A stretch of 64,000 nt of DNA from Octopus sinensis (lineage: Eukaryota), in assembly GCF_006345805.1 (NCBI RefSeq), contig NC_043016.1:17050001-17114000 (forward strand), read 5' to 3'. Under the pieces are notes generated by a model. The model saw nothing but the letters and a program-made list of their open reading frames with translations. It was not told the DNA's origin and did no database searches. Below, one piece after another: positions 1 to 64,000 of the stretch (position 1 is its first letter; every line of letters begins with the position of its first letter). A program made the translations under genes and the position numbers.

Positions 1-165
1 CACTCTCGGAGTGGTTGGCGTTAGGAAGGGCACCCAGCTGTAGAAACATTGCCAGATAAGACTGGAGCCTGGTGCAGCCTTCTGGCTTCTCAGATCCCCG
101 GTCGAACCGTCCAACCCATGCTAGCATGGAGAATGGACGTTAAACGATGATGATGATGATGATGA
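1..165 (+). mobile_element. 3' tail of an RTE-type SINE/LINE ending in (GAT)n
   Basis: ggagtggttggcgttaggaagggc...ccatgctagcatgg...taaacgatgatgat. The same tail recurs at 18815-18935 and three times at 34200-34905. RTE affinity is from recall and needs a Dfam/Repbase check. Confidence 0.7.
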
Positions 166-229
166 TATATATATATAAATATATATGTGTGTGTGTGTAT
201 ACACACACACAAAGATAAATTGATAGATA

Positions 230-592
230 CAACTGAGTGGGCAAACAAAAATATGAGACACAGCGTAGTCCTTTTTTTATGTTGATAAGCCTGGTACTTA
301 CTCTATCAGTTTCTTCTTGTGAAACCAGTAAGTTATGGGGATGTAAATAAACGAACACCAGTTGTGAAGCAGTGATGAGGGTGAAACACAAAGACACACA
401 CATAGACTTGCATATATACATACATATGCATACAATTGATTTCTTTCAGTTTCTGTCTACAAAATCCACTGACAAGGCTTTTGTTGGTCTGAGGCTATAG
501 CAGAAGACACATGCCAAGTCACCACATAGTGAGACTGAACCCAGGACCATGTGTTTTGGAGCGAAGTTTCTTACCACACAGCCACACCTGCA
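230..592 (-). mobile_element. Diverged copy of tRNA-derived SINE family S1
   Basis: Reverse complement of the S1 head (ggctgtgtggtaag...ggttcagtc...cttggc...tgtcttctgctatagcc) plus a diverged 3' half. Confidence 0.75.
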
Positions 593-965
593 CCTATGTA
601 TGTGTGTGTATGTGTGTATGGGTGTATATATGGATGCATATATGTGTATATATATATATATGTATATATTACATGTACATCTATATATATACATACACTT
701 ACACATACATGTATGCATATACATGTATACATATACATCTATATATATATACATGTATATATATATATATATATATACATGCATATGCATATATATACTC
801 CAATGCATAAATATATATATATATATGTATATAAATAATATATATATATATATATATACATCCATATGCATATATATATATATATATTATAATATATATA
901 TATATATATAATATACATACATACATATATATGCATCTATATATATACATCTATATATATGTACA
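593..965. repeat. (TA)n/(TG)n/(CA)n low-complexity tract
   Basis: Direct inspection. Confidence 0.95.
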
Positions 966-1134
966 ATTAAATATAAAATAATAAGGGTGAAAAATTGAAT
1001 ATTAATTTGATTAATATGAATTGAAAACACGTAGTATAGTATATAAGACCATAGCGGATCTTCTTCTAGCAAAATGGATGTTCACTGTTAATGGTTCATC
1101 CCTATTATATAATAGTTTGACTTTAATAGTTTCC

Positions 1135-1380
1135 CAATTAAAGTGAAAGTATCTGACATTACAATAGAGAGACGATTTCGGTTCATTTTTAACACGTAAT
1201 ACTGAAATAGTGGAGAAGATATGATATTGCTGTGGGGTTACCCTAGGGAAAAAGTTAATATTTTGCCGATGACACTCCCCGGACCCTAAGTAAGGCAAGT
1301 GTAAAATTTGAAGGGAATTGGTTGTGTAGTTCTCAAGTTTTAGGGAATCGTAGTGGAGAAGATATGATATTGCTGTGGGC
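1135..1380 (-). mobile_element. Fragment of non-autonomous Helitron family B (internal repeat region)
   Basis: Reverse complement matches the internal repeats and adjacent sequence of the 35473-36820 element (cttctccactatttcagtattacgtgttaaaa..., ccctaaaacttgagaactacacaacc). Confidence 0.85.
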
Positions 1381-4300
1381 CCAGGCCAGGAGGGGAACCA
1401 TTCCATCTATGCACACCTTCCCCTCCTGGGACACTAAACTCTGCTTTGGAAGACCTGTAGAGGCAAGTGGAATTGAGACCCTAACCTTCTGGCCCTGGCC
1501 AGGAGGGGAACCATTCCATCTATGCACACCTTCCCCTCCTGGGACACTAAACTCTGCTTTGGAAGACCTGTAAAGGCAGGTGGAATTGAGACCCTAACTT
1601 TGTGGCCCTGGCGAGAAGGGGAACCATTCCATCTATGCACTCCTTCCCCTCCTGGGACACTAAACTCTGCTTTGGAAAACCTGTAGAGGCATGTGGAATT
1701 GAGACCCTAACCTTGTGGCCCTGGCCAGGAGGGGAACCATTCCATCTATGCACACCTTCCCCTCCTGGGACACTAAACTTTGCTTTGGAAGACCTGTAGA
1801 GGGAAGTGGAATTGAGACCCTAACCTTGTGGCCCTGGCCAGGAGGGGAACCATTCCATCTATGCACACCTTCCCCTTCTGGGACACTAAACTCTGCTTTG
1901 GAAGACCTGTAGAGGCAAGTGGAATTGAGACCCTAACCTTGTGGCCCAGGCCGGGAGGGGAACCATTCCATCTATGCACACCTTCTCCGCCTGGGACACT
2001 AAACTCTGCTTTGAAAGACCTGTAGAGGCAAGTGGAATTGAGACCCTAACCTTGTGGCCCAGGCCAGGAGGGGAACCATTCCATCTATGCACACCTTCCC
2101 CTCCTGGGACACTAAACTCTGCTTTGAAAGACCTGTAGAGGTAAGTGGAATTGAGACCCTAACATTGTGGCCCTGGCCAGGAGGGGAACCATTCAATCTA
2201 TGCACACCTTCCCCTCCTGGGACACTAAACTCTGCTTTGGAAGACCTGTAGAGGCAAGTGGAATTGAGACCCTAACCTTGTGGCCCAGGCCAGGAGGGGA
2301 ACCATTCCATCTATGCACACCTTCCCCTCCTGGGACACTAAACTCTGCTTTGGAAGACCTGTAGAGGAAGTGGAATTGAGACCCTAACCTTGTAACCCAG
2401 GCCAGGAGGGGAACCATTCCATCAATGCACACCTTCCCCTCCTGGGACACTAAACTCTGCTTTGGAAGACCTAAGAGGCAAGTGGAATTGAGACCCTAAC
2501 CTTGTGGCCCAGGCCAGGAGGGGAAGCATTCCATCTATGCACACCTTCCCCTCCTGGGACACTAAACTCTGCTTTGGAAGACCTGTAGAGGCAAGTGGAA
2601 TTGAGTCCCTAACATTGTGCCCAGGCCAGGGGGAAGCATTCCATCTATGCACACCTTCCCCTCCTGGGACATGAAACTCTGCTTTGGAAGACCTGTAGAG
2701 GCAAGTGAATTGAGACCATAACCTTGTGGCCCAGGCCAGGAGGGGAACCATTCCATCTATGCACACCTTCCCCTCCTGGACACTAAACTCTGCTTTGGAA
2801 GACCTGTAGAGGTAAGTGGAATGGAGACCCTAACCTTGTGGCCCTGGCCAGGAGGGGAACCATTCCATCTATGCACACCTTCCCCTCCTGGGACACTAAA
2901 CTCTGCTTTGGAAGACTTGTAGAGGCAAGTGGAATTGAGACCCTAACCTTGTGGCCCAGGCCAGGAGGGGAACCATTCCATCTATGCACACCTTCCCCTC
3001 CTGGGACACTAAACTCTGCTTAAACTCTGCTTTGGAAGACCTGTAGAGGCAAGTGGAATTGAGACCTTAACCTTGTGGCCCAGGCCGGGAGGGGAACCAT
3101 TCCATCTATGCACACCTTCCCTGCCTGGGACACTAAACTCTGCTTTGAAAGACCTGTAGAGGCAAGTGGAATTGAGACCTTAACCTTCTGGCCCAGGCCA
3201 GGAGGGGAACCATTCCATCTATGCACACCTTCCCCTCCTGGGACACTAAACTCTGCTTTGGAAGACCTGTAGAGGCAAGTGGAATTGAGACCCTAACCTT
3301 GTGGCCCAGGCCAGGAGGGGAACCATTCCATCTATGCACATCTTCCCCTCCTGGGACACTAAACTCTCTGCTTTGGAAGACCTGTAGAGGCAAGTGGAAT
3401 TGAGACCCTAACCTTGTGGCCCAGGCCAGGAGGAAAACCATTCCATCAATGCACACCTTCCCCTCCTGGGACACTAAACTCTGCTTTGGAAGACCTGTAG
3501 AGGCAAGTGGAATTGAGACCCTAACCTTGTGGCCCAGGCCAGGAGGGGAAGCATTCCATCTATGCACACCTTCCCCTCCTGGACACTAAACTCTGCTTTG
3601 GAAGACCTGTAGAGGCAAGTGGAATTGAGTCCCTAACATTGTGGCCCTGGCCAGAGAGGGAAACCATTCCATCTATGCACACCTTCCCCTCCTGGACACT
3701 AAACTCTGCTTTGGAAGACCTGTAGAGGTAAGTGGAATTGAGACCCTAACCTTGTGGCCCTGGCCAGGAGGGGAACCATTCCATCTATGCACACCTTCCC
3801 CTCCTGGGACACTAAACTCTGCTTTGGAAGACTTGTAGAGGCAAGTGGATTGAGACCCTAACCTTGTGGCCCTGGCCAGGAGGGGAACCATTCCATCTAT
3901 GCACACCTTCCCCCCTGGGACACTAAACTCTGCTTTGGAAGACCTGTAGAGGCAAGTGGAATTGAGACCCTAACCTTGTGGCCCTGGCCAGGAGGGGAAC
4001 CATTCCATCTATGCACACCTTCCCCTCCTGGGACACTAAACTCTGCTTTGGAAGACCTGTAGAGGCAAGTGGAATTGAGACCCTAACCTTGTGGCCCAGG
4101 CCAGGAGGGGAAGCATTCCATCTATGCACACCTTCCCCTCCTGGGACACTAAACTCTGCTTTGGAAGACCTGTAGAGGCAAGTGGAATTGAGTCCCTAAC
4201 ATTGTGGCCCAGGCCAGGAGGGGAAGCATTCCATCTATGCACACCTTCCCCTCCTGGGACATTAAACTCTGCTTTAGAAGACCTGTAGAGGCAAGTGGAA

Positions 4301-7300
4301 TTGAGACCCTAACCTTGTGGCCCAGGCTAGGAGGGGAACCATTCCATCTATGCACACCTTCCCCTCCTGGGACACTAAACTCTGCTTTGGAAGACCTGTA
4401 GAGGCAAGTGGAATTGAGACCCTAACCTTGTGGCCCTGGCCAGGAGGGGAACCATTCCATCTATGCACACCTTCCCCTCCTGGGACACTAAACTCTGCTT
4501 TGGAAGACCTGTAGAGGCAAGTGGAATTGAGACCCTAACCTTGTGGCCCTTGCCAGAAGGGGAACCATTCCATCTATGCACACCTTCCCCTCCTGGGACA
4601 CTAAACTCTGCTTTGGAAGACCTGTAGAGGCAAGTGGAATTGAGACCCTAACCTTGTGGCCCTGGCCAGGAGGGGAAACATTCCATATATGCACACCTTC
4701 CCCTCCTGGGACACTAAACTCTGCTTTGGAAGACCTGTAGAGGCAAGTGGAATTGAGTCCCTAACATTGTGGCCCAGGCCAGGAGGGGAAGCATTCCATC
4801 TATGCACACCTTCCCCTCCTGGGACACTAAACTCTGCTTTGGAAGACCTGTAGAGGCAAGTGGAATTGAGACCCTAACCTTCTGGCCCTGGCCAGGAGGG
4901 GAACCATTCCATCTATGCACACCTTCCCCTCCTGGGACACTAAACTTTGCTTTGGAAGACCTGTAGAGGGAAGTGGAATTGAGACCCTAACCTTGTGGCC
5001 CTGGCCAGGAGGGGAACCATTCCATCTATGCACACCTTCCCCTTCTGGGACACTAAACTCTGCTTTGGAAGACCTGTAGAGGCAAGTGGAATTGAAACCC
5101 TAACCTTGTGGCCTAGGCCGGGAGGGGAACAATTCCATCTATGCACACCTTCCCCTCCTGGGACACTAAACTCTGCTTTGGAAGACCTGTAGAAGTAAGT
5201 GGAATTGAGACCCTAACCTTGTGGCCCTGGCCAAGAGGGGAACCATTCCATCTATGCACACCTTCCCCTCCTGGGACACTAAACTCTGCTTTGGAAGACC
5301 TGTAGAGGCAAGTGGAATTGAGACCCTAACCTTGTGGCCCAGACCAGGAGGGGAACCATTCCATCTATGCACACCTTCCCCTCCTGGGACACTAAACTCT
5401 GCTTTGGAAGACCTGTAGAGGCAAGTGGAATTGAGACCCTAACCTTGTGGCCCAGGCCAGGAGGGGAACCATTCCATCAATGCACACCTTCCCCTCCTGG
5501 GACACTAAACTCTGCTTTGGAAGACCTAAGAGGCAAGTGGAATTGAGACCCTAACCTTGTGGCCCAGGCCAGGAGGGGAAGCATTCCATCAATGCACACC
5601 TTCCCCTCCTGGGACACTAAACTCTGCTTTGGAAGACCTGTAGAGGCAAGTGGAATTGAGACCCTACCTTGTGGCCCAGGCCAGGAGGGGAACCATTCCA
5701 TCTATGCACACCTTCCCCTCCTGGGACATAAACTCTGCTTTGGAAGACCTGTAGAGGCAAGTGGAATTGAGACCCTAACCTTGTGGCCCAGGCCAGGAGG
5801 GGAACCATTCCATCTATGCACAACTTCCCCTCCTGGGACACTAAACTCTGCTTTGGAAGACCTGTAGAGGCAAGTGGAATGGAGACCCTAACCTTGTGGC
5901 CCTGGCCAGGAGGGGAACCATTCCATCTATGCACACCTTCCCCTCCTGGGACACTAAACTCTGCTTTGGAAGACCTGTAGAGGCAAGTGGAATTGAGACC
6001 CTAACCATGTGGCTCAGGCCAGGAGGGGAACCATTCCCTCTATGCACACCTTCCCCTCCTGGGACACTAAACTCTGCTTTGGAAGACCTGTAGAGGCAAG
6101 TGGAATTGAGACCCTAACCTTGTGGCCCTGGCCAGGAGGGGAACCATTCCATCTATGCACACCTTCCCCTCCTGGCACACTAAACTGTGCTTTGGAAGAC
6201 CTGTAGAGGCAAGTGGAATTGAGACCCTGACCTTGTGGCCCTGGCCAGGAGGGAACCATTCCATCTATGCACACCTTCCCCTCCTGGGACACTAAACTCT
6301 GCTTTGGAAGACCTGTAGAGACAAGTGGAATTGAGATCCTAACCTTGTGGCCCAGGCCGGGAGGGGAACCATTCCATCTATGCACACCTTCCCCGCCTGG
6401 GACACTAAACTCTGCTTTGAAAGACCTGTAGAGGCAAGTGGAATTGAGACCCTAACCTTCTGGCCCAGGCCAGGAGGGGAAACATTCCATCTATGCACCT
6501 TCCCCTCCTGGGACACTAAACTCTGCTTTGGAAGACCTGTAGAGGTAAGTGGAATTGAGACCCTAACCTTGTGGCTCTGGCCAGGAGGGGAACCATTCCA
6601 TCTATGCACACCTTCCCCTCCTGGGACACTAAACTCTGCTTTGGAAGACCTGTAGAGGCAAGTGGAATTGAGACCCTAACCTTGTGGCCCATGCCAGGAG
6701 GGGAACCATTCCATCTATGCACACCTTCCCCTCCTGGGACACTAAACTCTGCTTTGGAAGACCTGTAGAGGCAAGTGGAATTGAGACCCTAACCTTGTGG
6801 CCCAGGCCAGGAGGGGAAGCATTCCATCTATGCACACCTTCCCCTCCTGTGACACTAAACTCTGCTTTGGAAGACCAGTAGAGGCAAGTGGAATTGAGAC
6901 CCTAACCTTGTGGCCCTGGCCAGGAGGGGAACCATTCCATCTATGCACACCTTCCCCTCCTGGGACACTAAACTCTGCTTTGGAAGACCTGTAGAGGCAA
7001 GTGGAATTGAGACCCTAACCTTGTGGCCCTGGCCAGGAGGGGAACCATTCCATCTATGCACACCTTCCCCTCCTGGGACACTAAACTCTGCTTTGGAAGA
7101 CCTGTAGAGGCAAGTGGAATTGAGACCCTAACCTTGTGGACCAGGCCAGGAGGGGAACCATTCCATCTATGCACACCTTCCCCTCCTGGGAAACTAAACT
7201 CTGCTTTGGAAGACCTGTAGAGGCAAGAGGAATTGAGTCCCTAACATTGTGGCCCAGGCCAGGAGGGGAAGCATTCCATCTATGCACACCTTCCCCTCCT

Positions 7301-10300
7301 GGGACATGAAACTCTGCTTTGGAAGACCTGTAGAGGCAAGTGGAATTGAGACCCCAACCTTGTGGCCCAGGCCAGGAGGGGAACCATTCCATCTATGCAC
7401 ACCTTCCCCTCCTGGGACACTAAACTCTGCTTTGGAAGACCTGTAGAGGTAAGTGGAATTGAGACCCTAACCTTGTGGCCCTGGCCAGGAGGGGAACCAT
7501 TCCATCTATGCACACCTTCCCCTCCTGGGACACTAAACTCTGCTTTGGAAGACCTGTAGAGGCAAGTGGAATTGAGAACCTAACCTTGTGGCCCTGGCCA
7601 GAAGGGGAACCATTCCATCTATGCACACCTTCCCCTCCTGGGACACTAAACTCTGCTTTGGAAGACCTGTAGAGGCAAGTGGAATTGAGACCCTCACCTT
7701 GTGGCCCTGGCCAGGAGGGGCACCATTCCATCTATGCACACCTTCCCCTCCTGGGACACTAAACTCTGCTTTGGAAGACCAGTAGAGGCGAGTGGAATTG
7801 AGACCCTAACCTTGTGGCCCTGGCCAGGAGGGGAACCATTCCATCTATGCACACCTTCCCCTCCTGGGACACTAAACTCTGCTTTGGAAGACCTGTAGAG
7901 GCAAGTGGAATTGAGACCCTGACCTTGTGGCCCTGGCCAGGAGGGGAACCATTCCATCTATGCACACCTTCCCCTCCTGGGACACTAAACTCTGCTTTGG
8001 AAGACCTGTAGAGGCAAGTGGAATTGAGACCCTAACCTTGTGGCCCTGGCCAGAAGGGGAACCATTCCATCTATGCACACCTTCCCCTCCTGGGACACTA
8101 AACTCTGCTTTGGAAGACCTGTAGAGGCAAGTGGAATTGAGACCCTAACCTTGTGGCCCTGGCCAGGAGGGGAACCATTCCATCTATGCACACCTTCCCC
8201 TCCTGGGACACTAAACTCTGCTTTGGAAGACCTGTAGAGGCAAGTGGAATTGAGACCCTAACCTTGTGGCCCTGGCCAGGAGGGGAACCATTCCATCTAT
8301 GCACACCTTCCCCTCCTGGGACACTAAACTCTGCTTTGGAAGACCTGTAGAGGCAAGTGGAATTGAGACCCTAACCATGTGGCCCTGGCCAGGAGGGGAA
8401 CCATTTCATCTATGCACACCTTCCCCTCCTGGGACACTAAACTCTGCTTTGGAAGACCTGTAGAGGCAAGTGGAATTGAGACCCTAACCTTGTGGCCCTG
8501 GCCAGGAGGGGAACCATTCCATCTATGCACACCTTCCCCTCCTGGGACACTAAACTCTGCTTTGGAAGACCTGTAGAGGCAAGTGGAATTGAGACCCTAA
8601 CCTTGTGGCCCTGCCAGGAGGGGAACCATTCCATCTATGCACACCTTCCCCTCCTGGGACACTAAACTCTGCTTTGGAAGACCTGTAGAGGCAAGTGGAA
8701 TTGAGACCCTAACCATGTGGCCCTGGCCAGGAGGGGAACCATTCCATCTATGCACACCTTCCCCTCCTGGGACACTAAACTCTGCTTTGGAAGACCTGTA
8801 GAGGTAAGTGGAATTGAGACCCTAACCTTGTGGCCCTGGCCAGGAGGGGAACCATTCCATCTATGCACACCTTCCCCTCCTGGGACACTAAACTCTGCTT
8901 TGGAAGACCTGTAGAGGCAAGTGGAATTGAGACCCTAACCTTGTGGACCAGGCCAGGAGGGGAACCATTCCATCTATGCACACCTTCCCCTCCTGGGACA
9001 CTAAACTCTGCTTTGGAAGACCTGTAGAGGCAAGAGGAATTGAGTCCCTAACATTGTGGCCCAGGCCAGGAGGGGAAGCATTCCATCTATGCACACATTC
9101 CCCTCCTGGGACATGAAACTCTGCTTTGGAAGACCTGTAGAGGCAAGTGGAATTGAGACCCCAACCTTGTGGCCCAGGCCAGGAGGGGAACCATTCCATC
9201 TATGCACACCTTCCCCTCCTGGGACACTAAACTCTGCTTTGGAAGACCTGTAGAGGTAAGTGGAATTGAGACCCTAACCTTGTGGCCCTGGCCAGAAGGG
9301 GAACCATTCCATCTATGCACACCTTCCCCTCCTGGGACACTAAACTCTGCTTTGGAAGACCTGTAGAGGCAAGTGGAATTGAGACCCTAACCTTGTGGCC
9401 CTGGCCAGGAGGGGCACCATTCCATCTATGCACACCTTCCCCTCCTGGGACACTAAACTCTGCTTTGGAAGACCTGTAGAGGCAAGTGGAATTGAGACCC
9501 TGACCTTGTGACTCTGGCCAGGAGGGAACCATTCCATCTATGCACACCTTCCTGGGACACTAAACTCTGCTTTGGAAGACCTGTAGAGGCAAGTGGAATT
9601 GAGACCCTAACCTTGTGGCCCTGGCCAGAAGGGGAACCATTCCATCTATGCACACCTTCCCCTCCTGGGACACTAAACTCTGCTTTGGAAGACCTGTAGA
9701 GGCAAGTGGAATTGAGACCCTAACCTTGTGGCCCTGGCCAGGAGGGGAACCATTCCATCTATGCACACCTTCCCCTCCTGGGACACTAAACTCTGCTTTG
9801 GAAGACCTGTAGAGGCAAGTGGAATTGAGACCCTAACCTTGTGGCCCTGGCCAGGAGGGGAACCATTCCATCTATGCACACCTTCCCCTCCTGGGACACT
9901 AAACTCTGCTTTGGAAGACCTGTAGAGGCAAGTGGAATTGAGACCCTAACCTTGTGGCCCAGGCCAGGAGGGCAACCATTCCATCTATGCACACCTTCCC
10001 CTCCTGGGACACTAAACTCTGCTTTGGAAGACCTGTAGAGGCAAGTGGAATTGAGACCCTAACCTTGTGGCCCTGGCCAGGAGGGGAACCATTCCATCTA
10101 TGCACACCTTCCCCTCCTGGGACACTAAACTCTGCTTTGGAAGACCTGTAGAGGCAAGTGGAATTGAGACCCTAACCTTGTGGCCCAGGCCAGGAGGGGA
10201 ACCATTCCATCTATGCACACCTTCCCCTCCTGGGAAACTAAACTCTGCTTTGGAAGACCTGTAGAGGCAAGAGGAATTGAGTCCCTAACATTGTGGCCCA

Positions 10301-13300
10301 GGCCAGGAGGGGAAGCATTCCATCTATGCACACCTTCCCCTCCTGGGACATAAACTCTGCTTTGGAAGACCTGTAGAGGCAAGTGGAATTGAGACCCAAC
10401 CTTGTGGCCCAGCCAGGAGGGGAACCATTCCATCTATGCACACCTTCCCCTCCTGGGACACTAAACTCTGCTTTGGAAGACCTGTAGAGGTAAGTGGAAT
10501 TGAGACCCTAACCTTGTGGCCCTGGCCAGGAGGGGAACCATTCCATCTATGCACACCTTCCCCTCCTGGGACACTAAACTCTGCTTTGGAAGACCTGTAG
10601 AGGCAAGTGGAATTGAGAACCTAACCTTGTGGCCCTGGCCAGAAGGGGAACCATTCCATCTATGCACACCTTCCCCTCCTGGGACACTAAACTCTGCTTT
10701 GGAAGACCTGTAGAGGCAAGTGGAATTGAGACCCTAACCTTGTGGCCCTGGCCAGGAGGGGCACCATTCCATCTATGCACACATCCCCTCCTGGGACACT
10801 AAACTCTGCTTTGGAAGACCAGTAGAGGCGAGTGGAATTGAGACCCTAACCTTGTGGCCCTGGCCAGGAGGGGAACCATTCCATCTATGCACACCTTCCC
10901 CTCCTGGGACACTAAACTCTGCTTTGGAAGACCTGTAGAGGCAAGTGGAATTGAGACCCTGACCTTGTGGCCCTGGCCAGGAGGGAACCATTCCATCTAT
11001 GCACACCTTCCCCTCCTGGGACACTAAACTCTGCTTTGGAAGACCTGTAGAGGCAAGTGGAATTGAGACCCTAACCTTGTGGCCCTGGCCAGAAGGGGAA
11101 CCATTCCATCTATGCACACCTTCCCCTCCTGGGACACTAAACTCTGCTTTGGAAGACCTGTAGAGGCAAGTGGAATTGAGACCCTAACCTTGTGGCCCTG
11201 GCCAGGAGGGGAACCATTCCATCTATGCACACCTTCCCCTCCTGGGACACTAAACTCTGCTTTGGAAGACCTGTAGAGGCAAGTGGAATTGAGACCCTAA
11301 CCTTGTGGCCCTGGCCAGGAGGGGAACCATTCCATCTATGCACACCTCCCCTCCTGGGACACTAAACTCTGCTTTGGAAGACCTGTAGAGGCAAGTGGAA
11401 TTGAGACCCTAACCATGTGGCCCTGGCCAGGAGGGGAACCATTCCATCTATGCACACCTTCCCCTCCTGGGACACTAAACTCTGCTTTGGAAGACCTGTA
11501 GAGGCAAGTGGAATTGAGACCCTAACCTTGTGGCCCTGGCCAGGAGGGGAACCATTCCATCTATGCACACCTTCCCCTCCTGGGACACTAAACTCTGCTT
11601 TGGAAGACCTGTAGAGGCAAGTGGAATTGAGACCCTAACCTTGTGGCCCTGGCCAGGAGGGGAACCATTCCATCTATGCACACCTTCCCCTCCTGGGACA
11701 CTAAACTCTGCTTTGGAAGACCTGTAGAGGCAAGTGGAATTGAGACCCTAACCATGTGGCCCTGGCCAGGAGGGGAACCATTCCATCTATGCACACCTTC
11801 CCCTCCTGGGACACTAAACCCTGCTTTGGAAGACCTGTAGAGGTAAGTGGAATGGAGACCCTAACCTTGTGGCCCTGGCCAGGAGGGGAACCATTCCATC
11901 TATGCACACCTTCCCCTCCTGGGACACTAAACTCTGCTTTGGAAGACTTGTAGAGGCAAGTGGAATTGAGACCCTAACCTTGTGGCCCAGGCCAGGAGGG
12001 GAACCATTCCATCTATGCACACCTTCCCCTCCTGGGACACTAAACTCTGCTTTGGAAGACCTGTAGAGGCAAGTGGAATTGAGACCTTAACCTTGTGGCC
12101 CAGGCCGGGAGGGGAACCATTCCATCTATGCACACCTTCCCTGCCTGGGACACTAAACTCTGCTTTGAAAGACCTGTAGAGGCAAGTGGAATTGAGACCC
12201 TAACCTTCTGGCCCAGGCCAGGAGGGGAACCATTCCATCTATGCACACCTTCCCCTCCTGGGACACTAAACTCTGCTTTGGAAGACCTGTAGAGGTAAGT
12301 GGAATTGAGACCCTAACCTTGTGGCTCTGGCCAGGAGGGGAACCATTCCATCTATGCACACCTTCCCCTCCTGGGACACTAAACTCTGCTTTGGAAGACC
12401 TGTAGAGGCAAGTGGAATTGAGACCCTAACCTTGTGGCCCAGGCCAGGAGGGGAACCATTCCATCTATGCACATCTTCCCCTCCTGGGACACTAAACTCT
12501 GCTTTGGAAGACCTGTAGAGGCAAGTGGAATTGAGACCCTAACCTTGTGGCCCAGGCCAGGAGGGGAACCATTCCATCAATGCACACCTTCCCCTCCTGG
12601 GACACTAAACTCTGCTTTGGAAGACCTGTAGAGGCAAGTGGAATTGAGACCCTAACCTTGTGGCCCAGGCCAGGAGGGGAAGCATTCCATCTATGCACAC
12701 CTTCCCCTCCTGGGACACTAAACTCTGCTTTGGAAGACCTGTAGAGGCAAGTGGAATTGAGTCCCTAACATTGTGGCCCAGGCCAGGAGGGGAACCATTC
12801 CATCTATGCACACCTTCCCCTCCTGGGACACTAAACTCTGCTTTGGAAGACCTGTAGAGGTAAGTGGAATTGAGACCCTAACCTTGTGGCCCTGGCCAGG
12901 AGGGGAACCATTCCATCTATGCACACCTTCCCCTCCTGGGACACTAAACTCTGCTTTGGAAGACTTGTAGAGGCAAGTGGAATTGAGACCCTAACCTTGT
13001 GGCCCAGGCCAGGAGGGGAACCATTCCATCTATTCACACCTTCCCCTCCTGGGACACTAAACTCTGCTTTGGAAGACCTGTAGAGGCAAGTGGAATTGAG
13101 ACCCTAACATTGTGGCTCAGGCCAGGAGGGGAACTATTCCATCTATGCACACCTTCCCCTCCTGTGACACTAAACTCTGCTTTGGAAGACCAGTAGAGGC
13201 AAGTGGAATTGAGACCCTAACATTGTGGCCCTGGCCAGGAGGGGAACCATTCCATCTATGCACACCTTCCCCTCCTGGGACACTAAACTCTGCTTTGGAA

Positions 13301-14545
13301 GACCTGTAGAGGCAAGTGGAATTGAGATCCTGACATTGTGGCCCTGGCCAGGAGGGAACCATTCCATCTATGCACACCTTCCCCTCCTGGGACACTAAAC
13401 TCTGCTTTGGAAGACCTGTAGAGGCAAGTGGAATTGAGACCCTAACCTTGTGGCCCTGTCCAGAAGGGGAACCATTCCATCTATGCACACCTTCCCCTCC
13501 TGGGACACTAAACTCTGCTTTGGAAGACCTGTAGAGGCAAGTGGAATTGAGACCCTAACCTTGTGGCCCTGGCCAGGAGGGGAACCATTCCATCTATGCA
13601 CACCTTCCCCTCCTGGGACACTAAACTCTGCTTTGGAAGACCTGTAGAGGCAAGTGGAATTGAGACCCTAACCTTGTGGCCCAGGCCAGGAGGGGAAGCA
13701 TTCCATCTATGCACACCTTCCCCTCCTGGGACACTAAACTCTGCTTTGGAAGACCTGTAGAGGCAAGAGGAATTGAGTCCCTAACATTGTGGCCCAGGCC
13801 AGGAGGGGAAGCATTCCATCTATGCACACCTTCCCCTCCTGGGACATGAAACTCTGCTTTGGAAGACCTGTAGAAGCAAGTGGAATTGAGACCCTAACCT
13901 TGTGGCCCTGGCCAGGAGGGGAACCATTCCATCTATGCACACCTTCCCCTCCTGGGACACTAAACTCTGCTTTGGGAGACCTGTTGAGGCAAGTGGAATT
14001 GAGACCCTAACCTTGTGGCCCAGGCCAGGAGGGGAACCATTCCATCTATGCACACCTTCCCCTCCTGGGACACTAAACTCTGGTTTGGAAGACCTGTAGA
14101 GGCAAGTGGAATTGAGACCCTAACCTTGTGGCCCAGGCCAGGAGGGGAACCATTCCATCTATGCACACCTTCCCCTCCTGGGACACTAACTCTGCTTTGG
14201 AAGACCTGTAGAGGCAAGTGGAATTGAGACCCTAACCTTGTGGCCCAGGCCAGGAGGGGAACCATTCCATCTATGCACACCTTCCCCTCCTGGGACACTA
14301 AACTCTGCTTTGGAAGACCTGTAGAGGCAAGTGGAATTGAGACCCTAACCTTGTGGCCCAGGCCAGGAGGGGAACCATTCCATCTATGCACACCTTCCCC
14401 TCCTGGGACACTAAGCTCTGCTTTGGAAGACCTGTAGAGGCAAGTGGAATTGAGACCCTAACCTTGTGGCCCTGGCCAGGAGGGGAACCATTCCATCTAT
14501 GCACACCTTCCCCTCCTGGGACACTAAACTCTGCTTTGAAAGACC
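1378..14545. repeat. Satellite array, 113-bp monomer, ~116 copies
   Basis: Consensus ccctaaccttgtggcc(c/a-t)ggccaggaggggaaccattccatctatgcacaccttcccctcctgggacactaaactctgctttggaagacctgtagaggcaagtggaattgaga. The 113-bp period is visible in the ORF track spacing. About 54% GC. Confidence 0.98.
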
Positions 14546-16766
14546 ATTTGAGGCAATTTAAATCGAAATGAAATCGATTGCAAAGACCAATTGAGGCAAT
14601 TTAAATCGAATTCAAATCGATTGCAAAGACCAATTGAGGCAATTAAAATCGAATTCAAATCGATTGGAAAGACCCATTGAGGCAATTTAAATCGAATTCA
14701 AATCGATTGCAAAGACCCAATGAGGCAATTAAAATCGAATTCAAATCGAATGCAAAAACCAATTGAGGCAATTAAAATCGAATTCGAATCGATTGCGAAG
14801 ACCAATTTAGGCAATTTAAATCGAATTCAAATCGATTGCAAAGACCAATTGAGGCAATTAAAATCGAAATCAAATCGATTGCAAAAACCACTTGAGGCAA
14901 TTAAAATCGAAATCAATTCGATTGGGAAGACCAATTGAGGCAATTAAAATCGAATTCAAATCGATTGCAAAGACCAATTGAGGCAATTAAAATCTAAATC
15001 AAATCGATTGCAAAGACCAATTGAGGCAATTAAAATCGAAATCAAATCGATTGCGATGACCAATTGAGGCAATTAAAATCGAAATCAAATCGATTGCGAA
15101 GACCACTTGAGGCAATTTAAATCGAATTCAAATCTATTGCAAAGACCCATTGAGGCAACTTAAATCGAATACAAATCGATTCCAAAGACCCATTGAGGCA
15201 ATTTAAATCGAAATAAAATCGATTGCAAAGACCATTTGAGGCAATTTAAATCGAATTCAAATCGATTGCAAAGACCAATTGAGGCAATTTAAATCGAATT
15301 CAAATCGATTGCAAAGACCAATTGAGGCAATTAAATTCGAAATAAAATCGATTGCAAAGACCAATTGAGGCAATTTAAATCGAATTCAAATCGATAACAA
15401 AGACCAATTGAGGCAATTAAAATCGAAATCAAATCGATTGCGAAGAGCAATTGAGGCAATTAAAATCGAAATCAAATCGATTGCGAAGACCAATTGAGGC
15501 AATTTAAATCGAATTCAAATCGATTGCAAAGACCCATTGAGGCAATTTAAATCGAATTCAAATCGATTGCAAAGACCCATTGAGTCAATTTAAATCGAAT
15601 TCAAATCGATTGCAAAGACCAATTGAGGCAATTTAAATCGAATTCAAATCGATTGCAAAGACCCATTGAGTCAATTTAAATCGAATTCAAATCGATTGCA
15701 AAGACCCAATGAGGCAATTTAAATCGAATTCAAATCGATTGCAAAGACCAGTTGAGGCAATTTAAATCGTAATGAAATCGATTGCAAAGACCCATTGAGG
15801 CAATTTAAATCGAATTCAAATCGATTGCAAAGACCAATTGAGGCAATCAAATTCGAAATAAAATCGATTGCAAGGACCAATTGAGGCAATTTAAATCGAA
15901 TTCAAATCGATTGCAAAGACCAATTGAGGCAATTAAAATCGAATTCAAATCGATTGCAAAGACCCATTGAGTCAATTTAAATCGAATTCAAATCGATTGC
16001 AAAGACCAATTGAGGCAATTTAAATCGAATTCAAATCGATTGCAAAGACTAATTGAGGCAATTTAAATCGAATTCAAATCGATTCCAAAGACCAATTGAG
16101 GCAATTTAAATCGAATTCAAATCGATTGCAAAGACCCATTGAGTCAATTTAAATCGAATTCAAATCGATTGCAAAGACCCAATGAGGCAATTTAAATCGA
16201 ATTCAAATCGATTGCAAAGACCAGTTGAGGCAATTTAAATCGAAATCAAATCGATTGCGAAGACCAATTGAGGCAATTAAAATCGAATTCAAATCGATTG
16301 CAAAGACCCATTGAGTCAATTTAAATCGAATTCAAATCGATTGCAAAGACCAATTGAGGCAATTAAATTCGAAATAAAATCGATTGCAAAGACCAATTGA
16401 GGCAATTTAAATCGAATTCAAATCGATTGCAAAGACCAATTGAGGCAATTAAAATCGAAATCAAATCGATTGCGAAGACCAATTGAGGCAATTAAAATCG
16501 AAATCAAATCGATTGCGAAGACCAATTGAGGCAATTTAAATCGAATTCAAATCGATTGCAAAGACCCATTGAGGCAATTTAAATCGAATTCAAATCGATT
16601 GCAAAGACCCATTGAGTCAATTTAAATCGAATTCAAATCGATTGCAAAGACCCATTGAGGCAATTTAAATCGAATTCAAATCGATTGCAAAGACCAATTG
16701 AGGCAATTTAAATCGAATGCAAATCGATTGCATAGACCAATTGAGGCAATTTAAATCGATATCAAA
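14540..16766. repeat. Satellite array, 43-bp monomer, ~52 copies
   Basis: Consensus aagaccaattgaggcaatttaaatcgaattcaaatcgattgca. About 33% GC. Confidence 0.98.
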
Positions 16767-16769
16767 CTT

Positions 16770-16990
16770 ACTCTTACTATTGTACTCCTTTACATGTTTC
16801 AGTCATTTGACTGCGGCCATGCTGGAGCACCGCCTATTTTTTAGTCGAGTAAATCGACAACCCGGGACTAATTCTTTGTAAGCCCAGTACTTACTAAGTG
16901 ACGGGGACATAAACACACCAGCATCGGTTGTCAAGCAATGCTAGGTGTACAAACACAGACACACAAACACACATATATACATACATATAT
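16770..16990 (-). mobile_element. SINE S1 3' half
   Basis: ttgtttcagtcatttgactgcggccatgctggagcaccgcc...gtcaagcaatgctagg...acaaacacagacac. Confidence 0.85.
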
Positions 16991-16993
16991 TTA

Positions 16994-17365
16994 TGGAATG
17001 GAAGCACTCCGTCGGTTACGACGACGAGGGTTCCGGTTGATCCGAATCAACGGAACAGCTTGCTCGTGAAATTAACGTGTCAGTGGCTGAGCACTCCGCA
17101 GACACGTGTACCCTTAATGTAGTTCTCGGGGATATTCAGCGTGACACAGAGAGTGACAAGGCCGGCCCTTTGAAATACAGGAAGTAAGAGTGGGAGAAAG
17201 AGTGGTTTAAGAGTACAGCAGGGATCACCACCATCCCCTGCCGGAGCTGCGTGGAGCTTTAGGTGTTTTCGCTCAATAAACACTCACAACGCACGGTCTG
17301 GGAATTGAAACCGCGATCCTATGACCGCGAGTCCGCTGCCCTAACCACTGGGCCATTGCGCCTCC
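16994..17365 (-). mobile_element. Full-length tRNA-Arg-like SINE family S2, tail type a (probably octopus OR1/OR2 class)
   Basis: Minus-strand head gaggcgcaatggcccagtggttagggcagcggactcgcggtc...gcggtttcaattccc has A/B-box-like motifs and TCG in an anticodon-like loop. Tail ...cctcgtcgtcgtaaccgacggagtg. The family name is from recall. Confidence 0.8.
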
Positions 17366-17399
17366 ACATATACATACATATATATATATATACATATAT

Positions 17400-18742
17400 A
17401 TATACATATATACGACAGGCTTCTTTCAGTTTCCGTCTACGAAATCCACTCACAAGGCTTTATATATATATACTCTTTTACTTGTTTCAGTCATTTGACT
17501 GCGGCCACGCTGGAGCACCGCCTATTTGTTAGTCGAGCAAATGGACCCCAGAACTTATTCTTTGTAAGCCCAGTACTTATTCTATCGGTCTCTTTTGCCG
17601 AACCGCTAAGTGACGGGGACGTAAACACACCAGCATCGGTTGTCAAGCAATGCTAGAGGGACAAACACAGACACACACATATATATACATATATACGACA
17701 GGTTTCTTTCAGTTTCCGTCTGCCAAATCCACTCACAAGGCATCGGTCGGCCCGAGGCTATAGTAGAAGACACTTGCCCAAGGTGCCACGCAGTGGGACT
17801 GAACCCGGAACCATGTGGCTGGTCAGCAAGCTACTTACCACACAGCCACTCCTGTGCCTATACATATGTTATTTTATTTTACTTGTTTCAGTCATTTGAC
17901 TGTTGCCATGCTGGAGCACCGCCTTTAGTCGAGCAAATCGACCCCGGAACTCATTCTTTGTAAGCCCAGTACTTATTCTATCGGTCTCTTTTGCGGAACC
18001 GCTAAGTGACGGGGACGTAAACACACCAGCATCGGTTGTCAAGCAATGCTAGGGGTACAAACACAGACACACAAACACACATATGTACATATATACGACA
18101 GGCTTCTTTCAGTTTCCGTCTACCAAATCCACTCACAAGGCTTTATATATATATATATATATACATATATACTCTTTTACTTGTTTCAGTCATTTGACAG
18201 AGGCCACGCTGGAGCACCGCCTGTTTTTTAGTCGAGCAAATCGACACCCCAGGATTTATTCTTTGTAAGCCCAGTACTTATTCTATCGGTCTCTTTTGCC
18301 GAACCGCTCAGTGACGGGGACGTAAACACACCAGCATCGGTTGTCAAGCAATGCTAGGGGTACAAACACAGACACACAAACACACATACATATATATATA
18401 TATACATATATACGACAGGTTTCTTTCAGTTTCCGTCTGCCAAATCCACTCACAAGGCATTGGTCGGCCCGGGGCTATAGCAGAAGACATTTGCCCAAGA
18501 TGCCACGCAGTGGGACTGAACCCGGAACCATGTGGTTGGTTAGCAAGCTACTTACCACACAGCCACTCCTGCGCCTATATGTATATATATATATATATAC
18601 GACAGGCTTCTTTCAGTTTCCTTCTACCAAATCCACTCAGAAGGCATTGGTCGGCCCGGGGCTATAGCAGAAGACACTTGCCCAAGATGCCACGCAGTGG
18701 GACTGAACCCGGAATCATGTGGTTGGTTAGCAAGCTACTTAC

Positions 18743-18745
<3 letters not shown>
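17400..18745 (-). mobile_element. Cluster of nested/tandem SINE S1 copies with (TA)n spacers
   Basis: Repeated S1 head and 3'-half modules. Confidence 0.9.
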
Positions 18746-18773
<28 letters not shown>

Positions 18774-18777
18774 ATAC

Positions 18778-18809
<32 letters not shown>

Positions 18810-18814
18810 GTATA

Positions 18815-18935
18815 AAGGAGTGGTTGGTGTTAGGAAGGGCATCCTGCTGTAGAAACTGTGCCAGATCAGATTGGAGTCTGGTTTGCCAGCATGGAAAGCG
18901 GATGTTAAACGATGATGATGATGATGATGATGATT
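18815..18935 (+). mobile_element. RTE-type tail fragment ending in (GAT)n
   Basis: ggagtggttggtgttaggaagggcatcc...gcatggaaagcggatgttaaacgatgatgat. Confidence 0.7.
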
Positions 18936-19039
18936 GCTTTGGGTTTAATAACAAAAGGATCAGTTTCACCCCGACCCCACCCATGATTTCAGACCTTGTG
19001 CCTGAAATAGAAACGATGATGGTGGTAATTATTGTTGAT

Positions 19040-20293
19040 GGCAGTGAGCTGGGAGAATCGTTAGCACCCCGGGCGAAATGCGTATCCGTATTTCATCTGC
19101 CGTTTTGAGTTCAAATTCCGCCGAGGTCGACTTTGCCTCTCATCCTTTCGGCGTCGATTAAATAAGTAGCAGTTACGTCCTGGGGTCGATGTAATCACCT
19201 TAATCCGTTTGTCTGTCCTTGTTTGTCCCCTCTGTGTTTAGCCCCTTGTGCGTAGTAAAGAAATAGGTATTTCCTCTGCCGCTACGCTCTGAGTTCAAAT
19301 TCCGCCGAGGTCGACCTTGCTTTTCATTCTTTCAGGGTCGATTAAATAAGTACCAGTTACGCACTGCAGTCAATATGATCGACTTAATACCTATGTCTGT
19401 CCTTGTTGTCTTCTCGGTGTTTAGCCCCTTGCGTGTAGTAAAGAAATGGGTATGTTTTCCGCCACTACGGTCTGAGTTCAAATTCCGCCGAGGTCGACTT
19501 TGACTTCTATCCTTCGGGGTCGATAAATTAAGTACCAATTACGCACTGGGGTCGATATAATCGAATTAATCCGTTTGTCTGTCCTTGTTTGTCCCTTCTG
19601 TGTTTAGCCCCTTGTGGGTAGGGTAGTAAAGAAATAGGTATTTTGTCTGCCGCCGAGGTTGACTTTGCCTTTCATCCTTTCGGGGTCGATAAATTAGGTA
19701 CCAGTTACGCACTGGGGTCGATGTAATCGACTTAATCCGTTTGTCTGTCCTTGTTTGTCCCTTCTGTGTTTAGCCCCTTGTGGGTAGGGTAGTAAAGAAA
19801 TAGGTATTTTGTCTGCCACCGAGGTCGACTTTGCCTTTCATCCTTTCGGGGTCGATAGATTAAGTACCAGTTACGCACTGGGGTCGATGTAATCGACTTA
19901 ATCCGTCTGTCTGTCCTTGTTTGTCCTCTCTGTGTTTAGCCCCTTGTGGGTAGGGTAGTAAAGAAATAGGTATTTTGTCTGCCGCCGAGGTCGACTTTGC
20001 CTTTCATCCTTTCGGGGTCGATAAATTAGGTACCAGTTACGCACTGGGGTCGATGTAATCGACTTAATCCGTCTGTCTGTCCTTGTTTGTCCTCTCTGTG
20101 TTAGCCCCTGTGGGTAGGGTAGTAAAGAAATAGGTATTTTGTCTGCCGCCGAGGTCGACTTTGCCTTTCATCCTTTCGGGGTCGATAAATTAGGTACCAG
20201 TTACGCACTGGGGTCGATGTAATCGACTTAATCCGTTTGTCTGTCCTTGTTTGTCCCCTCTGTGTTTAGCCCATTGTGTGTAGTAAAGAGATA
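19040..20293 (+). mobile_element. SINE family S3 with its 3' body tandemly expanded (~9 units)
   Basis: tRNA-like head ggcagtgagctgg(g/c)agaatcgttag...gagttcaaattcc, then repeated gaggtcgactttgcctttcatcctttcggggtcgat...agtaaagaaataggt. Flanked by ggtaattattgttg at 19024-19037 and 20294-20307. Confidence 0.85.
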
Positions 20294-20719
20294 GGTAATT
20301 ATTGTTGTTGTCGTTGTTACTATGATAGTGGTAATAGCAGTAGTAGTAAGTAGTAAAAGTAGTAACAAATATCTAAACTCTTTTTATGTTACCATGTTAC
20401 CAAATCTGGGATATTTGGGATAGAAGTAGGGATGAAGCGGGGGGGGGGAGGGAATTGTTTGGCAGATTGGTGTTCGTTGCTGTGAGTTGGGTTTCGAGGT
20501 GAAGGAAGGGCGGTGGGGGGGTGGGGGCGGGGTGTTCTCATACCAATGTGTTCCATGGGGGCACTGTTATAATGTTTCTGATGTTCTCTGGTCTAAAAAT
20601 AGGGGTTTTTCAGAATGACTCATACACGGTAAAGAACTGCCTCTTCCCACCCCCCTTCCAGCACCGCTGCTCACATCCCACCTTTCAAGACCCCCCCCCC
20701 GTTCTTAGTAAGAGAGAAA

Positions 20720-21215
20720 AAGATATATATATATATATATATATATACACTTACAAACATATATACATAGATACATACATACAAACATATACATACATAT
20801 ATACATACATACATACATACATATATACATACATATGTACATTCGTACATACATACATACATACATACACACATACATACATACATATATACATACGACG
20901 TATATACATATATACATACATACATTCAAACTTATATACATACATATACACATACATACATACATACATACATCGATACATAGATATATACATACATACA
21001 TACACACATACATACATGCATACATAGATACATAGATATATACATACATACATACATACATACATACCTACATACATACATACATGTATGTATGTATATA
21101 TATACACATACACACACACACATATATATATATGTGTGTGTGTGTATGTATATACATATATGTATATGTGTGTGTGTGGATATATGCACACACACACATA
21201 CACACACTCAATACA
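20720..21215. repeat. (TACA)n/(TA)n/(CA)n microsatellite
   Basis: Direct inspection. Confidence 0.95.
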
Positions 21216-21369
21216 GTACAAAGGTTTAAGAGTTCAGGTAGCTGTACACAGCATCTATTCCAACCCAGAAACGCCCACCACTACCCACTCTTTCGCTTTC
21301 TCTCCCACTTTCTCTACTTCCCCCTCTCTTTCCCATTCAAGTTAGGTCCCTAGGGTTTAGCTATCTCTC

Positions 21370-21722
21370 TCTTTTACTCTCTTTTACTTGTTTCAGTCAT
21401 TTGACTGCGGCCATGCTGGAGCAGCGCCTTTTTAGTCGAGCAAATCGACCCCGGGAATTGTTCTTTTGTAAGCCCAGTACTTGTTCTATCGGTCTCTTTT
21501 TGCCGAACCGCTAAGTAACGGGGACGTAAACACACCAGCATCGGTTGTCAAGCGATGTTGGGGGGGACAAACACAGACATACAAACATAAACATATACAC
21601 ACACATACATATATATACATACATACACTACATACATACATACATACAATATATATATATATATATTATATAGATATATATATATATATACATACATACA
21701 ATATATATACATATATATATAC

Positions 21723-21812
<90 letters not shown>

Positions 21813-22145
21813 TTGACTGCGGCCGTGCTGGAGCACCGCCTTTAGCTTTCGTACTTATTCTATCGGTCTCTTTTGCCGAACTGCTAAGTAACGGGGATGT
21901 AAACACACCAGCATCGGTTGTCAAGCGATGTTGGGGGGGGGACAAACACAGACACACAAACACACACACACACATAAATATACATACATACGACAGGCTT
22001 CTTTCAGTTTCCGTCTACCAAATCCACACACAAGGCATTGGTCGGCCCGGGGCTATAGCAGAAGACACTTGTCCAAGGTGCCACGCAGTGGGACTGAACC
22101 CGGAACCATGTGGTTGGTAAGCAAGCGACTTACCACACAGCCACT
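21370..22145 (-). mobile_element. SINE S1 copies interrupted by long (TA)n
   Basis: 3' half (21370-21600), (TA)n, partial 3' half, head (21990-22145). Confidence 0.85.
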
Positions 22146-22287
22146 GTGTTTTTTGCATGTATATATGGATGTGTGTATATGTATGTGCGTGTGTGTGTAT
22201 ATATACATATGTATGTATTTATATACACACATACACTAAATGTTTTTGTGTTCATTTTGTACATTTGCAATAATATATATATAGGCA

Positions 22288-22795
22288 TAGAGTGGCTGTG
22301 TGTTAAGTAGCTTGCTAACCAACCACATGGTTCAGGGTTCAGTCCCACTGCGTGGCACCTTGGACAAGTGTCTTCTGCTATAGCCCCGGGCCGACCAAAG
22401 CCTTGTGAGTGGATTTGGTAGACGGAAACTGAAAGAAGCCCGTCGTATATACGTATATGGGCGTAGGAGTGGCTGTGTGGTAAGCAGCTTGCTTACCAAC
22501 CACATGGTCGGGTTCAGTCCCACTGCGTGGCATCTTGGCCAAGTGTCTTCTACTATAGCCCCGGGCCGACCAAAGCCTTGTGAGTGGATTTGGTAGGCGG
22601 AAACTGAAAGAAGCCCGTCGTATATACGTATATGGGCGCAGGAGTGGCTGTGTGGTAAGTAGCTTGCTAAACAACCACATGGTTCCGGGTTCAGTCCCAC
22701 TGCGTGGCATCTTGGGTAAGTGTCTTCTACTATAGCCCCGGGCCGACCAAAGCCTTGTGAGTGGATTTGGTAGACGGAAACTGAAAGAAGCCCAA
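22288..22795 (+). mobile_element. Three tandem SINE S1 head modules
   Basis: ggagtggctgtgtggtaag...gaaactgaaagaagccc three times; opposite orientation to the copy ending at 22145. Confidence 0.9.
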
Positions 22796-23660
22796 CGTGT
22801 TCTTTTTTTAGACAGTAGATATAATTTTAGAAAATAAGGGATCCATGGTCCTTTTTTTAGACAGTAGATATGATTTTAGAAAATAAGGAATTCATGGCCC
22901 TTTTTTAAGACTGTAGGTATGATTTGAGAATATAAGGAATTCAGGGCCCTTTTTTAAGACTGTAGGTATGATTTGACAAAATAAGGAATCCATGGCCCTT
23001 TTTTAAGCCTGTAGGTATGATTTGAGAAAATAAGGAATCCATAGCCCTTTTTTAAGACAGTAGGTATGATTTGAGAAAATAAGGATTCCATGGCCCTTTT
23101 TTAAGAGTGTAGGTATGATTTGACAAAATAAGAAATTTATGGCCCTTTTTTAAGACTGTAGGTATGATTTGACAAAATAAGAAATTTATGGCCCTTTTTT
23201 AAGACTGTAGGTATGATTTGACAAAATAAGGAATCCATGGCCCTTTTTTAAGACTGTAGGTATGATTTGACAAAATAAGAAATTTATGGCCCTTTTTTTT
23301 AAGACTGTAGGTATGATTTGACAAAATAAGGAATCCAGGGCCCTTTTTTAAGACTGTAGGTATGATTTGAGAAAATAAGAAACTCAGGGCCCTTTTTTAA
23401 GACTGTAGGTATGATTTGACAAAATAAGGAATCCAGGGCCCTTTTTTAAGACTGTAGGTATGATTTGAGAAAATAAGAAACTCAGGGCCCTTTTTTAAGA
23501 CTGTAGGTATGATTTGACAAAATAAGGAATCCATGGCCCTTTTTTAAGACAGTAGGTATGATTTGAGAATATAAGGAATTTAGGGTTCTGTTTTAAGTCA
23601 GTAGGTTTGATTTGAAGGAATCCTTGTTCTTATTTAAGACAGTAGGTATGATTTGAGAAA
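22796..23660. repeat. Minisatellite, 50-bp unit, ~17 copies
   Basis: cccttttttaagactgtaggtatgatttga(c/g)aaaataaggaatcca(t/g)ggc. Confidence 0.95.
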
Positions 23661-23954
23661 GGAAAGAATCAGGGTAGATGGATGCCCTAGATAAGGTATT
23701 GAAGCATGACCTTCGAAATTTGGGTCTCGCGGAGACGGTCACAGGAGACTGATATATTTAGTGATGTGCTAGGACTGAGAAAACCCAACAAATAAATTGA
23801 GTTCACAGCTGTAACCTACACCAGCCTCTCGTATCCAGCCCTTTCAAATTTACCTTGGATCGTGGGGCAACTTGCTGTGATGAGGTGACTTGTTGAGTCA
23901 AGTACATCAAAATCACAATCAAATAATAATCAAATGGAAATTGTCGTTGCGTGC

Positions 23955-25480
23955 CCCGTGTGGGAGGCACATAAAAGGCACCAACCAATCGTGGATGATG
24001 CCAGACACCTCTGGCCCCTAAATTGGTGGCACATAAAAAGCACCAACCGATCATGGTTGATACCAGATCCCTCTGGCACTTGTGTTGGTGGCACATAAAA
24101 AGCACCAACCGATCATGGTTGATACCAGATCCCTCTGGCACTTGTGTTGGTGGCACATAAAAAGCACCGACCGATCGTAGCTGTTGCCAGCCACCTCTGG
24201 CCCCTAAATTGGTGGCACATAAAAAAGCACCAACCGATCATGGTTGATTCCAGATCTCTCTCGCCCCTAAATTGGTGGAACTTAAAAAGCACCAAGCGAT
24301 CATGGTTGATGTCAGACCCCTCTTGTCCCTAAATTGGTGGCACATAAAAAGCACCAACCGATCGTGGTTGATTCCAGATCTCTCTCGCCCCTAAATTGGT
24401 GGCACATAATAAGCACCAACAAAACATGGTTGATGTCAGAAGCCTCTGGCCCCTAAATTGATGGCACATAAAAAGCACCAACCGATCATGGTTGATACCA
24501 GATCCCTCTGTCCCCTAAATTGGAGGCACATAAAAAGCACCAACACATCCCTCTGGTCCCTAAATTGGTGGCACATAAAAAGCACCAACAGATCCCTCTG
24601 GTCCCTAAATTGGTGGCACATAAAAAGCACCAACACATCCCTATGTCCCCAAAATTGGTGGCACATAAAAAGCACCAACAGATCCTTCTGGTCCCTAAAT
24701 TGGTGGCACATAAAAAGCACCAACAGATCCCTCTGGTCCCTAAATTGGTGGCACATATAAAGCACCAACAGATCCCTCTGGTCCCTAAATTGGTGGCACA
24801 TAAAAAGCACCAACAGATCCCTCTGGGGCTAAATTGGTGGCACATAAAAAGCACCAACAGATCCCTCTGGGCCCTAAATTGGTGGCACATAAAAAGCACC
24901 AACAGATCCCTCTGGTCCCTAATTGGTAGCACATAAAAAGCACCAACAGATCGTGCTGGTCCCTAAATTGGTGGTGCATAAAAAGCACCAACAGATCCCT
25001 CTGGTCCCTAAATTGGTGGCACATAAAAAGCACCAACCGATCATGGTTGATGCCAGATCCCTCTGTCCCCTAAATTGGTGGCACATAAAAAGCACCAACA
25101 CATCCCTCTGGTCCCTATTTTGGTGGCACATAAAAAGCACCAACAGATCCCTCTGGTCCCTAAATTGGTGGCACATAAAAAGCACCAACAGATCCCGCTG
25201 GTCCCTAAATTGGTGGCACATAAAAAGCACCAACAGATCCCTCTGGTCCCTAAATTGGTGGCACATAAAAAGCACCAACAGATCCCTCTGGTCCCTAAAT
25301 TGGTGGCACATAAAAAGCACCAACCGATCATGGTTGATACCAGATCACTCTAGCCCCTAAATTGGTGGCACATAAAAAGCACCAACCGATCGTGGTTTAT
25401 GCCAGATCTCTCTCGCCCCTAAATTGGTGGCACATAAAAAGCACCAACCGATCATGGGTGATTCCAGATCCCTCTGGTAC
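23955..25480 (+). repeat. Minisatellite with 45-bp and ~62-64-bp units
   Basis: Core tggtggcacataaaaagcaccaac-agatccctctggtccctaaat. Long units add cgatcatggttgat. The 15-aa periodic ORFs reflect the 45-bp period. Confidence 0.95.
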
Positions 25481-25594
25481 TTGCACATTATATTTGCTAT
25501 AATATTTGCAGCATTAAATAAAATGTTTATAGTATGAAACAATTGTACTAAACTACTGATCCATTCTTGTTGCTTATTTCTCGGTTATATATAT

Positions 25595-25905
25595 ATATAT
25601 ACTCTTTTACTCTTTTACTTGTTTCAGTCATTTGACTGCGGCCATGCTGGAGCACCGCCTTTAGTCGAGCAAATCGACCTCGGGGCTTATTCTTTGTAAG
25701 CCCAGTACTGATTCTATCGGTCTCTTTTTGCCGAACCGCTAAGTGACGGGGACCGTAAACACACCAGCATCGGTTGTCAAGCAATGCTAGCGGGACAAAC
25801 ACACACACAACACACACACACACACATATATATATACATATATACATATATACGACAGGCTTCTTTCAGTTTCCGTCTGCCAAATCAACTCACAAGGCTT
25901 TATAT
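25595..25905 (-). mobile_element. SINE S1, head-truncated
   Basis: ttactcttttacttgtttcagtc...cacaaggctt. Confidence 0.85.
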
Positions 25906-25910
25906 ATATA

Positions 25911-26284
25911 CTAGCAGTATCGCCCGGCGTTGCTCAGGTTGTAAGGGAAATAACTATAAAGCATTTTTAGAGAGGTTATAGCCAAAAAATAGCAAAAAAA
26001 TGGAAAAAAATGATGTGTAAATTTTTTTTAGTTAAAAAAGGTGGAGTTGCGTCCCCTAGACAGTTTGCGGTTGTGTTTCTGATCTCGACCCATGTCGAAT
26101 TTATCGATTTTTTTCAGAACTGGGGAACTTTTCAAAATTTTCGCTGCGTTAGTTTTGAATTAGACATTGGGGCTATGTGTGTGTCAAGTTTCATCAGAAT
26201 CGGTTGCAAGCCGTGGTCAGGGTGAGGGTACAAGCAAACAGACACACAGAAACACGCACAGACAAACTGCCGTTTATATATAGA
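25911..26284 (-). mobile_element. Non-autonomous Helitron (374 bp)
   Basis: Minus strand begins A|TCtatatataaac and ends ...cctgagcaacgccgggcgatactgCTAG|T, i.e. a hairpin plus CTAG, inserted in an AT dinucleotide. Confidence 0.8.
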
Positions 26285-26299
26285 TGAGATATATATGTA

Positions 26300-26491
26300 T
26301 ACTCTTTTACTCTTTTACTTGTTTCAGTCATTTGAGTGTGGCCATGCTGGAGCACCGCCTTTAGTCAAGCAAATCGACCCCAGTACTTATTCTATCGGTC
26401 TCTTTGCCGAACCGCTAAGTGACAGGAACGTAAACACACCAGCATCGTTTGTCAAGCAATGCTAGGGGGACAAACACAGACACACAAACAT

Positions 26492-26528
<37 letters not shown>

Positions 26529-26680
26529 CGACGGGCTTCTTTCAGTTTCCGTCTACCAAATCCACTCACAAGGCATTGGTCGGCCCGGGGCTATAGCAGA
26601 AGACACTTGCCCAAGGTGCCACGCAGTGGGACTTAACCCGGAACCATGTGGTTGGTCAGCAAGCTACCTACCACACAGCA
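26300..26680 (-). mobile_element. Near full-length SINE S1
   Basis: 3' half + (CA)/(TA) + head. Confidence 0.85.
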
Positions 26681-26779
26681 TAACAAGATAACAAAAGAAA
26701 GAAAGAGACCTCAAATTAATGTTACAATTACTCAATAGTCAAGATTCATAGCGTTTTTTTCGGATGGCCACAGTGTGTA

Positions 26780-27605
26780 TGCAGCATTAACACACACATA
26801 CATGTGTGTATGCAACATTCACACGCACACACACCACACACACGTGTACGCAACCTTCACACACACACATACACACACACACACGTGTGTATGCAACCTT
26901 CAAACATACACACACCACACACACGTGTAAGCAACATTCACACAGGCAAACACACCACACACACGTGTGTATGCAACCTTCACACACACACACACACCAC
27001 ACACACGTGTGTATGCAACCTTCACACATACACACACACATACACGTGTGTATGCAGCATTCACACACGCACACACACCACACACACGTGTGTATGCAAC
27101 CTTCAAACATACACACACCACACACACGTGTAAGCAACATTCACACACACACACACCACACACACGTGTGTATGCAACCTTCACACATACACACACACAC
27201 ACACACATACATGTGTGTATGCAACCTTCAAGCATACACACACCACGCACACGTGTACGCAAACTTCATACGCACACAGTGTGTACGCAGCTTTCACATA
27301 CACACACATGTGTACGCAACCTTCACACATATACATACACACACCACAAACACACACACACCGCACGCACCACACACACACACACATACGTGTACGCATC
27401 CTTCACACACACATAAGCACACACACACCACATACACGTGTACGCAACCTTCACAAACACACACACACCGCACACACACACACGTGTACACAACATTCAC
27501 ACACACACACCACACACACACACGTGTACGCAACATTCACACACACACACACATGCTCACACCAGTTTATATATCTACACCCCTCCCTCCGCACACACAC
27601 ATACA

Positions 27606-27639
<34 letters not shown>

Positions 27640-28810
27640 AACACACACACGTGTACGCAACCTTCACAAACACACACACAACAAACACACACACACACAC
27701 ACGTGTACGCCACCTTCACACACACACACCACACACACGTGTGCGCAACATTCACAACACACACACACACACACCAGTTTATATACCTACACCCCTCCCT
27801 CCGCACACACCACACACCGCACACACACACGTGTACGCAACCTTCACAAACACACACACCACAAACACACACATACCGCACACACGTTTGTACGCAACCT
27901 TCACACACACACCACACACCACACACACACACGTGTACGCCACCTTCACACACAGACACACACACCACACACACATGTGTACGCCACCTTCACACATACA
28001 CACACACACACCACAAACACACACACACCGCACACACACACACACCGCACACACACACATACACCACACACACATATGTATGCAACCTTCACACACACCA
28101 CACACACGTGTGTACGCAATCTTCACACACACACACATGTGTACACAACCTTCACACATACACACACCACACACACACGTGTACGTAACCTTCGCACACA
28201 CACACACCAGTTTATATACCTACACCCCTCCCTCCGCACCCACACAAACACATACACACACCGCACACACACACACGTGTGTACGCAACCTTCACACATA
28301 CAAACACACACCGCACACACACACGTGTACGCCACCTTCACACATACACACACACACCGCACACACACACACACACACCAGTTTCTATACCTACACCCCT
28401 TCCTCCGCACACACACACACACCACAAACACACACACACACCATACACACACACACGCACACACACACCGCACACACACCAGTTTATATACCTACACCCC
28501 TCCCTCCGCACACACCACACACCGCACACACACACACGTGTACGCAACATTCACACACACACACACACTCACACCAGTTTATATACCTACACCCCTCCCT
28601 CCTCACAAACACACACACACACACCACACAAACACACACACATAACACACACCACGTGTACACAACATTCACACACACCACACACACATACCACACACAC
28701 ACACACACCGCACACACACACACACGTATACACACACACGTGTACACAACCTTCACACACACAAACACACACACACACACGCACACGGCCGAACGCACAT
28801 CCACACATCC
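26780..28810. repeat. (CA)n-rich complex minisatellite (~2 kb)
   Basis: Recurring cacacacgtgta(c/t)gcaaccttcac and accagtttatatacctacacccctccctccg motifs embedded in (CA)n. Confidence 0.95.
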
Positions 28811-29069
28811 ACAAGCCACACTGCCGTTCACAAACACGTAACTATGCGCAGGCGAAAGGATGTTGTTCCCATGACAACAGCTAATCTCCTTAATTAGATG
28901 GGAAACGTGTGAGCAGATGAGTCATCGCCTGTGATGAGGATATTTAGAAAGTTATTATCACCATGGTGATGGTGATGGTGGGAGAGATGTTGACAGATGC
29001 CTGCTTCTCCTATCAATAAAATCCCACAGTGTGACCTGCCGAAAACTAAGGTCACGCCAGGTCACTTCG

Positions 29070-30066
29070 TAGGAGTGGCTGTGTGGTAAGTAGCTTGTTT
29101 ACCAACCACATGGTTCCGGGTTCAGTCCCACTGCGTGGCAACTTGGGCAAGTGTCTTCTGCTATAGCCCTGGGCCGACCAAAGCCTTGTGAGTGGATTTG
29201 GTAGACGGAAACCGAAAGAAGCCCGTCGTATACATGTGTATAGGTGTAGGAGTGGCTGTGTGGTAGGTAGCTTGTTTACCAACCACATGGTTCTGGTTCA
29301 GTCCCACTGCGTGGAATCTTGGGCAAGTGTCTTCTGCTATAGCCTCGGGCCGACCAAAGCCTTCTGAGTGGATTTGGTAGACGGAAACTGAAAGAAGCCC
29401 GTCGTATATATGTATATATATATGTATATATGTATATAGGCGCAGGAGTGACTGTGTGGTAAGTAGCTTGTTTACCAACCACATGGTTCCGGGTTCAGTC
29501 CCACTGCGTGGCAACTTGGGAAAGTGTCTTCTGCTATAGCCTCGGGCCGACCAAAGCCTTGTGAGTGGATTTGGTAGACGGAAACCGAAAGAAGCCCGTC
29601 GTATACATGTATATAGGTGTAGGAGTGGCTGTGTGGTAGGTAGCTTGTTTACGAACCACATGAATCCGGGTCCAGTCCCACTGCGTGGCATCTTGGGCAA
29701 GTGTCTTCTGCTATAGCCTCGGGCCGACCAAAGCCTTGTGAGTGGATTTGGTAGATGGAAACTGAAAGAAGACCATCGTATATATATGTACAGGCGTAGG
29801 AGTGGCTGTGTGGTAAGTAGCTTGCTTACCAACCACATGGTTCCGGGTTCAATCCCACTGCGTGGCACCTTGGGCAAGTGTCTTCTCCTATAGCCTCGGG
29901 CCGACCAAAGCCTTCTGAGTGGATTTGGTAGACGGAAACTGAAAGAAGCCCGTCGTATATAAGTATATATATATGGCTGTGTGGTAAGTAGCTTGTTTAC
30001 CAACCACATGGTTCCGGGTTCAGTCCCACTGCGTGGCACCTTGGGCAACTGTCTTCTACTATAGCC
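29070..30066 (+). mobile_element. Tandem array of ~6 SINE S1 head modules
   Basis: ggagtggctgtgtgg...gaaagaagcccgtcgtata repeated. Confidence 0.9.
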
Positions 30067-30775
30067 TTTCAGTTTTCGCCTACCAAATCCACTCACAAGG
30101 CTTTGGTCGGCCCGGGGCTATAGCAGAAGACACTTGCCCAAGATGCCACGCAGTGGGACTGAACCGGAAACATGTGATTGGTTAGCAAGCTACTTACCAC
30201 ACAGCCACTCCTACACCTATATATATATATATATATACATATATACGACAGTCTTCTTTCAGTTTCCGTCTACCAAATCCACTCAAAAGCATTGGTCAGC
30301 CCGGGGCTATAGCAGAAGACACTTGCCCAAGATGCCACGCAGTGGGACTGAACCCGGAACCATGTGGTTGGTTAGCAAGCTACTTACCACACAGCCACTC
30401 CTACACCTATATATATATACATATACATATATACGACAGGCTTCTTTCAGTTTCCGTCTACCAAATCCACTCACAAGGCTTGGTCGGCCCGGGGCTATAG
30501 CAGAAGACACTTGCCCAAGATGCCACGCAGTGGGACTGAACCCGGAACCATGTGGTTGGTTAGCAAGCTTCTTAACACACAGCCACTCCTATGCCTATAT
30601 ATATATATATATATATACGATGGGCTTCTTTCAGTTTCCGTCTACCAAATCCACTCACAAGGCATTGGTCGGCCCGGGGCTATAGCAGAAGACACTTGCC
30701 CAAGATGCCACGCAGTGGGACTGAACCCGGAACCATGTGGTTGGTTAGCAAGCTACTTACCACACAGCCACTACT
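30067..30775 (-). mobile_element. Tandem array of 4 SINE S1 head modules, inverted relative to 29070-30066
   Basis: tttcagtttccgtctaccaaatcc...ccacacagccact repeated; orientation flips at 30066/30067. Confidence 0.9.
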
Positions 30776-31044
30776 GCGCGTATTCTCTTCAGATATATTT
30801 AAAAAAAAGCAAAACAATACAGTTTTGTTTGAAAGAATTAAAAAGAAAAGGGGCACAAAAGGGCAACAATTAAAAAAAAGCTAGATGAAGCGACCGTATC
30901 TGTCAGAAGCGTAAATGTCAAGTCGACTGTGAACATAAAAGAATATTTGACAATGAAAAAACTCGACGAGGACGGCGAGGATGGCGGTTATGGCATTAAT
31001 AACAGTGATGGGTGGCGCAATGGCGTAGTGGCGCAGTGGCCTAC

Positions 31045-31152
31045 TCGTCTAGCCAGCGGTGGTTGGGGTGGCGTCATTCGAAGGATTAAACAATGCGAAG
31101 GGCATTGTGACCAGCGATGTGTGTAACAGCATCTGATAGCCTGGTCGATCAC

Positions 31153-31204
<52 letters not shown>

Positions 31205-31790
31205 TATATATATCTTGAGGCGCAATGGCCCAGTGGTTAGGGCAGCGGACTCGCGGTCGGGAGGATCGCGGTTTCGATTCCCAGACCGGCATTGTGAGTG
31301 TTTATTGAGCGAAAAACACCTCTAAAAGCTCCACGAGGCTCCGGCACGGGGTGGGTGGCGATCCCTGCTGTACTCTTTCGCCCGAACTTTCAAAGGGCAT
31401 TGTGACCAGCGATTTGTGTAACAACATCTGATGGCTGGTTCCGTCACGGTGATCACGGTGATATAATATATATATATATGTATATATATGTATATGTATA
31501 TATCTTGAGGCGCAATGGTCCAGTGGTTAGGGCAGCGGACTCGCGGTTATAGGATCGCGGTTTCGATTCCCAAGACCGGGCATTGTGAGTGTTTATTGAG
31601 TGAAAACACCTAAAGCTCCACGAGGCTCCGGCAGGGGGTGCTGGCGATCCCTGCTGTACTCTTTCACCACAACTTTCCCTCACTCTTTCTTCTGTTGGCC
31701 TGCTCGCTTAGCCAGCGGGGTGGCGTCATTTGAAGGCTAAAACAATGCGAAGTGCATTGTGACCAGCGATGGTCGGTCACGGTGATATAT
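31045..31790 (+). mobile_element. SINE S2 (tail type b): tail fragment, truncated copy and full copy
   Basis: Heads gaggcgcaatgg(c/t)ccagtggttagggcagcggactcgcgg at ~31217 and ~31507; tail ...gcattgtgaccagcgat...cacggtga. Confidence 0.85.
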
Positions 31791-31794
31791 ATAT

Positions 31795-32339
31795 ATATGC
31801 CTTGTGAGTGGATTAGGTAGAAGCCTGTCGTATATATATTATATATATATATATACGACAGGCTTCTACCAAATCCACTCACAAGGCATTGGTCGACCCG
31901 GGGCTACAGCAGAAGACACTTGCCCAAGATGCCACGCAGTGGGACCGAACCTGGAACCATGGGGTTGGTTAGCAAGCTACTTACCACACAGCCACTCCTG
32001 TGCCTATATACATATATACGACGGGCTTCCTTCAGTTTCCGTCTACCAAATCCACTCACAAGGCATTGGTCGACCCGGGGCTACAGCAGAAGACACTTGC
32101 CCAAGATGCCACGCAGTGGGACCGAACCTGGAACCATGGGGTTGGTTAGCAAGCTACTTACCACACAGCCACTCCTGCACCTATATACATATATACGACG
32201 GGCTTCTTTCAGTTTCCGTCGGCCCGAGGCTATAGTAGAAGACACCCACCCAAGATGTCACGCAGTGAGACCGAACCTGGAACCATGTGGTTGTAAGCAA
32301 GCTACTTACCACACAGCCACTCCTACGCCTATATATATA

Positions 32340-32384
<45 letters not shown>

Positions 32385-32423
32385 GTATATATAAACACAC
32401 ACATATATATAATATATAATTAT

Positions 32424-32470
<47 letters not shown>

Positions 32471-32980
32471 GACAGGCTTCTTTCAGTTTCCGTCTACCAA
32501 ATCCACTCATAGGCTTGGTCGGCCCGGGGCTATAGTAGAAGACACTCACAAGGCTTTATATATATATATATATATATATATACTCTTTTACTCTTTTACT
32601 TGTTTCAGTCATTTGACTGCGGCCATGCTGGAGCACCGCCTGTAGTCGAGCAAATCGATGGTGGGACTTATTCTTTTTAAGCCCAGTACTTATTCTATCA
32701 GTCTCTTTTGCCGAACCGCTAAGTGACGTGGACGTAAACACACGAGTATCGGTTGTCAAGCAATGCTAGGGGGACAAACACACACACACACATACATATA
32801 TATATTTATACATATATACGACAGGCTTCTTTCAGTTTCCGTCTACGAAATCCACCCACAAGGCTTTGGTCGGCCCGTGGCTATAGCAGAAGACACTTGC
32901 CCAAGATGCCACGCAATGGGACTGAACCCGGAACCATGTGGTTGGTAAACAAGCTACTTACCACACAGCCACTCCTACAC
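31795..32980 (-). mobile_element. SINE S1 cluster with (TA)n
   Basis: Several head modules and one near full-length copy (32580-32980). Confidence 0.85.
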
Positions 32981-32983
32981 CTA

Positions 32984-33745
32984 TGACCTTTGACCATCGA
33001 CTATTCAAATGGTTTTAGAAAGTTCAAAGGTCACGCTGGACTTTCTAAGCTTTCAATTCTTCATGACCTTTGACCTGAGACTATTTAAATGGTTTTAGAA
33101 AGTTCAAAGGTCAGGCTTGACTCTGTAAGGTTTTAATTCCTGAATGACCTTTGGCCTCAAAACTGCAGTCCGTGAGAATCACTTAGGTTTACGAGAGAGG
33201 GATGACCTCCCTTTGCATATACCTTAATGGCATAGAAAGTGTGCCTAAAGCCGGCTGGAGAAGATGATCTCCTGGGGCTAAAAAGATACAGTATCACCCA
33301 CCCTTTGTGGTTAGCCATATTGAGATGGCTATTATACTTTACATTATCGAGCGATTACTGTTTACACCTCGTTCTGAGATTTAATAATGCTTGCAGACAG
33401 TTTTTCGAAACCAGTGACGGAAGTTACTGGAAAAACGATATAAAGATTTGCATTGGGACCCCCTTCATCGGCAATCGGTGATTGCCGTACGCCGAAGACA
33501 GGCAAATACCTAGAAACTGCCTTCCGTGCGTATCACTTAGGTTGACGAGAGAGGGATGACCTTCCTTTGCGAATACCTTAAGGGCACAGATAGTGTGTCT
33601 AAAGCCAGCTGGAGTCGATGATCTCCTGGGGCTAAAAGGCTACAGGAACACCCATCCTTAGTGGTTAGCCATATTGAAATGGCTATTATACTTTACATTG
33701 TCGAGAGGTTACTGTTTACATCTCGTTCTGAGATTTAATAATGGT
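32984..33745. repeat. 80-bp tandem units followed by ~350-bp Helitron-associated tandem units
   Basis: tgacctttgacc...ttcaaaggtca three times, then two copies of cacttagg...gagagagggatgacc...ggttagccatattga...cgttctgagatttaataat, related to 43510-44075 and to 37820-37890. Confidence 0.75.
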
Positions 33746-33769
33746 ATTATTTTATTGTTTAATTGGGAC

Positions 33770-33895
33770 TTTATTTTACTGACCCCGAAAGGGTGAAAAG
33801 CTGAGTTTGACCTCGGCGGGATTTGAACTCACAAATAGCGATAGCAAAATACCACAAAGCATGTTTTTCCGACGCTCTAACGATTCTGCTTAAGA
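33770..33895 (-). mobile_element. S3-related SINE head fragment
   Basis: Minus strand agcagaatcgttagagcg...tgagttcaaatcccgccgaggtc...ttcaccctttcggggtc. Confidence 0.65.
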
Positions 33896-33899
33896 TGAC

Positions 33900-34367
33900 T
33901 GCTGCGAGCCGCGATACCAGTGCCGGTGACACGTAAGCGTACCATCCGATAGTGACCGTTGCCAGCGCCGTCCTGACTGGCTTCCGTGCCGGTGGCACGT
34001 AAAAAGCACTATCCGATCGTGGCCGTTGCCGCCTAGACTGGTCCCCGTGCTGGTGGGACGTAAAAAGCACCATCCGATACTGGCCGTTGCCAGCGCCGCC
34101 CCAACTGGCCCTCGTGCCGGTGGCACGTAAAAAGCACCATCCATCCGTGGCCGTTTACCAACCCCATCTGGCACCTGTGCGGGTGGCACGTAAAAAGCAC
34201 CCACTACACTCACGGAGTGGTTGGCGTTAGGAAGGGCATCCAGCCGTAGAAACACTGCCAGATGAGACTGGGTCTGGTGCAGCCTTCTGGTTTCCCAGAC
34301 CCCAGTTGAACCGTCCAGCCCATGCTAGCATGGAAAGCGGACGCTAAACGATGATATGATGATATAT

Positions 34368-34403
<36 letters not shown>

Positions 34404-34645
34404 TATATATAGTATATATATATATATATACTAATATATATATATATATACATATATATGTAGCATCCACGACCTCCACGGAGTGGTTGGCGTTAGGAAG
34501 GGCATCCAGCTGTGAAACATGCCAGATCAGACTGGGTCTGGTGCAGCCTCTGGCTGCCCAGACCCCAGTTGAACCGTCCAGCCCATGCTAGCATGGAAAG
34601 CGGAGACGCTAAACGATGAGATGATGATGAATATATAAATAATTA

Positions 34646-34718
<73 letters not shown>

Positions 34719-34905
34719 TATATAATATGTAGCATCCACTACACTCACGGAGTGGTTGGCGTTAGGAAGGGCATCCAGCCGTAGAAACACTGCCAGATCA
34801 GACTGGGTCTGGTGCAGCCTTCTGGTTTCCCAGACCCCAGTTGAACCGTCCAACCCATGCTAGCACGGAGAACGGACGCTAAATGATGATGATGACGATG
34901 ATGAA
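33900..34905 (+). mobile_element. RTE-tailed element: repeated ggtggcacgtaaaaagcacc modules, then three tandem tails separated by (TA)n
   Basis: Modules at ~33990-34205; tails at ~34205, ~34475 and ~34740, each ending aaa(c/t)gatga. Confidence 0.75.
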
Positions 34906-35472
34906 GGGGAGAAGTGGGTGGAAGTATATATGGCAGGGGATGATAGTTATTCGTATGCTAGCCACAAAGACGCTCTGATGAGTGATAACGCAAATATATG
35001 CCGAAGCACGAACGCACACAGATCTATGTTTGTTTATATACAAAGTAAAATATAAACGTTATTTTAACAATGAATCATCGAAAAGTATTGATAATAGTAA
35101 GCGAATATGAACGGCAATTAACGAGATATTAAAATTAATCCTTTATAAAACGCATATGAAAAACATGAGGGCCTTGTTTGAATAATTACAAATGAAATGT
35201 TTAAATGCGAAACATAAATATATAATAAACCATTCTATATTCATTCTACGCAAGTGTGATTATAGACAATGATTGCTTGACATTTTCGAATTATATCAGT
35301 CGAATGATATTTATAAATTGGCCAGTTATACGCAGATTATGGGTTTCTGCCCGTCACTGCAAACCTATTAAACATTCGACAGTAAACAGAACTCCTATGG
35401 TGAACCGAGACCTAATTTCTGAATGATGAAGTAAAAATGGTAAGGTTACGACGTGGTCAAATACAAAATTAA

Positions 35473-36819
35473 TCTATATATATAAAAATGAGAACGTGTG
35501 TTTGTCTGTCTGTCAGTGTGTTGCCCTAAAACTTGAGAACTACACAACCAATTTCATTCAAATTTTACACATGCCTTACTTAGGATCCGGGGAGTGTCAT
35601 CGGCAAAAAATATTTTAACTATTTCCTAGGGCGAGCCCACAGCAATATCATATCTTCTCCACGGACGATTCCCTAAAACTTGAGAAACTAAAACCAATTC
35701 ATTCAAATTTTACACATACCTTATAGGGTCGGGGGAGTGTCATCGGCAAAAAAATGTTCAACTTCTTGCCTAGGGCGAGCCCATAGCAATATCATATCTT
35801 CTCCACGACGATTCCCTAAAACTTGAGAACTACACAACCAATTTGATATATCTTCTCCACTACGATTCCCTAAAACTTGAGAACTACACAACCAATTTCA
35901 TTAAAATTTTACACATGCCTTACTTAGGGTCCGGGAAGTGTCATCGGCAAAAATTAACTTTTTGCCTAGGGCGAGCCCACAGCAATATCATATCTTCTCC
36001 ACTACGATTCCCTAAAACTTGAGAACTACAAAACCAATTTCATTTAAAATTTTACACTTGCCTTACTTAGGGTCCATGTAGTTTCACGGGCAAAAAAAAA
36101 TGTTCAACTTCTTGCCTAGAGCGAGCCCATAGAAATATTATATCTTCTCCACTACGATTCCCTAAAACTTGAGAACTACAAAACCAATTCCATTCAAACT
36201 TTACACATGCCTTACTTAGGGTTCGGGGAGTGTCATCGGCAAAAAAAATGTTCAACTTCTTGCCTAGAGCGAGCCCATAGCAATATCATATCTTCTCCAC
36301 TATTTCAGTATTACGTGTTAAAAGTGAAACAAAAATATTTCTCTATTTTATGTCAGATGCTTTCACTTTAACAATAAAAATAAAAATAACAATTGAATTA
36401 TATGTAGTAAGTAATAATTAAAATCAAACTAAAGTATAATATAATCGTAACATACAAAGTAAAAATAGCAATTGGTATAAAATTGCATCAATGATTTGAA
36501 CTTGAATAAGTGGTTCACATGAATGGGATAAATAAAAATAAAATTAGCGTGCAGAAATGGAATAGTCCAGATGGATAATAAAAAATTAAATTAAAGAAAA
36601 GACTATTGTCTATAAAGTATACAATGTAGAGCTAACAATTCCAGTCTGTTATATATTTTGAGTATTGTTATCACTAGCGATACCAAGATATAACTTTGTA
36701 TTTTGCATTTTATGTGTAGATGTATATATATAGAGGTACATGTAATATGTACACATATATATATACACATATATACATGCACTAGCACTATGACCCGGTA
36801 AAGACGGGTCATAATGCTA

Positions 36820-36820
<1 letters not shown>
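35473..36820 (+). mobile_element. Non-autonomous Helitron family B (~1.35 kb) with internal tandem repeats
   Basis: A|TCtatatatataaaaatg at the 5' end; 3' hairpin tatgacccg-gtaaaga-cgggtcata + atgCTAG|T; internal repeats ccctaaaacttgagaactac...ggggagtgtcatcggc. Confidence 0.8.
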
Positions 36821-36857
<37 letters not shown>

Positions 36858-36864
36858 CGCCAAG

Positions 36865-36950
36865 ATAAATATTGAAACCACCTGATGAATGACTGTAACT
36901 TGAAAATTTAAAGAAATTAACAGCCATGAAACTATCGTAGTGATATGTTA
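36865..36950 (+). ncRNA. Candidate type-I hammerhead ribozyme (GUA site)
   Basis: cac-CTGATGA(36882-88)-stem II (atg.ctgt/acag.cat)-GAAA(36928-31)-C-tatc-GTA(36937-39)-gtg. Proximal stem I has only 3 bp; the 10.1-11.1 pair is A-U. Confidence 0.55.
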
Positions 36951-37156
36951 ATTATATTTTTTAAATAATTTTGTTATATATTTAAATAATATAAATGAAA
37001 TAATCTTATGTATTGGCTTAAGTTTTTCATTGTATGATTTGCCTAATAGTGGTTTTGTCTCTAATTTAATATAATATAATATTTTACTATAAAATTGGAT
37101 TCAATCCTAAATCTGATTTTTCCCTGTAAGATTGGATTTATTCCCTAATATTTTAT

Positions 37157-37188
<32 letters not shown>

Positions 37189-37742
37189 AATTAAAAATAA
37201 AATTAGCGTGCAGAAATGGAATAGTCCAGATGGATAATAAAGAATTAAATTAAAGAAAAGACTATTGTCTATAAGGTATACAATGTAGGGAGAAAAAAAG
37301 ATTTGAACACATGGAGGAAAGCACCGTCGAAAAGTGTCTTGGTGCGACTATGAAAGATATCTAACCAGAGGCGGTAAATTCGCCACAATAGAAGCAAGGT
37401 TCGAGTCAACGGAGCGTGTAAGGGAGTACTCGACTCGAACCTTGCAAAGTGGAAATATTTTATTTTTTCCTTTATATCTGGGATAGAAGTAGAGGTAGGC
37501 TGGATTGTAGCCCCACTTCTATACAAGAGGGAGGACAAGATACAATTGATCGAAATTACAAGAGACGGGGCTACAATTCCAGTCTGTTATATATTTTGAA
37601 TATTGTTATCACTAGCGATATCAAGATATCAAGAGGAAATGGTGTTTTCACGCAGGGAAAGGAATATTTAGGAAAATGTGTTGCTGAAAATGCACTTAAA
37701 TTTCAAAAATTCGTAAATGTTTGAAATACATTTCTTTACATA

Positions 37743-38660
37743 CTAGCAGTATCGCCTGGCGTTGCTCGGGTTTGTAAGGGAAATAACTATATAAGCATTT
37801 TTAGAGATGTAACGTATAATAGCCATCTCAATATGGCTAACCACAAGGGGGGGTGTTACTGTAGCTTTTTACGTTCTGAGATTTAGTAATACATTTTTAG
37901 AGTTACTTCCCTTCTTTAAACCGAGCGAAAATGCATTAAAAATACGGAAAAATTATGGTAAATTTCTTTAAAAATCGTAGACTCATCGTAGACATTTTTA
38001 GAGAGTTACTTCCCTTATATAAAAGCGAACAAAATGCATTAAAATGGAAAAAAATGAAGGTAATTTTTTTTAAAATCGTTGACTCATCGTAGACATTTTT
38101 AGAGAGTTACTTCCCTTATATAAAAGCGAAAAAAATGCATTAAAATGGAAAAAATGATGGTAAATTTTTTTAAAATCGTTGACTCATCGTAGACATTTTT
38201 AGAGTTACTTCCCTTATATAATAGCGAAAAAAAAAGCATTAAAACGGAAAAAAATGATGGTAAATTATTTTTAAAATCGTAGACTCATCGTAGACAATTT
38301 TAGAGAGTTACTTCCCTTATGTAATAGCGAAAAAAATGCATTAAAATGGAAAAAAATGATGGTTTTTTTTTTTTAAATCATTGACTCATCGTAGACATTT
38401 TTAGAGAGTTACTTCCCTTATATAATAGCGAAAATATGCATTAAAATGGAAAAAAATGATGGTAAATTTTTTTAAACATCGTTGACTCACCGTAGACATT
38501 TTTAGAGAGTTACTTCCCTTATATAATAGCGAAAAAAATGCATTAAAATGGAAAAAAAATTATGGTATATTTTTTTTTAAATCATTGACTCATCGTAGAC
38601 ATTTTTAGAGAATTACTTCCCTTATGTAATAGCGAAAAAAATGCATTAAATGATGGTAAA
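37743..38660 (-). mobile_element. Helitron family A, 3' portion, with ~7 internal ~101-bp repeats
   Basis: ctagcagtatcgcctggcgttgctcggg terminus; repeat gactcatcgtagacatttttagagagttacttccc with period 100-103. Confidence 0.85.
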
Positions 38661-38661
38661 T

Positions 38662-38775
38662 GGAGCTTTAGGTGTTTTCGCTCAATAAACACTCACAACG
38701 CCCGGTCTGGGAATCGAAACCGCGATCCTACGACCGCGAGTCCGCTGTCCTAACCATTGGGCCATTGCGCCTCCA
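38662..38775 (-). mobile_element. SINE S2 5' fragment
   Basis: ggagctttaggtg...gggccattgcgcctcc. Confidence 0.85.
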
Positions 38776-39079
38776 CCTAGGAATTGTATTTAGTCATAAG
38801 CCATCTTAACGTCTGAGGACTCGAAATTTCAGATAACTTCAATAAGGGGTCAGGCATGCTCAAATGACTAGATTATAGACTTAAAACTAGCAAAAAGGAC
38901 TTACTTGCTCGTGAGTATCCGAAGGAAAATATGCAACCATCTGCTCCACTGACCACACCCTGTATAATATCCGTAAGGGTACTTGCGCATATCTCTGTCT
39001 GAAAAAAACCCCAAAAAAACAACATAGATAAGTAAATAACAATAGTTAGTTAGTTGGGTAGGTGTAAGGGTAGGTGTAG

Positions 39080-39430
39080 GGGTGGGTGTGTGGTAAGTAG
39101 CTTGCTTACCAACCATATGGTTCTGGGTTCAGTCCCACTGCGTGGAACTTTGGGCAAGTGTCTTCAACTATAGCCCCTTGGGTAAGTGTCTTCTATTATA
39201 GCCTCGGGCCGACCAAAGCCTTGTGAGTGGATTTGGTAGACGGAAACTGAAAGAAGCCCGCCGTATACATATATATATATATAGGCTGTGTGGTAGGTAG
39301 CTTGCTTACCAACCACATGATCCCGGGTTCAGTCCCACTGCGGGGCACCTTGGGCAAGTGTCTTCTACTGTAGCCCCGGGCCGACCAAAGCCTTGTGAGT
39401 GGATTTGGTCGACGGAAACTGAAAGAAGCC

Positions 39431-39473
<43 letters not shown>

Positions 39474-40340
39474 CATAGGAGTGGCTGTGTGGTAAGTAGC
39501 TTGCTTGCCAACCATATGGTTCTGGGTTCAGTCCCACTGCATGGCACCTTGGCCAAGTGTCTTCTGCAATAGCTTCGGGCTGACGAAAGCCTTGTGAGTG
39601 GGTTTGGTAGACGGAAACTGAAAGAAGCCCATCGTATATATATAGGCACAGGAGTGGCTGTGTGGTAAGTAGCTTGCTAACCAACCATATGTTTCCGGGT
39701 TCAATCCCACTGCGTAGCACCTTGGGCAAGTGTCTTCTACTGTAGCCTCGGGCCGACCAAAGCTTTGTGAGTGGATTTGGTAGACGGAAACTGAAAGAAG
39801 CCCATCGTATATATACAGGCACAGGAGTGGCTGTGTGGTAAGTAGCTTGCTTACCAACCATATGGTTCCGGGTTCAGTCCCACTGCGTGGCACCTGGGGC
39901 AAGTATCTTCTACTATAGCCTCGGGCCGACCAAAGCCTTGTGAGTGGATTTGGTAGACGGAAACTGAAAGAAGCCCATCGTATATATATATATGGGCATA
40001 GGAGTGGCTGTGTAGTAAGTAGCTTTCTTACCAACCATATGGTTCCGGGTTCAGTCCCAGTGCGTGGCACCTTGGGCAAGTGTCTTCTACTATAGCCTCG
40101 GGCCGACCAAAGCCTTGTGAGTGGATTTGGAAGACGGAAACTGAAAGAAGCCCATCGTATATATATAGGCACAGGAGTGGCTGTGTGGTAAGTAGCTTGC
40201 TTGCCAGCCATATGGTTCCGGGTTTAGTCCCACTGCGTGGCACCTTCGACGAGTTTCTTCTACTGTAGCCTCGGGCTGACCAAAGCCTTGTGAGTAGATT
40301 TGATAGACGGAAACTGAAAGAAGCCCGTCGTATATATATA

Positions 40341-40380
<40 letters not shown>

Positions 40381-40541
40381 CATAGGAGTGGCTGTGTGGT
40401 AAGTAGCTTGCTTGCCAACCATATGGTTCTGGGTTCAGTCCCACTGTGTGGAACCTTGGGCAAGTGTCTTCTACTATAGCCCCGGGCTGACCAAAGCCTT
40501 GTGAGTGGATTTGGTAGACGGAAACTGAAAGAAGCCCGTCG

Positions 40542-40565
<24 letters not shown>
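39080..40565 (+). mobile_element. Tandem array of ~9 SINE S1 head modules separated by (TA)n
   Basis: Repeated ggagtggctgtgtggtaag...gaaagaagccc-tcgtata. Confidence 0.9.
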
Positions 40566-40592
<27 letters not shown>

Positions 40593-40619
40593 ATGTGTGT
40601 GTGTGTCTGTGTGTGTGGA

Positions 40620-40928
40620 TGCGTGATCACCGTGACCGACCAGGCAATTAGATGTTGCTACACATCGCTGGTCACAATGCGCTTCACATTGTTGTAGCCT
40701 TCAAATTACGCCATCCCGCTGGCTAAGAGAGCAGGCCAACAGAAGAAAAAGAGAGAGAGAAAGTTGTGGCAAATGAGTACAACAGGGGTCGCCACCATCC
40801 CCTGCCGGAGCCTCGTGGAGCTTTAGGTGTTTTCGCTCAATAAACACTCACAACGCCCGGTCTGGGAATCGAAACCGCGATCCTACGACCGCGAGTCCGC
40901 TGCCCTAACCACTGGGCCATTGCGCCTC
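40620..40928 (-). mobile_element. Full-length SINE S2, tail type b
   Basis: Head at 40928 (gaggcgcaatggcccag); tail ...tgtgaccagcgatgtgtagcaacatc...ggtcggtcacggtgatcac. Confidence 0.85.
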
Positions 40929-41029
40929 CCCTCAGATGATACATTTGATTTTACTAATTCTCATCTATCGTTTACGAGAAGAGAATTCATCATACACCGC
41001 CCCTTTATCTTTTAGTTGTTTCAGTCATT

Positions 41030-42107
41030 AGAGTGGGGCGGGAGTGGCGTCGGTTTTCGATCAAAAGGGATCGTAAAAGGGAAAATGGAAAAAAAAGAAA
41101 AAAAAAGGAAAAGAAACAAAAGAAAAGAAAAAGGAAAAAAGAAGAAAAAAGAGGAAAAAAGGGGAAGAGGAAAAAAACGATCAATAGGGATCGTGTATCA
41201 CAGTGTCATGCTGTACGGTATAAAAGGGGAAGCAGATAAGGTTTATCCGTGGGAAGAAAAGCCTACGAAAAAGACCACGGTAACCTCGGTCAATATTGTT
41301 ATATGTTACCACATTTGTTTGCAAGTGGGTAACCCTCTGTTTTCAATTTCTGGGTTCATAGGATTATGCTCAAGGTGGCTTCGTCATTCATACGTGCCAT
41401 CCTTGCTACATTCACCCATCTTTTTTTTAAAACATTCGCTAGACAAAACTTGCCTCTCTACTCTCACTTTCCTTTTCAAGTGGTACTTGAAGAAGTTGAT
41501 GAGAGATTGACCAGAGAGGAAAGTGTTTGTCTCCAATCCTTTCAGACGCGTCCACCAGATACATTCTTTCGCCATAGCCACAAGGATGATGAAAATAGCT
41601 CTTCCTTCTCGTTTGAAGGAAGGAGGCGTGACAATATTGACGATAGACTCAGCTGATAAACCGACTCGTCCCATACGTGACAGCAGTCGTTCGACATAAA
41701 CCCACAGGTCGGAAAATGTTGGACACTGCACGTGTGCGTGCAGAACGGTTTCGTCGCTCTGACCGCAACTCGGGCAGGTCGGCCCCGTGTTTCTCGAGCC
41801 GTGTCTGCAGAGCTTATCCCGAACGGGTAGCGCTTCTCGGTAGCACTGCCAGGCCAGGGATCACTGGAAGTTGTCCATGGGCCCTGGCCCGAAAGTCGTC
41901 CTTGCTACATTCACCCATCTTTTTTTAAAACATTCGCTAGACAAAACTTGCCTCTCTACTCTCACCTTCCTTTTCAAGTGATACTTGAAGAAGTTGATGA
42001 GAGATTGACCAGAGAGGAAAGTGTTTGTCTCTAATCCTTTCAGACGCGTCCACCAGATACATTCTTTCGCGATAGCCACAAGGATGATAAAAATAGCTCT
42101 TCCTTCC
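41030..42107 (-). pseudogene. Rearranged 3' fragment of the Tx1-type LINE (ORF2 C-terminus and 3' UTR)
   Basis: Translates to CPTFSDLW...ILVAMAKECIWWTRLKG..., matching 49453-50256; 41402-41610 is duplicated at 41900-42107. Confidence 0.9.
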
Positions 42108-42425
42108 CGTGACCCCAGTATCTATTTTTTTAAAGCCTGGTGCTTATTCTCCTAGCTCTCTTTTGCTGAACTGCTAAGTTAAGGGGACGTAAACAAACCA
42201 AAACCGGTTTTGAAGCGATAGTGGGGAACAAATACAGACACAAATACAGACACAAACACACACACACACAATGGGCTTCGTTCAGTTTCCGTCTACCAAA
42301 TGCACTCAATGCTTTGGTCAGCCTTAAGCTATAGTAGAAGACACTTGCCCATGGTTCCACACAGTGAGACTGAACCTGTAACCATGTGGTTGGGAAGCAA
42401 GCTTCTTACCACACAGCGCCGCATG
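42108..42425 (-). mobile_element. Diverged SINE S1
   Basis: gaccccagtatc...ttcagtttccgtctaccaaat...cttaccacacag. Confidence 0.75.
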
Positions 42426-42429
42426 CAGA

Positions 42430-42487
42430 GAGATAGGCAGATAGAAAGATTGCTATGTAGATAAACAGACAGACAAACAGATGGATG

Positions 42488-42531
<44 letters not shown>

Positions 42532-42682
42532 TATAGATAGAAAGAGAAAGATGGAAAGAGAAAGATAGATGGAGAGAGAGAGATAGAGATAGACAGATAG
42601 ATAGAGAGGCAGACAGACAGGCAGGCATATAGATAGATAGATAGCTAGATAGATAGATAGATAGATAGAAAGAAAGATAGAT

Positions 42683-42756
<74 letters not shown>

Positions 42757-43025
42757 GATAGATAGACAGATAGATAGATAGATAGACAGATAGATAGATA
42801 AGATAGAGAGATAGATAGACAGATAGATAGATAGAAAGATAGATACATAGACAGATAGGTAGAGCGATAGAGAGACAGATAGATAGATAGATAGATAAGA
42901 TAGACAGACAGCTAGATAGATAGATAGATAGACAGATAGATGGATAAATAGATAGATAGACAGATAGGTAGAGAGATAGACAGACAGATAGAGGGAGAGA
43001 GGGAGAGAGAGAGAGGGAGAGAGAT
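42430..43025. repeat. (GATA)n/(GACA)n microsatellite
   Basis: Direct inspection. Confidence 0.97.
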
Positions 43026-43461
43026 ACGAATTGTTTATTCTAGCTTACAATACTTTTTATACGACAAACCGATTGATACGAGGCTACCTTTATCAAAAAG
43101 AATGTGTGTAACCTCTTTGATAATAAACACTATTGATTTTTAAATTTTCCACATCGATAAATCTTTTCGTTTTTCTTTTCTTTTCTTCTTTTCGCTTTTT
43201 TTGTTTTTTTTTGCGCCGTTTGTTTCAAGGCGGAATATTGAATTGTTCACAAATGAAGCACATTTGGTTTTTCGTTCTTTCTCGTTGATCAAAAAGAGAA
43301 TTTCTTTTGATTTGACCATAAAAATTCATTTTGATTAAAACGAACGAACGGCTCCGTGAATAACTGGATATAAAATAATTGCAAAATATTATAAATACTT
43401 AAAAAGTCACAGATATAAAGTCTCTGAAACGTGGAACGTCGAAAGAAAAAAAATATTAAAA

Positions 43462-44110
43462 AACTGGCAGTATCGCCCGGCGTTGCTCGGGTTTGTAAGG
43501 GAAATAACTATGTTGACGAGAGGCAATTACCTTGAAACTATAGTCCTTATGTATCACTTAGGTTTTCGAGGGAGGATGACCTCCCTTTGCAAATAACACA
43601 AGGGCACTGAAATTTTGTGTCTGAGGCCAGCTGGTGACGTTGATCACCTGGGGCTAAAAGCATCAGTAACACCCCACTCCCAGTGGCTAGCCACATTCAG
43701 ATGGCTAGTACACTTTACGTTGTCGAGCGGTTACTGTTTGTATCTCGTTCAGAGAGTTATTAATGCTTTCAGACAGATTTTCTAAATCAGTGACTGTGGT
43801 TGCTGTGAAAAACGTTAAATATTATTATTTGCAAAGGTCTCCTTCATCGAAAACCAGTGTTTACCATGCGTTGACGAGAGGCAATTACCTTGAAACTATA
43901 GTCCGTATGTATCACTTAGGTTTTCGAGGGAGGATGACCTCCCTTTGCAAATAACACAAGGGCACTAAAATTTTGTGTCTGAGGCCAGCTGGTGACGTTG
44001 ATCTCCTGGGGCTAAAAGCATCAGTAACACCCCACTCCCAGTGGCTAGCCACATTCAGATGGCTAGTACACTTCACGTCACTTTTAGAGAGTTATAGCCA
44101 AAAAAATAGC
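43462..44110 (-). mobile_element. Helitron family A 3' end with two ~360-bp internal units
   Basis: actggcagtatcgcccggcgttgctcggg terminus; unit gttgacgagaggcaattacc... at 43513 and 43870. Confidence 0.7.
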
Positions 44111-44119
44111 AAACAAAAT

Positions 44120-44363
44120 GCCTCGGGCCAACCAAAGCCTTGTGAGTGAATTTGGTGGATGGAAACTGAAAGAAGCCCGTCGTACATATATATATATATG
44201 GCTGCAGAAGTGGCTGTGTGGTAAGTTCTTGCTTACCAATCACGTGGTTTAGGGTTCAGTCCCACTGCGTGGAACCTTGGGCAGGTGTATTCTACTATAG
44301 CCTCGGGCTGACCAAAGCCTTGTGAGTGGATTTGGTAGACGGAAACTGAAAGGAACCCGTCGT

Positions 44364-44400
<37 letters not shown>

Positions 44401-44805
44401 GGCGCAGGAGTGGCTGTGTGGTAAGTAGCTTGCTTACCAACCAGGTGGTTCAGGGTTCAGTCCCACTGCGTGGCACCTTGGGCGAGTGTCTTCTGCTATA
44501 GCCCCGGGCCGACCAATGCCTTGTGAGTGGATTTGGTAGACGGAAACTGAAAGAAGCCTGTCGTATATATATATATATGTATGTGTGTTTGTGTTTGTGT
44601 GTTTGTGTTTGTCCCCCTAGCATTGCTTGACAATCGATGCTGGTGTGTTTATGCCCCCGTCACTAGCCGTTCGGCAAAAGAGACCGATAGAATAAGTACT
44701 GGGCTTACAAAGAATAAGTCCCGGGGTCGAGTTGCTCGACTATAGGTGGTGCTCCAGCATGGCCACAGTCAAATGACTGAAACAAGTAAAAGAGTAAAAG
44801 AGTAA
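44120..44805 (+). mobile_element. SINE S1: partial heads plus one full-length copy (44401-44805)
   Basis: Shows the full architecture: tRNA-like head (A box tggctgtgtgg, B box ggttcagtcc), internal (TA)/(TG)n, 3' half, (taaaagag)n tail. Confidence 0.9.
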
Positions 44806-44974
44806 ATACTTAAAAAGTCACAGACATAAAGTCTCTGAAACGTGGAACGTCGAAAGAAAAAAAATATTAAAAAACTAGCAGTATCACCCGGCGTTGTTCG
44901 GGTTTGTAAGGGAAATAACTATATAAGCATTTTTAGAGAGTTATAGCCAAAATAGAGCAAAAAAATGCATAAAA

Positions 44975-47900
44975 ATGGATTGGTAGCCTTCAACTAACAG
45001 TATCTCCTCTGAGACCCTGCGGCGCAAGTTGACCAAAACTGAGAGTATGATAGAAGAAGGCTTGCTCTTCATTTCGTAGAAAATAAAATTCAAATCGGAC
45101 CATGTTAACACCAAAAATTATTTACATCAAAAACGTGCTTTTTTTCTACGAAAATCCCTATTTTTTACAATTTTTTGACTGCTGTGTCACCGTTTTTCGG
45201 TGTATTTCAACCAGAAAAATGTTCGCTTAAAGAGAATAACAAGCTACATAATGCAAAACTTTTACTTTTCAAAAATTCTAATTCTAAAGGGTCGAAACAA
45301 ACCCGAGCAACGCCGGGCGATATTGCTAGTCTATATATATAAAGTCTATGTGTGGCAGGTTTGGTAGCCTTCAACTAACACTATCTCCTCAGAGACCCTG
45401 CGGCGCAAGTTGACCAAAATTGAGAGTATGATAGAAGAAGGCTTGCTCTTCATTCTGTAGAAGATAAAATTCAAATCAGACCATGTTAACACCAAAAATT
45501 ATTTACATAAAGAACGTGCTTTTTTTCTATGCAAATCCCTATTTTTTACTATTTATAAAGCTGAAGTTGTCTGTGTGTGTGTGGCAGGTTCGGTAGCCTT
45601 CAACTAACACTATCTCCTCCGAGACCCTGTGGTACATGTCGACTAAAATTGAGAGTATGATAGAAGAAGGCTTGCTCTTTATTCCGTAGAAAATAAAATT
45701 CAAATCGGACCATGTTAACACCAAAAATTATTTACATCAAAAACGTGCTTTTTTTCTACGAAAATCCCTATTTTTTACAATTTTTTGACTGCTGTGTCAC
45801 CATTTTTCGGTGTATTTCAACCAGAAAAATATTCACTTAAAGAGAATAACAAGCTACATAATGCAAAAGTTTTACTTTTCAAAAATTCTAATTCTAAAGG
45901 GTCGAAACAAACCCGAGCAACGCCGGGCGATATTGCTAGTCTATATATATAAAGTCTATGTGTGGCAGGTTTGGTAGCCTTCAACTAACACTATCTCCTC
46001 AGAGACCCTGCGGCGCAAGTTGACCAAAATTGAGAGTATGATAGAAGAAGGCTTGCTCTTCATTCTGTAGAAGATAAAATTCAAATCAGACCATGTTAAC
46101 ACCAAAAATTATTTACATAAAGAACGTGCTTTTTTTCTATGCAAATCCCTATTTTTTACTATTTATAAAGCTGAAGTTGTCTGTGTGTGTGTGGCAGGTT
46201 CGGTAGCCTTCAACTAACACTATCTCCTCCGAGACCCTGTGGTACATGTCGACTAAAATTGAGAGTATGATAGAAGAAGGCTTGCTCTTTATTCCGTAGA
46301 AAATAAAATTCAAATCGGACCATGTTAACACCAAAAATTATTTACAATCAAAAACGTGCTTTTTTTCTACGAAAATCCCTATTTTTTACAATTTTTTGAC
46401 TGCTGTGTCACCATTTTTCGGTGTATTTCAACCAGAAAAATATTCACTTAAAGAGAATAACAAGCTACATAATGCAAAAGTTTTACTTTTCAAAAATTCT
46501 AATTCTAAAGGGTCGAAACAAACCCGAGCAACGCCGGGCGTTATTGCTAGTCTATATATAAAAAAGTTGAAGTTTTCTATGTGTGGCAGGTTTGGTAGCC
46601 TTCAACTAACACTATCTCCTCCAAGACACTGTGGCGCAAGTTGACCAAAATTGAGAGAATGATAGAAGAAGGCTTGCTCTTCATTCCGTAGGAGATAAAA
46701 TTCAAATCGGACCATGTTAACACCAAAAATTATTTACATCAAAAACGTGCTTTTTTTTCTAGGAAAATCCCTATTTTTTACGATTTTTTGACTGCTGTGT
46801 CGCCTTTTTTTGGTGTATTTCAACCAGAAAAATGTTCACTTAAAGAGAATAACAAGCTACATAAGGCAAAATTTTTACTTTTCAAAAATTCCAAATCTAA
46901 AGGGTCGAAACAAATCCGAGCAACGCCGGGCGATACTGCTAGTCTATATATATAAAGCTGAAGTTGTCTGTGTGTGTGTGGCAGGTTTGGTAGCCTTCAA
47001 CTAACACTATCTGCTCCAAGACCCTGCGGCGCAAGTTGACCAAAATTGAGAGTCTGATAGAAGAAGGCTTGCTCTTCATTCCGTAGCAGATAAAATTCAA
47101 ATCGGACCATGTTAACACCAAAAATTATTTACATCAAAAACGTGCTTTTTTTCTACGAAAATCCCTATTTTTTACAATTTTTTGACTGCTGTGTCACCAT
47201 TTTTTGATGTATTTCAACCAGAAAAATATTCACTTAAAGAGAATAACAAGCTACATAATGCAAAATTTTTACTTTTCAAAAATTCTAATTCTAAAAGGTC
47301 GCAACAAACCCGAGCAACGCCGGGCGATATTGCTAGTCTATATATATAAAGTCTATGTGTGGCAGGTTTGGTAGCCTTCAACTAACACTATCTCCTCCAA
47401 GACACTGCGGCGCAAGTTGACCAAAATTGAGAGAATGATAGAAGAAGACTATTTTTTACGATTTTTCGACTGCTGTGTCACCATTTTTCGGTATATTTCA
47501 ACCAGAAAAATGTTCGCTTAAAGAGAATAACAAGCTACATAATGCAAAACTTTTACTTTTCAAAAATTCCAAATCTAAAGGGTCGAAACAAATCCGAGCA
47601 ACGCCGGGCGATACTGCTAGTCTATATATATAAAACTGAAGTTGTCTGTGTGTATGTGGCAGGCTTGGTAGCCTTCAACTAACACTATCTGCTCCAAGAC
47701 CCTGCGGCGCAAGTTGACCAAAATTGAGAGTATGATAGAAGAAGGCTTGCTCTTCATTCCGGAGCAGATAAAATTCAAATCGGACCATGTTAACACCAAA
47801 AATTATTTACATCAAAAACGTGCTTTTTTTCTAGGAAAATCCCTACTTTTTACGATTTTTTGACTGCTGTGTCGCCATTTTTCGGTGTATTTCAACCAGA

Positions 47901-48306
47901 AAAATGTTCGTATAAAGAGAATAACAAGCTACATGATGCAAAATTTTTACTTTTCAAAAATTCCAATCCTAAAGGGTCGAAACAAACCCGAGCAACGCCG
48001 GGCGATACCACTAATCTCTATATAAAAAGCTGAAGTTGTCTGTGTGGCAGGTTTGGTAGCCTTCAACTAACACTATCTCCTCCGAGGCCCTGCAGCGCAA
48101 GTTGACCAAAATTGAGAGTATGATAGAAGAAGACTATTTTTTTACGATTTTCCAACTGCTGTGTCGCCATTTTTCGGTGTATTTCAACCAGAAAAATGTT
48201 CGCTTAAAGAGAATAACAAGCTACATAATGCAAAATTTTTACTTTTCAAAAATTCCAATTCTAAAGGGTCGAAACAAACCCGAGCAACGCCGGGCGATAC
48301 TGTTAG
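44975..48306 (+). mobile_element. Head-to-tail array of non-autonomous Helitron family C (~390-bp unit, 8 termini)
   Basis: 3' hairpin cccgagcaacgccggg + CTAG ending at 45329, 45939, 46550, 46942, 47336 and 47620 (variants CTAA 48014, TTAG 48306); internal termini are followed directly by TCtatatat. Confidence 0.9.
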
Positions 48307-48331
48307 TGATAATATATAATTAAAAAATATA

Positions 48332-48630
48332 TCTTTATATATAAAAGTGAGGTTGTGTGCTGTCTGTCTCCTACGATTTAGATTCCTAACTACTCCCACA
48401 TTTTGCGGTGCAGTTTAACCAAAACCGATTATCTTATAGTCGTGATTCATATCGAGCCCTTCTGGGTATTAGCGCGCGTCTACGATGAGTCTACGATTTA
48501 AAAAAAAATTACCATAAATTTTTCCCATTTTTAATGCATTTTTGGCATATATAAGTGAAGTAAATCTCTAAAAATGTATTGTTAAATCTCAGAACGTAAA
48601 AAGCTACAGTAACCCCCCCCCTTTGTGCTA
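48332..48630 (+). mobile_element. Helitron family A, 5' portion
   Basis: A|TCtttatatataaaagtgagg...gcgcgtctacgatgagtc, matching 59096-59578. Confidence 0.85.
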
Positions 48631-48869
48631 GTAAGAAAATAAGCTTCTGTCATAGAGTCACATACAAGAATTAATGGTGTCGATAGTGTCCCTTAGATCT
48701 TTTTTGTTTTGTTTTTACTGTACGTTAAGGCCCTTAGGTGAATTAATACTCAGCAAAATAAAGAGGCAAGAAGATCGCTTCATTGGCCAGCATATGAAAA
48801 GAAGAAGCCTTGGGCTGTTTGTGACAATAAGGTAATTTAAAGGGAAAAGTAGCCAGGGGCTAAGGAAGA

Positions 48870-48948
48870 GAGAAAGAGATAGAGAGAGAGATAGAGAGAT
48901 AGGTGGATAGATAGATGGATGGATAGATAGATAGAGAGAGAGATAGGT

Positions 48949-48988
<40 letters not shown>

Positions 48989-49014
48989 TGATAGATAGAT
49001 AGATAGAGATAGGT

Positions 49015-49049
<35 letters not shown>

Positions 49050-49064
49050 TAGATAGATAGATAT
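48870..49064. repeat. (GATA)n/(TA)n microsatellite
   Basis: Direct inspection. Confidence 0.95.
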
Positions 49065-52000
49065 GTTTCTTTATTAGACACACAGGGCTGCACACAGATA
49101 GAACAAATTACAAGGTAGAGCTTTTCTTTTGAAGGTATTAAAAAAAAAAAAAAAAAAAAGGAAGGGGGAGGTTCGATCAAAAGGGATCGTAAAAGGAGAG
49201 AAAGAGGACAAAAATAAGGGGGGTTAAAAAAAAAAAGGGGGGGGAGAGGAAAAAAAATGATCAATAGGGATCGTTATCACAGAAATGTCAATATGAAGTG
49301 TAAGGGGGAGGACAGGTGAGGTTTACCCGTGGAAAGAAAAGCCTGCGGAAAAGACCACGGTAACCTCGGTCAATGAAGTCACATTTTATATTTCTTTTTT
49401 TTTTTTTTTTTTTTTTTTGCAATAAGCAACTCTCTGTTTTCGATTTCTGGGTTCATAGGACTATGCTCAAGGTGGCTTCGTCATTCATACGTGCCATTCT
49501 TGCTACATTCACCCATCTTTTTTTAAAACATTCGCTAGACAAAACTTGCCTCTCTACTCTCACTTTCCTTTTCAAGTGGTACTTGAAGAAGTTGATGAGA
49601 GATTGACCAGAGAGGAAAGTGTTTGTCTCCAATCCTTTCAGACGCGTCCACCAGATACATTCTTTCGCCATAGCCACAAGGATGATGAAAATAGCTCTTC
49701 CTTCCCGTTTGAAGGAAGGAGGCGTGACAATATTGACGATAGACTCAGCTGATAAACCGACTCGTCCCACACGTGACAGCAGTTGTTCGACATAAGCCCA
49801 CAGGTCGGAAATTGTTGGACACTGAACGAGTGCGTGCAGAACGGTTTCGTCGCTCTGACCGCATCTCGGGCAGGTCGGCCCCGTGTTTCTCGAGCCGTGT
49901 CTGTAGAGCTTATCCCGAACGGGTAGCGCTTCTCGGTAGCACTGCCAGGCCAGGGATCTCTGGAAGTTGTCCATGGGCCCTGGCCCGAAAGTCGTCCCGA
50001 ACAGGCGGGTCAGGTACTCCTCGTCGACGTCCAGGTTCGCCCCGAGCTCGTCGTCGTACCTCCCCTCCACTAAACCCCTATAGAATGCTTTGGTTGTGTT
50101 GAAGTCACTTAAGGTCGACCCAGGACGGCAGAGTTGCTTGAGAGCAACGCGACACTCGCGGTGCCATTCGCCCTTCCTCGGCCTCTTTTTGATCCACGAC
50201 TGCAGTTCGGTCATGGAGACGAGCTGCGGGAAGCGTGCCTCACAAACGGCGACCACACCTGTTCACCGTCGTCTACATAGAGCCAGAGATGTCGCAGTCT
50301 CAGCGCGTGTCTGCGCATCATCAACCACGGCATGCCCAGCCCTCCTTTTAACGGGTGTTGACAGCAAATGGATCGCCTGACCATCGGGACGCATCCTTTC
50401 CACAAGAAGCGAAAGAGGATGCGTTGTAGTTTGGTGATGGTAGGGTCGGGACAAGGTACGACGGTCAGGCGGTAGTAGATGACGGACGCGATGTACGTGT
50501 TCGCCACCTCCGCTCGACCTTTTAGGGACAGTTTCCTCTCGGCCCATTGCCGGGCGAGAGTGACCACCCTACTCGTTATCTCGTTCCAGTTCTTCTCCAC
50601 TTGGAGGTCCGGACCAAACCAGACCCCGAGCAACTCAACCGGGCCGTCGGTCCAGCGTCCCACGACGGAGGCGCTGGTGGACGGCATGGGCTTGCTTCTC
50701 CAGGTGCCTAGTCGCAAGCCCACTGACTTTTCCCGGTTGATTTTCGCTCCTGTCACCGCTTCGTAGTTTTTCAGTGTCTCGCCGACCAGCTCGATGTGCT
50801 CGTGGCTAGACACTATGACGGTGACGTCGTCCGCGTATGCAGACACGCTCGTCCCGCATCCCAATTCTCGCGGGATGCCCCTTAGAGTCGCCAGCTTCCG
50901 CAGTAGTGGCTCAAGAGTCAATACGTATAGAAGCGCCGAGAGGGGGCATCCCTGACGGACCGAACGTGCAATGTCGAAGGTCTCGATAGATGTCCATTTA
51001 CGCGAATTACCGAACGGATGCCTCTGTACAAGGCAGCTATCCAGCCGCGGAAGACGGGACCGAAACCAGCCGCTCTCAGGACTGCCTCCAAGTATCGATG
51101 GTCTACCCTATCAAAGGCTTTCGATTGATCCAAGTTGATCAGGGCCCCACCCATGCCAGGTTCGTTAACTACCCTGTCTATGATGTAGCGCATCAGATGG
51201 AGGTTGTCATGGATGGTCCGGCCTGGCACGGCGCATGTTTGCGCCTTGTCGACCAGTTTCTCGATGACAAGCGCCAACCTCTTGGCTAGCACCTTGGCCA
51301 AAATTTTCAAGTCTGCATTAAGCAGAGTGATGGGCCTAAAGTTATCTATTACATTTCCCTTGTTTAGATCTTTCTTCAGCAGTGTTACGGCTCCTCGGCT
51401 CACAAAACCAGGAATGCTCCCGTTTTGCTGCCAGTTGCAGTACACCGCCGCCAAGAGATCTCCAAACAAGTCTGGCATACAATTGTAAAGCTCGTAGGGT
51501 AGACCATCCAACCCGGTGATTTGTCCCTCGAGCATTCTGCCATCGCTTCCCGCACTTCCGCCGCCGTGATGGCACCTTCGCAGCACCCTGCCTTTCTTGT
51601 CGAGAGTCGTGGTAGGCTATGTAGGTAGGCACTGAAGTCCACCCTACGTTCTTGCCCTCCACTCGAACAGTCGGCAAAATGCTGCTGAAAGGCCTCACAC
51701 ATTTTACTTGGCTCGAGTAATTCGCGCCCCTGTTCATCTACCAGTGACCGAATGGTGGCTTTGTTGCCCTGTTGCGCCTCTGCCACCCGGGCCTCTCTCG
51801 CGGCTCCAACTCCTTCGTTCCTTAGAGCACGCATCCTAGCTCTGACAGCACATCCTTCGTGTTTGGCGTTGAAGTGTTGGTCGAGGGCCAACCTCGCCGC
51901 CAAAACGTCGGATGCGATGCCGCTTCTAATTGCCTCTTCTAGCTTCTTAACTAGCTCACCCTCTACTCTATTTCTATCTATGGCTAGTGCTTTGCTGTAC

Positions 52001-52452
52001 CTAATCGCTTCTGCTTTTACTGCTCTCTTGAGGGCAAACCACCATTTGTTGTTGATGATGGCTCCCGTCAAAGCCCTCTTTACTAGTGTGCTAATCCGGT
52101 CTCTGAAAACTTGTCTCGATGGGAAAGACGCGTTTAGTTTCCAGTATCCGGGACCCTGCCTAAGTGTCTTACCTAAGTCTAGCGTACATGTCACAAGTTT
52201 GTGATCCGTGTAGCTGACTATGTGGAATTGTGGACATCCTATGCTATCTCTATCTACTGTCCTACACAATATCCTATCTAGATACGATCTCGACGACCCG
52301 ATGCGGTTGCTCCATGTCCACGTTGGCGCATTCGGGTGGTCTAGTCGAAACCTGTCAGACAGTTGAAAGCGTCTGAGCAGGTCTCTGAGGCATTTGCATC
52401 CCCGTCTATTCCTATCTCTACCCACGTAGTCTACATGCGTGTCCAAGGTGGA
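49065..52452 (-). mobile_element. 5'-truncated Tx1/L1-clade LINE: ORF2 (C-terminal half of APE endonuclease, RT, Cys-His finger) and 3' UTR
   Basis: Four overlapping ORFs (51400-52446, 50918-51586, 50211-50921, 49453-50256) give SYLDRILC, YTDHKLV, GPGYWKLN, GLDGLPYELY, FRPITLLNADLKILAK, DQSKAFDRVDH, YADD and CPRCGQSDETVLHALVQC. AATAAA at 49075-49070. Confidence 0.93.
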
Positions 52453-52521
52453 CGGGCGGACAGACAGATAGATAGATGGACGGACGGACGGATGGAGAGA
52501 CAGACAGAGAGACAGACAGAC

Positions 52522-52576
<55 letters not shown>

Positions 52577-52817
52577 AAGACAGACAGACAGACAGACAGA
52601 CAGATAGACAGACAGAGAGACAGGCAGACAGACAGACAGATAGATAGATAGATAGATATGTTTCTTTATTGGCCACACAGGGCTGCACACAGACAGGACA
52701 AAATTACAAGGTAGAGCTTTTCTTTTGGGGGTAAAAGAAGGGGGGTTTGGTTTTCGATCAAAAGGGATTGTAAATGGAAAGAAAGAGGACAAAAAAAATA
52801 GATAGAAAGATAGATAG

Positions 52818-52851
<34 letters not shown>

Positions 52852-52873
52852 TTAGATAGGTAGATAGATAGAT

Positions 52874-52934
<61 letters not shown>

Positions 52935-53097
52935 GATAGATAGATAGATAGATAGACAGACAGATAGATAGATAGACAGACAGACAGATAGATAGATAGA
53001 TAGATTGATAGATAGATTGATAGATAGATAGATTGATAGATAGACAGACAGATAGATAGATAGACAGACAGACAGATAGATAGATAGACGGACAGAC

Positions 53098-53132
<35 letters not shown>

Positions 53133-53135
53133 GAG
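52453..53135. repeat. (GATA)n/(GACA)n microsatellite split by a LINE 3' fragment
   Basis: Direct inspection. Confidence 0.95.
52660..52797 (-). mobile_element. ~140-bp extreme 3' fragment of the same LINE family
   Basis: gtttctttatt-gg-cacacagggctgcacacaga...caaggtagagcttttc...tcgatcaaaaggga matches 49065-49215. Confidence 0.85.
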
Positions 53136-53454
53136 AAAATACTCGGTGACCTCACCAGCTAGCTACAAAAAGACAGGGTCTGGGAGAGGAAGGCGGAGAG
53201 CTCTGTGATACGGTCGGCGCCTGTAGGCATGGCACGAGGAGAGCAATTAGACGAAAGCCGAAGCTGGAACAATCAGTGACAGAATCTAATAAAAAGGGTT
53301 CTATTCTCCACCCCTCCCCCTCCTACTCCCCTTCCTCTCCCTTTTCCTTCTCCTCTTCCTCCTCTTGTGCCGCCATATTTTCCATGAATTGTCGCTGGGT
53401 TACAGACATGACGCGTGTTAGGTTTTGACATTCGGACGATGACGGCGACGACCC

Positions 53455-53765
53455 TACTCTTTACTCTTTTACTTGTTTTTAGTCATTTGGCTGCGGCCAT
53501 GCTGGAGCACCGCCGTTTTAATCGAGCAAATCGACCCCCCCCCTTCCCCCAGGACTTACACTTTTAGAAGCCCAGTACTGATTGTATCGGTCTCTTTTTG
53601 CCGAAACGCTAGGTTACGGGGACGTAAACATCCATAATCGGTTGTCAAGCAATGCTAGGGGAACAACACAGACACACAACACACACACCCAACACACACC
53701 AATATATATATACATATATACGACAGGCTTCTTTAAGTTTCCGTCTACCAAATCCACTCACAAGG

Positions 53766-53811
<46 letters not shown>

Positions 53812-53816
53812 TATAT

Positions 53817-53863
<47 letters not shown>

Positions 53864-53922
53864 CATATATATATAAATATAATATATATATATATATTAT
53901 ATATATATATATATATATGTAT

Positions 53923-53971
<49 letters not shown>

Positions 53972-53987
53972 TATATATAATGTCTAT

Positions 53988-54037
<50 letters not shown>

Positions 54038-54553
54038 TATATTTATAATATTACTCTTTTACTTGTTTCAGTCATTTGACTGCGGCCATGCTGGAGCACC
54101 GCCCTTCTATCGAGCAAATCGACCCCCCAACAGAACTTACTCTTTTTAGAAGCCCAGTACTGATTCTATCGGTCACATTTGGCCGAACCGCTAAGTTACG
54201 GGGACGTAAACACATCCATAATCGGTTGTCAAGAAATGCTACGGGGACAAACACAGACACACAAGCACACACACCCATATATAAATATACATATATACGA
54301 CGGGCTTCTTTCAGTTTCCGTCTATCAAATCCACTCACAAGGCTTTATATATATATATACTCTTTTACTTGTTTCAGTCATTTGACTGTGGCCATGCTGG
54401 AGCACCGACGTTTTAATCGAGCAAATCGCCCCCCCCCCCGCAGGACTTACACTTTTAGAAGCCCAGTACTGATTGTATCGGTCTCACTTTGCCGAACCGC
54501 TAAGTAACGGGGACGTAATACACCAGCATCGGTGTCAAGCAATGCTAGGGGGA

Positions 54554-54597
<44 letters not shown>

Positions 54598-54600
54598 AGC
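53455..54600 (-). mobile_element. Three tandem SINE S1 3' halves with long (TA)n
   Basis: Repeated ttgtttcagtcatttgactg...ggacaaacac. Confidence 0.85.
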
Positions 54601-54649
<49 letters not shown>

Positions 54650-56597
54650 CTATAGCAGAATTGCCCGGCGTTGCTCGGGCTGAATTGCTTGAAAGTACTG
54701 TTAATGATTGCACTGAATTCTGATGATTATTCAGGCAAATATTGATATAGCTTACGGTGGGAGATAAGGACTTAACGATCAAACGTGTGCCATTGCATTG
54801 TTTTGGGGAACCAAATTTCTGATGAGCATTATAGGGGCACCAACTTTAAGTTTGAGAAAGTGTGGTGGTAGTCCGGGGTGCTCAAAGGAATTGAGTACCT
54901 CTATTGGATAGTTGATGACGTCCTCTGGGTCAGGAGTTGTATCGATAGACTGATATACATAGACTTCCCCAGAATGAGTTTTAGCATTTCATCATTAATA
55001 TGGTGAACAGTTTATTCCTCGGGCCAGTTAAGCCTTTTTGCCAATCCAATCCATATTCTGATAATTAGCTTGTAGATCTGGGAAACTGCATCTCTGAGAT
55101 CAGAAGGCGTCTTAACAATGGTACAAATGGAATCGATGGCAATATTACCATTTTCATCCCTTGTATTTTGCCTTCGCCAAGTGCAAGGAGGGTGTGAGGA
55201 AATGCTGCTGATGTGATATTACGTCGCATATGAGCACGCATATTGGTGTGAAGTTGAGAGTTACTTCCGTTTATTTTTAAAAATTTGCATTAAAATGGAA
55301 AAAATGATGGTAAATTATTTGTAAAAATCAGACTCATCGTAGACGCGCGCTAATACCCAGAAGGGCTCGATATGAATCACGACTATAAGATACCCGGTTT
55401 GGTTAAACTGCATCGCAAAATGTGGGAGTAGTTAGAAATCTAAATCGGAGTAGACAGACACACAACCTTTCTTTTATATATAAATATTTTCGTCCTAAAA
55501 ACTTTGTATGGATTGAATGGTTACCTCTATGGAAATATATACACACATTATACATACATGTGTGTATAGATGAATATATAAATACATTTAAATATCTATA
55601 TACACTTTTGGGCGATCTTTCTGTTTCTTAGAGATAACTTTAGATCTTATTTTCGTCCTAAAAAACTTTGTATGGAGTGAATAGTTACCTCTATGGAAAT
55701 ATATACACACACGTTATACATACATGTGTGCATAGATGAATATATAAATACATTTATATATCTATATACACTTTTGGGCGATCTTTGTGCTACTTAGAGA
55801 TAACTTTAGATCTTATTTTCGTCCTAAAAAACTTTGTGCGAAGTGAATGGTTACGTCTATGGAAATATATACACACACATTATACATACATCTGTGTATA
55901 GATGGATATATATATACATTTAAATATCTATATACACTTTTGGGCGATCTTTCTGCTACTTGTGTATACTTTAGATCTTATATTCGTCCTAAAAAACTTT
56001 GTATGGAGTGAAAGGTTACCTCTATGGAAATATATACACACACGTTATACATACATCTGTGTATAGATGAATATATAAATACATTTAAATATCTATATAC
56101 ACTTTTGGGCGATCTTTCTGCTACTTGGATATAGGTCTTATATTCGTCGTAAAAAACTTTCCTGTCACACACTCACGCACACGCACACACACACACGCAC
56201 CCTCACACACACACACGCACACACACACTCACACACACGCACGTTAGCTTACAATTTTATTTATATATTTGCGTGTCTATGTGTGTAAAGAGGAAGTGGG
56301 AGGCGGAGTGAAAGAGTCACTCACTACAGAGTGAATTACTTTCACTTTATTCGTTGCACACTGTGCGTGTGCGTTTGCGTGTGCTGTATCCCACACTAAG
56401 AGAAGCATTTGACTCATACACCACAATGTGAGTTTTCTCTAAATTTTGCTTAATTGGGGTTGAAATTTTAAAAATGGACCTGGCACGACCCGATGCATTC
56501 TTACTAATGCTAGGTAAATTGTAATTGAGAAATCCTACTTGTAGATTTCTATAAGATACAAAGGGAGGCAGATAAAATCTGCCTTTTATATAAGAGA
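54650..56597 (-). mobile_element. Composite Helitron: 5' TC end, 165-bp internal repeats, family-A piece, helicase relic, 3' hairpin
   Basis: A|TCtcttatataaaag at 56597; ~165-bp unit repeated ~4 times at 55487-56160; 3' gcccgagcaacgccgggc + ctgctatag at 54680-54650. Confidence 0.65.
54745..55258 (-). pseudogene. Decayed Helitron PIF1-helicase coding fragment
   Basis: Across frameshifts the minus strand reads LHTNMRAH...LLALGEGK...YQSIDT...NYPIEVLNSFEHPGLPPHFLKLKVGAPIMLIRNL...CNGTRLIVKSL, the C-terminal motifs of Helitron/PIF1 helicases. Confidence 0.85.
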
Positions 56598-56599
56598 TA

Positions 56600-56669
56600 T
56601 ATATATACGACAGGCTTCTTTCGGTTTCCGTCTACCAAATCCACTCACAAGGCTTATATATATTAATAT

Positions 56670-56723
<54 letters not shown>

Positions 56724-57009
56724 CCCTCTTACTCTTTACTTGTTTCAGTCATTTGACGCGGCCATGCTGGAGCACCGCCGTTTTAATCGAGCAAATCGAC
56801 CACCCCCGCATGACTTACTCTTTTAGAAGCCCAGTACTGATTGTATCGGTCTCATTTTGCCGAACCGCTAAGTTACGGGGACGTAAACACATCCATAATC
56901 GGTTCTCAAGCGATGCTAGGGGGACAAACACAGACACACAAACACACACACCACACACACACACAACACACACAGCACCCACACACACCACAACACACCA
57001 CACACATAT

Positions 57010-57042
<33 letters not shown>

Positions 57043-57570
57043 AATATATATATACATATATACGAGGGCTTCCGTTCGACAATTTTCCGTCAACCAAATC
57101 CACTCACAAGTCTTTGGTCGGCCCGAGGCTATAGAAGACACTTGCTCAAGGTGCCACGCAGTGGGACTGAACCCGGAACCTTGTGGTTTGTAAGCAAGCT
57201 ACTTACCACACAGCCACTCCTGCGCCTATATATATATATATCTATACATACATATATACGACAGGCTTCTTTAAGTTTCCGTCTACCAAATCCATTCACA
57301 AGGCATTGGTCGGCCCGGGGCTATAGTAGAAGACACTTGCCCAAGGTGCCACGCAGTGGGACTGAACCCGGAACCATGTGGTTAGTAAGCTAGCTACTTA
57401 CCACACACCCACTCCGGCGCCTACATACATATATACGACGGGCTTCTTTCAGTTTCCGTCTACCAAATCCACTCACAAGGCTTTGGTCGGCCCAAGGTGC
57501 CACGCAGTGAGAATGAACCCGGTACCATGTGGTTGGTAAGCAAGGTACTTACCACACAGCCACTCCTCCG
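56600..57570 (-). mobile_element. SINE S1 cluster
   Basis: 3' half at 56730-56950; heads at 57060-57230, 57255-57415 and 57435-57570. Confidence 0.85.
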
Positions 57571-57668
57571 GCTTACAAAAAATTTTTTAAAAATCTGTCG
57601 GTCAAAGTGAAAAGACCCTGAAATAATAATAATAATAATAATGAAAATAAAATGTTATTTCAACTCAC

Positions 57669-57878
57669 CAGCGAATCGTCTTGCGGGAAAACTGCATCAA
57701 AAGCAAACGTCTTCGGAGCAACAATGCCTGTTCTCCGATGAGCAGCTGTTACGTACCCACTCGTTGAAGGGTCATGGAGGGTTATTTGTTTCTTGCGAGC
57801 ATCTACTGAGAGCATTAGGGAGCTGTGGTCCCCGTTATTACCGTTGGGAGGTGAAAATATTCGTACCATAACTTTGAC
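57669..57878 (-). CDS. KIF26: Internal exon (70 codons, phase 0/0) of a kinesin-11 family KIF26-like gene, start of the motor domain
   Basis: VKVMVRIFSP...LSVDARKKQITLHDP...APKTFAFDAVFPQDDSL matches the KIF26A/B pattern VKVMLRI...VDPRKKQITLYDP...PKMFAFDAVFPQD. Acceptor tttttttgttgcag|, donor |gtgagt. Confidence 0.9.
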
Positions 57879-57898
57879 CTGCAACAAAAAAAGACAGA

Positions 57899-58620
57899 CA
57901 TCGGTTATCAAGCGATGTTTTTTGGGGGAGGGCAAACACAGACACACAAACACACGCATATATATATATATATATATATAATATATATATATTTATATAT
58001 ATATAATATAATATATATATATATACATATATACGACAGGCTTCTTTCAGTTTCCGTCTACCAAATCCACTCACAAGGCTTTGGTCGGCCCGAGGCTATA
58101 GCAGAAGATACTTGGCCAAGATGCCACGCAGTGGGACTGAACCCAGAACCATGTGGTTGGTAAACAAGCTACTTACCACACAGCCACTCCTACACCTATC
58201 TATATATACATATATACGACGGTTTCTTTCAGTTTCTGTCTACCAAATCCACTCACAAGGCTTTGGTCGGCCAGAGGCTATAGTAGAAGACACTTGCCCA
58301 AGGTACGACGCAATGGGACTGAAACCGGAACCATGTGGTTGGTAGGCAAGCTACTTACCACACAGCCACTCCTATACATACATATATATATATTACTCTT
58401 TACTCTTTTACTTGTTTCAGTCATTTGACTGCGGACATGCTGGAGCACCGCCTTTTAATCGAGCAAATCGACCCCGGGACTTATTCTTTGTAAGCCCAGT
58501 ACTTATTCTATCGGTCTCTTTTGCCGAACCGCTAAGTGACGGGGACATAAACACACCAGCATCGGTTGTCAAGCAATGCTAGGGGGACAAACACAGACAC
58601 ACAAACATATACACACACAT
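57899..58620 (-). mobile_element. SINE S1 copies; the first is truncated 20 nt before the KIF26 acceptor
   Basis: catcggttatcaagcgatg...(TA)n...heads at ~58195 and ~58370; 3' half at 58395-58620. Confidence 0.85.
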
Positions 58621-58731
58621 ACATTTCAACCACTCTGAAGTCACTCCTTATAAACAGACACTCATTATCGCCCTGGGCTCCTTGAAAGCAGTCAGCTAAA
58701 AGCTTTTTGTGCATTTTGATGTCGACATAAG

Positions 58732-58830
58732 TTCCTTGCCTTTCCTGATGAGAAATCTGCATAATGTAGTCCTTATTCCTTCGGAATTAGGAATATGCAG
58801 CCTTCGAAACATATGTCGAAAATAAAGGAA
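58732..58830 (+). ncRNA. Type-I hammerhead ribozyme fold with canonical core (GUC site)
   Basis: Stem I ttcctt-gcc-tttc / gaaa-ata-aaggaa; CTGATGA 58745-51; stem II 58752-58805 (G-C closing, ctgcata/tatgcag, tcct/agga, attcc/ggaat); GAAA 58806-09; stem III AC-atat-GT; predicted cleavage after C58817. Confidence 0.8.
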
Positions 58831-59037
58831 ATTTGTTAACAAGTCGTTCAACTCCATTCTTTTATATACTTATAATTTTAAAATAAACATACAAATTTCC
58901 GCACGAAAGCACGTAGTCTATGCCCTAGGGACGTAACTTCAACCGTGTTCTTTCTGATGTGAATTTGCTACCCAGGTATCGGTTAACTTTCGAATTATCC
59001 TTAATAAGATAATTCATTCAACTACTCAAATATATAT

Positions 59038-59070
<33 letters not shown>

Positions 59071-59095
59071 ACACATATATATATATACATAAATA

Positions 59096-59577
59096 TCTTT
59101 ATATATAAAAGTGAAGTTGTGTGTCTGTCTCCTACGATTTAGATTCCTAACTACTCCCACATTTTGCGGTGCAGTTTAACCAAAAGCGGGTATCTTATAG
59201 TCGTGATTCATATCGAGCCCTTCTGGGTATTAGCGCGCGTCTACGATTAAAAAAAAAATTACCATCATTTTTTTCCATTTTAATGCATTTTTTCACTATT
59301 AAATTAGGGAAGTAACTCTCTAAAAATGTCTACGATGAGTCTACGATTAAAAAAAAAATACCATCTTTTTTTTCCATTTTAATGCATTTTTACGCTATTA
59401 TATAAGGGAAGTAACTCTCTAAAAATGTCTACGATGAGTCAACGATTTAAAAAAAATTACCATAATTTTTTTTCCATTTTCAATGCATTTTTTTGCTAAT
59501 TTTTGGCTATAACACTCTAAAAATGCTTATATAGTTATTTCCCTTACAAACCCGAGTAACGCCGGGCGATACTGCTA

Positions 59578-59578
<1 letters not shown>
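59096..59578 (+). mobile_element. Complete non-autonomous Helitron family A (483 bp)
   Basis: A|TCtttatatataaaagtg...cccgagtaacgccgggcgatactgCTAG|T; internal ~100-bp repeats. Confidence 0.9.
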
Positions 59579-59615
<37 letters not shown>

Positions 59616-60138
59616 CTGCTTAGATTTTTTACTGTCGTTACTGTCCTGGTTTTGTTACCATTTTTACCCCTCTGCAAAAAGATCTCAATTTTATTTGATT
59701 TGCTTTTCGCAGGAAGGGAAGTTTCTTATCGAAGATACGTCTCGCCTTCACCTTCGAAACGTAGAGTAGATGAAACCATGGCGACTGAAGAAGGGGTTTT
59801 TTTCCTTGTGTTATTGTCCTGTACTCTATTTTTTTGTTGTTTAGAAAATGTCCAGTTCCTTGGGTTTGTGTCATGTTTTCGTTTCTCATTGTGTTCGACG
59901 TTTTTTTGGTGTCCCTGTACTCATATATGCGTGTATATATACATGTAGAGGTAGGTACGTACATATATGTATATATATATATGCATATGTTTTATTTATT
60001 AATATATTATATATTATATAGGTTTTGTTGAATTTTCTGCTGCTTTAAAAAAAGCATATTACTCTACCACTGGTATTTGAGTACTCTTTTTTCCACCTTG
60101 TTTCACATTTATGTGTTTACTCCGGTATACACTATATA

Positions 60139-60194
<56 letters not shown>

Positions 60195-60199
<5 letters not shown>

Positions 60200-60360
60200 A
60201 TCCAAACAAGAAAGCACAAAAAACCTCAATAGACGCCAGTGATTGGTTGAAATTGCCAAATACAAGAAATTTAACCACAAATAGCTTACAACTACAGAAT
60301 TTTCTCAAGAATGCTAAGACAAAAAGATGTTTGATGTGACACATTCTATCAGTATACGAA
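60195..60360. mobile_element. (TA)n-abutting fragment, possibly Penelope-like
   Basis: Starts (ta)n-gttaatccaaacaagaaagcacaaaaaa, identical to the start of 61457-61665. Confidence 0.4.
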
Positions 60361-60374
60361 GTTTAAAAGTGTTT

Positions 60375-61090
60375 AGTTACTCTCTTGACTGTGGCCATGC
60401 TGGAGCACTGCATTTAGTCGAGCAAATCGACCCCAGGACTTATTCTTTGGAAGCGGAAGCCTAGTACTCATTCTATAGGTCTCTTTTGCCGAACCGCTAA
60501 GTTACGGGGATGTAAACACACCAGCATATCGGTTATCAAGCGATGTTGGGGGGACAAAGAGACACACAAACATATACACACACATACATATATATACATA
60601 TATGTATATATACTCTCTCTCTTTTACTTGTTTCAGTCATTTGACTGCGGCCATGCTGGAGCACCGCCTTTAGTCGAGCAAATCGACCCCGGGACTTATT
60701 CTTTGTAAGCCTAGTACTTATTCTATCGGTCGCTTTTGCCGAACCGCTAAGTTACGGGGATGTAAACACACCAGCATATCGGTTATCAAGCGATGTTGGG
60801 GGGACAAACAGACACACAAACATATACACACACATACATATATATACATATATGTATATATACTCTCTCTCTTTTACTTGTTTCAGTCATTTGACTGCGG
60901 CCATGCTGGAGCACCGCCTTTAGTCGAGCAAATCGACCCCGGGACTTATTCTTTGTAAGCCTAGTACTTATTCTATCGGTCTCTCTTGCCGAACCGCTAA
61001 TTTACAGGGATGTAAACACACCAGCATATCTGTTATCAAGCGATGTTGGGGGGACAAACACAGACACACAAACATATACACATACATACA
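60375..61090 (-). mobile_element. Three tandem SINE S1 3' halves (240-bp period)
   Basis: 60617-60850 is repeated at 60857-61090. Confidence 0.9.
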
Positions 61091-61096
61091 TATATA

Positions 61097-61213
61097 TCTT
61101 TATATATAAAAGTGAAGTTGTGTGTCTGTCTCCTACGATTTAGATTCCTAAATACTCCCACATTTTGCGGTGCAGTTTAACCAAAAGCGGGTATCTTATA
61201 GTCGTGATTCATA
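61097..61213 (+). mobile_element. Helitron family A 5' fragment
   Basis: A|TCtttatatataaaagtgaagttgtgtgtc. Confidence 0.8.
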
Positions 61214-61456
61214 TTATACCTACTACCAACAAAACAGCACCACATGGATTCTATTGAGACCAGTAAGAAACAATTATGAACTTTTTTTATTACACTTTAC
61301 TTTTTATAATATTTTTGATAAGGTTCGTCTTTTCAAGAACCGAAACATGTAAAATTCATAAGAAAATTAAAATTTATCTAATATAGTGGCGTTTTCAAAC
61401 TTCTTTTTTACAAATATATACCTACTCGTATACGATCTACTCTTATTATAAATATA

Positions 61457-61665
61457 TATATATATATATATATATAGTTAATCCAAACAAGAAAGCACAA
61501 AAAAACACAACAACGCGAGGACGTGGAACAGATATAGTATTATTGGACGCTCAGGAAAGAAGGGAAGAAGGAGGGTTTAACGTTTCGAGCGGAGCTCTTC
61601 GTCGGAAACATAGGAGAAGGAAAGATCCAGAGAAGGGAAGACAGAGAAAAAAAAATCGCCAACCA
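61457..61665 (-). mobile_element. Penelope-like terminal repeat fragment with a degenerate minimal hammerhead motif
   Basis: Minus strand gttt-CCGACGA-a-gagc-tcc-gctc-GAAACGTT-aaac at 61609-61575; (TA)n on both sides. Confidence 0.5.
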
Positions 61666-61794
61666 AATATATATATATATATATATATAGAAATATTAAA
61701 ATTACTAAGTCTCTCTAAAAGACAGCTTTTAGTCTTATATCTATAAGACTGCCATATTAATATGGCGATAACAATTAATATATATATATATATA

Positions 61795-61895
61795 CTATAG
61801 TAGAAGACAATTGCCCAAGGTGCCACGCAGTGGGACTGAACCCGAAACCATGTGGTTCGTAAGCAAGCTACTTACCACACAGCCACTCCTACGCT
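61795..61895 (-). mobile_element. SINE S1 head fragment
   Basis: ctatagtagaagac...ccacacagccactcc. Confidence 0.85.
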
Positions 61896-62334
61896 CATAT
61901 GTATGTTTGTATATGTATGTGTTTTTTATGGAAGCACACTCACGGACATAAGTACATGACCGTCCGCAAATATACATGTACATTCTTTTTGAAACTATCT
62001 GATAGAAACCGCATCTTTGATCACTTTCAAGTTTTATCGGATGTGACAGGATGATAGATCTGCTACGGTCTTACGCTAACGCCGCCTCTTCTGAATTAGA
62101 TTTGACAGCCAATATCTGCGGCATGAACCAGAGAATAATAATGAAAACAGCAGAATTTGCTATACAAACATTTAGCTTCAACGATATACGATCAGAGATC
62201 TCAATCTATCTTTATAGGACGAATGGAAGATCAAAGACTTCAATTCAAAGATTGCTGGGGCCAAATTATAACCACTCCCCAACACACACAGTAACCCCAA
62301 ACCACACCAAGTTATTGTTGTTACGATGTTGATA

Positions 62335-62992
62335 TTGGCTTTGGAGAGCTGGCAGAACCGTTAGCACGCCGGGCGAAATGCGTAGCCGTGTTTCGTCTGC
62401 CTTACGTTCTGAGTTCAAATTCCGCCGGGGTCGGCTTTGCCTTTCATCCTTTCGGATGTGTTTAGCCCCTTGTGGGTAGTAAAGAAATAGGTATTTCGTA
62501 TGCAGCTACGTTCTGAGTTCAAATTCCGCCGAGGTCGACTTTGCTTTCATCCTTTTGAGGTCGATTAAATAAATACCAGTTACGCACTGGGGTCGATATA
62601 ATCGAATTAATCCGTTTGTCCTCTCTGTGTTTAGCCCCTTGTGGGTAGGGTAGTAAAGAAATAGGTATTTTGTCTGCCGCGACGTTCTGAGTTCAAATTC
62701 CGCGGAGGTCGACTTTGCCTTTCATCCTTTCGGCGTCGATTAAATAAGTACCAGTTACGCACTAGGGTCGATATAATCGAATTAATCCGTTTGTCTGTCC
62801 TTGTTTGTCCACTCTATGTTTAGCCCCTTGTGGGTAGTAAAGAAATAGGTATTTCGTCTGCCGTTACGTTCTGAGTTCAAATTCCGCCGAGGCCGACTTT
62901 GCCTTTCATCCTTTCGGGGTCGATTAAATAAGTACCAGTTACGCACTGGGGTCGATATAATCGACTCAATCCTTTTGTCCGTCCTTGTTTGC
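62335..62992 (+). mobile_element. SINE S3 with ~4 tandem body units
   Basis: gagctggcagaaccgttagcacgccgggcg head; gagttcaaattccgc...gtcgactttgcc repeated. Confidence 0.85.
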
Positions 62993-63890
62993 CTTTTGAA
63001 GGCCAGATTTCAACACAATTTCTAGTTAACTAAACACTTTTAAACTTCGTATACTGGTAGAATGTGTCAAAATAAAACATTTTTTTCTCTTGGCTTTCTT
63101 GAGAAAATTGTAATTTGTAAGTTTAATGTAGTTTAATTTTTCGAATTTTAACATTATTTGGATCTTTTCCTTTTGAACGGCAGTTTTCAACACAATTTCT
63201 GGTTAACTAAACACTTTTGAACTTCGTATACTGGTAGAATGTGTTTATAAAACAGCATTTTCTCTTGGTTTTATTGAGAAAATTCTATAGTTTGTAACAT
63301 ATTTCCACTTTAAAATCGAGCATTTGGGCAATTTTAACCAATCGCTGACCTCCATTGACGTAAACAACATTCCGTGCTGTATGAATATATCTCTCCTTTT
63401 GCGAAGAAAAAAGATACCTTTCCCCCAACCCTAACCCTAACCCTAACCCTAACTCTAAACCTAACTCTAAAATAGATTGAAATGCAATAGATCGATACTA
63501 GGGTTATAATTATGGGTGACAATTTCATTTGACACCGCTAGAAAAAATCCCATTTTCCGTAGCGGTGTCGTATGAAATTGTCACCCATAATTATAACCCT
63601 AGTATCGATCTAGGATCTTTTGCTTTTGAACGGCAGTTTTCAACACAATTTCTTGTTAACTAAATACTTTTAAACTTTGTATACTGGTAGAATGTGTTTA
63701 TAAAACATCATTTTTTCTTGGCTTTATTGAAAAAATTCTATAGTTTGTAAGATATTTCGTCTGAAAATCCGAGCATTTCGGCAATTTAAACCTATCGATT
63801 ACCTCCATTTAGGTAAACAACATTTGCTGCGTCTAAAACTGAGACAACATCCTGTAACTAACCCTAAACCTCCCCCTAACCCTAAATTTT
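62993..63890. repeat. Unclassified repeat: three related units with (CCCTAA)n and a 53-bp inverted repeat
   Basis: ttttgaa-ggc...caacacaatttc...gtatactggtagaatgtgt at ~62993, ~63172 and ~63625; (CCCTAA)4 at 63429-63452; IR arms 63488-63540 and 63560-63612. Confidence 0.75.
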
Positions 63891-63899
63891 TTTTTCTAA

Positions 63900-64000
63900 A
63901 TTTACTCTTTACTCTTTTACTCTTTTACTTGTTTCAGTCATATGACTGCGGCCATGCTGGAGCACCGCCTTTTAATCGAGCAAATCGACCCCGGAACTTA
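63900..64000 (-). mobile_element. SINE S1 3' end, running off the window
   Basis: (ttactctt)n-ttacttgtttcagtc... Confidence 0.85.

What the first reader, a model, noticed from the sequence alone, without database searches (positions are those of the whole stretch)
14520..14600. Two different satellites share a 17-bp motif and switch from one to the other inside it
Seen: the 113-mer contains AAGACC-tgta-GAGGCAA-gTggAATtGA and the 43-mer contains AAGACC-aatt-GAGGCAA-tTtaAATcGA. That is 13/17 identity with identical spacing, plus partial identity beyond. The 13-kb array converts to the 43-bp array with no spacer, exactly at this motif (14540-14556, aagacc-attt-gaggcaa). The rest of the two monomers is dissimilar (54% vs 33% GC). 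Inference: either the 43-mer arose from a sub-segment of the 113-mer, or both keep a bipartite protein-binding box (analogous in concept to the CENP-B box) that also acts as the recombination point.
Basis: partly seen in the sequence, partly recalled or inferred. Interest (0 to 1): 0.75.

Follow-up and report, generated by a model that had tools for sequence, protein, structure and literature searches.

The report
Two satellite arrays joined at shared motif
Two different tandem-repeat (satellite) arrays in a repeat-rich animal genome meet, with no spacer, at the one short stretch they share, which looks like an ordinary homology-guided joint of a kind already described in nematodes and fruit flies rather than a protein-binding box.

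Summary
A 113-bp satellite (1378-14539, about 117 copies, 54% GC) changes without a spacer into a 43-bp satellite (14540-16766, about 52 copies, 33% GC). The two consensus monomers share one significant segment: AAGACC-N4-GAGGCAA plus 10 more bases, 20 of 27 identical and 14 of 17 in the box. Shuffles reach that score in 1 to 5 of 4000 trials.

The joint is in register. There are 116 whole 113-mers, then 51 whole 43-mers, all phased on AAGACC. The switch lies in 14539-14545, at the 5' half-site; a random phase pair shares 6 or more bases only 0.5% of the time.

The other end of the 113-bp array also joins its flank through a 5-bp microhomology, TGTGG.

The box is not more conserved than the rest of the 113-mer and only weakly so in the 43-mer. 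It has no CENP-B box similarity and is absent from the other tandem repeats in the window.

The best reading is a homology-guided joint (template switch or illegitimate recombination) in a homeologous segment, possibly inherited from a common ancestor. Birth of one satellite from the other at this site remains possible. Close precedents exist in Meloidogyne (Box 1) and Drosophila (Rsp-like/1.688). It is a new example of a known kind and of modest interest.

The parts
1138..1379 (+). Left flank: a truncated copy of an element that carries 143-150-bp tandem repeats. Fuller copies lie at 35524-36371 on the minus strand.
   Evidence: BLAST of 1000-1400 against the window: 1138-1380 matches 36371-36125 (minus strand) at 87.5% identity, plus further 150-mer copies.
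1374..1378 (+). Left joint of the 113-bp array: the 5-bp microhomology TGTGG is shared by the 150-mer (…ATTGCTGTGGGGTTACC) and the 113-mer (…CCTTGTGGCCC).
   Evidence: Three-way comparison of junction, 150-mer and 113-mer. An overlap of 5 or more bases occurs in 0.67% of all phase combinations.
1378..14539 (+). 113-bp satellite array, about 116.8 copies, 54% GC. Each unit holds a perfect 12-bp inverted repeat, CCAGGAGGGGAA/TTCCCCTCCTGG. The left-end units are about twice as diverged as those at the junction end.
   Evidence: Differences per unit average about 5 in the first 20 units and about 2.4 in the last 20.
14427..14539 (+). The last complete 113-mer in AAGACC phase. It differs from consensus at one base only, its final base (G to A at 14539).
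14539..14545 (+). Breakpoint interval, A+AAGACC. It is bounded by the 113-specific G14538 and the 43-specific A14546.
14540..14566 (+). Junction copy of the shared 27-nt homeologous segment (box 14540-14556, AAGACC-ATTT-GAGGCAA, then TTTAAATCGA). At every discriminating position it carries the 43-type base or neither type; it carries the 113-type base at none.
14540..16766 (+). 43-bp satellite array, 51 whole units plus a partial one, 33% GC. All units are exactly 43 bp and fall into several subtypes.
16767..17000 (+). Right flank: a dispersed repeat whose 5' end is (TACTCTTT)n-TACTTGTTTCAGTCATTTGACTGCGG. More than ten copies occur in the window. The 43-bp array does not resume beyond it.
   Evidence: Neither satellite is found elsewhere in the window.

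Best explanation
This is a real, in-register joint between two distinct satellites. It formed by a homology-guided DNA transaction at the only segment they share. The likeliest route starts with a 3' end from the 43-bp array whose bottom strand ends …TTGCCTC-AAAT-GGTCTT-3'. That end annealed to a 113-mer through the two perfect half-sites (7 + 6 bp, 20/27 overall) and was extended into 113-bp repeats. This would be replication template switching of the FoSTeS/MMBIR type, or microhomology- or homeology-mediated end joining or unequal exchange. Such an event leaves 43-type sequence from the spacer onward and 113-type sequence upstream of AAGACC, which is what is seen. The motif acts as a pairing substrate because it is identical in both repeats, not because a protein recognises it. 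The shared 27-nt core itself is most simply a remnant of common ancestry between the two repeat families, or a similarity that was selected because it allowed the joint to form. Shown: the similarity, the register, the breakpoint interval, the microhomology at both ends of the 113-bp array, and the lack of extra conservation of the box. Inferred: the enzymatic pathway, the order of events and the origin of the shared core.
For: The similarity is beyond chance (1-5 of 4000 shuffles; D2 word statistics at about 1%). The joint falls within one of only three shared words of 6 or more bases, with P=0.0047 for that much overlap at a random phase pair. The 14 of 21 matches downstream of AAGACC (P=5e-5) are what annealing of a longer primer would favour. 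The joint is sharp: the last 113-mer has 1 difference from consensus and the first 43-mer has 3, and the first 43-mer carries no 113-type bases at the 7 discriminating positions. Two mature repeats were therefore joined, with no relic intermediates. The junction end of the 113-bp array is no more diverged than its core, whereas the left end is about twice as diverged. The other end of the 113-bp array also joins its flank through a 5-bp microhomology (TGTGG, P=0.0067). The box is not specially conserved. Published precedents exist. Rsp-like/1.688 satellite junctions in Drosophila lie at 7-bp and 4-bp microhomologies and are attributed to MMEJ, FoSTeS or MMBIR (PMC7403614). Transitions between divergent Meloidogyne satellites lie exactly at a conserved 17-bp box (PMC3694981).
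Against: Only one junction is available, and no reads, no second locus and no sister species can be examined. A 74% identical 27-nt homeology is short for true homologous recombination, and pure MMEJ needs only the 6 bp, so the extra similarity is explained by selection of the template or by ancestry, neither of which is tested. The same structure arises automatically if one satellite was born next to the other. The left and right boundaries could come from unrelated events. Several of the statistics (word tiling, conditional matches) were defined after seeing the data.
Confidence: 0.5

Rival explanations
1. One satellite was born from the other at this site, so the joint is in register by descent. 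In one version, the 43-mer grew from the box segment of a terminal 113-mer: slippage between the two AGACC words 25 nt apart in the 113-mer, then an 11-bp internal duplication. In the reverse version, an old, diverged edge fragment of a short AT-rich repeat (27 nt) plus about 86 bp of unrelated GC-rich DNA was amplified as a 113-bp unit by unequal exchange against the first 43-mer, following the A-B-A' to (A-B)n-A' scheme.
For: The similarity is significant and confined to one contiguous core. Without its 9/11 internal 11-bp duplication, the 43-mer would be a 32-mer, of which 27 nt align to the 113-mer. In the 113-mer the 27-nt core is followed at once by a second AAGACC-like word, GAGACC. The first 17 nt of the 43-mer are fully tiled by the words AAGACC, AATTGAG and GAGGCAA, all taken from a 30-nt piece of the 113-mer (0 of 1000 shuffles, a post hoc statistic). 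The spacer variants AGTA (in 113-mers) and AGTT (in 43-mers) bridge TGTA and AATT by single steps. The window holds a clear example of a derived monomer switching in register: the 62-mer/45-mer arrays at 23966-25475.
Against: The cores are 26% diverged while the arrays are 92-96% homogeneous, so a birth event would be old. Yet the monomers on both sides of the joint are near-consensus and no degenerate intermediates exist. The left end of the 113-bp array lies at a different monomer phase with its own microhomology, which this model does not explain. The bridging spacer variants are no more than expected from random substitution.
Confidence: 0.3
2. AAGACC-N4-GAGGCAA is a bipartite binding site for a protein, for example a centromere protein derived from a pogo-type transposase, in the manner of CENP-B. 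Selection keeps it in both satellites, and the protein promotes site-specific breakage and rejoining there.
For: The half-sites are identical with identical spacing and a variable spacer. In the 43-mer the half-sites vary at 2.0% against 12% for the spacer and 4.8% overall. The joint lies at the box. The same idea was proposed for Meloidogyne Box 1 (PMC3694981).
Against: In the 113-mer the box is not more conserved than the rest (67 of 113 mask placements do as well). The trend in the 43-mer is not significant (6 of 43 placements; Mann-Whitney p=0.08). There is no match to the CENP-B box beyond shuffled expectation. No other tandem repeat family in the window has the box, and the only hits with 2 or fewer mismatches elsewhere (2) match the chance expectation of 1.2. 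Indels and rearrangements inside the 113-bp array do not cluster at the box. A 13-kb array embedded in transposable elements is not obviously centromeric.
Confidence: 0.07
3. The joint is an assembly or library artefact: a chimeric read or mis-join between two arrays that lie elsewhere in the genome.
For: Satellite arrays are error-prone in assemblies. In-vitro template switching also produces chimeras at microhomologies. No reads are available here.
Against: The longest exact identity shared across the joint is 6-7 bp, far too short for an assembler overlap. The junction unit carries its own variants (spacer ATTT, AAATGAAATCG) that recur in other 43-mers rather than being a consensus paste. 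Both arrays are continuous with unique flanks in one 64-kb stretch.
Confidence: 0.05
4. Pure coincidence: unrelated satellites happened to be adjacent, and the similarity and register carry no meaning.
For: The window has a dozen or more tandem repeat families, so many pairs could have been compared. Weak box-like matches also occur in the 150-mer and in a 392-bp repeat at levels that are not significant.
Against: The similarity P of about 0.001 and the independent register P of about 0.005 multiply to about 1e-5, which survives correction for some 70 pairs.
Confidence: 0.03

Closest known systems
Box 1 (CENP-B box-like) at monomer transitions in Meloidogyne chitwoodi and M. fallax satellite DNAs (Mestrovic et al. 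2013, PMC3694981)
   Same: A 17-bp motif is kept between satellites that are otherwise only 32-64% identical. Transitions from one satellite monomer type to another lie exactly at the motif. Illegitimate recombination or a transposition-like mechanism was proposed.
   Different: In Meloidogyne the box is shared by six or more satellites, is a demonstrated low-variability domain, recurs at many junctions inside higher-order repeats, and resembles the human CENP-B box (10-12 of 17). Here there are two satellites and one junction, no extra conservation in the 113-mer, and no CENP-B similarity.
Rsp-like/1.688 satellite junctions on the Drosophila simulans and D. mauritiana X chromosomes (Sproul et al. 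2020, PMC7403614)
   Same: Two unrelated satellites abut with an overlap of shared bases (7 bp TGGTACC, 4 bp). This was interpreted as microhomology-mediated repair (MMEJ, FoSTeS/MMBIR), possibly through eccDNA. Here the overlap is 6 bp at one end of the 113-bp array and 5 bp at the other.
   Different: In Drosophila the same junction type recurs at many loci, the inserted satellite sits inside arrays of the other, and eccDNA was measured. Here the overlap is embedded in a longer 20/27 homeology, the arrays are simply adjacent, and recurrence and eccDNA cannot be tested.
Abrupt satellite-to-flank transitions in mollusc satellites (Satovic et al. 2016, PMC5139131)
   Same: Junctions are sharp, with no degenerate transition zone. 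The flanks include pieces of transposable elements and of other satellites. Insertion or recombination of short arrays was proposed.
   Different: In that study junctions mapped non-randomly for only one of the four satellites, inside a palindrome. Here both ends map to microhomologies. The host here is not identified.
Human CENP-B box in alpha satellite
   Same: Only the concept matches: a 17-bp motif inside a satellite monomer.
   Different: There is no sequence similarity: the best match is 5-6 of the 9 essential bases and 9-10 of 17 overall, equal to shuffled monomers. No binding protein or centromere location is known here.

Membership tests
Conserved-box satellite junction (Meloidogyne Box 1 type) | A short motif is shared by satellites that are otherwise dissimilar. 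| tested here: met
   Identity is 20/27 (14/17 in the box), with 1-5 of 4000 shuffles as good. The rest of the monomers are unrelated.
Conserved-box satellite junction (Meloidogyne Box 1 type) | The transition between monomer types is located exactly at the motif. | tested here: met
   The breakpoint interval 14539-14545 is the 5' half-site, and the joint is in register with no spacer.
Conserved-box satellite junction (Meloidogyne Box 1 type) | The motif is a domain of low variability within the monomers. | tested here: not met
   113-mer: 0.019 against 0.022 variants per site, and 67 of 113 mask placements do as well. 43-mer: weak trend only, 6 of 43 placements, p=0.08.
Conserved-box satellite junction (Meloidogyne Box 1 type) | The motif recurs in several satellites and at many junctions or higher-order repeats. 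| tested here: inconclusive
   No other tandem repeat family in the window carries it. The rest of the genome cannot be searched. Scans of viral and metagenome collections gave only chance single hits.
Microhomology-mediated satellite joint (Rsp-like/1.688 type) | The two repeat sequences overlap by several bases at the joint, more than chance gives. | tested here: met
   6 bp (AAGACC), P=0.0047. [quoted passage not shown]
Microhomology-mediated satellite joint (Rsp-like/1.688 type) | The same junction type recurs at multiple loci, and the satellite is present on eccDNA. | not testable with these tools
   This needs the whole genome assembly and eccDNA sequencing.
CENP-B box | The 17-bp consensus YTTCGTTGGAARCGGGA with 9 essential bases (nTTCGnnnnAnnCGGGn). 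| tested here: not met
   The best match is 5 of 9 (113-mer) and 6 of 9 (43-mer) essential bases, and 10 of 17 and 9 of 17 overall. Shuffled monomers average 10.2 and 9.2.
Centromeric satellite | Association with CENP-A chromatin, or a megabase-scale array at the primary constriction. | not testable with these tools
   The arrays are 13.2 kb and 2.2 kb and are embedded in SINE- and LINE-rich DNA. No chromatin data are available.
Tandem-repeat-bearing transposable element (Helitron/Helentron or MITE with internal satellite) | Arrays are bounded by defined element termini that recur at other loci. | tested here: inconclusive
   The left flank is a truncated element with 150-bp internal repeats that recurs at 35.5-36.4 kb, but there it has no 113-mers or 43-mers. 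No termini were identified.

The most novel reading that the evidence does not exclude
AAGACC-N4-GAGGCAA is a true bipartite recognition site for a DNA-binding protein, such as a domesticated transposase. Under this reading it is retained in otherwise unrelated satellites of this genome (probably a mollusc) and catalyses site-specific switching between satellite arrays. That would be a second, independently evolved system of the CENP-B-box kind, with recombination activity.
Probability: 0.06. Interest if true: 0.75.

Novelty: new member of a known kind. Interest (0 to 1): 0.3.

Why it matters
Sharp joints between different satellites are rarely resolved at base level. Each such joint shows how satellite arrays are seeded, moved and replaced. 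This one adds a clean example in which both ends of a 13-kb array sit on microhomologies and one end lies in a longer homeologous core shared by two very different repeats. It fits the view that satellites spread and change neighbours by microhomology-guided repair or template switching, and that short shared motifs between divergent satellites can serve as pairing sites. It does not by itself open a new question. Its value would rise only if a genome-wide scan showed the same box at many joints or a protein that binds it.

Tried and rejected
1. Looking for the satellites elsewhere. A pattern that matches both repeats (AAGACCNNNNGAGGCAANTNNAATNGA) gave 0 hits in viral contigs. It gave 5 single-copy hits in metagenome contigs, all chance matches in unrelated, non-repetitive contigs.

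2. Using the translated 113-bp array as bait. A 143-aa ORF on the minus strand, searched against the protein database to find other contigs carrying the satellite, gave no hits.

3. Full-text search of papers for six sequence strings from the satellites and the SINE-like repeats gave nothing. Literature searches for octopus or cephalopod satellites gave nothing relevant.

4. Identifying the organism. The LINE reverse-transcriptase ORF has a best hit at 74% identity in NCBI assembly GCA_024449705.1. That accession could not be resolved to a name. My impression that the SINE-like repeats are cephalopod (octopus) comes from memory only.

5. Either satellite elsewhere in the window: no significant match (E>0.7).

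6. Rfam and tRNA scans found nothing.

7. A hairpin-driven mechanism. The 113-mer has a perfect 12-bp stem, but its overall folding energy equals that of shuffles (z=-0.11). The 43-mer dimer gives z=-1.4.

8. Relationship of the 150-mer and the 392-bp repeat to the box. The similarities are suggestive but not significant (p=0.09-0.35 and p=0.08).

9. The box as an internal rearrangement hot spot. Indels are scattered single bases, and the one 11-nt duplication lies upstream of the box.
Full report
**Context**

The window is eukaryotic and consists almost entirely of repeats:
- many microsatellites;
- a SINE-like element of about 175-200 bp, present in dozens of copies;
- other dispersed repeats;
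- a frameshifted LINE with a reverse-transcriptase domain at 49.4-52.4 kb on the minus strand;
- a dozen or more tandem repeat families.

No RNA family or tRNA was detected. I could not identify the organism. The LINE ORF is 74% identical to a protein from NCBI assembly GCA_024449705.1, which I could not resolve to a name. My impression that the dispersed repeats are cephalopod comes from memory and was not tested.

**The observation**

Tandem Repeats Finder gives a 113-bp array at 1378-14556 (116.8 copies, 96% matches). It gives a 43-bp array at 14539-16766 (51.8 copies, 92% matches).

I phased all units and built consensuses:
- 113-mer: AAGACCTGTAGAGGCAAGTGGAATTGAGACCC… (54.0% GC)
- 43-mer: AAGACCAATTGAGGCAATTTAAATCGAATTCAAATCGATTGCA (32.6% GC)

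Both half-sites, AAGACC and GAGGCAA, are identical with the same 4-nt spacing. One spacer base and 6 of the next 10 bases also match. That gives 14/17 in the box and 20/27 overall.

**Is the similarity more than chance?**

Over all rotations and both strands, this 27-nt segment is the best ungapped local alignment of the two consensuses (score 13). Shuffled monomers average 7.0 (sd 1.15). Of 4000 shuffles, 5 (43-mer shuffled) and 1 (113-mer shuffled) reach 13. Results from other scoring schemes:

| Test | Shuffles reaching the observed value |
|---|---|
| Lenient gapped scoring | 2-4 of 1000 |
| Strict gapped scoring | 16-20 of 1000 |
| Word-sharing statistics (D2, k=5-7) | 1-3% |

The remaining 16 nt of the 43-mer have no counterpart in the 113-mer (540 of 2000 shuffles do as well). 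They are largely an internal 11-bp duplication (AAATCGAATTC/AAATCGATTGC, 9/11).

The third shared word of 6 or more bases, AATTGAG, lies on another diagonal: 113-mer position 21, 43-mer position 6. As a result, the first 17 nt of the 43-mer are completely tiled by three words taken from a 30-nt piece of the 113-mer. No shuffle in 1000 does this, but I defined that statistic after seeing the data.

**The joint**

Phased on AAGACC, the 113-bp array consists of 116 whole units after its partial first unit. The last unit (14427-14539) differs from consensus only at its final base.

The 43-bp array follows immediately with 51 whole units. The first has 3 differences from consensus, all of them variants seen in other 43-mers.

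G14538 is 113-specific and A14546 is 43-specific. A14539 is the usual 43-mer base, but it also occurs in a few internal 113-mers such as 3143-3154. The switch therefore lies in 14539-14545, at the 5' half-site. At none of the seven positions that discriminate the two cores does the junction unit carry the 113-type base.

Only 0.47% of the 4859 possible phase pairs would show 6 or more bases of overlap. Given AAGACC, 14 of 21 matches downstream has a binomial P of 5e-5. Similarity and register are independent lines of evidence and together exclude coincidence.

**The other boundaries**

The left end of the 113-bp array (1374-1380) abuts a truncated copy of an element with 143-150-bp internal repeats. 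This element also lies at 35.5-36.4 kb on the other strand, without 113-mers. The two sequences overlap by TGTGG. An overlap of 5 or more bases occurs in 0.67% of phase pairs. This boundary is at a different monomer phase (position 44) from the right one.

The right end of the 43-bp array (16766) abuts a dispersed repeat with a (TACTCTTT)n head. There is no notable overlap, and the array does not resume beyond it.

Units at the left end of the 113-bp array are about twice as diverged from consensus as units next to the 43-mers (about 5 against about 2.4 differences per unit). The junction end therefore does not look like an old, poorly homogenised edge.

**Is the box special?**

- Per-site variant frequencies in the 113-mer are 0.019 in the 13 half-site positions and 0.022 overall. 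Of the 113 circular placements of the same 6+4+7 mask, 67 are at least as conserved.
- In the 43-mer the half-sites are at 0.020, against 0.12 in the spacer and 0.048 overall. Six of 43 placements do as well, and Mann-Whitney gives p=0.08.
- Positions shared by the two satellites are not more conserved than unshared ones.
- The CENP-B box is not matched better than in shuffled monomers.
- With up to 2 mismatches on both strands, the box occurs only in the two arrays, plus two hits in a 392-bp repeat. The chance expectation is 1.2.
- Indels in the 113-bp array are scattered single bases. The one larger event, an 11-nt tandem duplication at about 3010-3031, lies upstream of the box.

Nothing here points to a constraint on the box beyond the concerted evolution that keeps every position of these arrays uniform.

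**Mechanism**

The data fit a homology-guided joint best. A resected or nascent 3' end from the 43-bp array (…TTGCCTC-AAAT-GGTCTT-3' on the bottom strand) can pair with a 113-mer through 7 + 6 perfect bases, with further matches behind them. Extending it copies 113-bp repeats. The product has 43-type sequence from the spacer onward and 113-type sequence upstream of AAGACC, as observed.

Unequal or illegitimate exchange in the same segment would give the same product. [quoted passage not shown]

I rate this reading at about 0.5.

The main rival, at about 0.3, is that one repeat was born from the other at this site, which gives an in-register joint automatically. In its favour:
- The similarity is a single contiguous core.
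- Without its 11-bp duplication the 43-mer is a 32-mer, of which 27 nt align to the 113-mer.
- In the 113-mer the core is followed at once by a second AAGACC-like word, GAGACC.

Against it:
- The cores are 26% diverged, yet the monomers at the joint are near-consensus with no relics.
- The left boundary needs a separate event.

The two readings are compatible in part. A core inherited from a common ancestor could later have served as the pairing site.

The remaining rivals are less likely:
- Functional protein box: about 0.07.
- Assembly or library artefact: about 0.05. The longest shared identity is 7 bp, and the junction unit has its own variants.
- Coincidence: about 0.03.

**Comparison with what is known**

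In Meloidogyne, transitions between satellites of 32-64% identity lie exactly at a conserved 17-bp Box 1. The authors proposed illegitimate recombination or transposition-like cut-and-paste (PMC3694981).

On the Drosophila simulans-clade X chromosome, Rsp-like/1.688 junctions lie at 7-bp and 4-bp microhomologies. They are attributed to MMEJ or FoSTeS/MMBIR, with eccDNA as a possible vehicle (PMC7403614).

Mollusc satellites show abrupt junctions to flanks that contain pieces of transposable elements and of other satellites (PMC5139131). Tribolium satellites show microhomology at preferred insertion sites (PMC11610590).

The present joint works like these. It meets two defining features of the Meloidogyne type (shared motif, transition at the motif). 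It fails the low-variability feature in the 113-mer and cannot be tested for recurrence. It meets the overlap criterion of the Drosophila type. It is not a CENP-B box.

**Verdict**

This is a new example of a known kind of satellite-satellite joint. Interest is modest (0.3) unless a genome-wide scan or a binding assay shows the box to be recurrent or bound by a protein.

Noticed in passing
window 23966-25475: A second in-register period switch between related tandem repeats: 62-mer (23966-24544), then 45-mer (24499-25329), then 62-mer (25279-25475). The 45-mer is the 62-mer minus the 17 nt CCGATCATGGTTGATGC. A related 67-mer lies at 33920-34201. This shows what a clearly derived monomer looks like in this genome.
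   Followed up: partly
window 1282-1301 and 36055-36074 (minus strand): The 150-bp repeat flanking the 113-bp array carries GACC-CTAAGTA-AGGCAAGTG. It is a box-like element with a spacer 2 nt longer and shares the 9-mer AGGCAAGTG with the 113-mer. The overall 150-mer against 113-mer alignment is not significant (p=0.09-0.35), so possible three-way kinship stays open.
   Followed up: partly
window 45011-47712 (seven copies): A repeat of about 229-392 bp contains AAGACC-CTGC-GGCGCAA-GTTG…AATTGAGA. It aligns collinearly with about 46 nt of the 113-mer around the box, but only at p=0.08.
   Followed up: partly
every 113-mer, e.g. window 14472-14515: A perfect 12-bp inverted repeat, CCAGGAGGGGAA…TTCCCCTCCTGG, with a 20-nt loop. 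The whole-monomer folding energy is not unusual (z=-0.11).
   Followed up: partly
window 14540-16732: All 51 complete 43-mers are exactly 43 bp with no indel. The 113-mers carry about 30 scattered 1-nt indels. The 43-mers fall into several subtypes (spacer A or C at position 7, T or A at position 20, T or A at position 29) in recurring multi-unit blocks.
   Followed up: no
window 2578, 4165, 7210, 9017, 10254, 13750 (unit starts): A distinct 113-mer subtype with 6-7 linked substitutions recurs at irregular intervals of 1.2-3.5 kb. This suggests large segmental duplications inside the array.
   Followed up: no
window 3010-3031: An 11-nt tandem duplication (AAACTCTGCTT twice) inside one 113-mer, just upstream of the box. 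It is the only multi-base insertion in the array.
   Followed up: yes
window 49453-52446, minus strand: A frameshifted non-LTR retrotransposon with endonuclease-like and reverse-transcriptase ORFs. Homologues carry Pfam PF00078 (reverse transcriptase) or PF13966 (zf-RVT). The best database hit is 74% identical, in assembly GCA_024449705.1.
   Followed up: partly
window 63423-63470: An interstitial (CCCTAA)8 telomere-type repeat.
   Followed up: no
window 17400-62980, many sites (e.g. 22290-22793, 29069-30772, 39284-40570): A SINE-like unit of about 175-200 bp (…GGTTCCGGGTTCAGTCCCACTGCGTGG…) occurs in dozens of copies on both strands. It is often in short tandem runs separated by (TA)n. ARAGORN calls no tRNA in it.
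   Followed up: no
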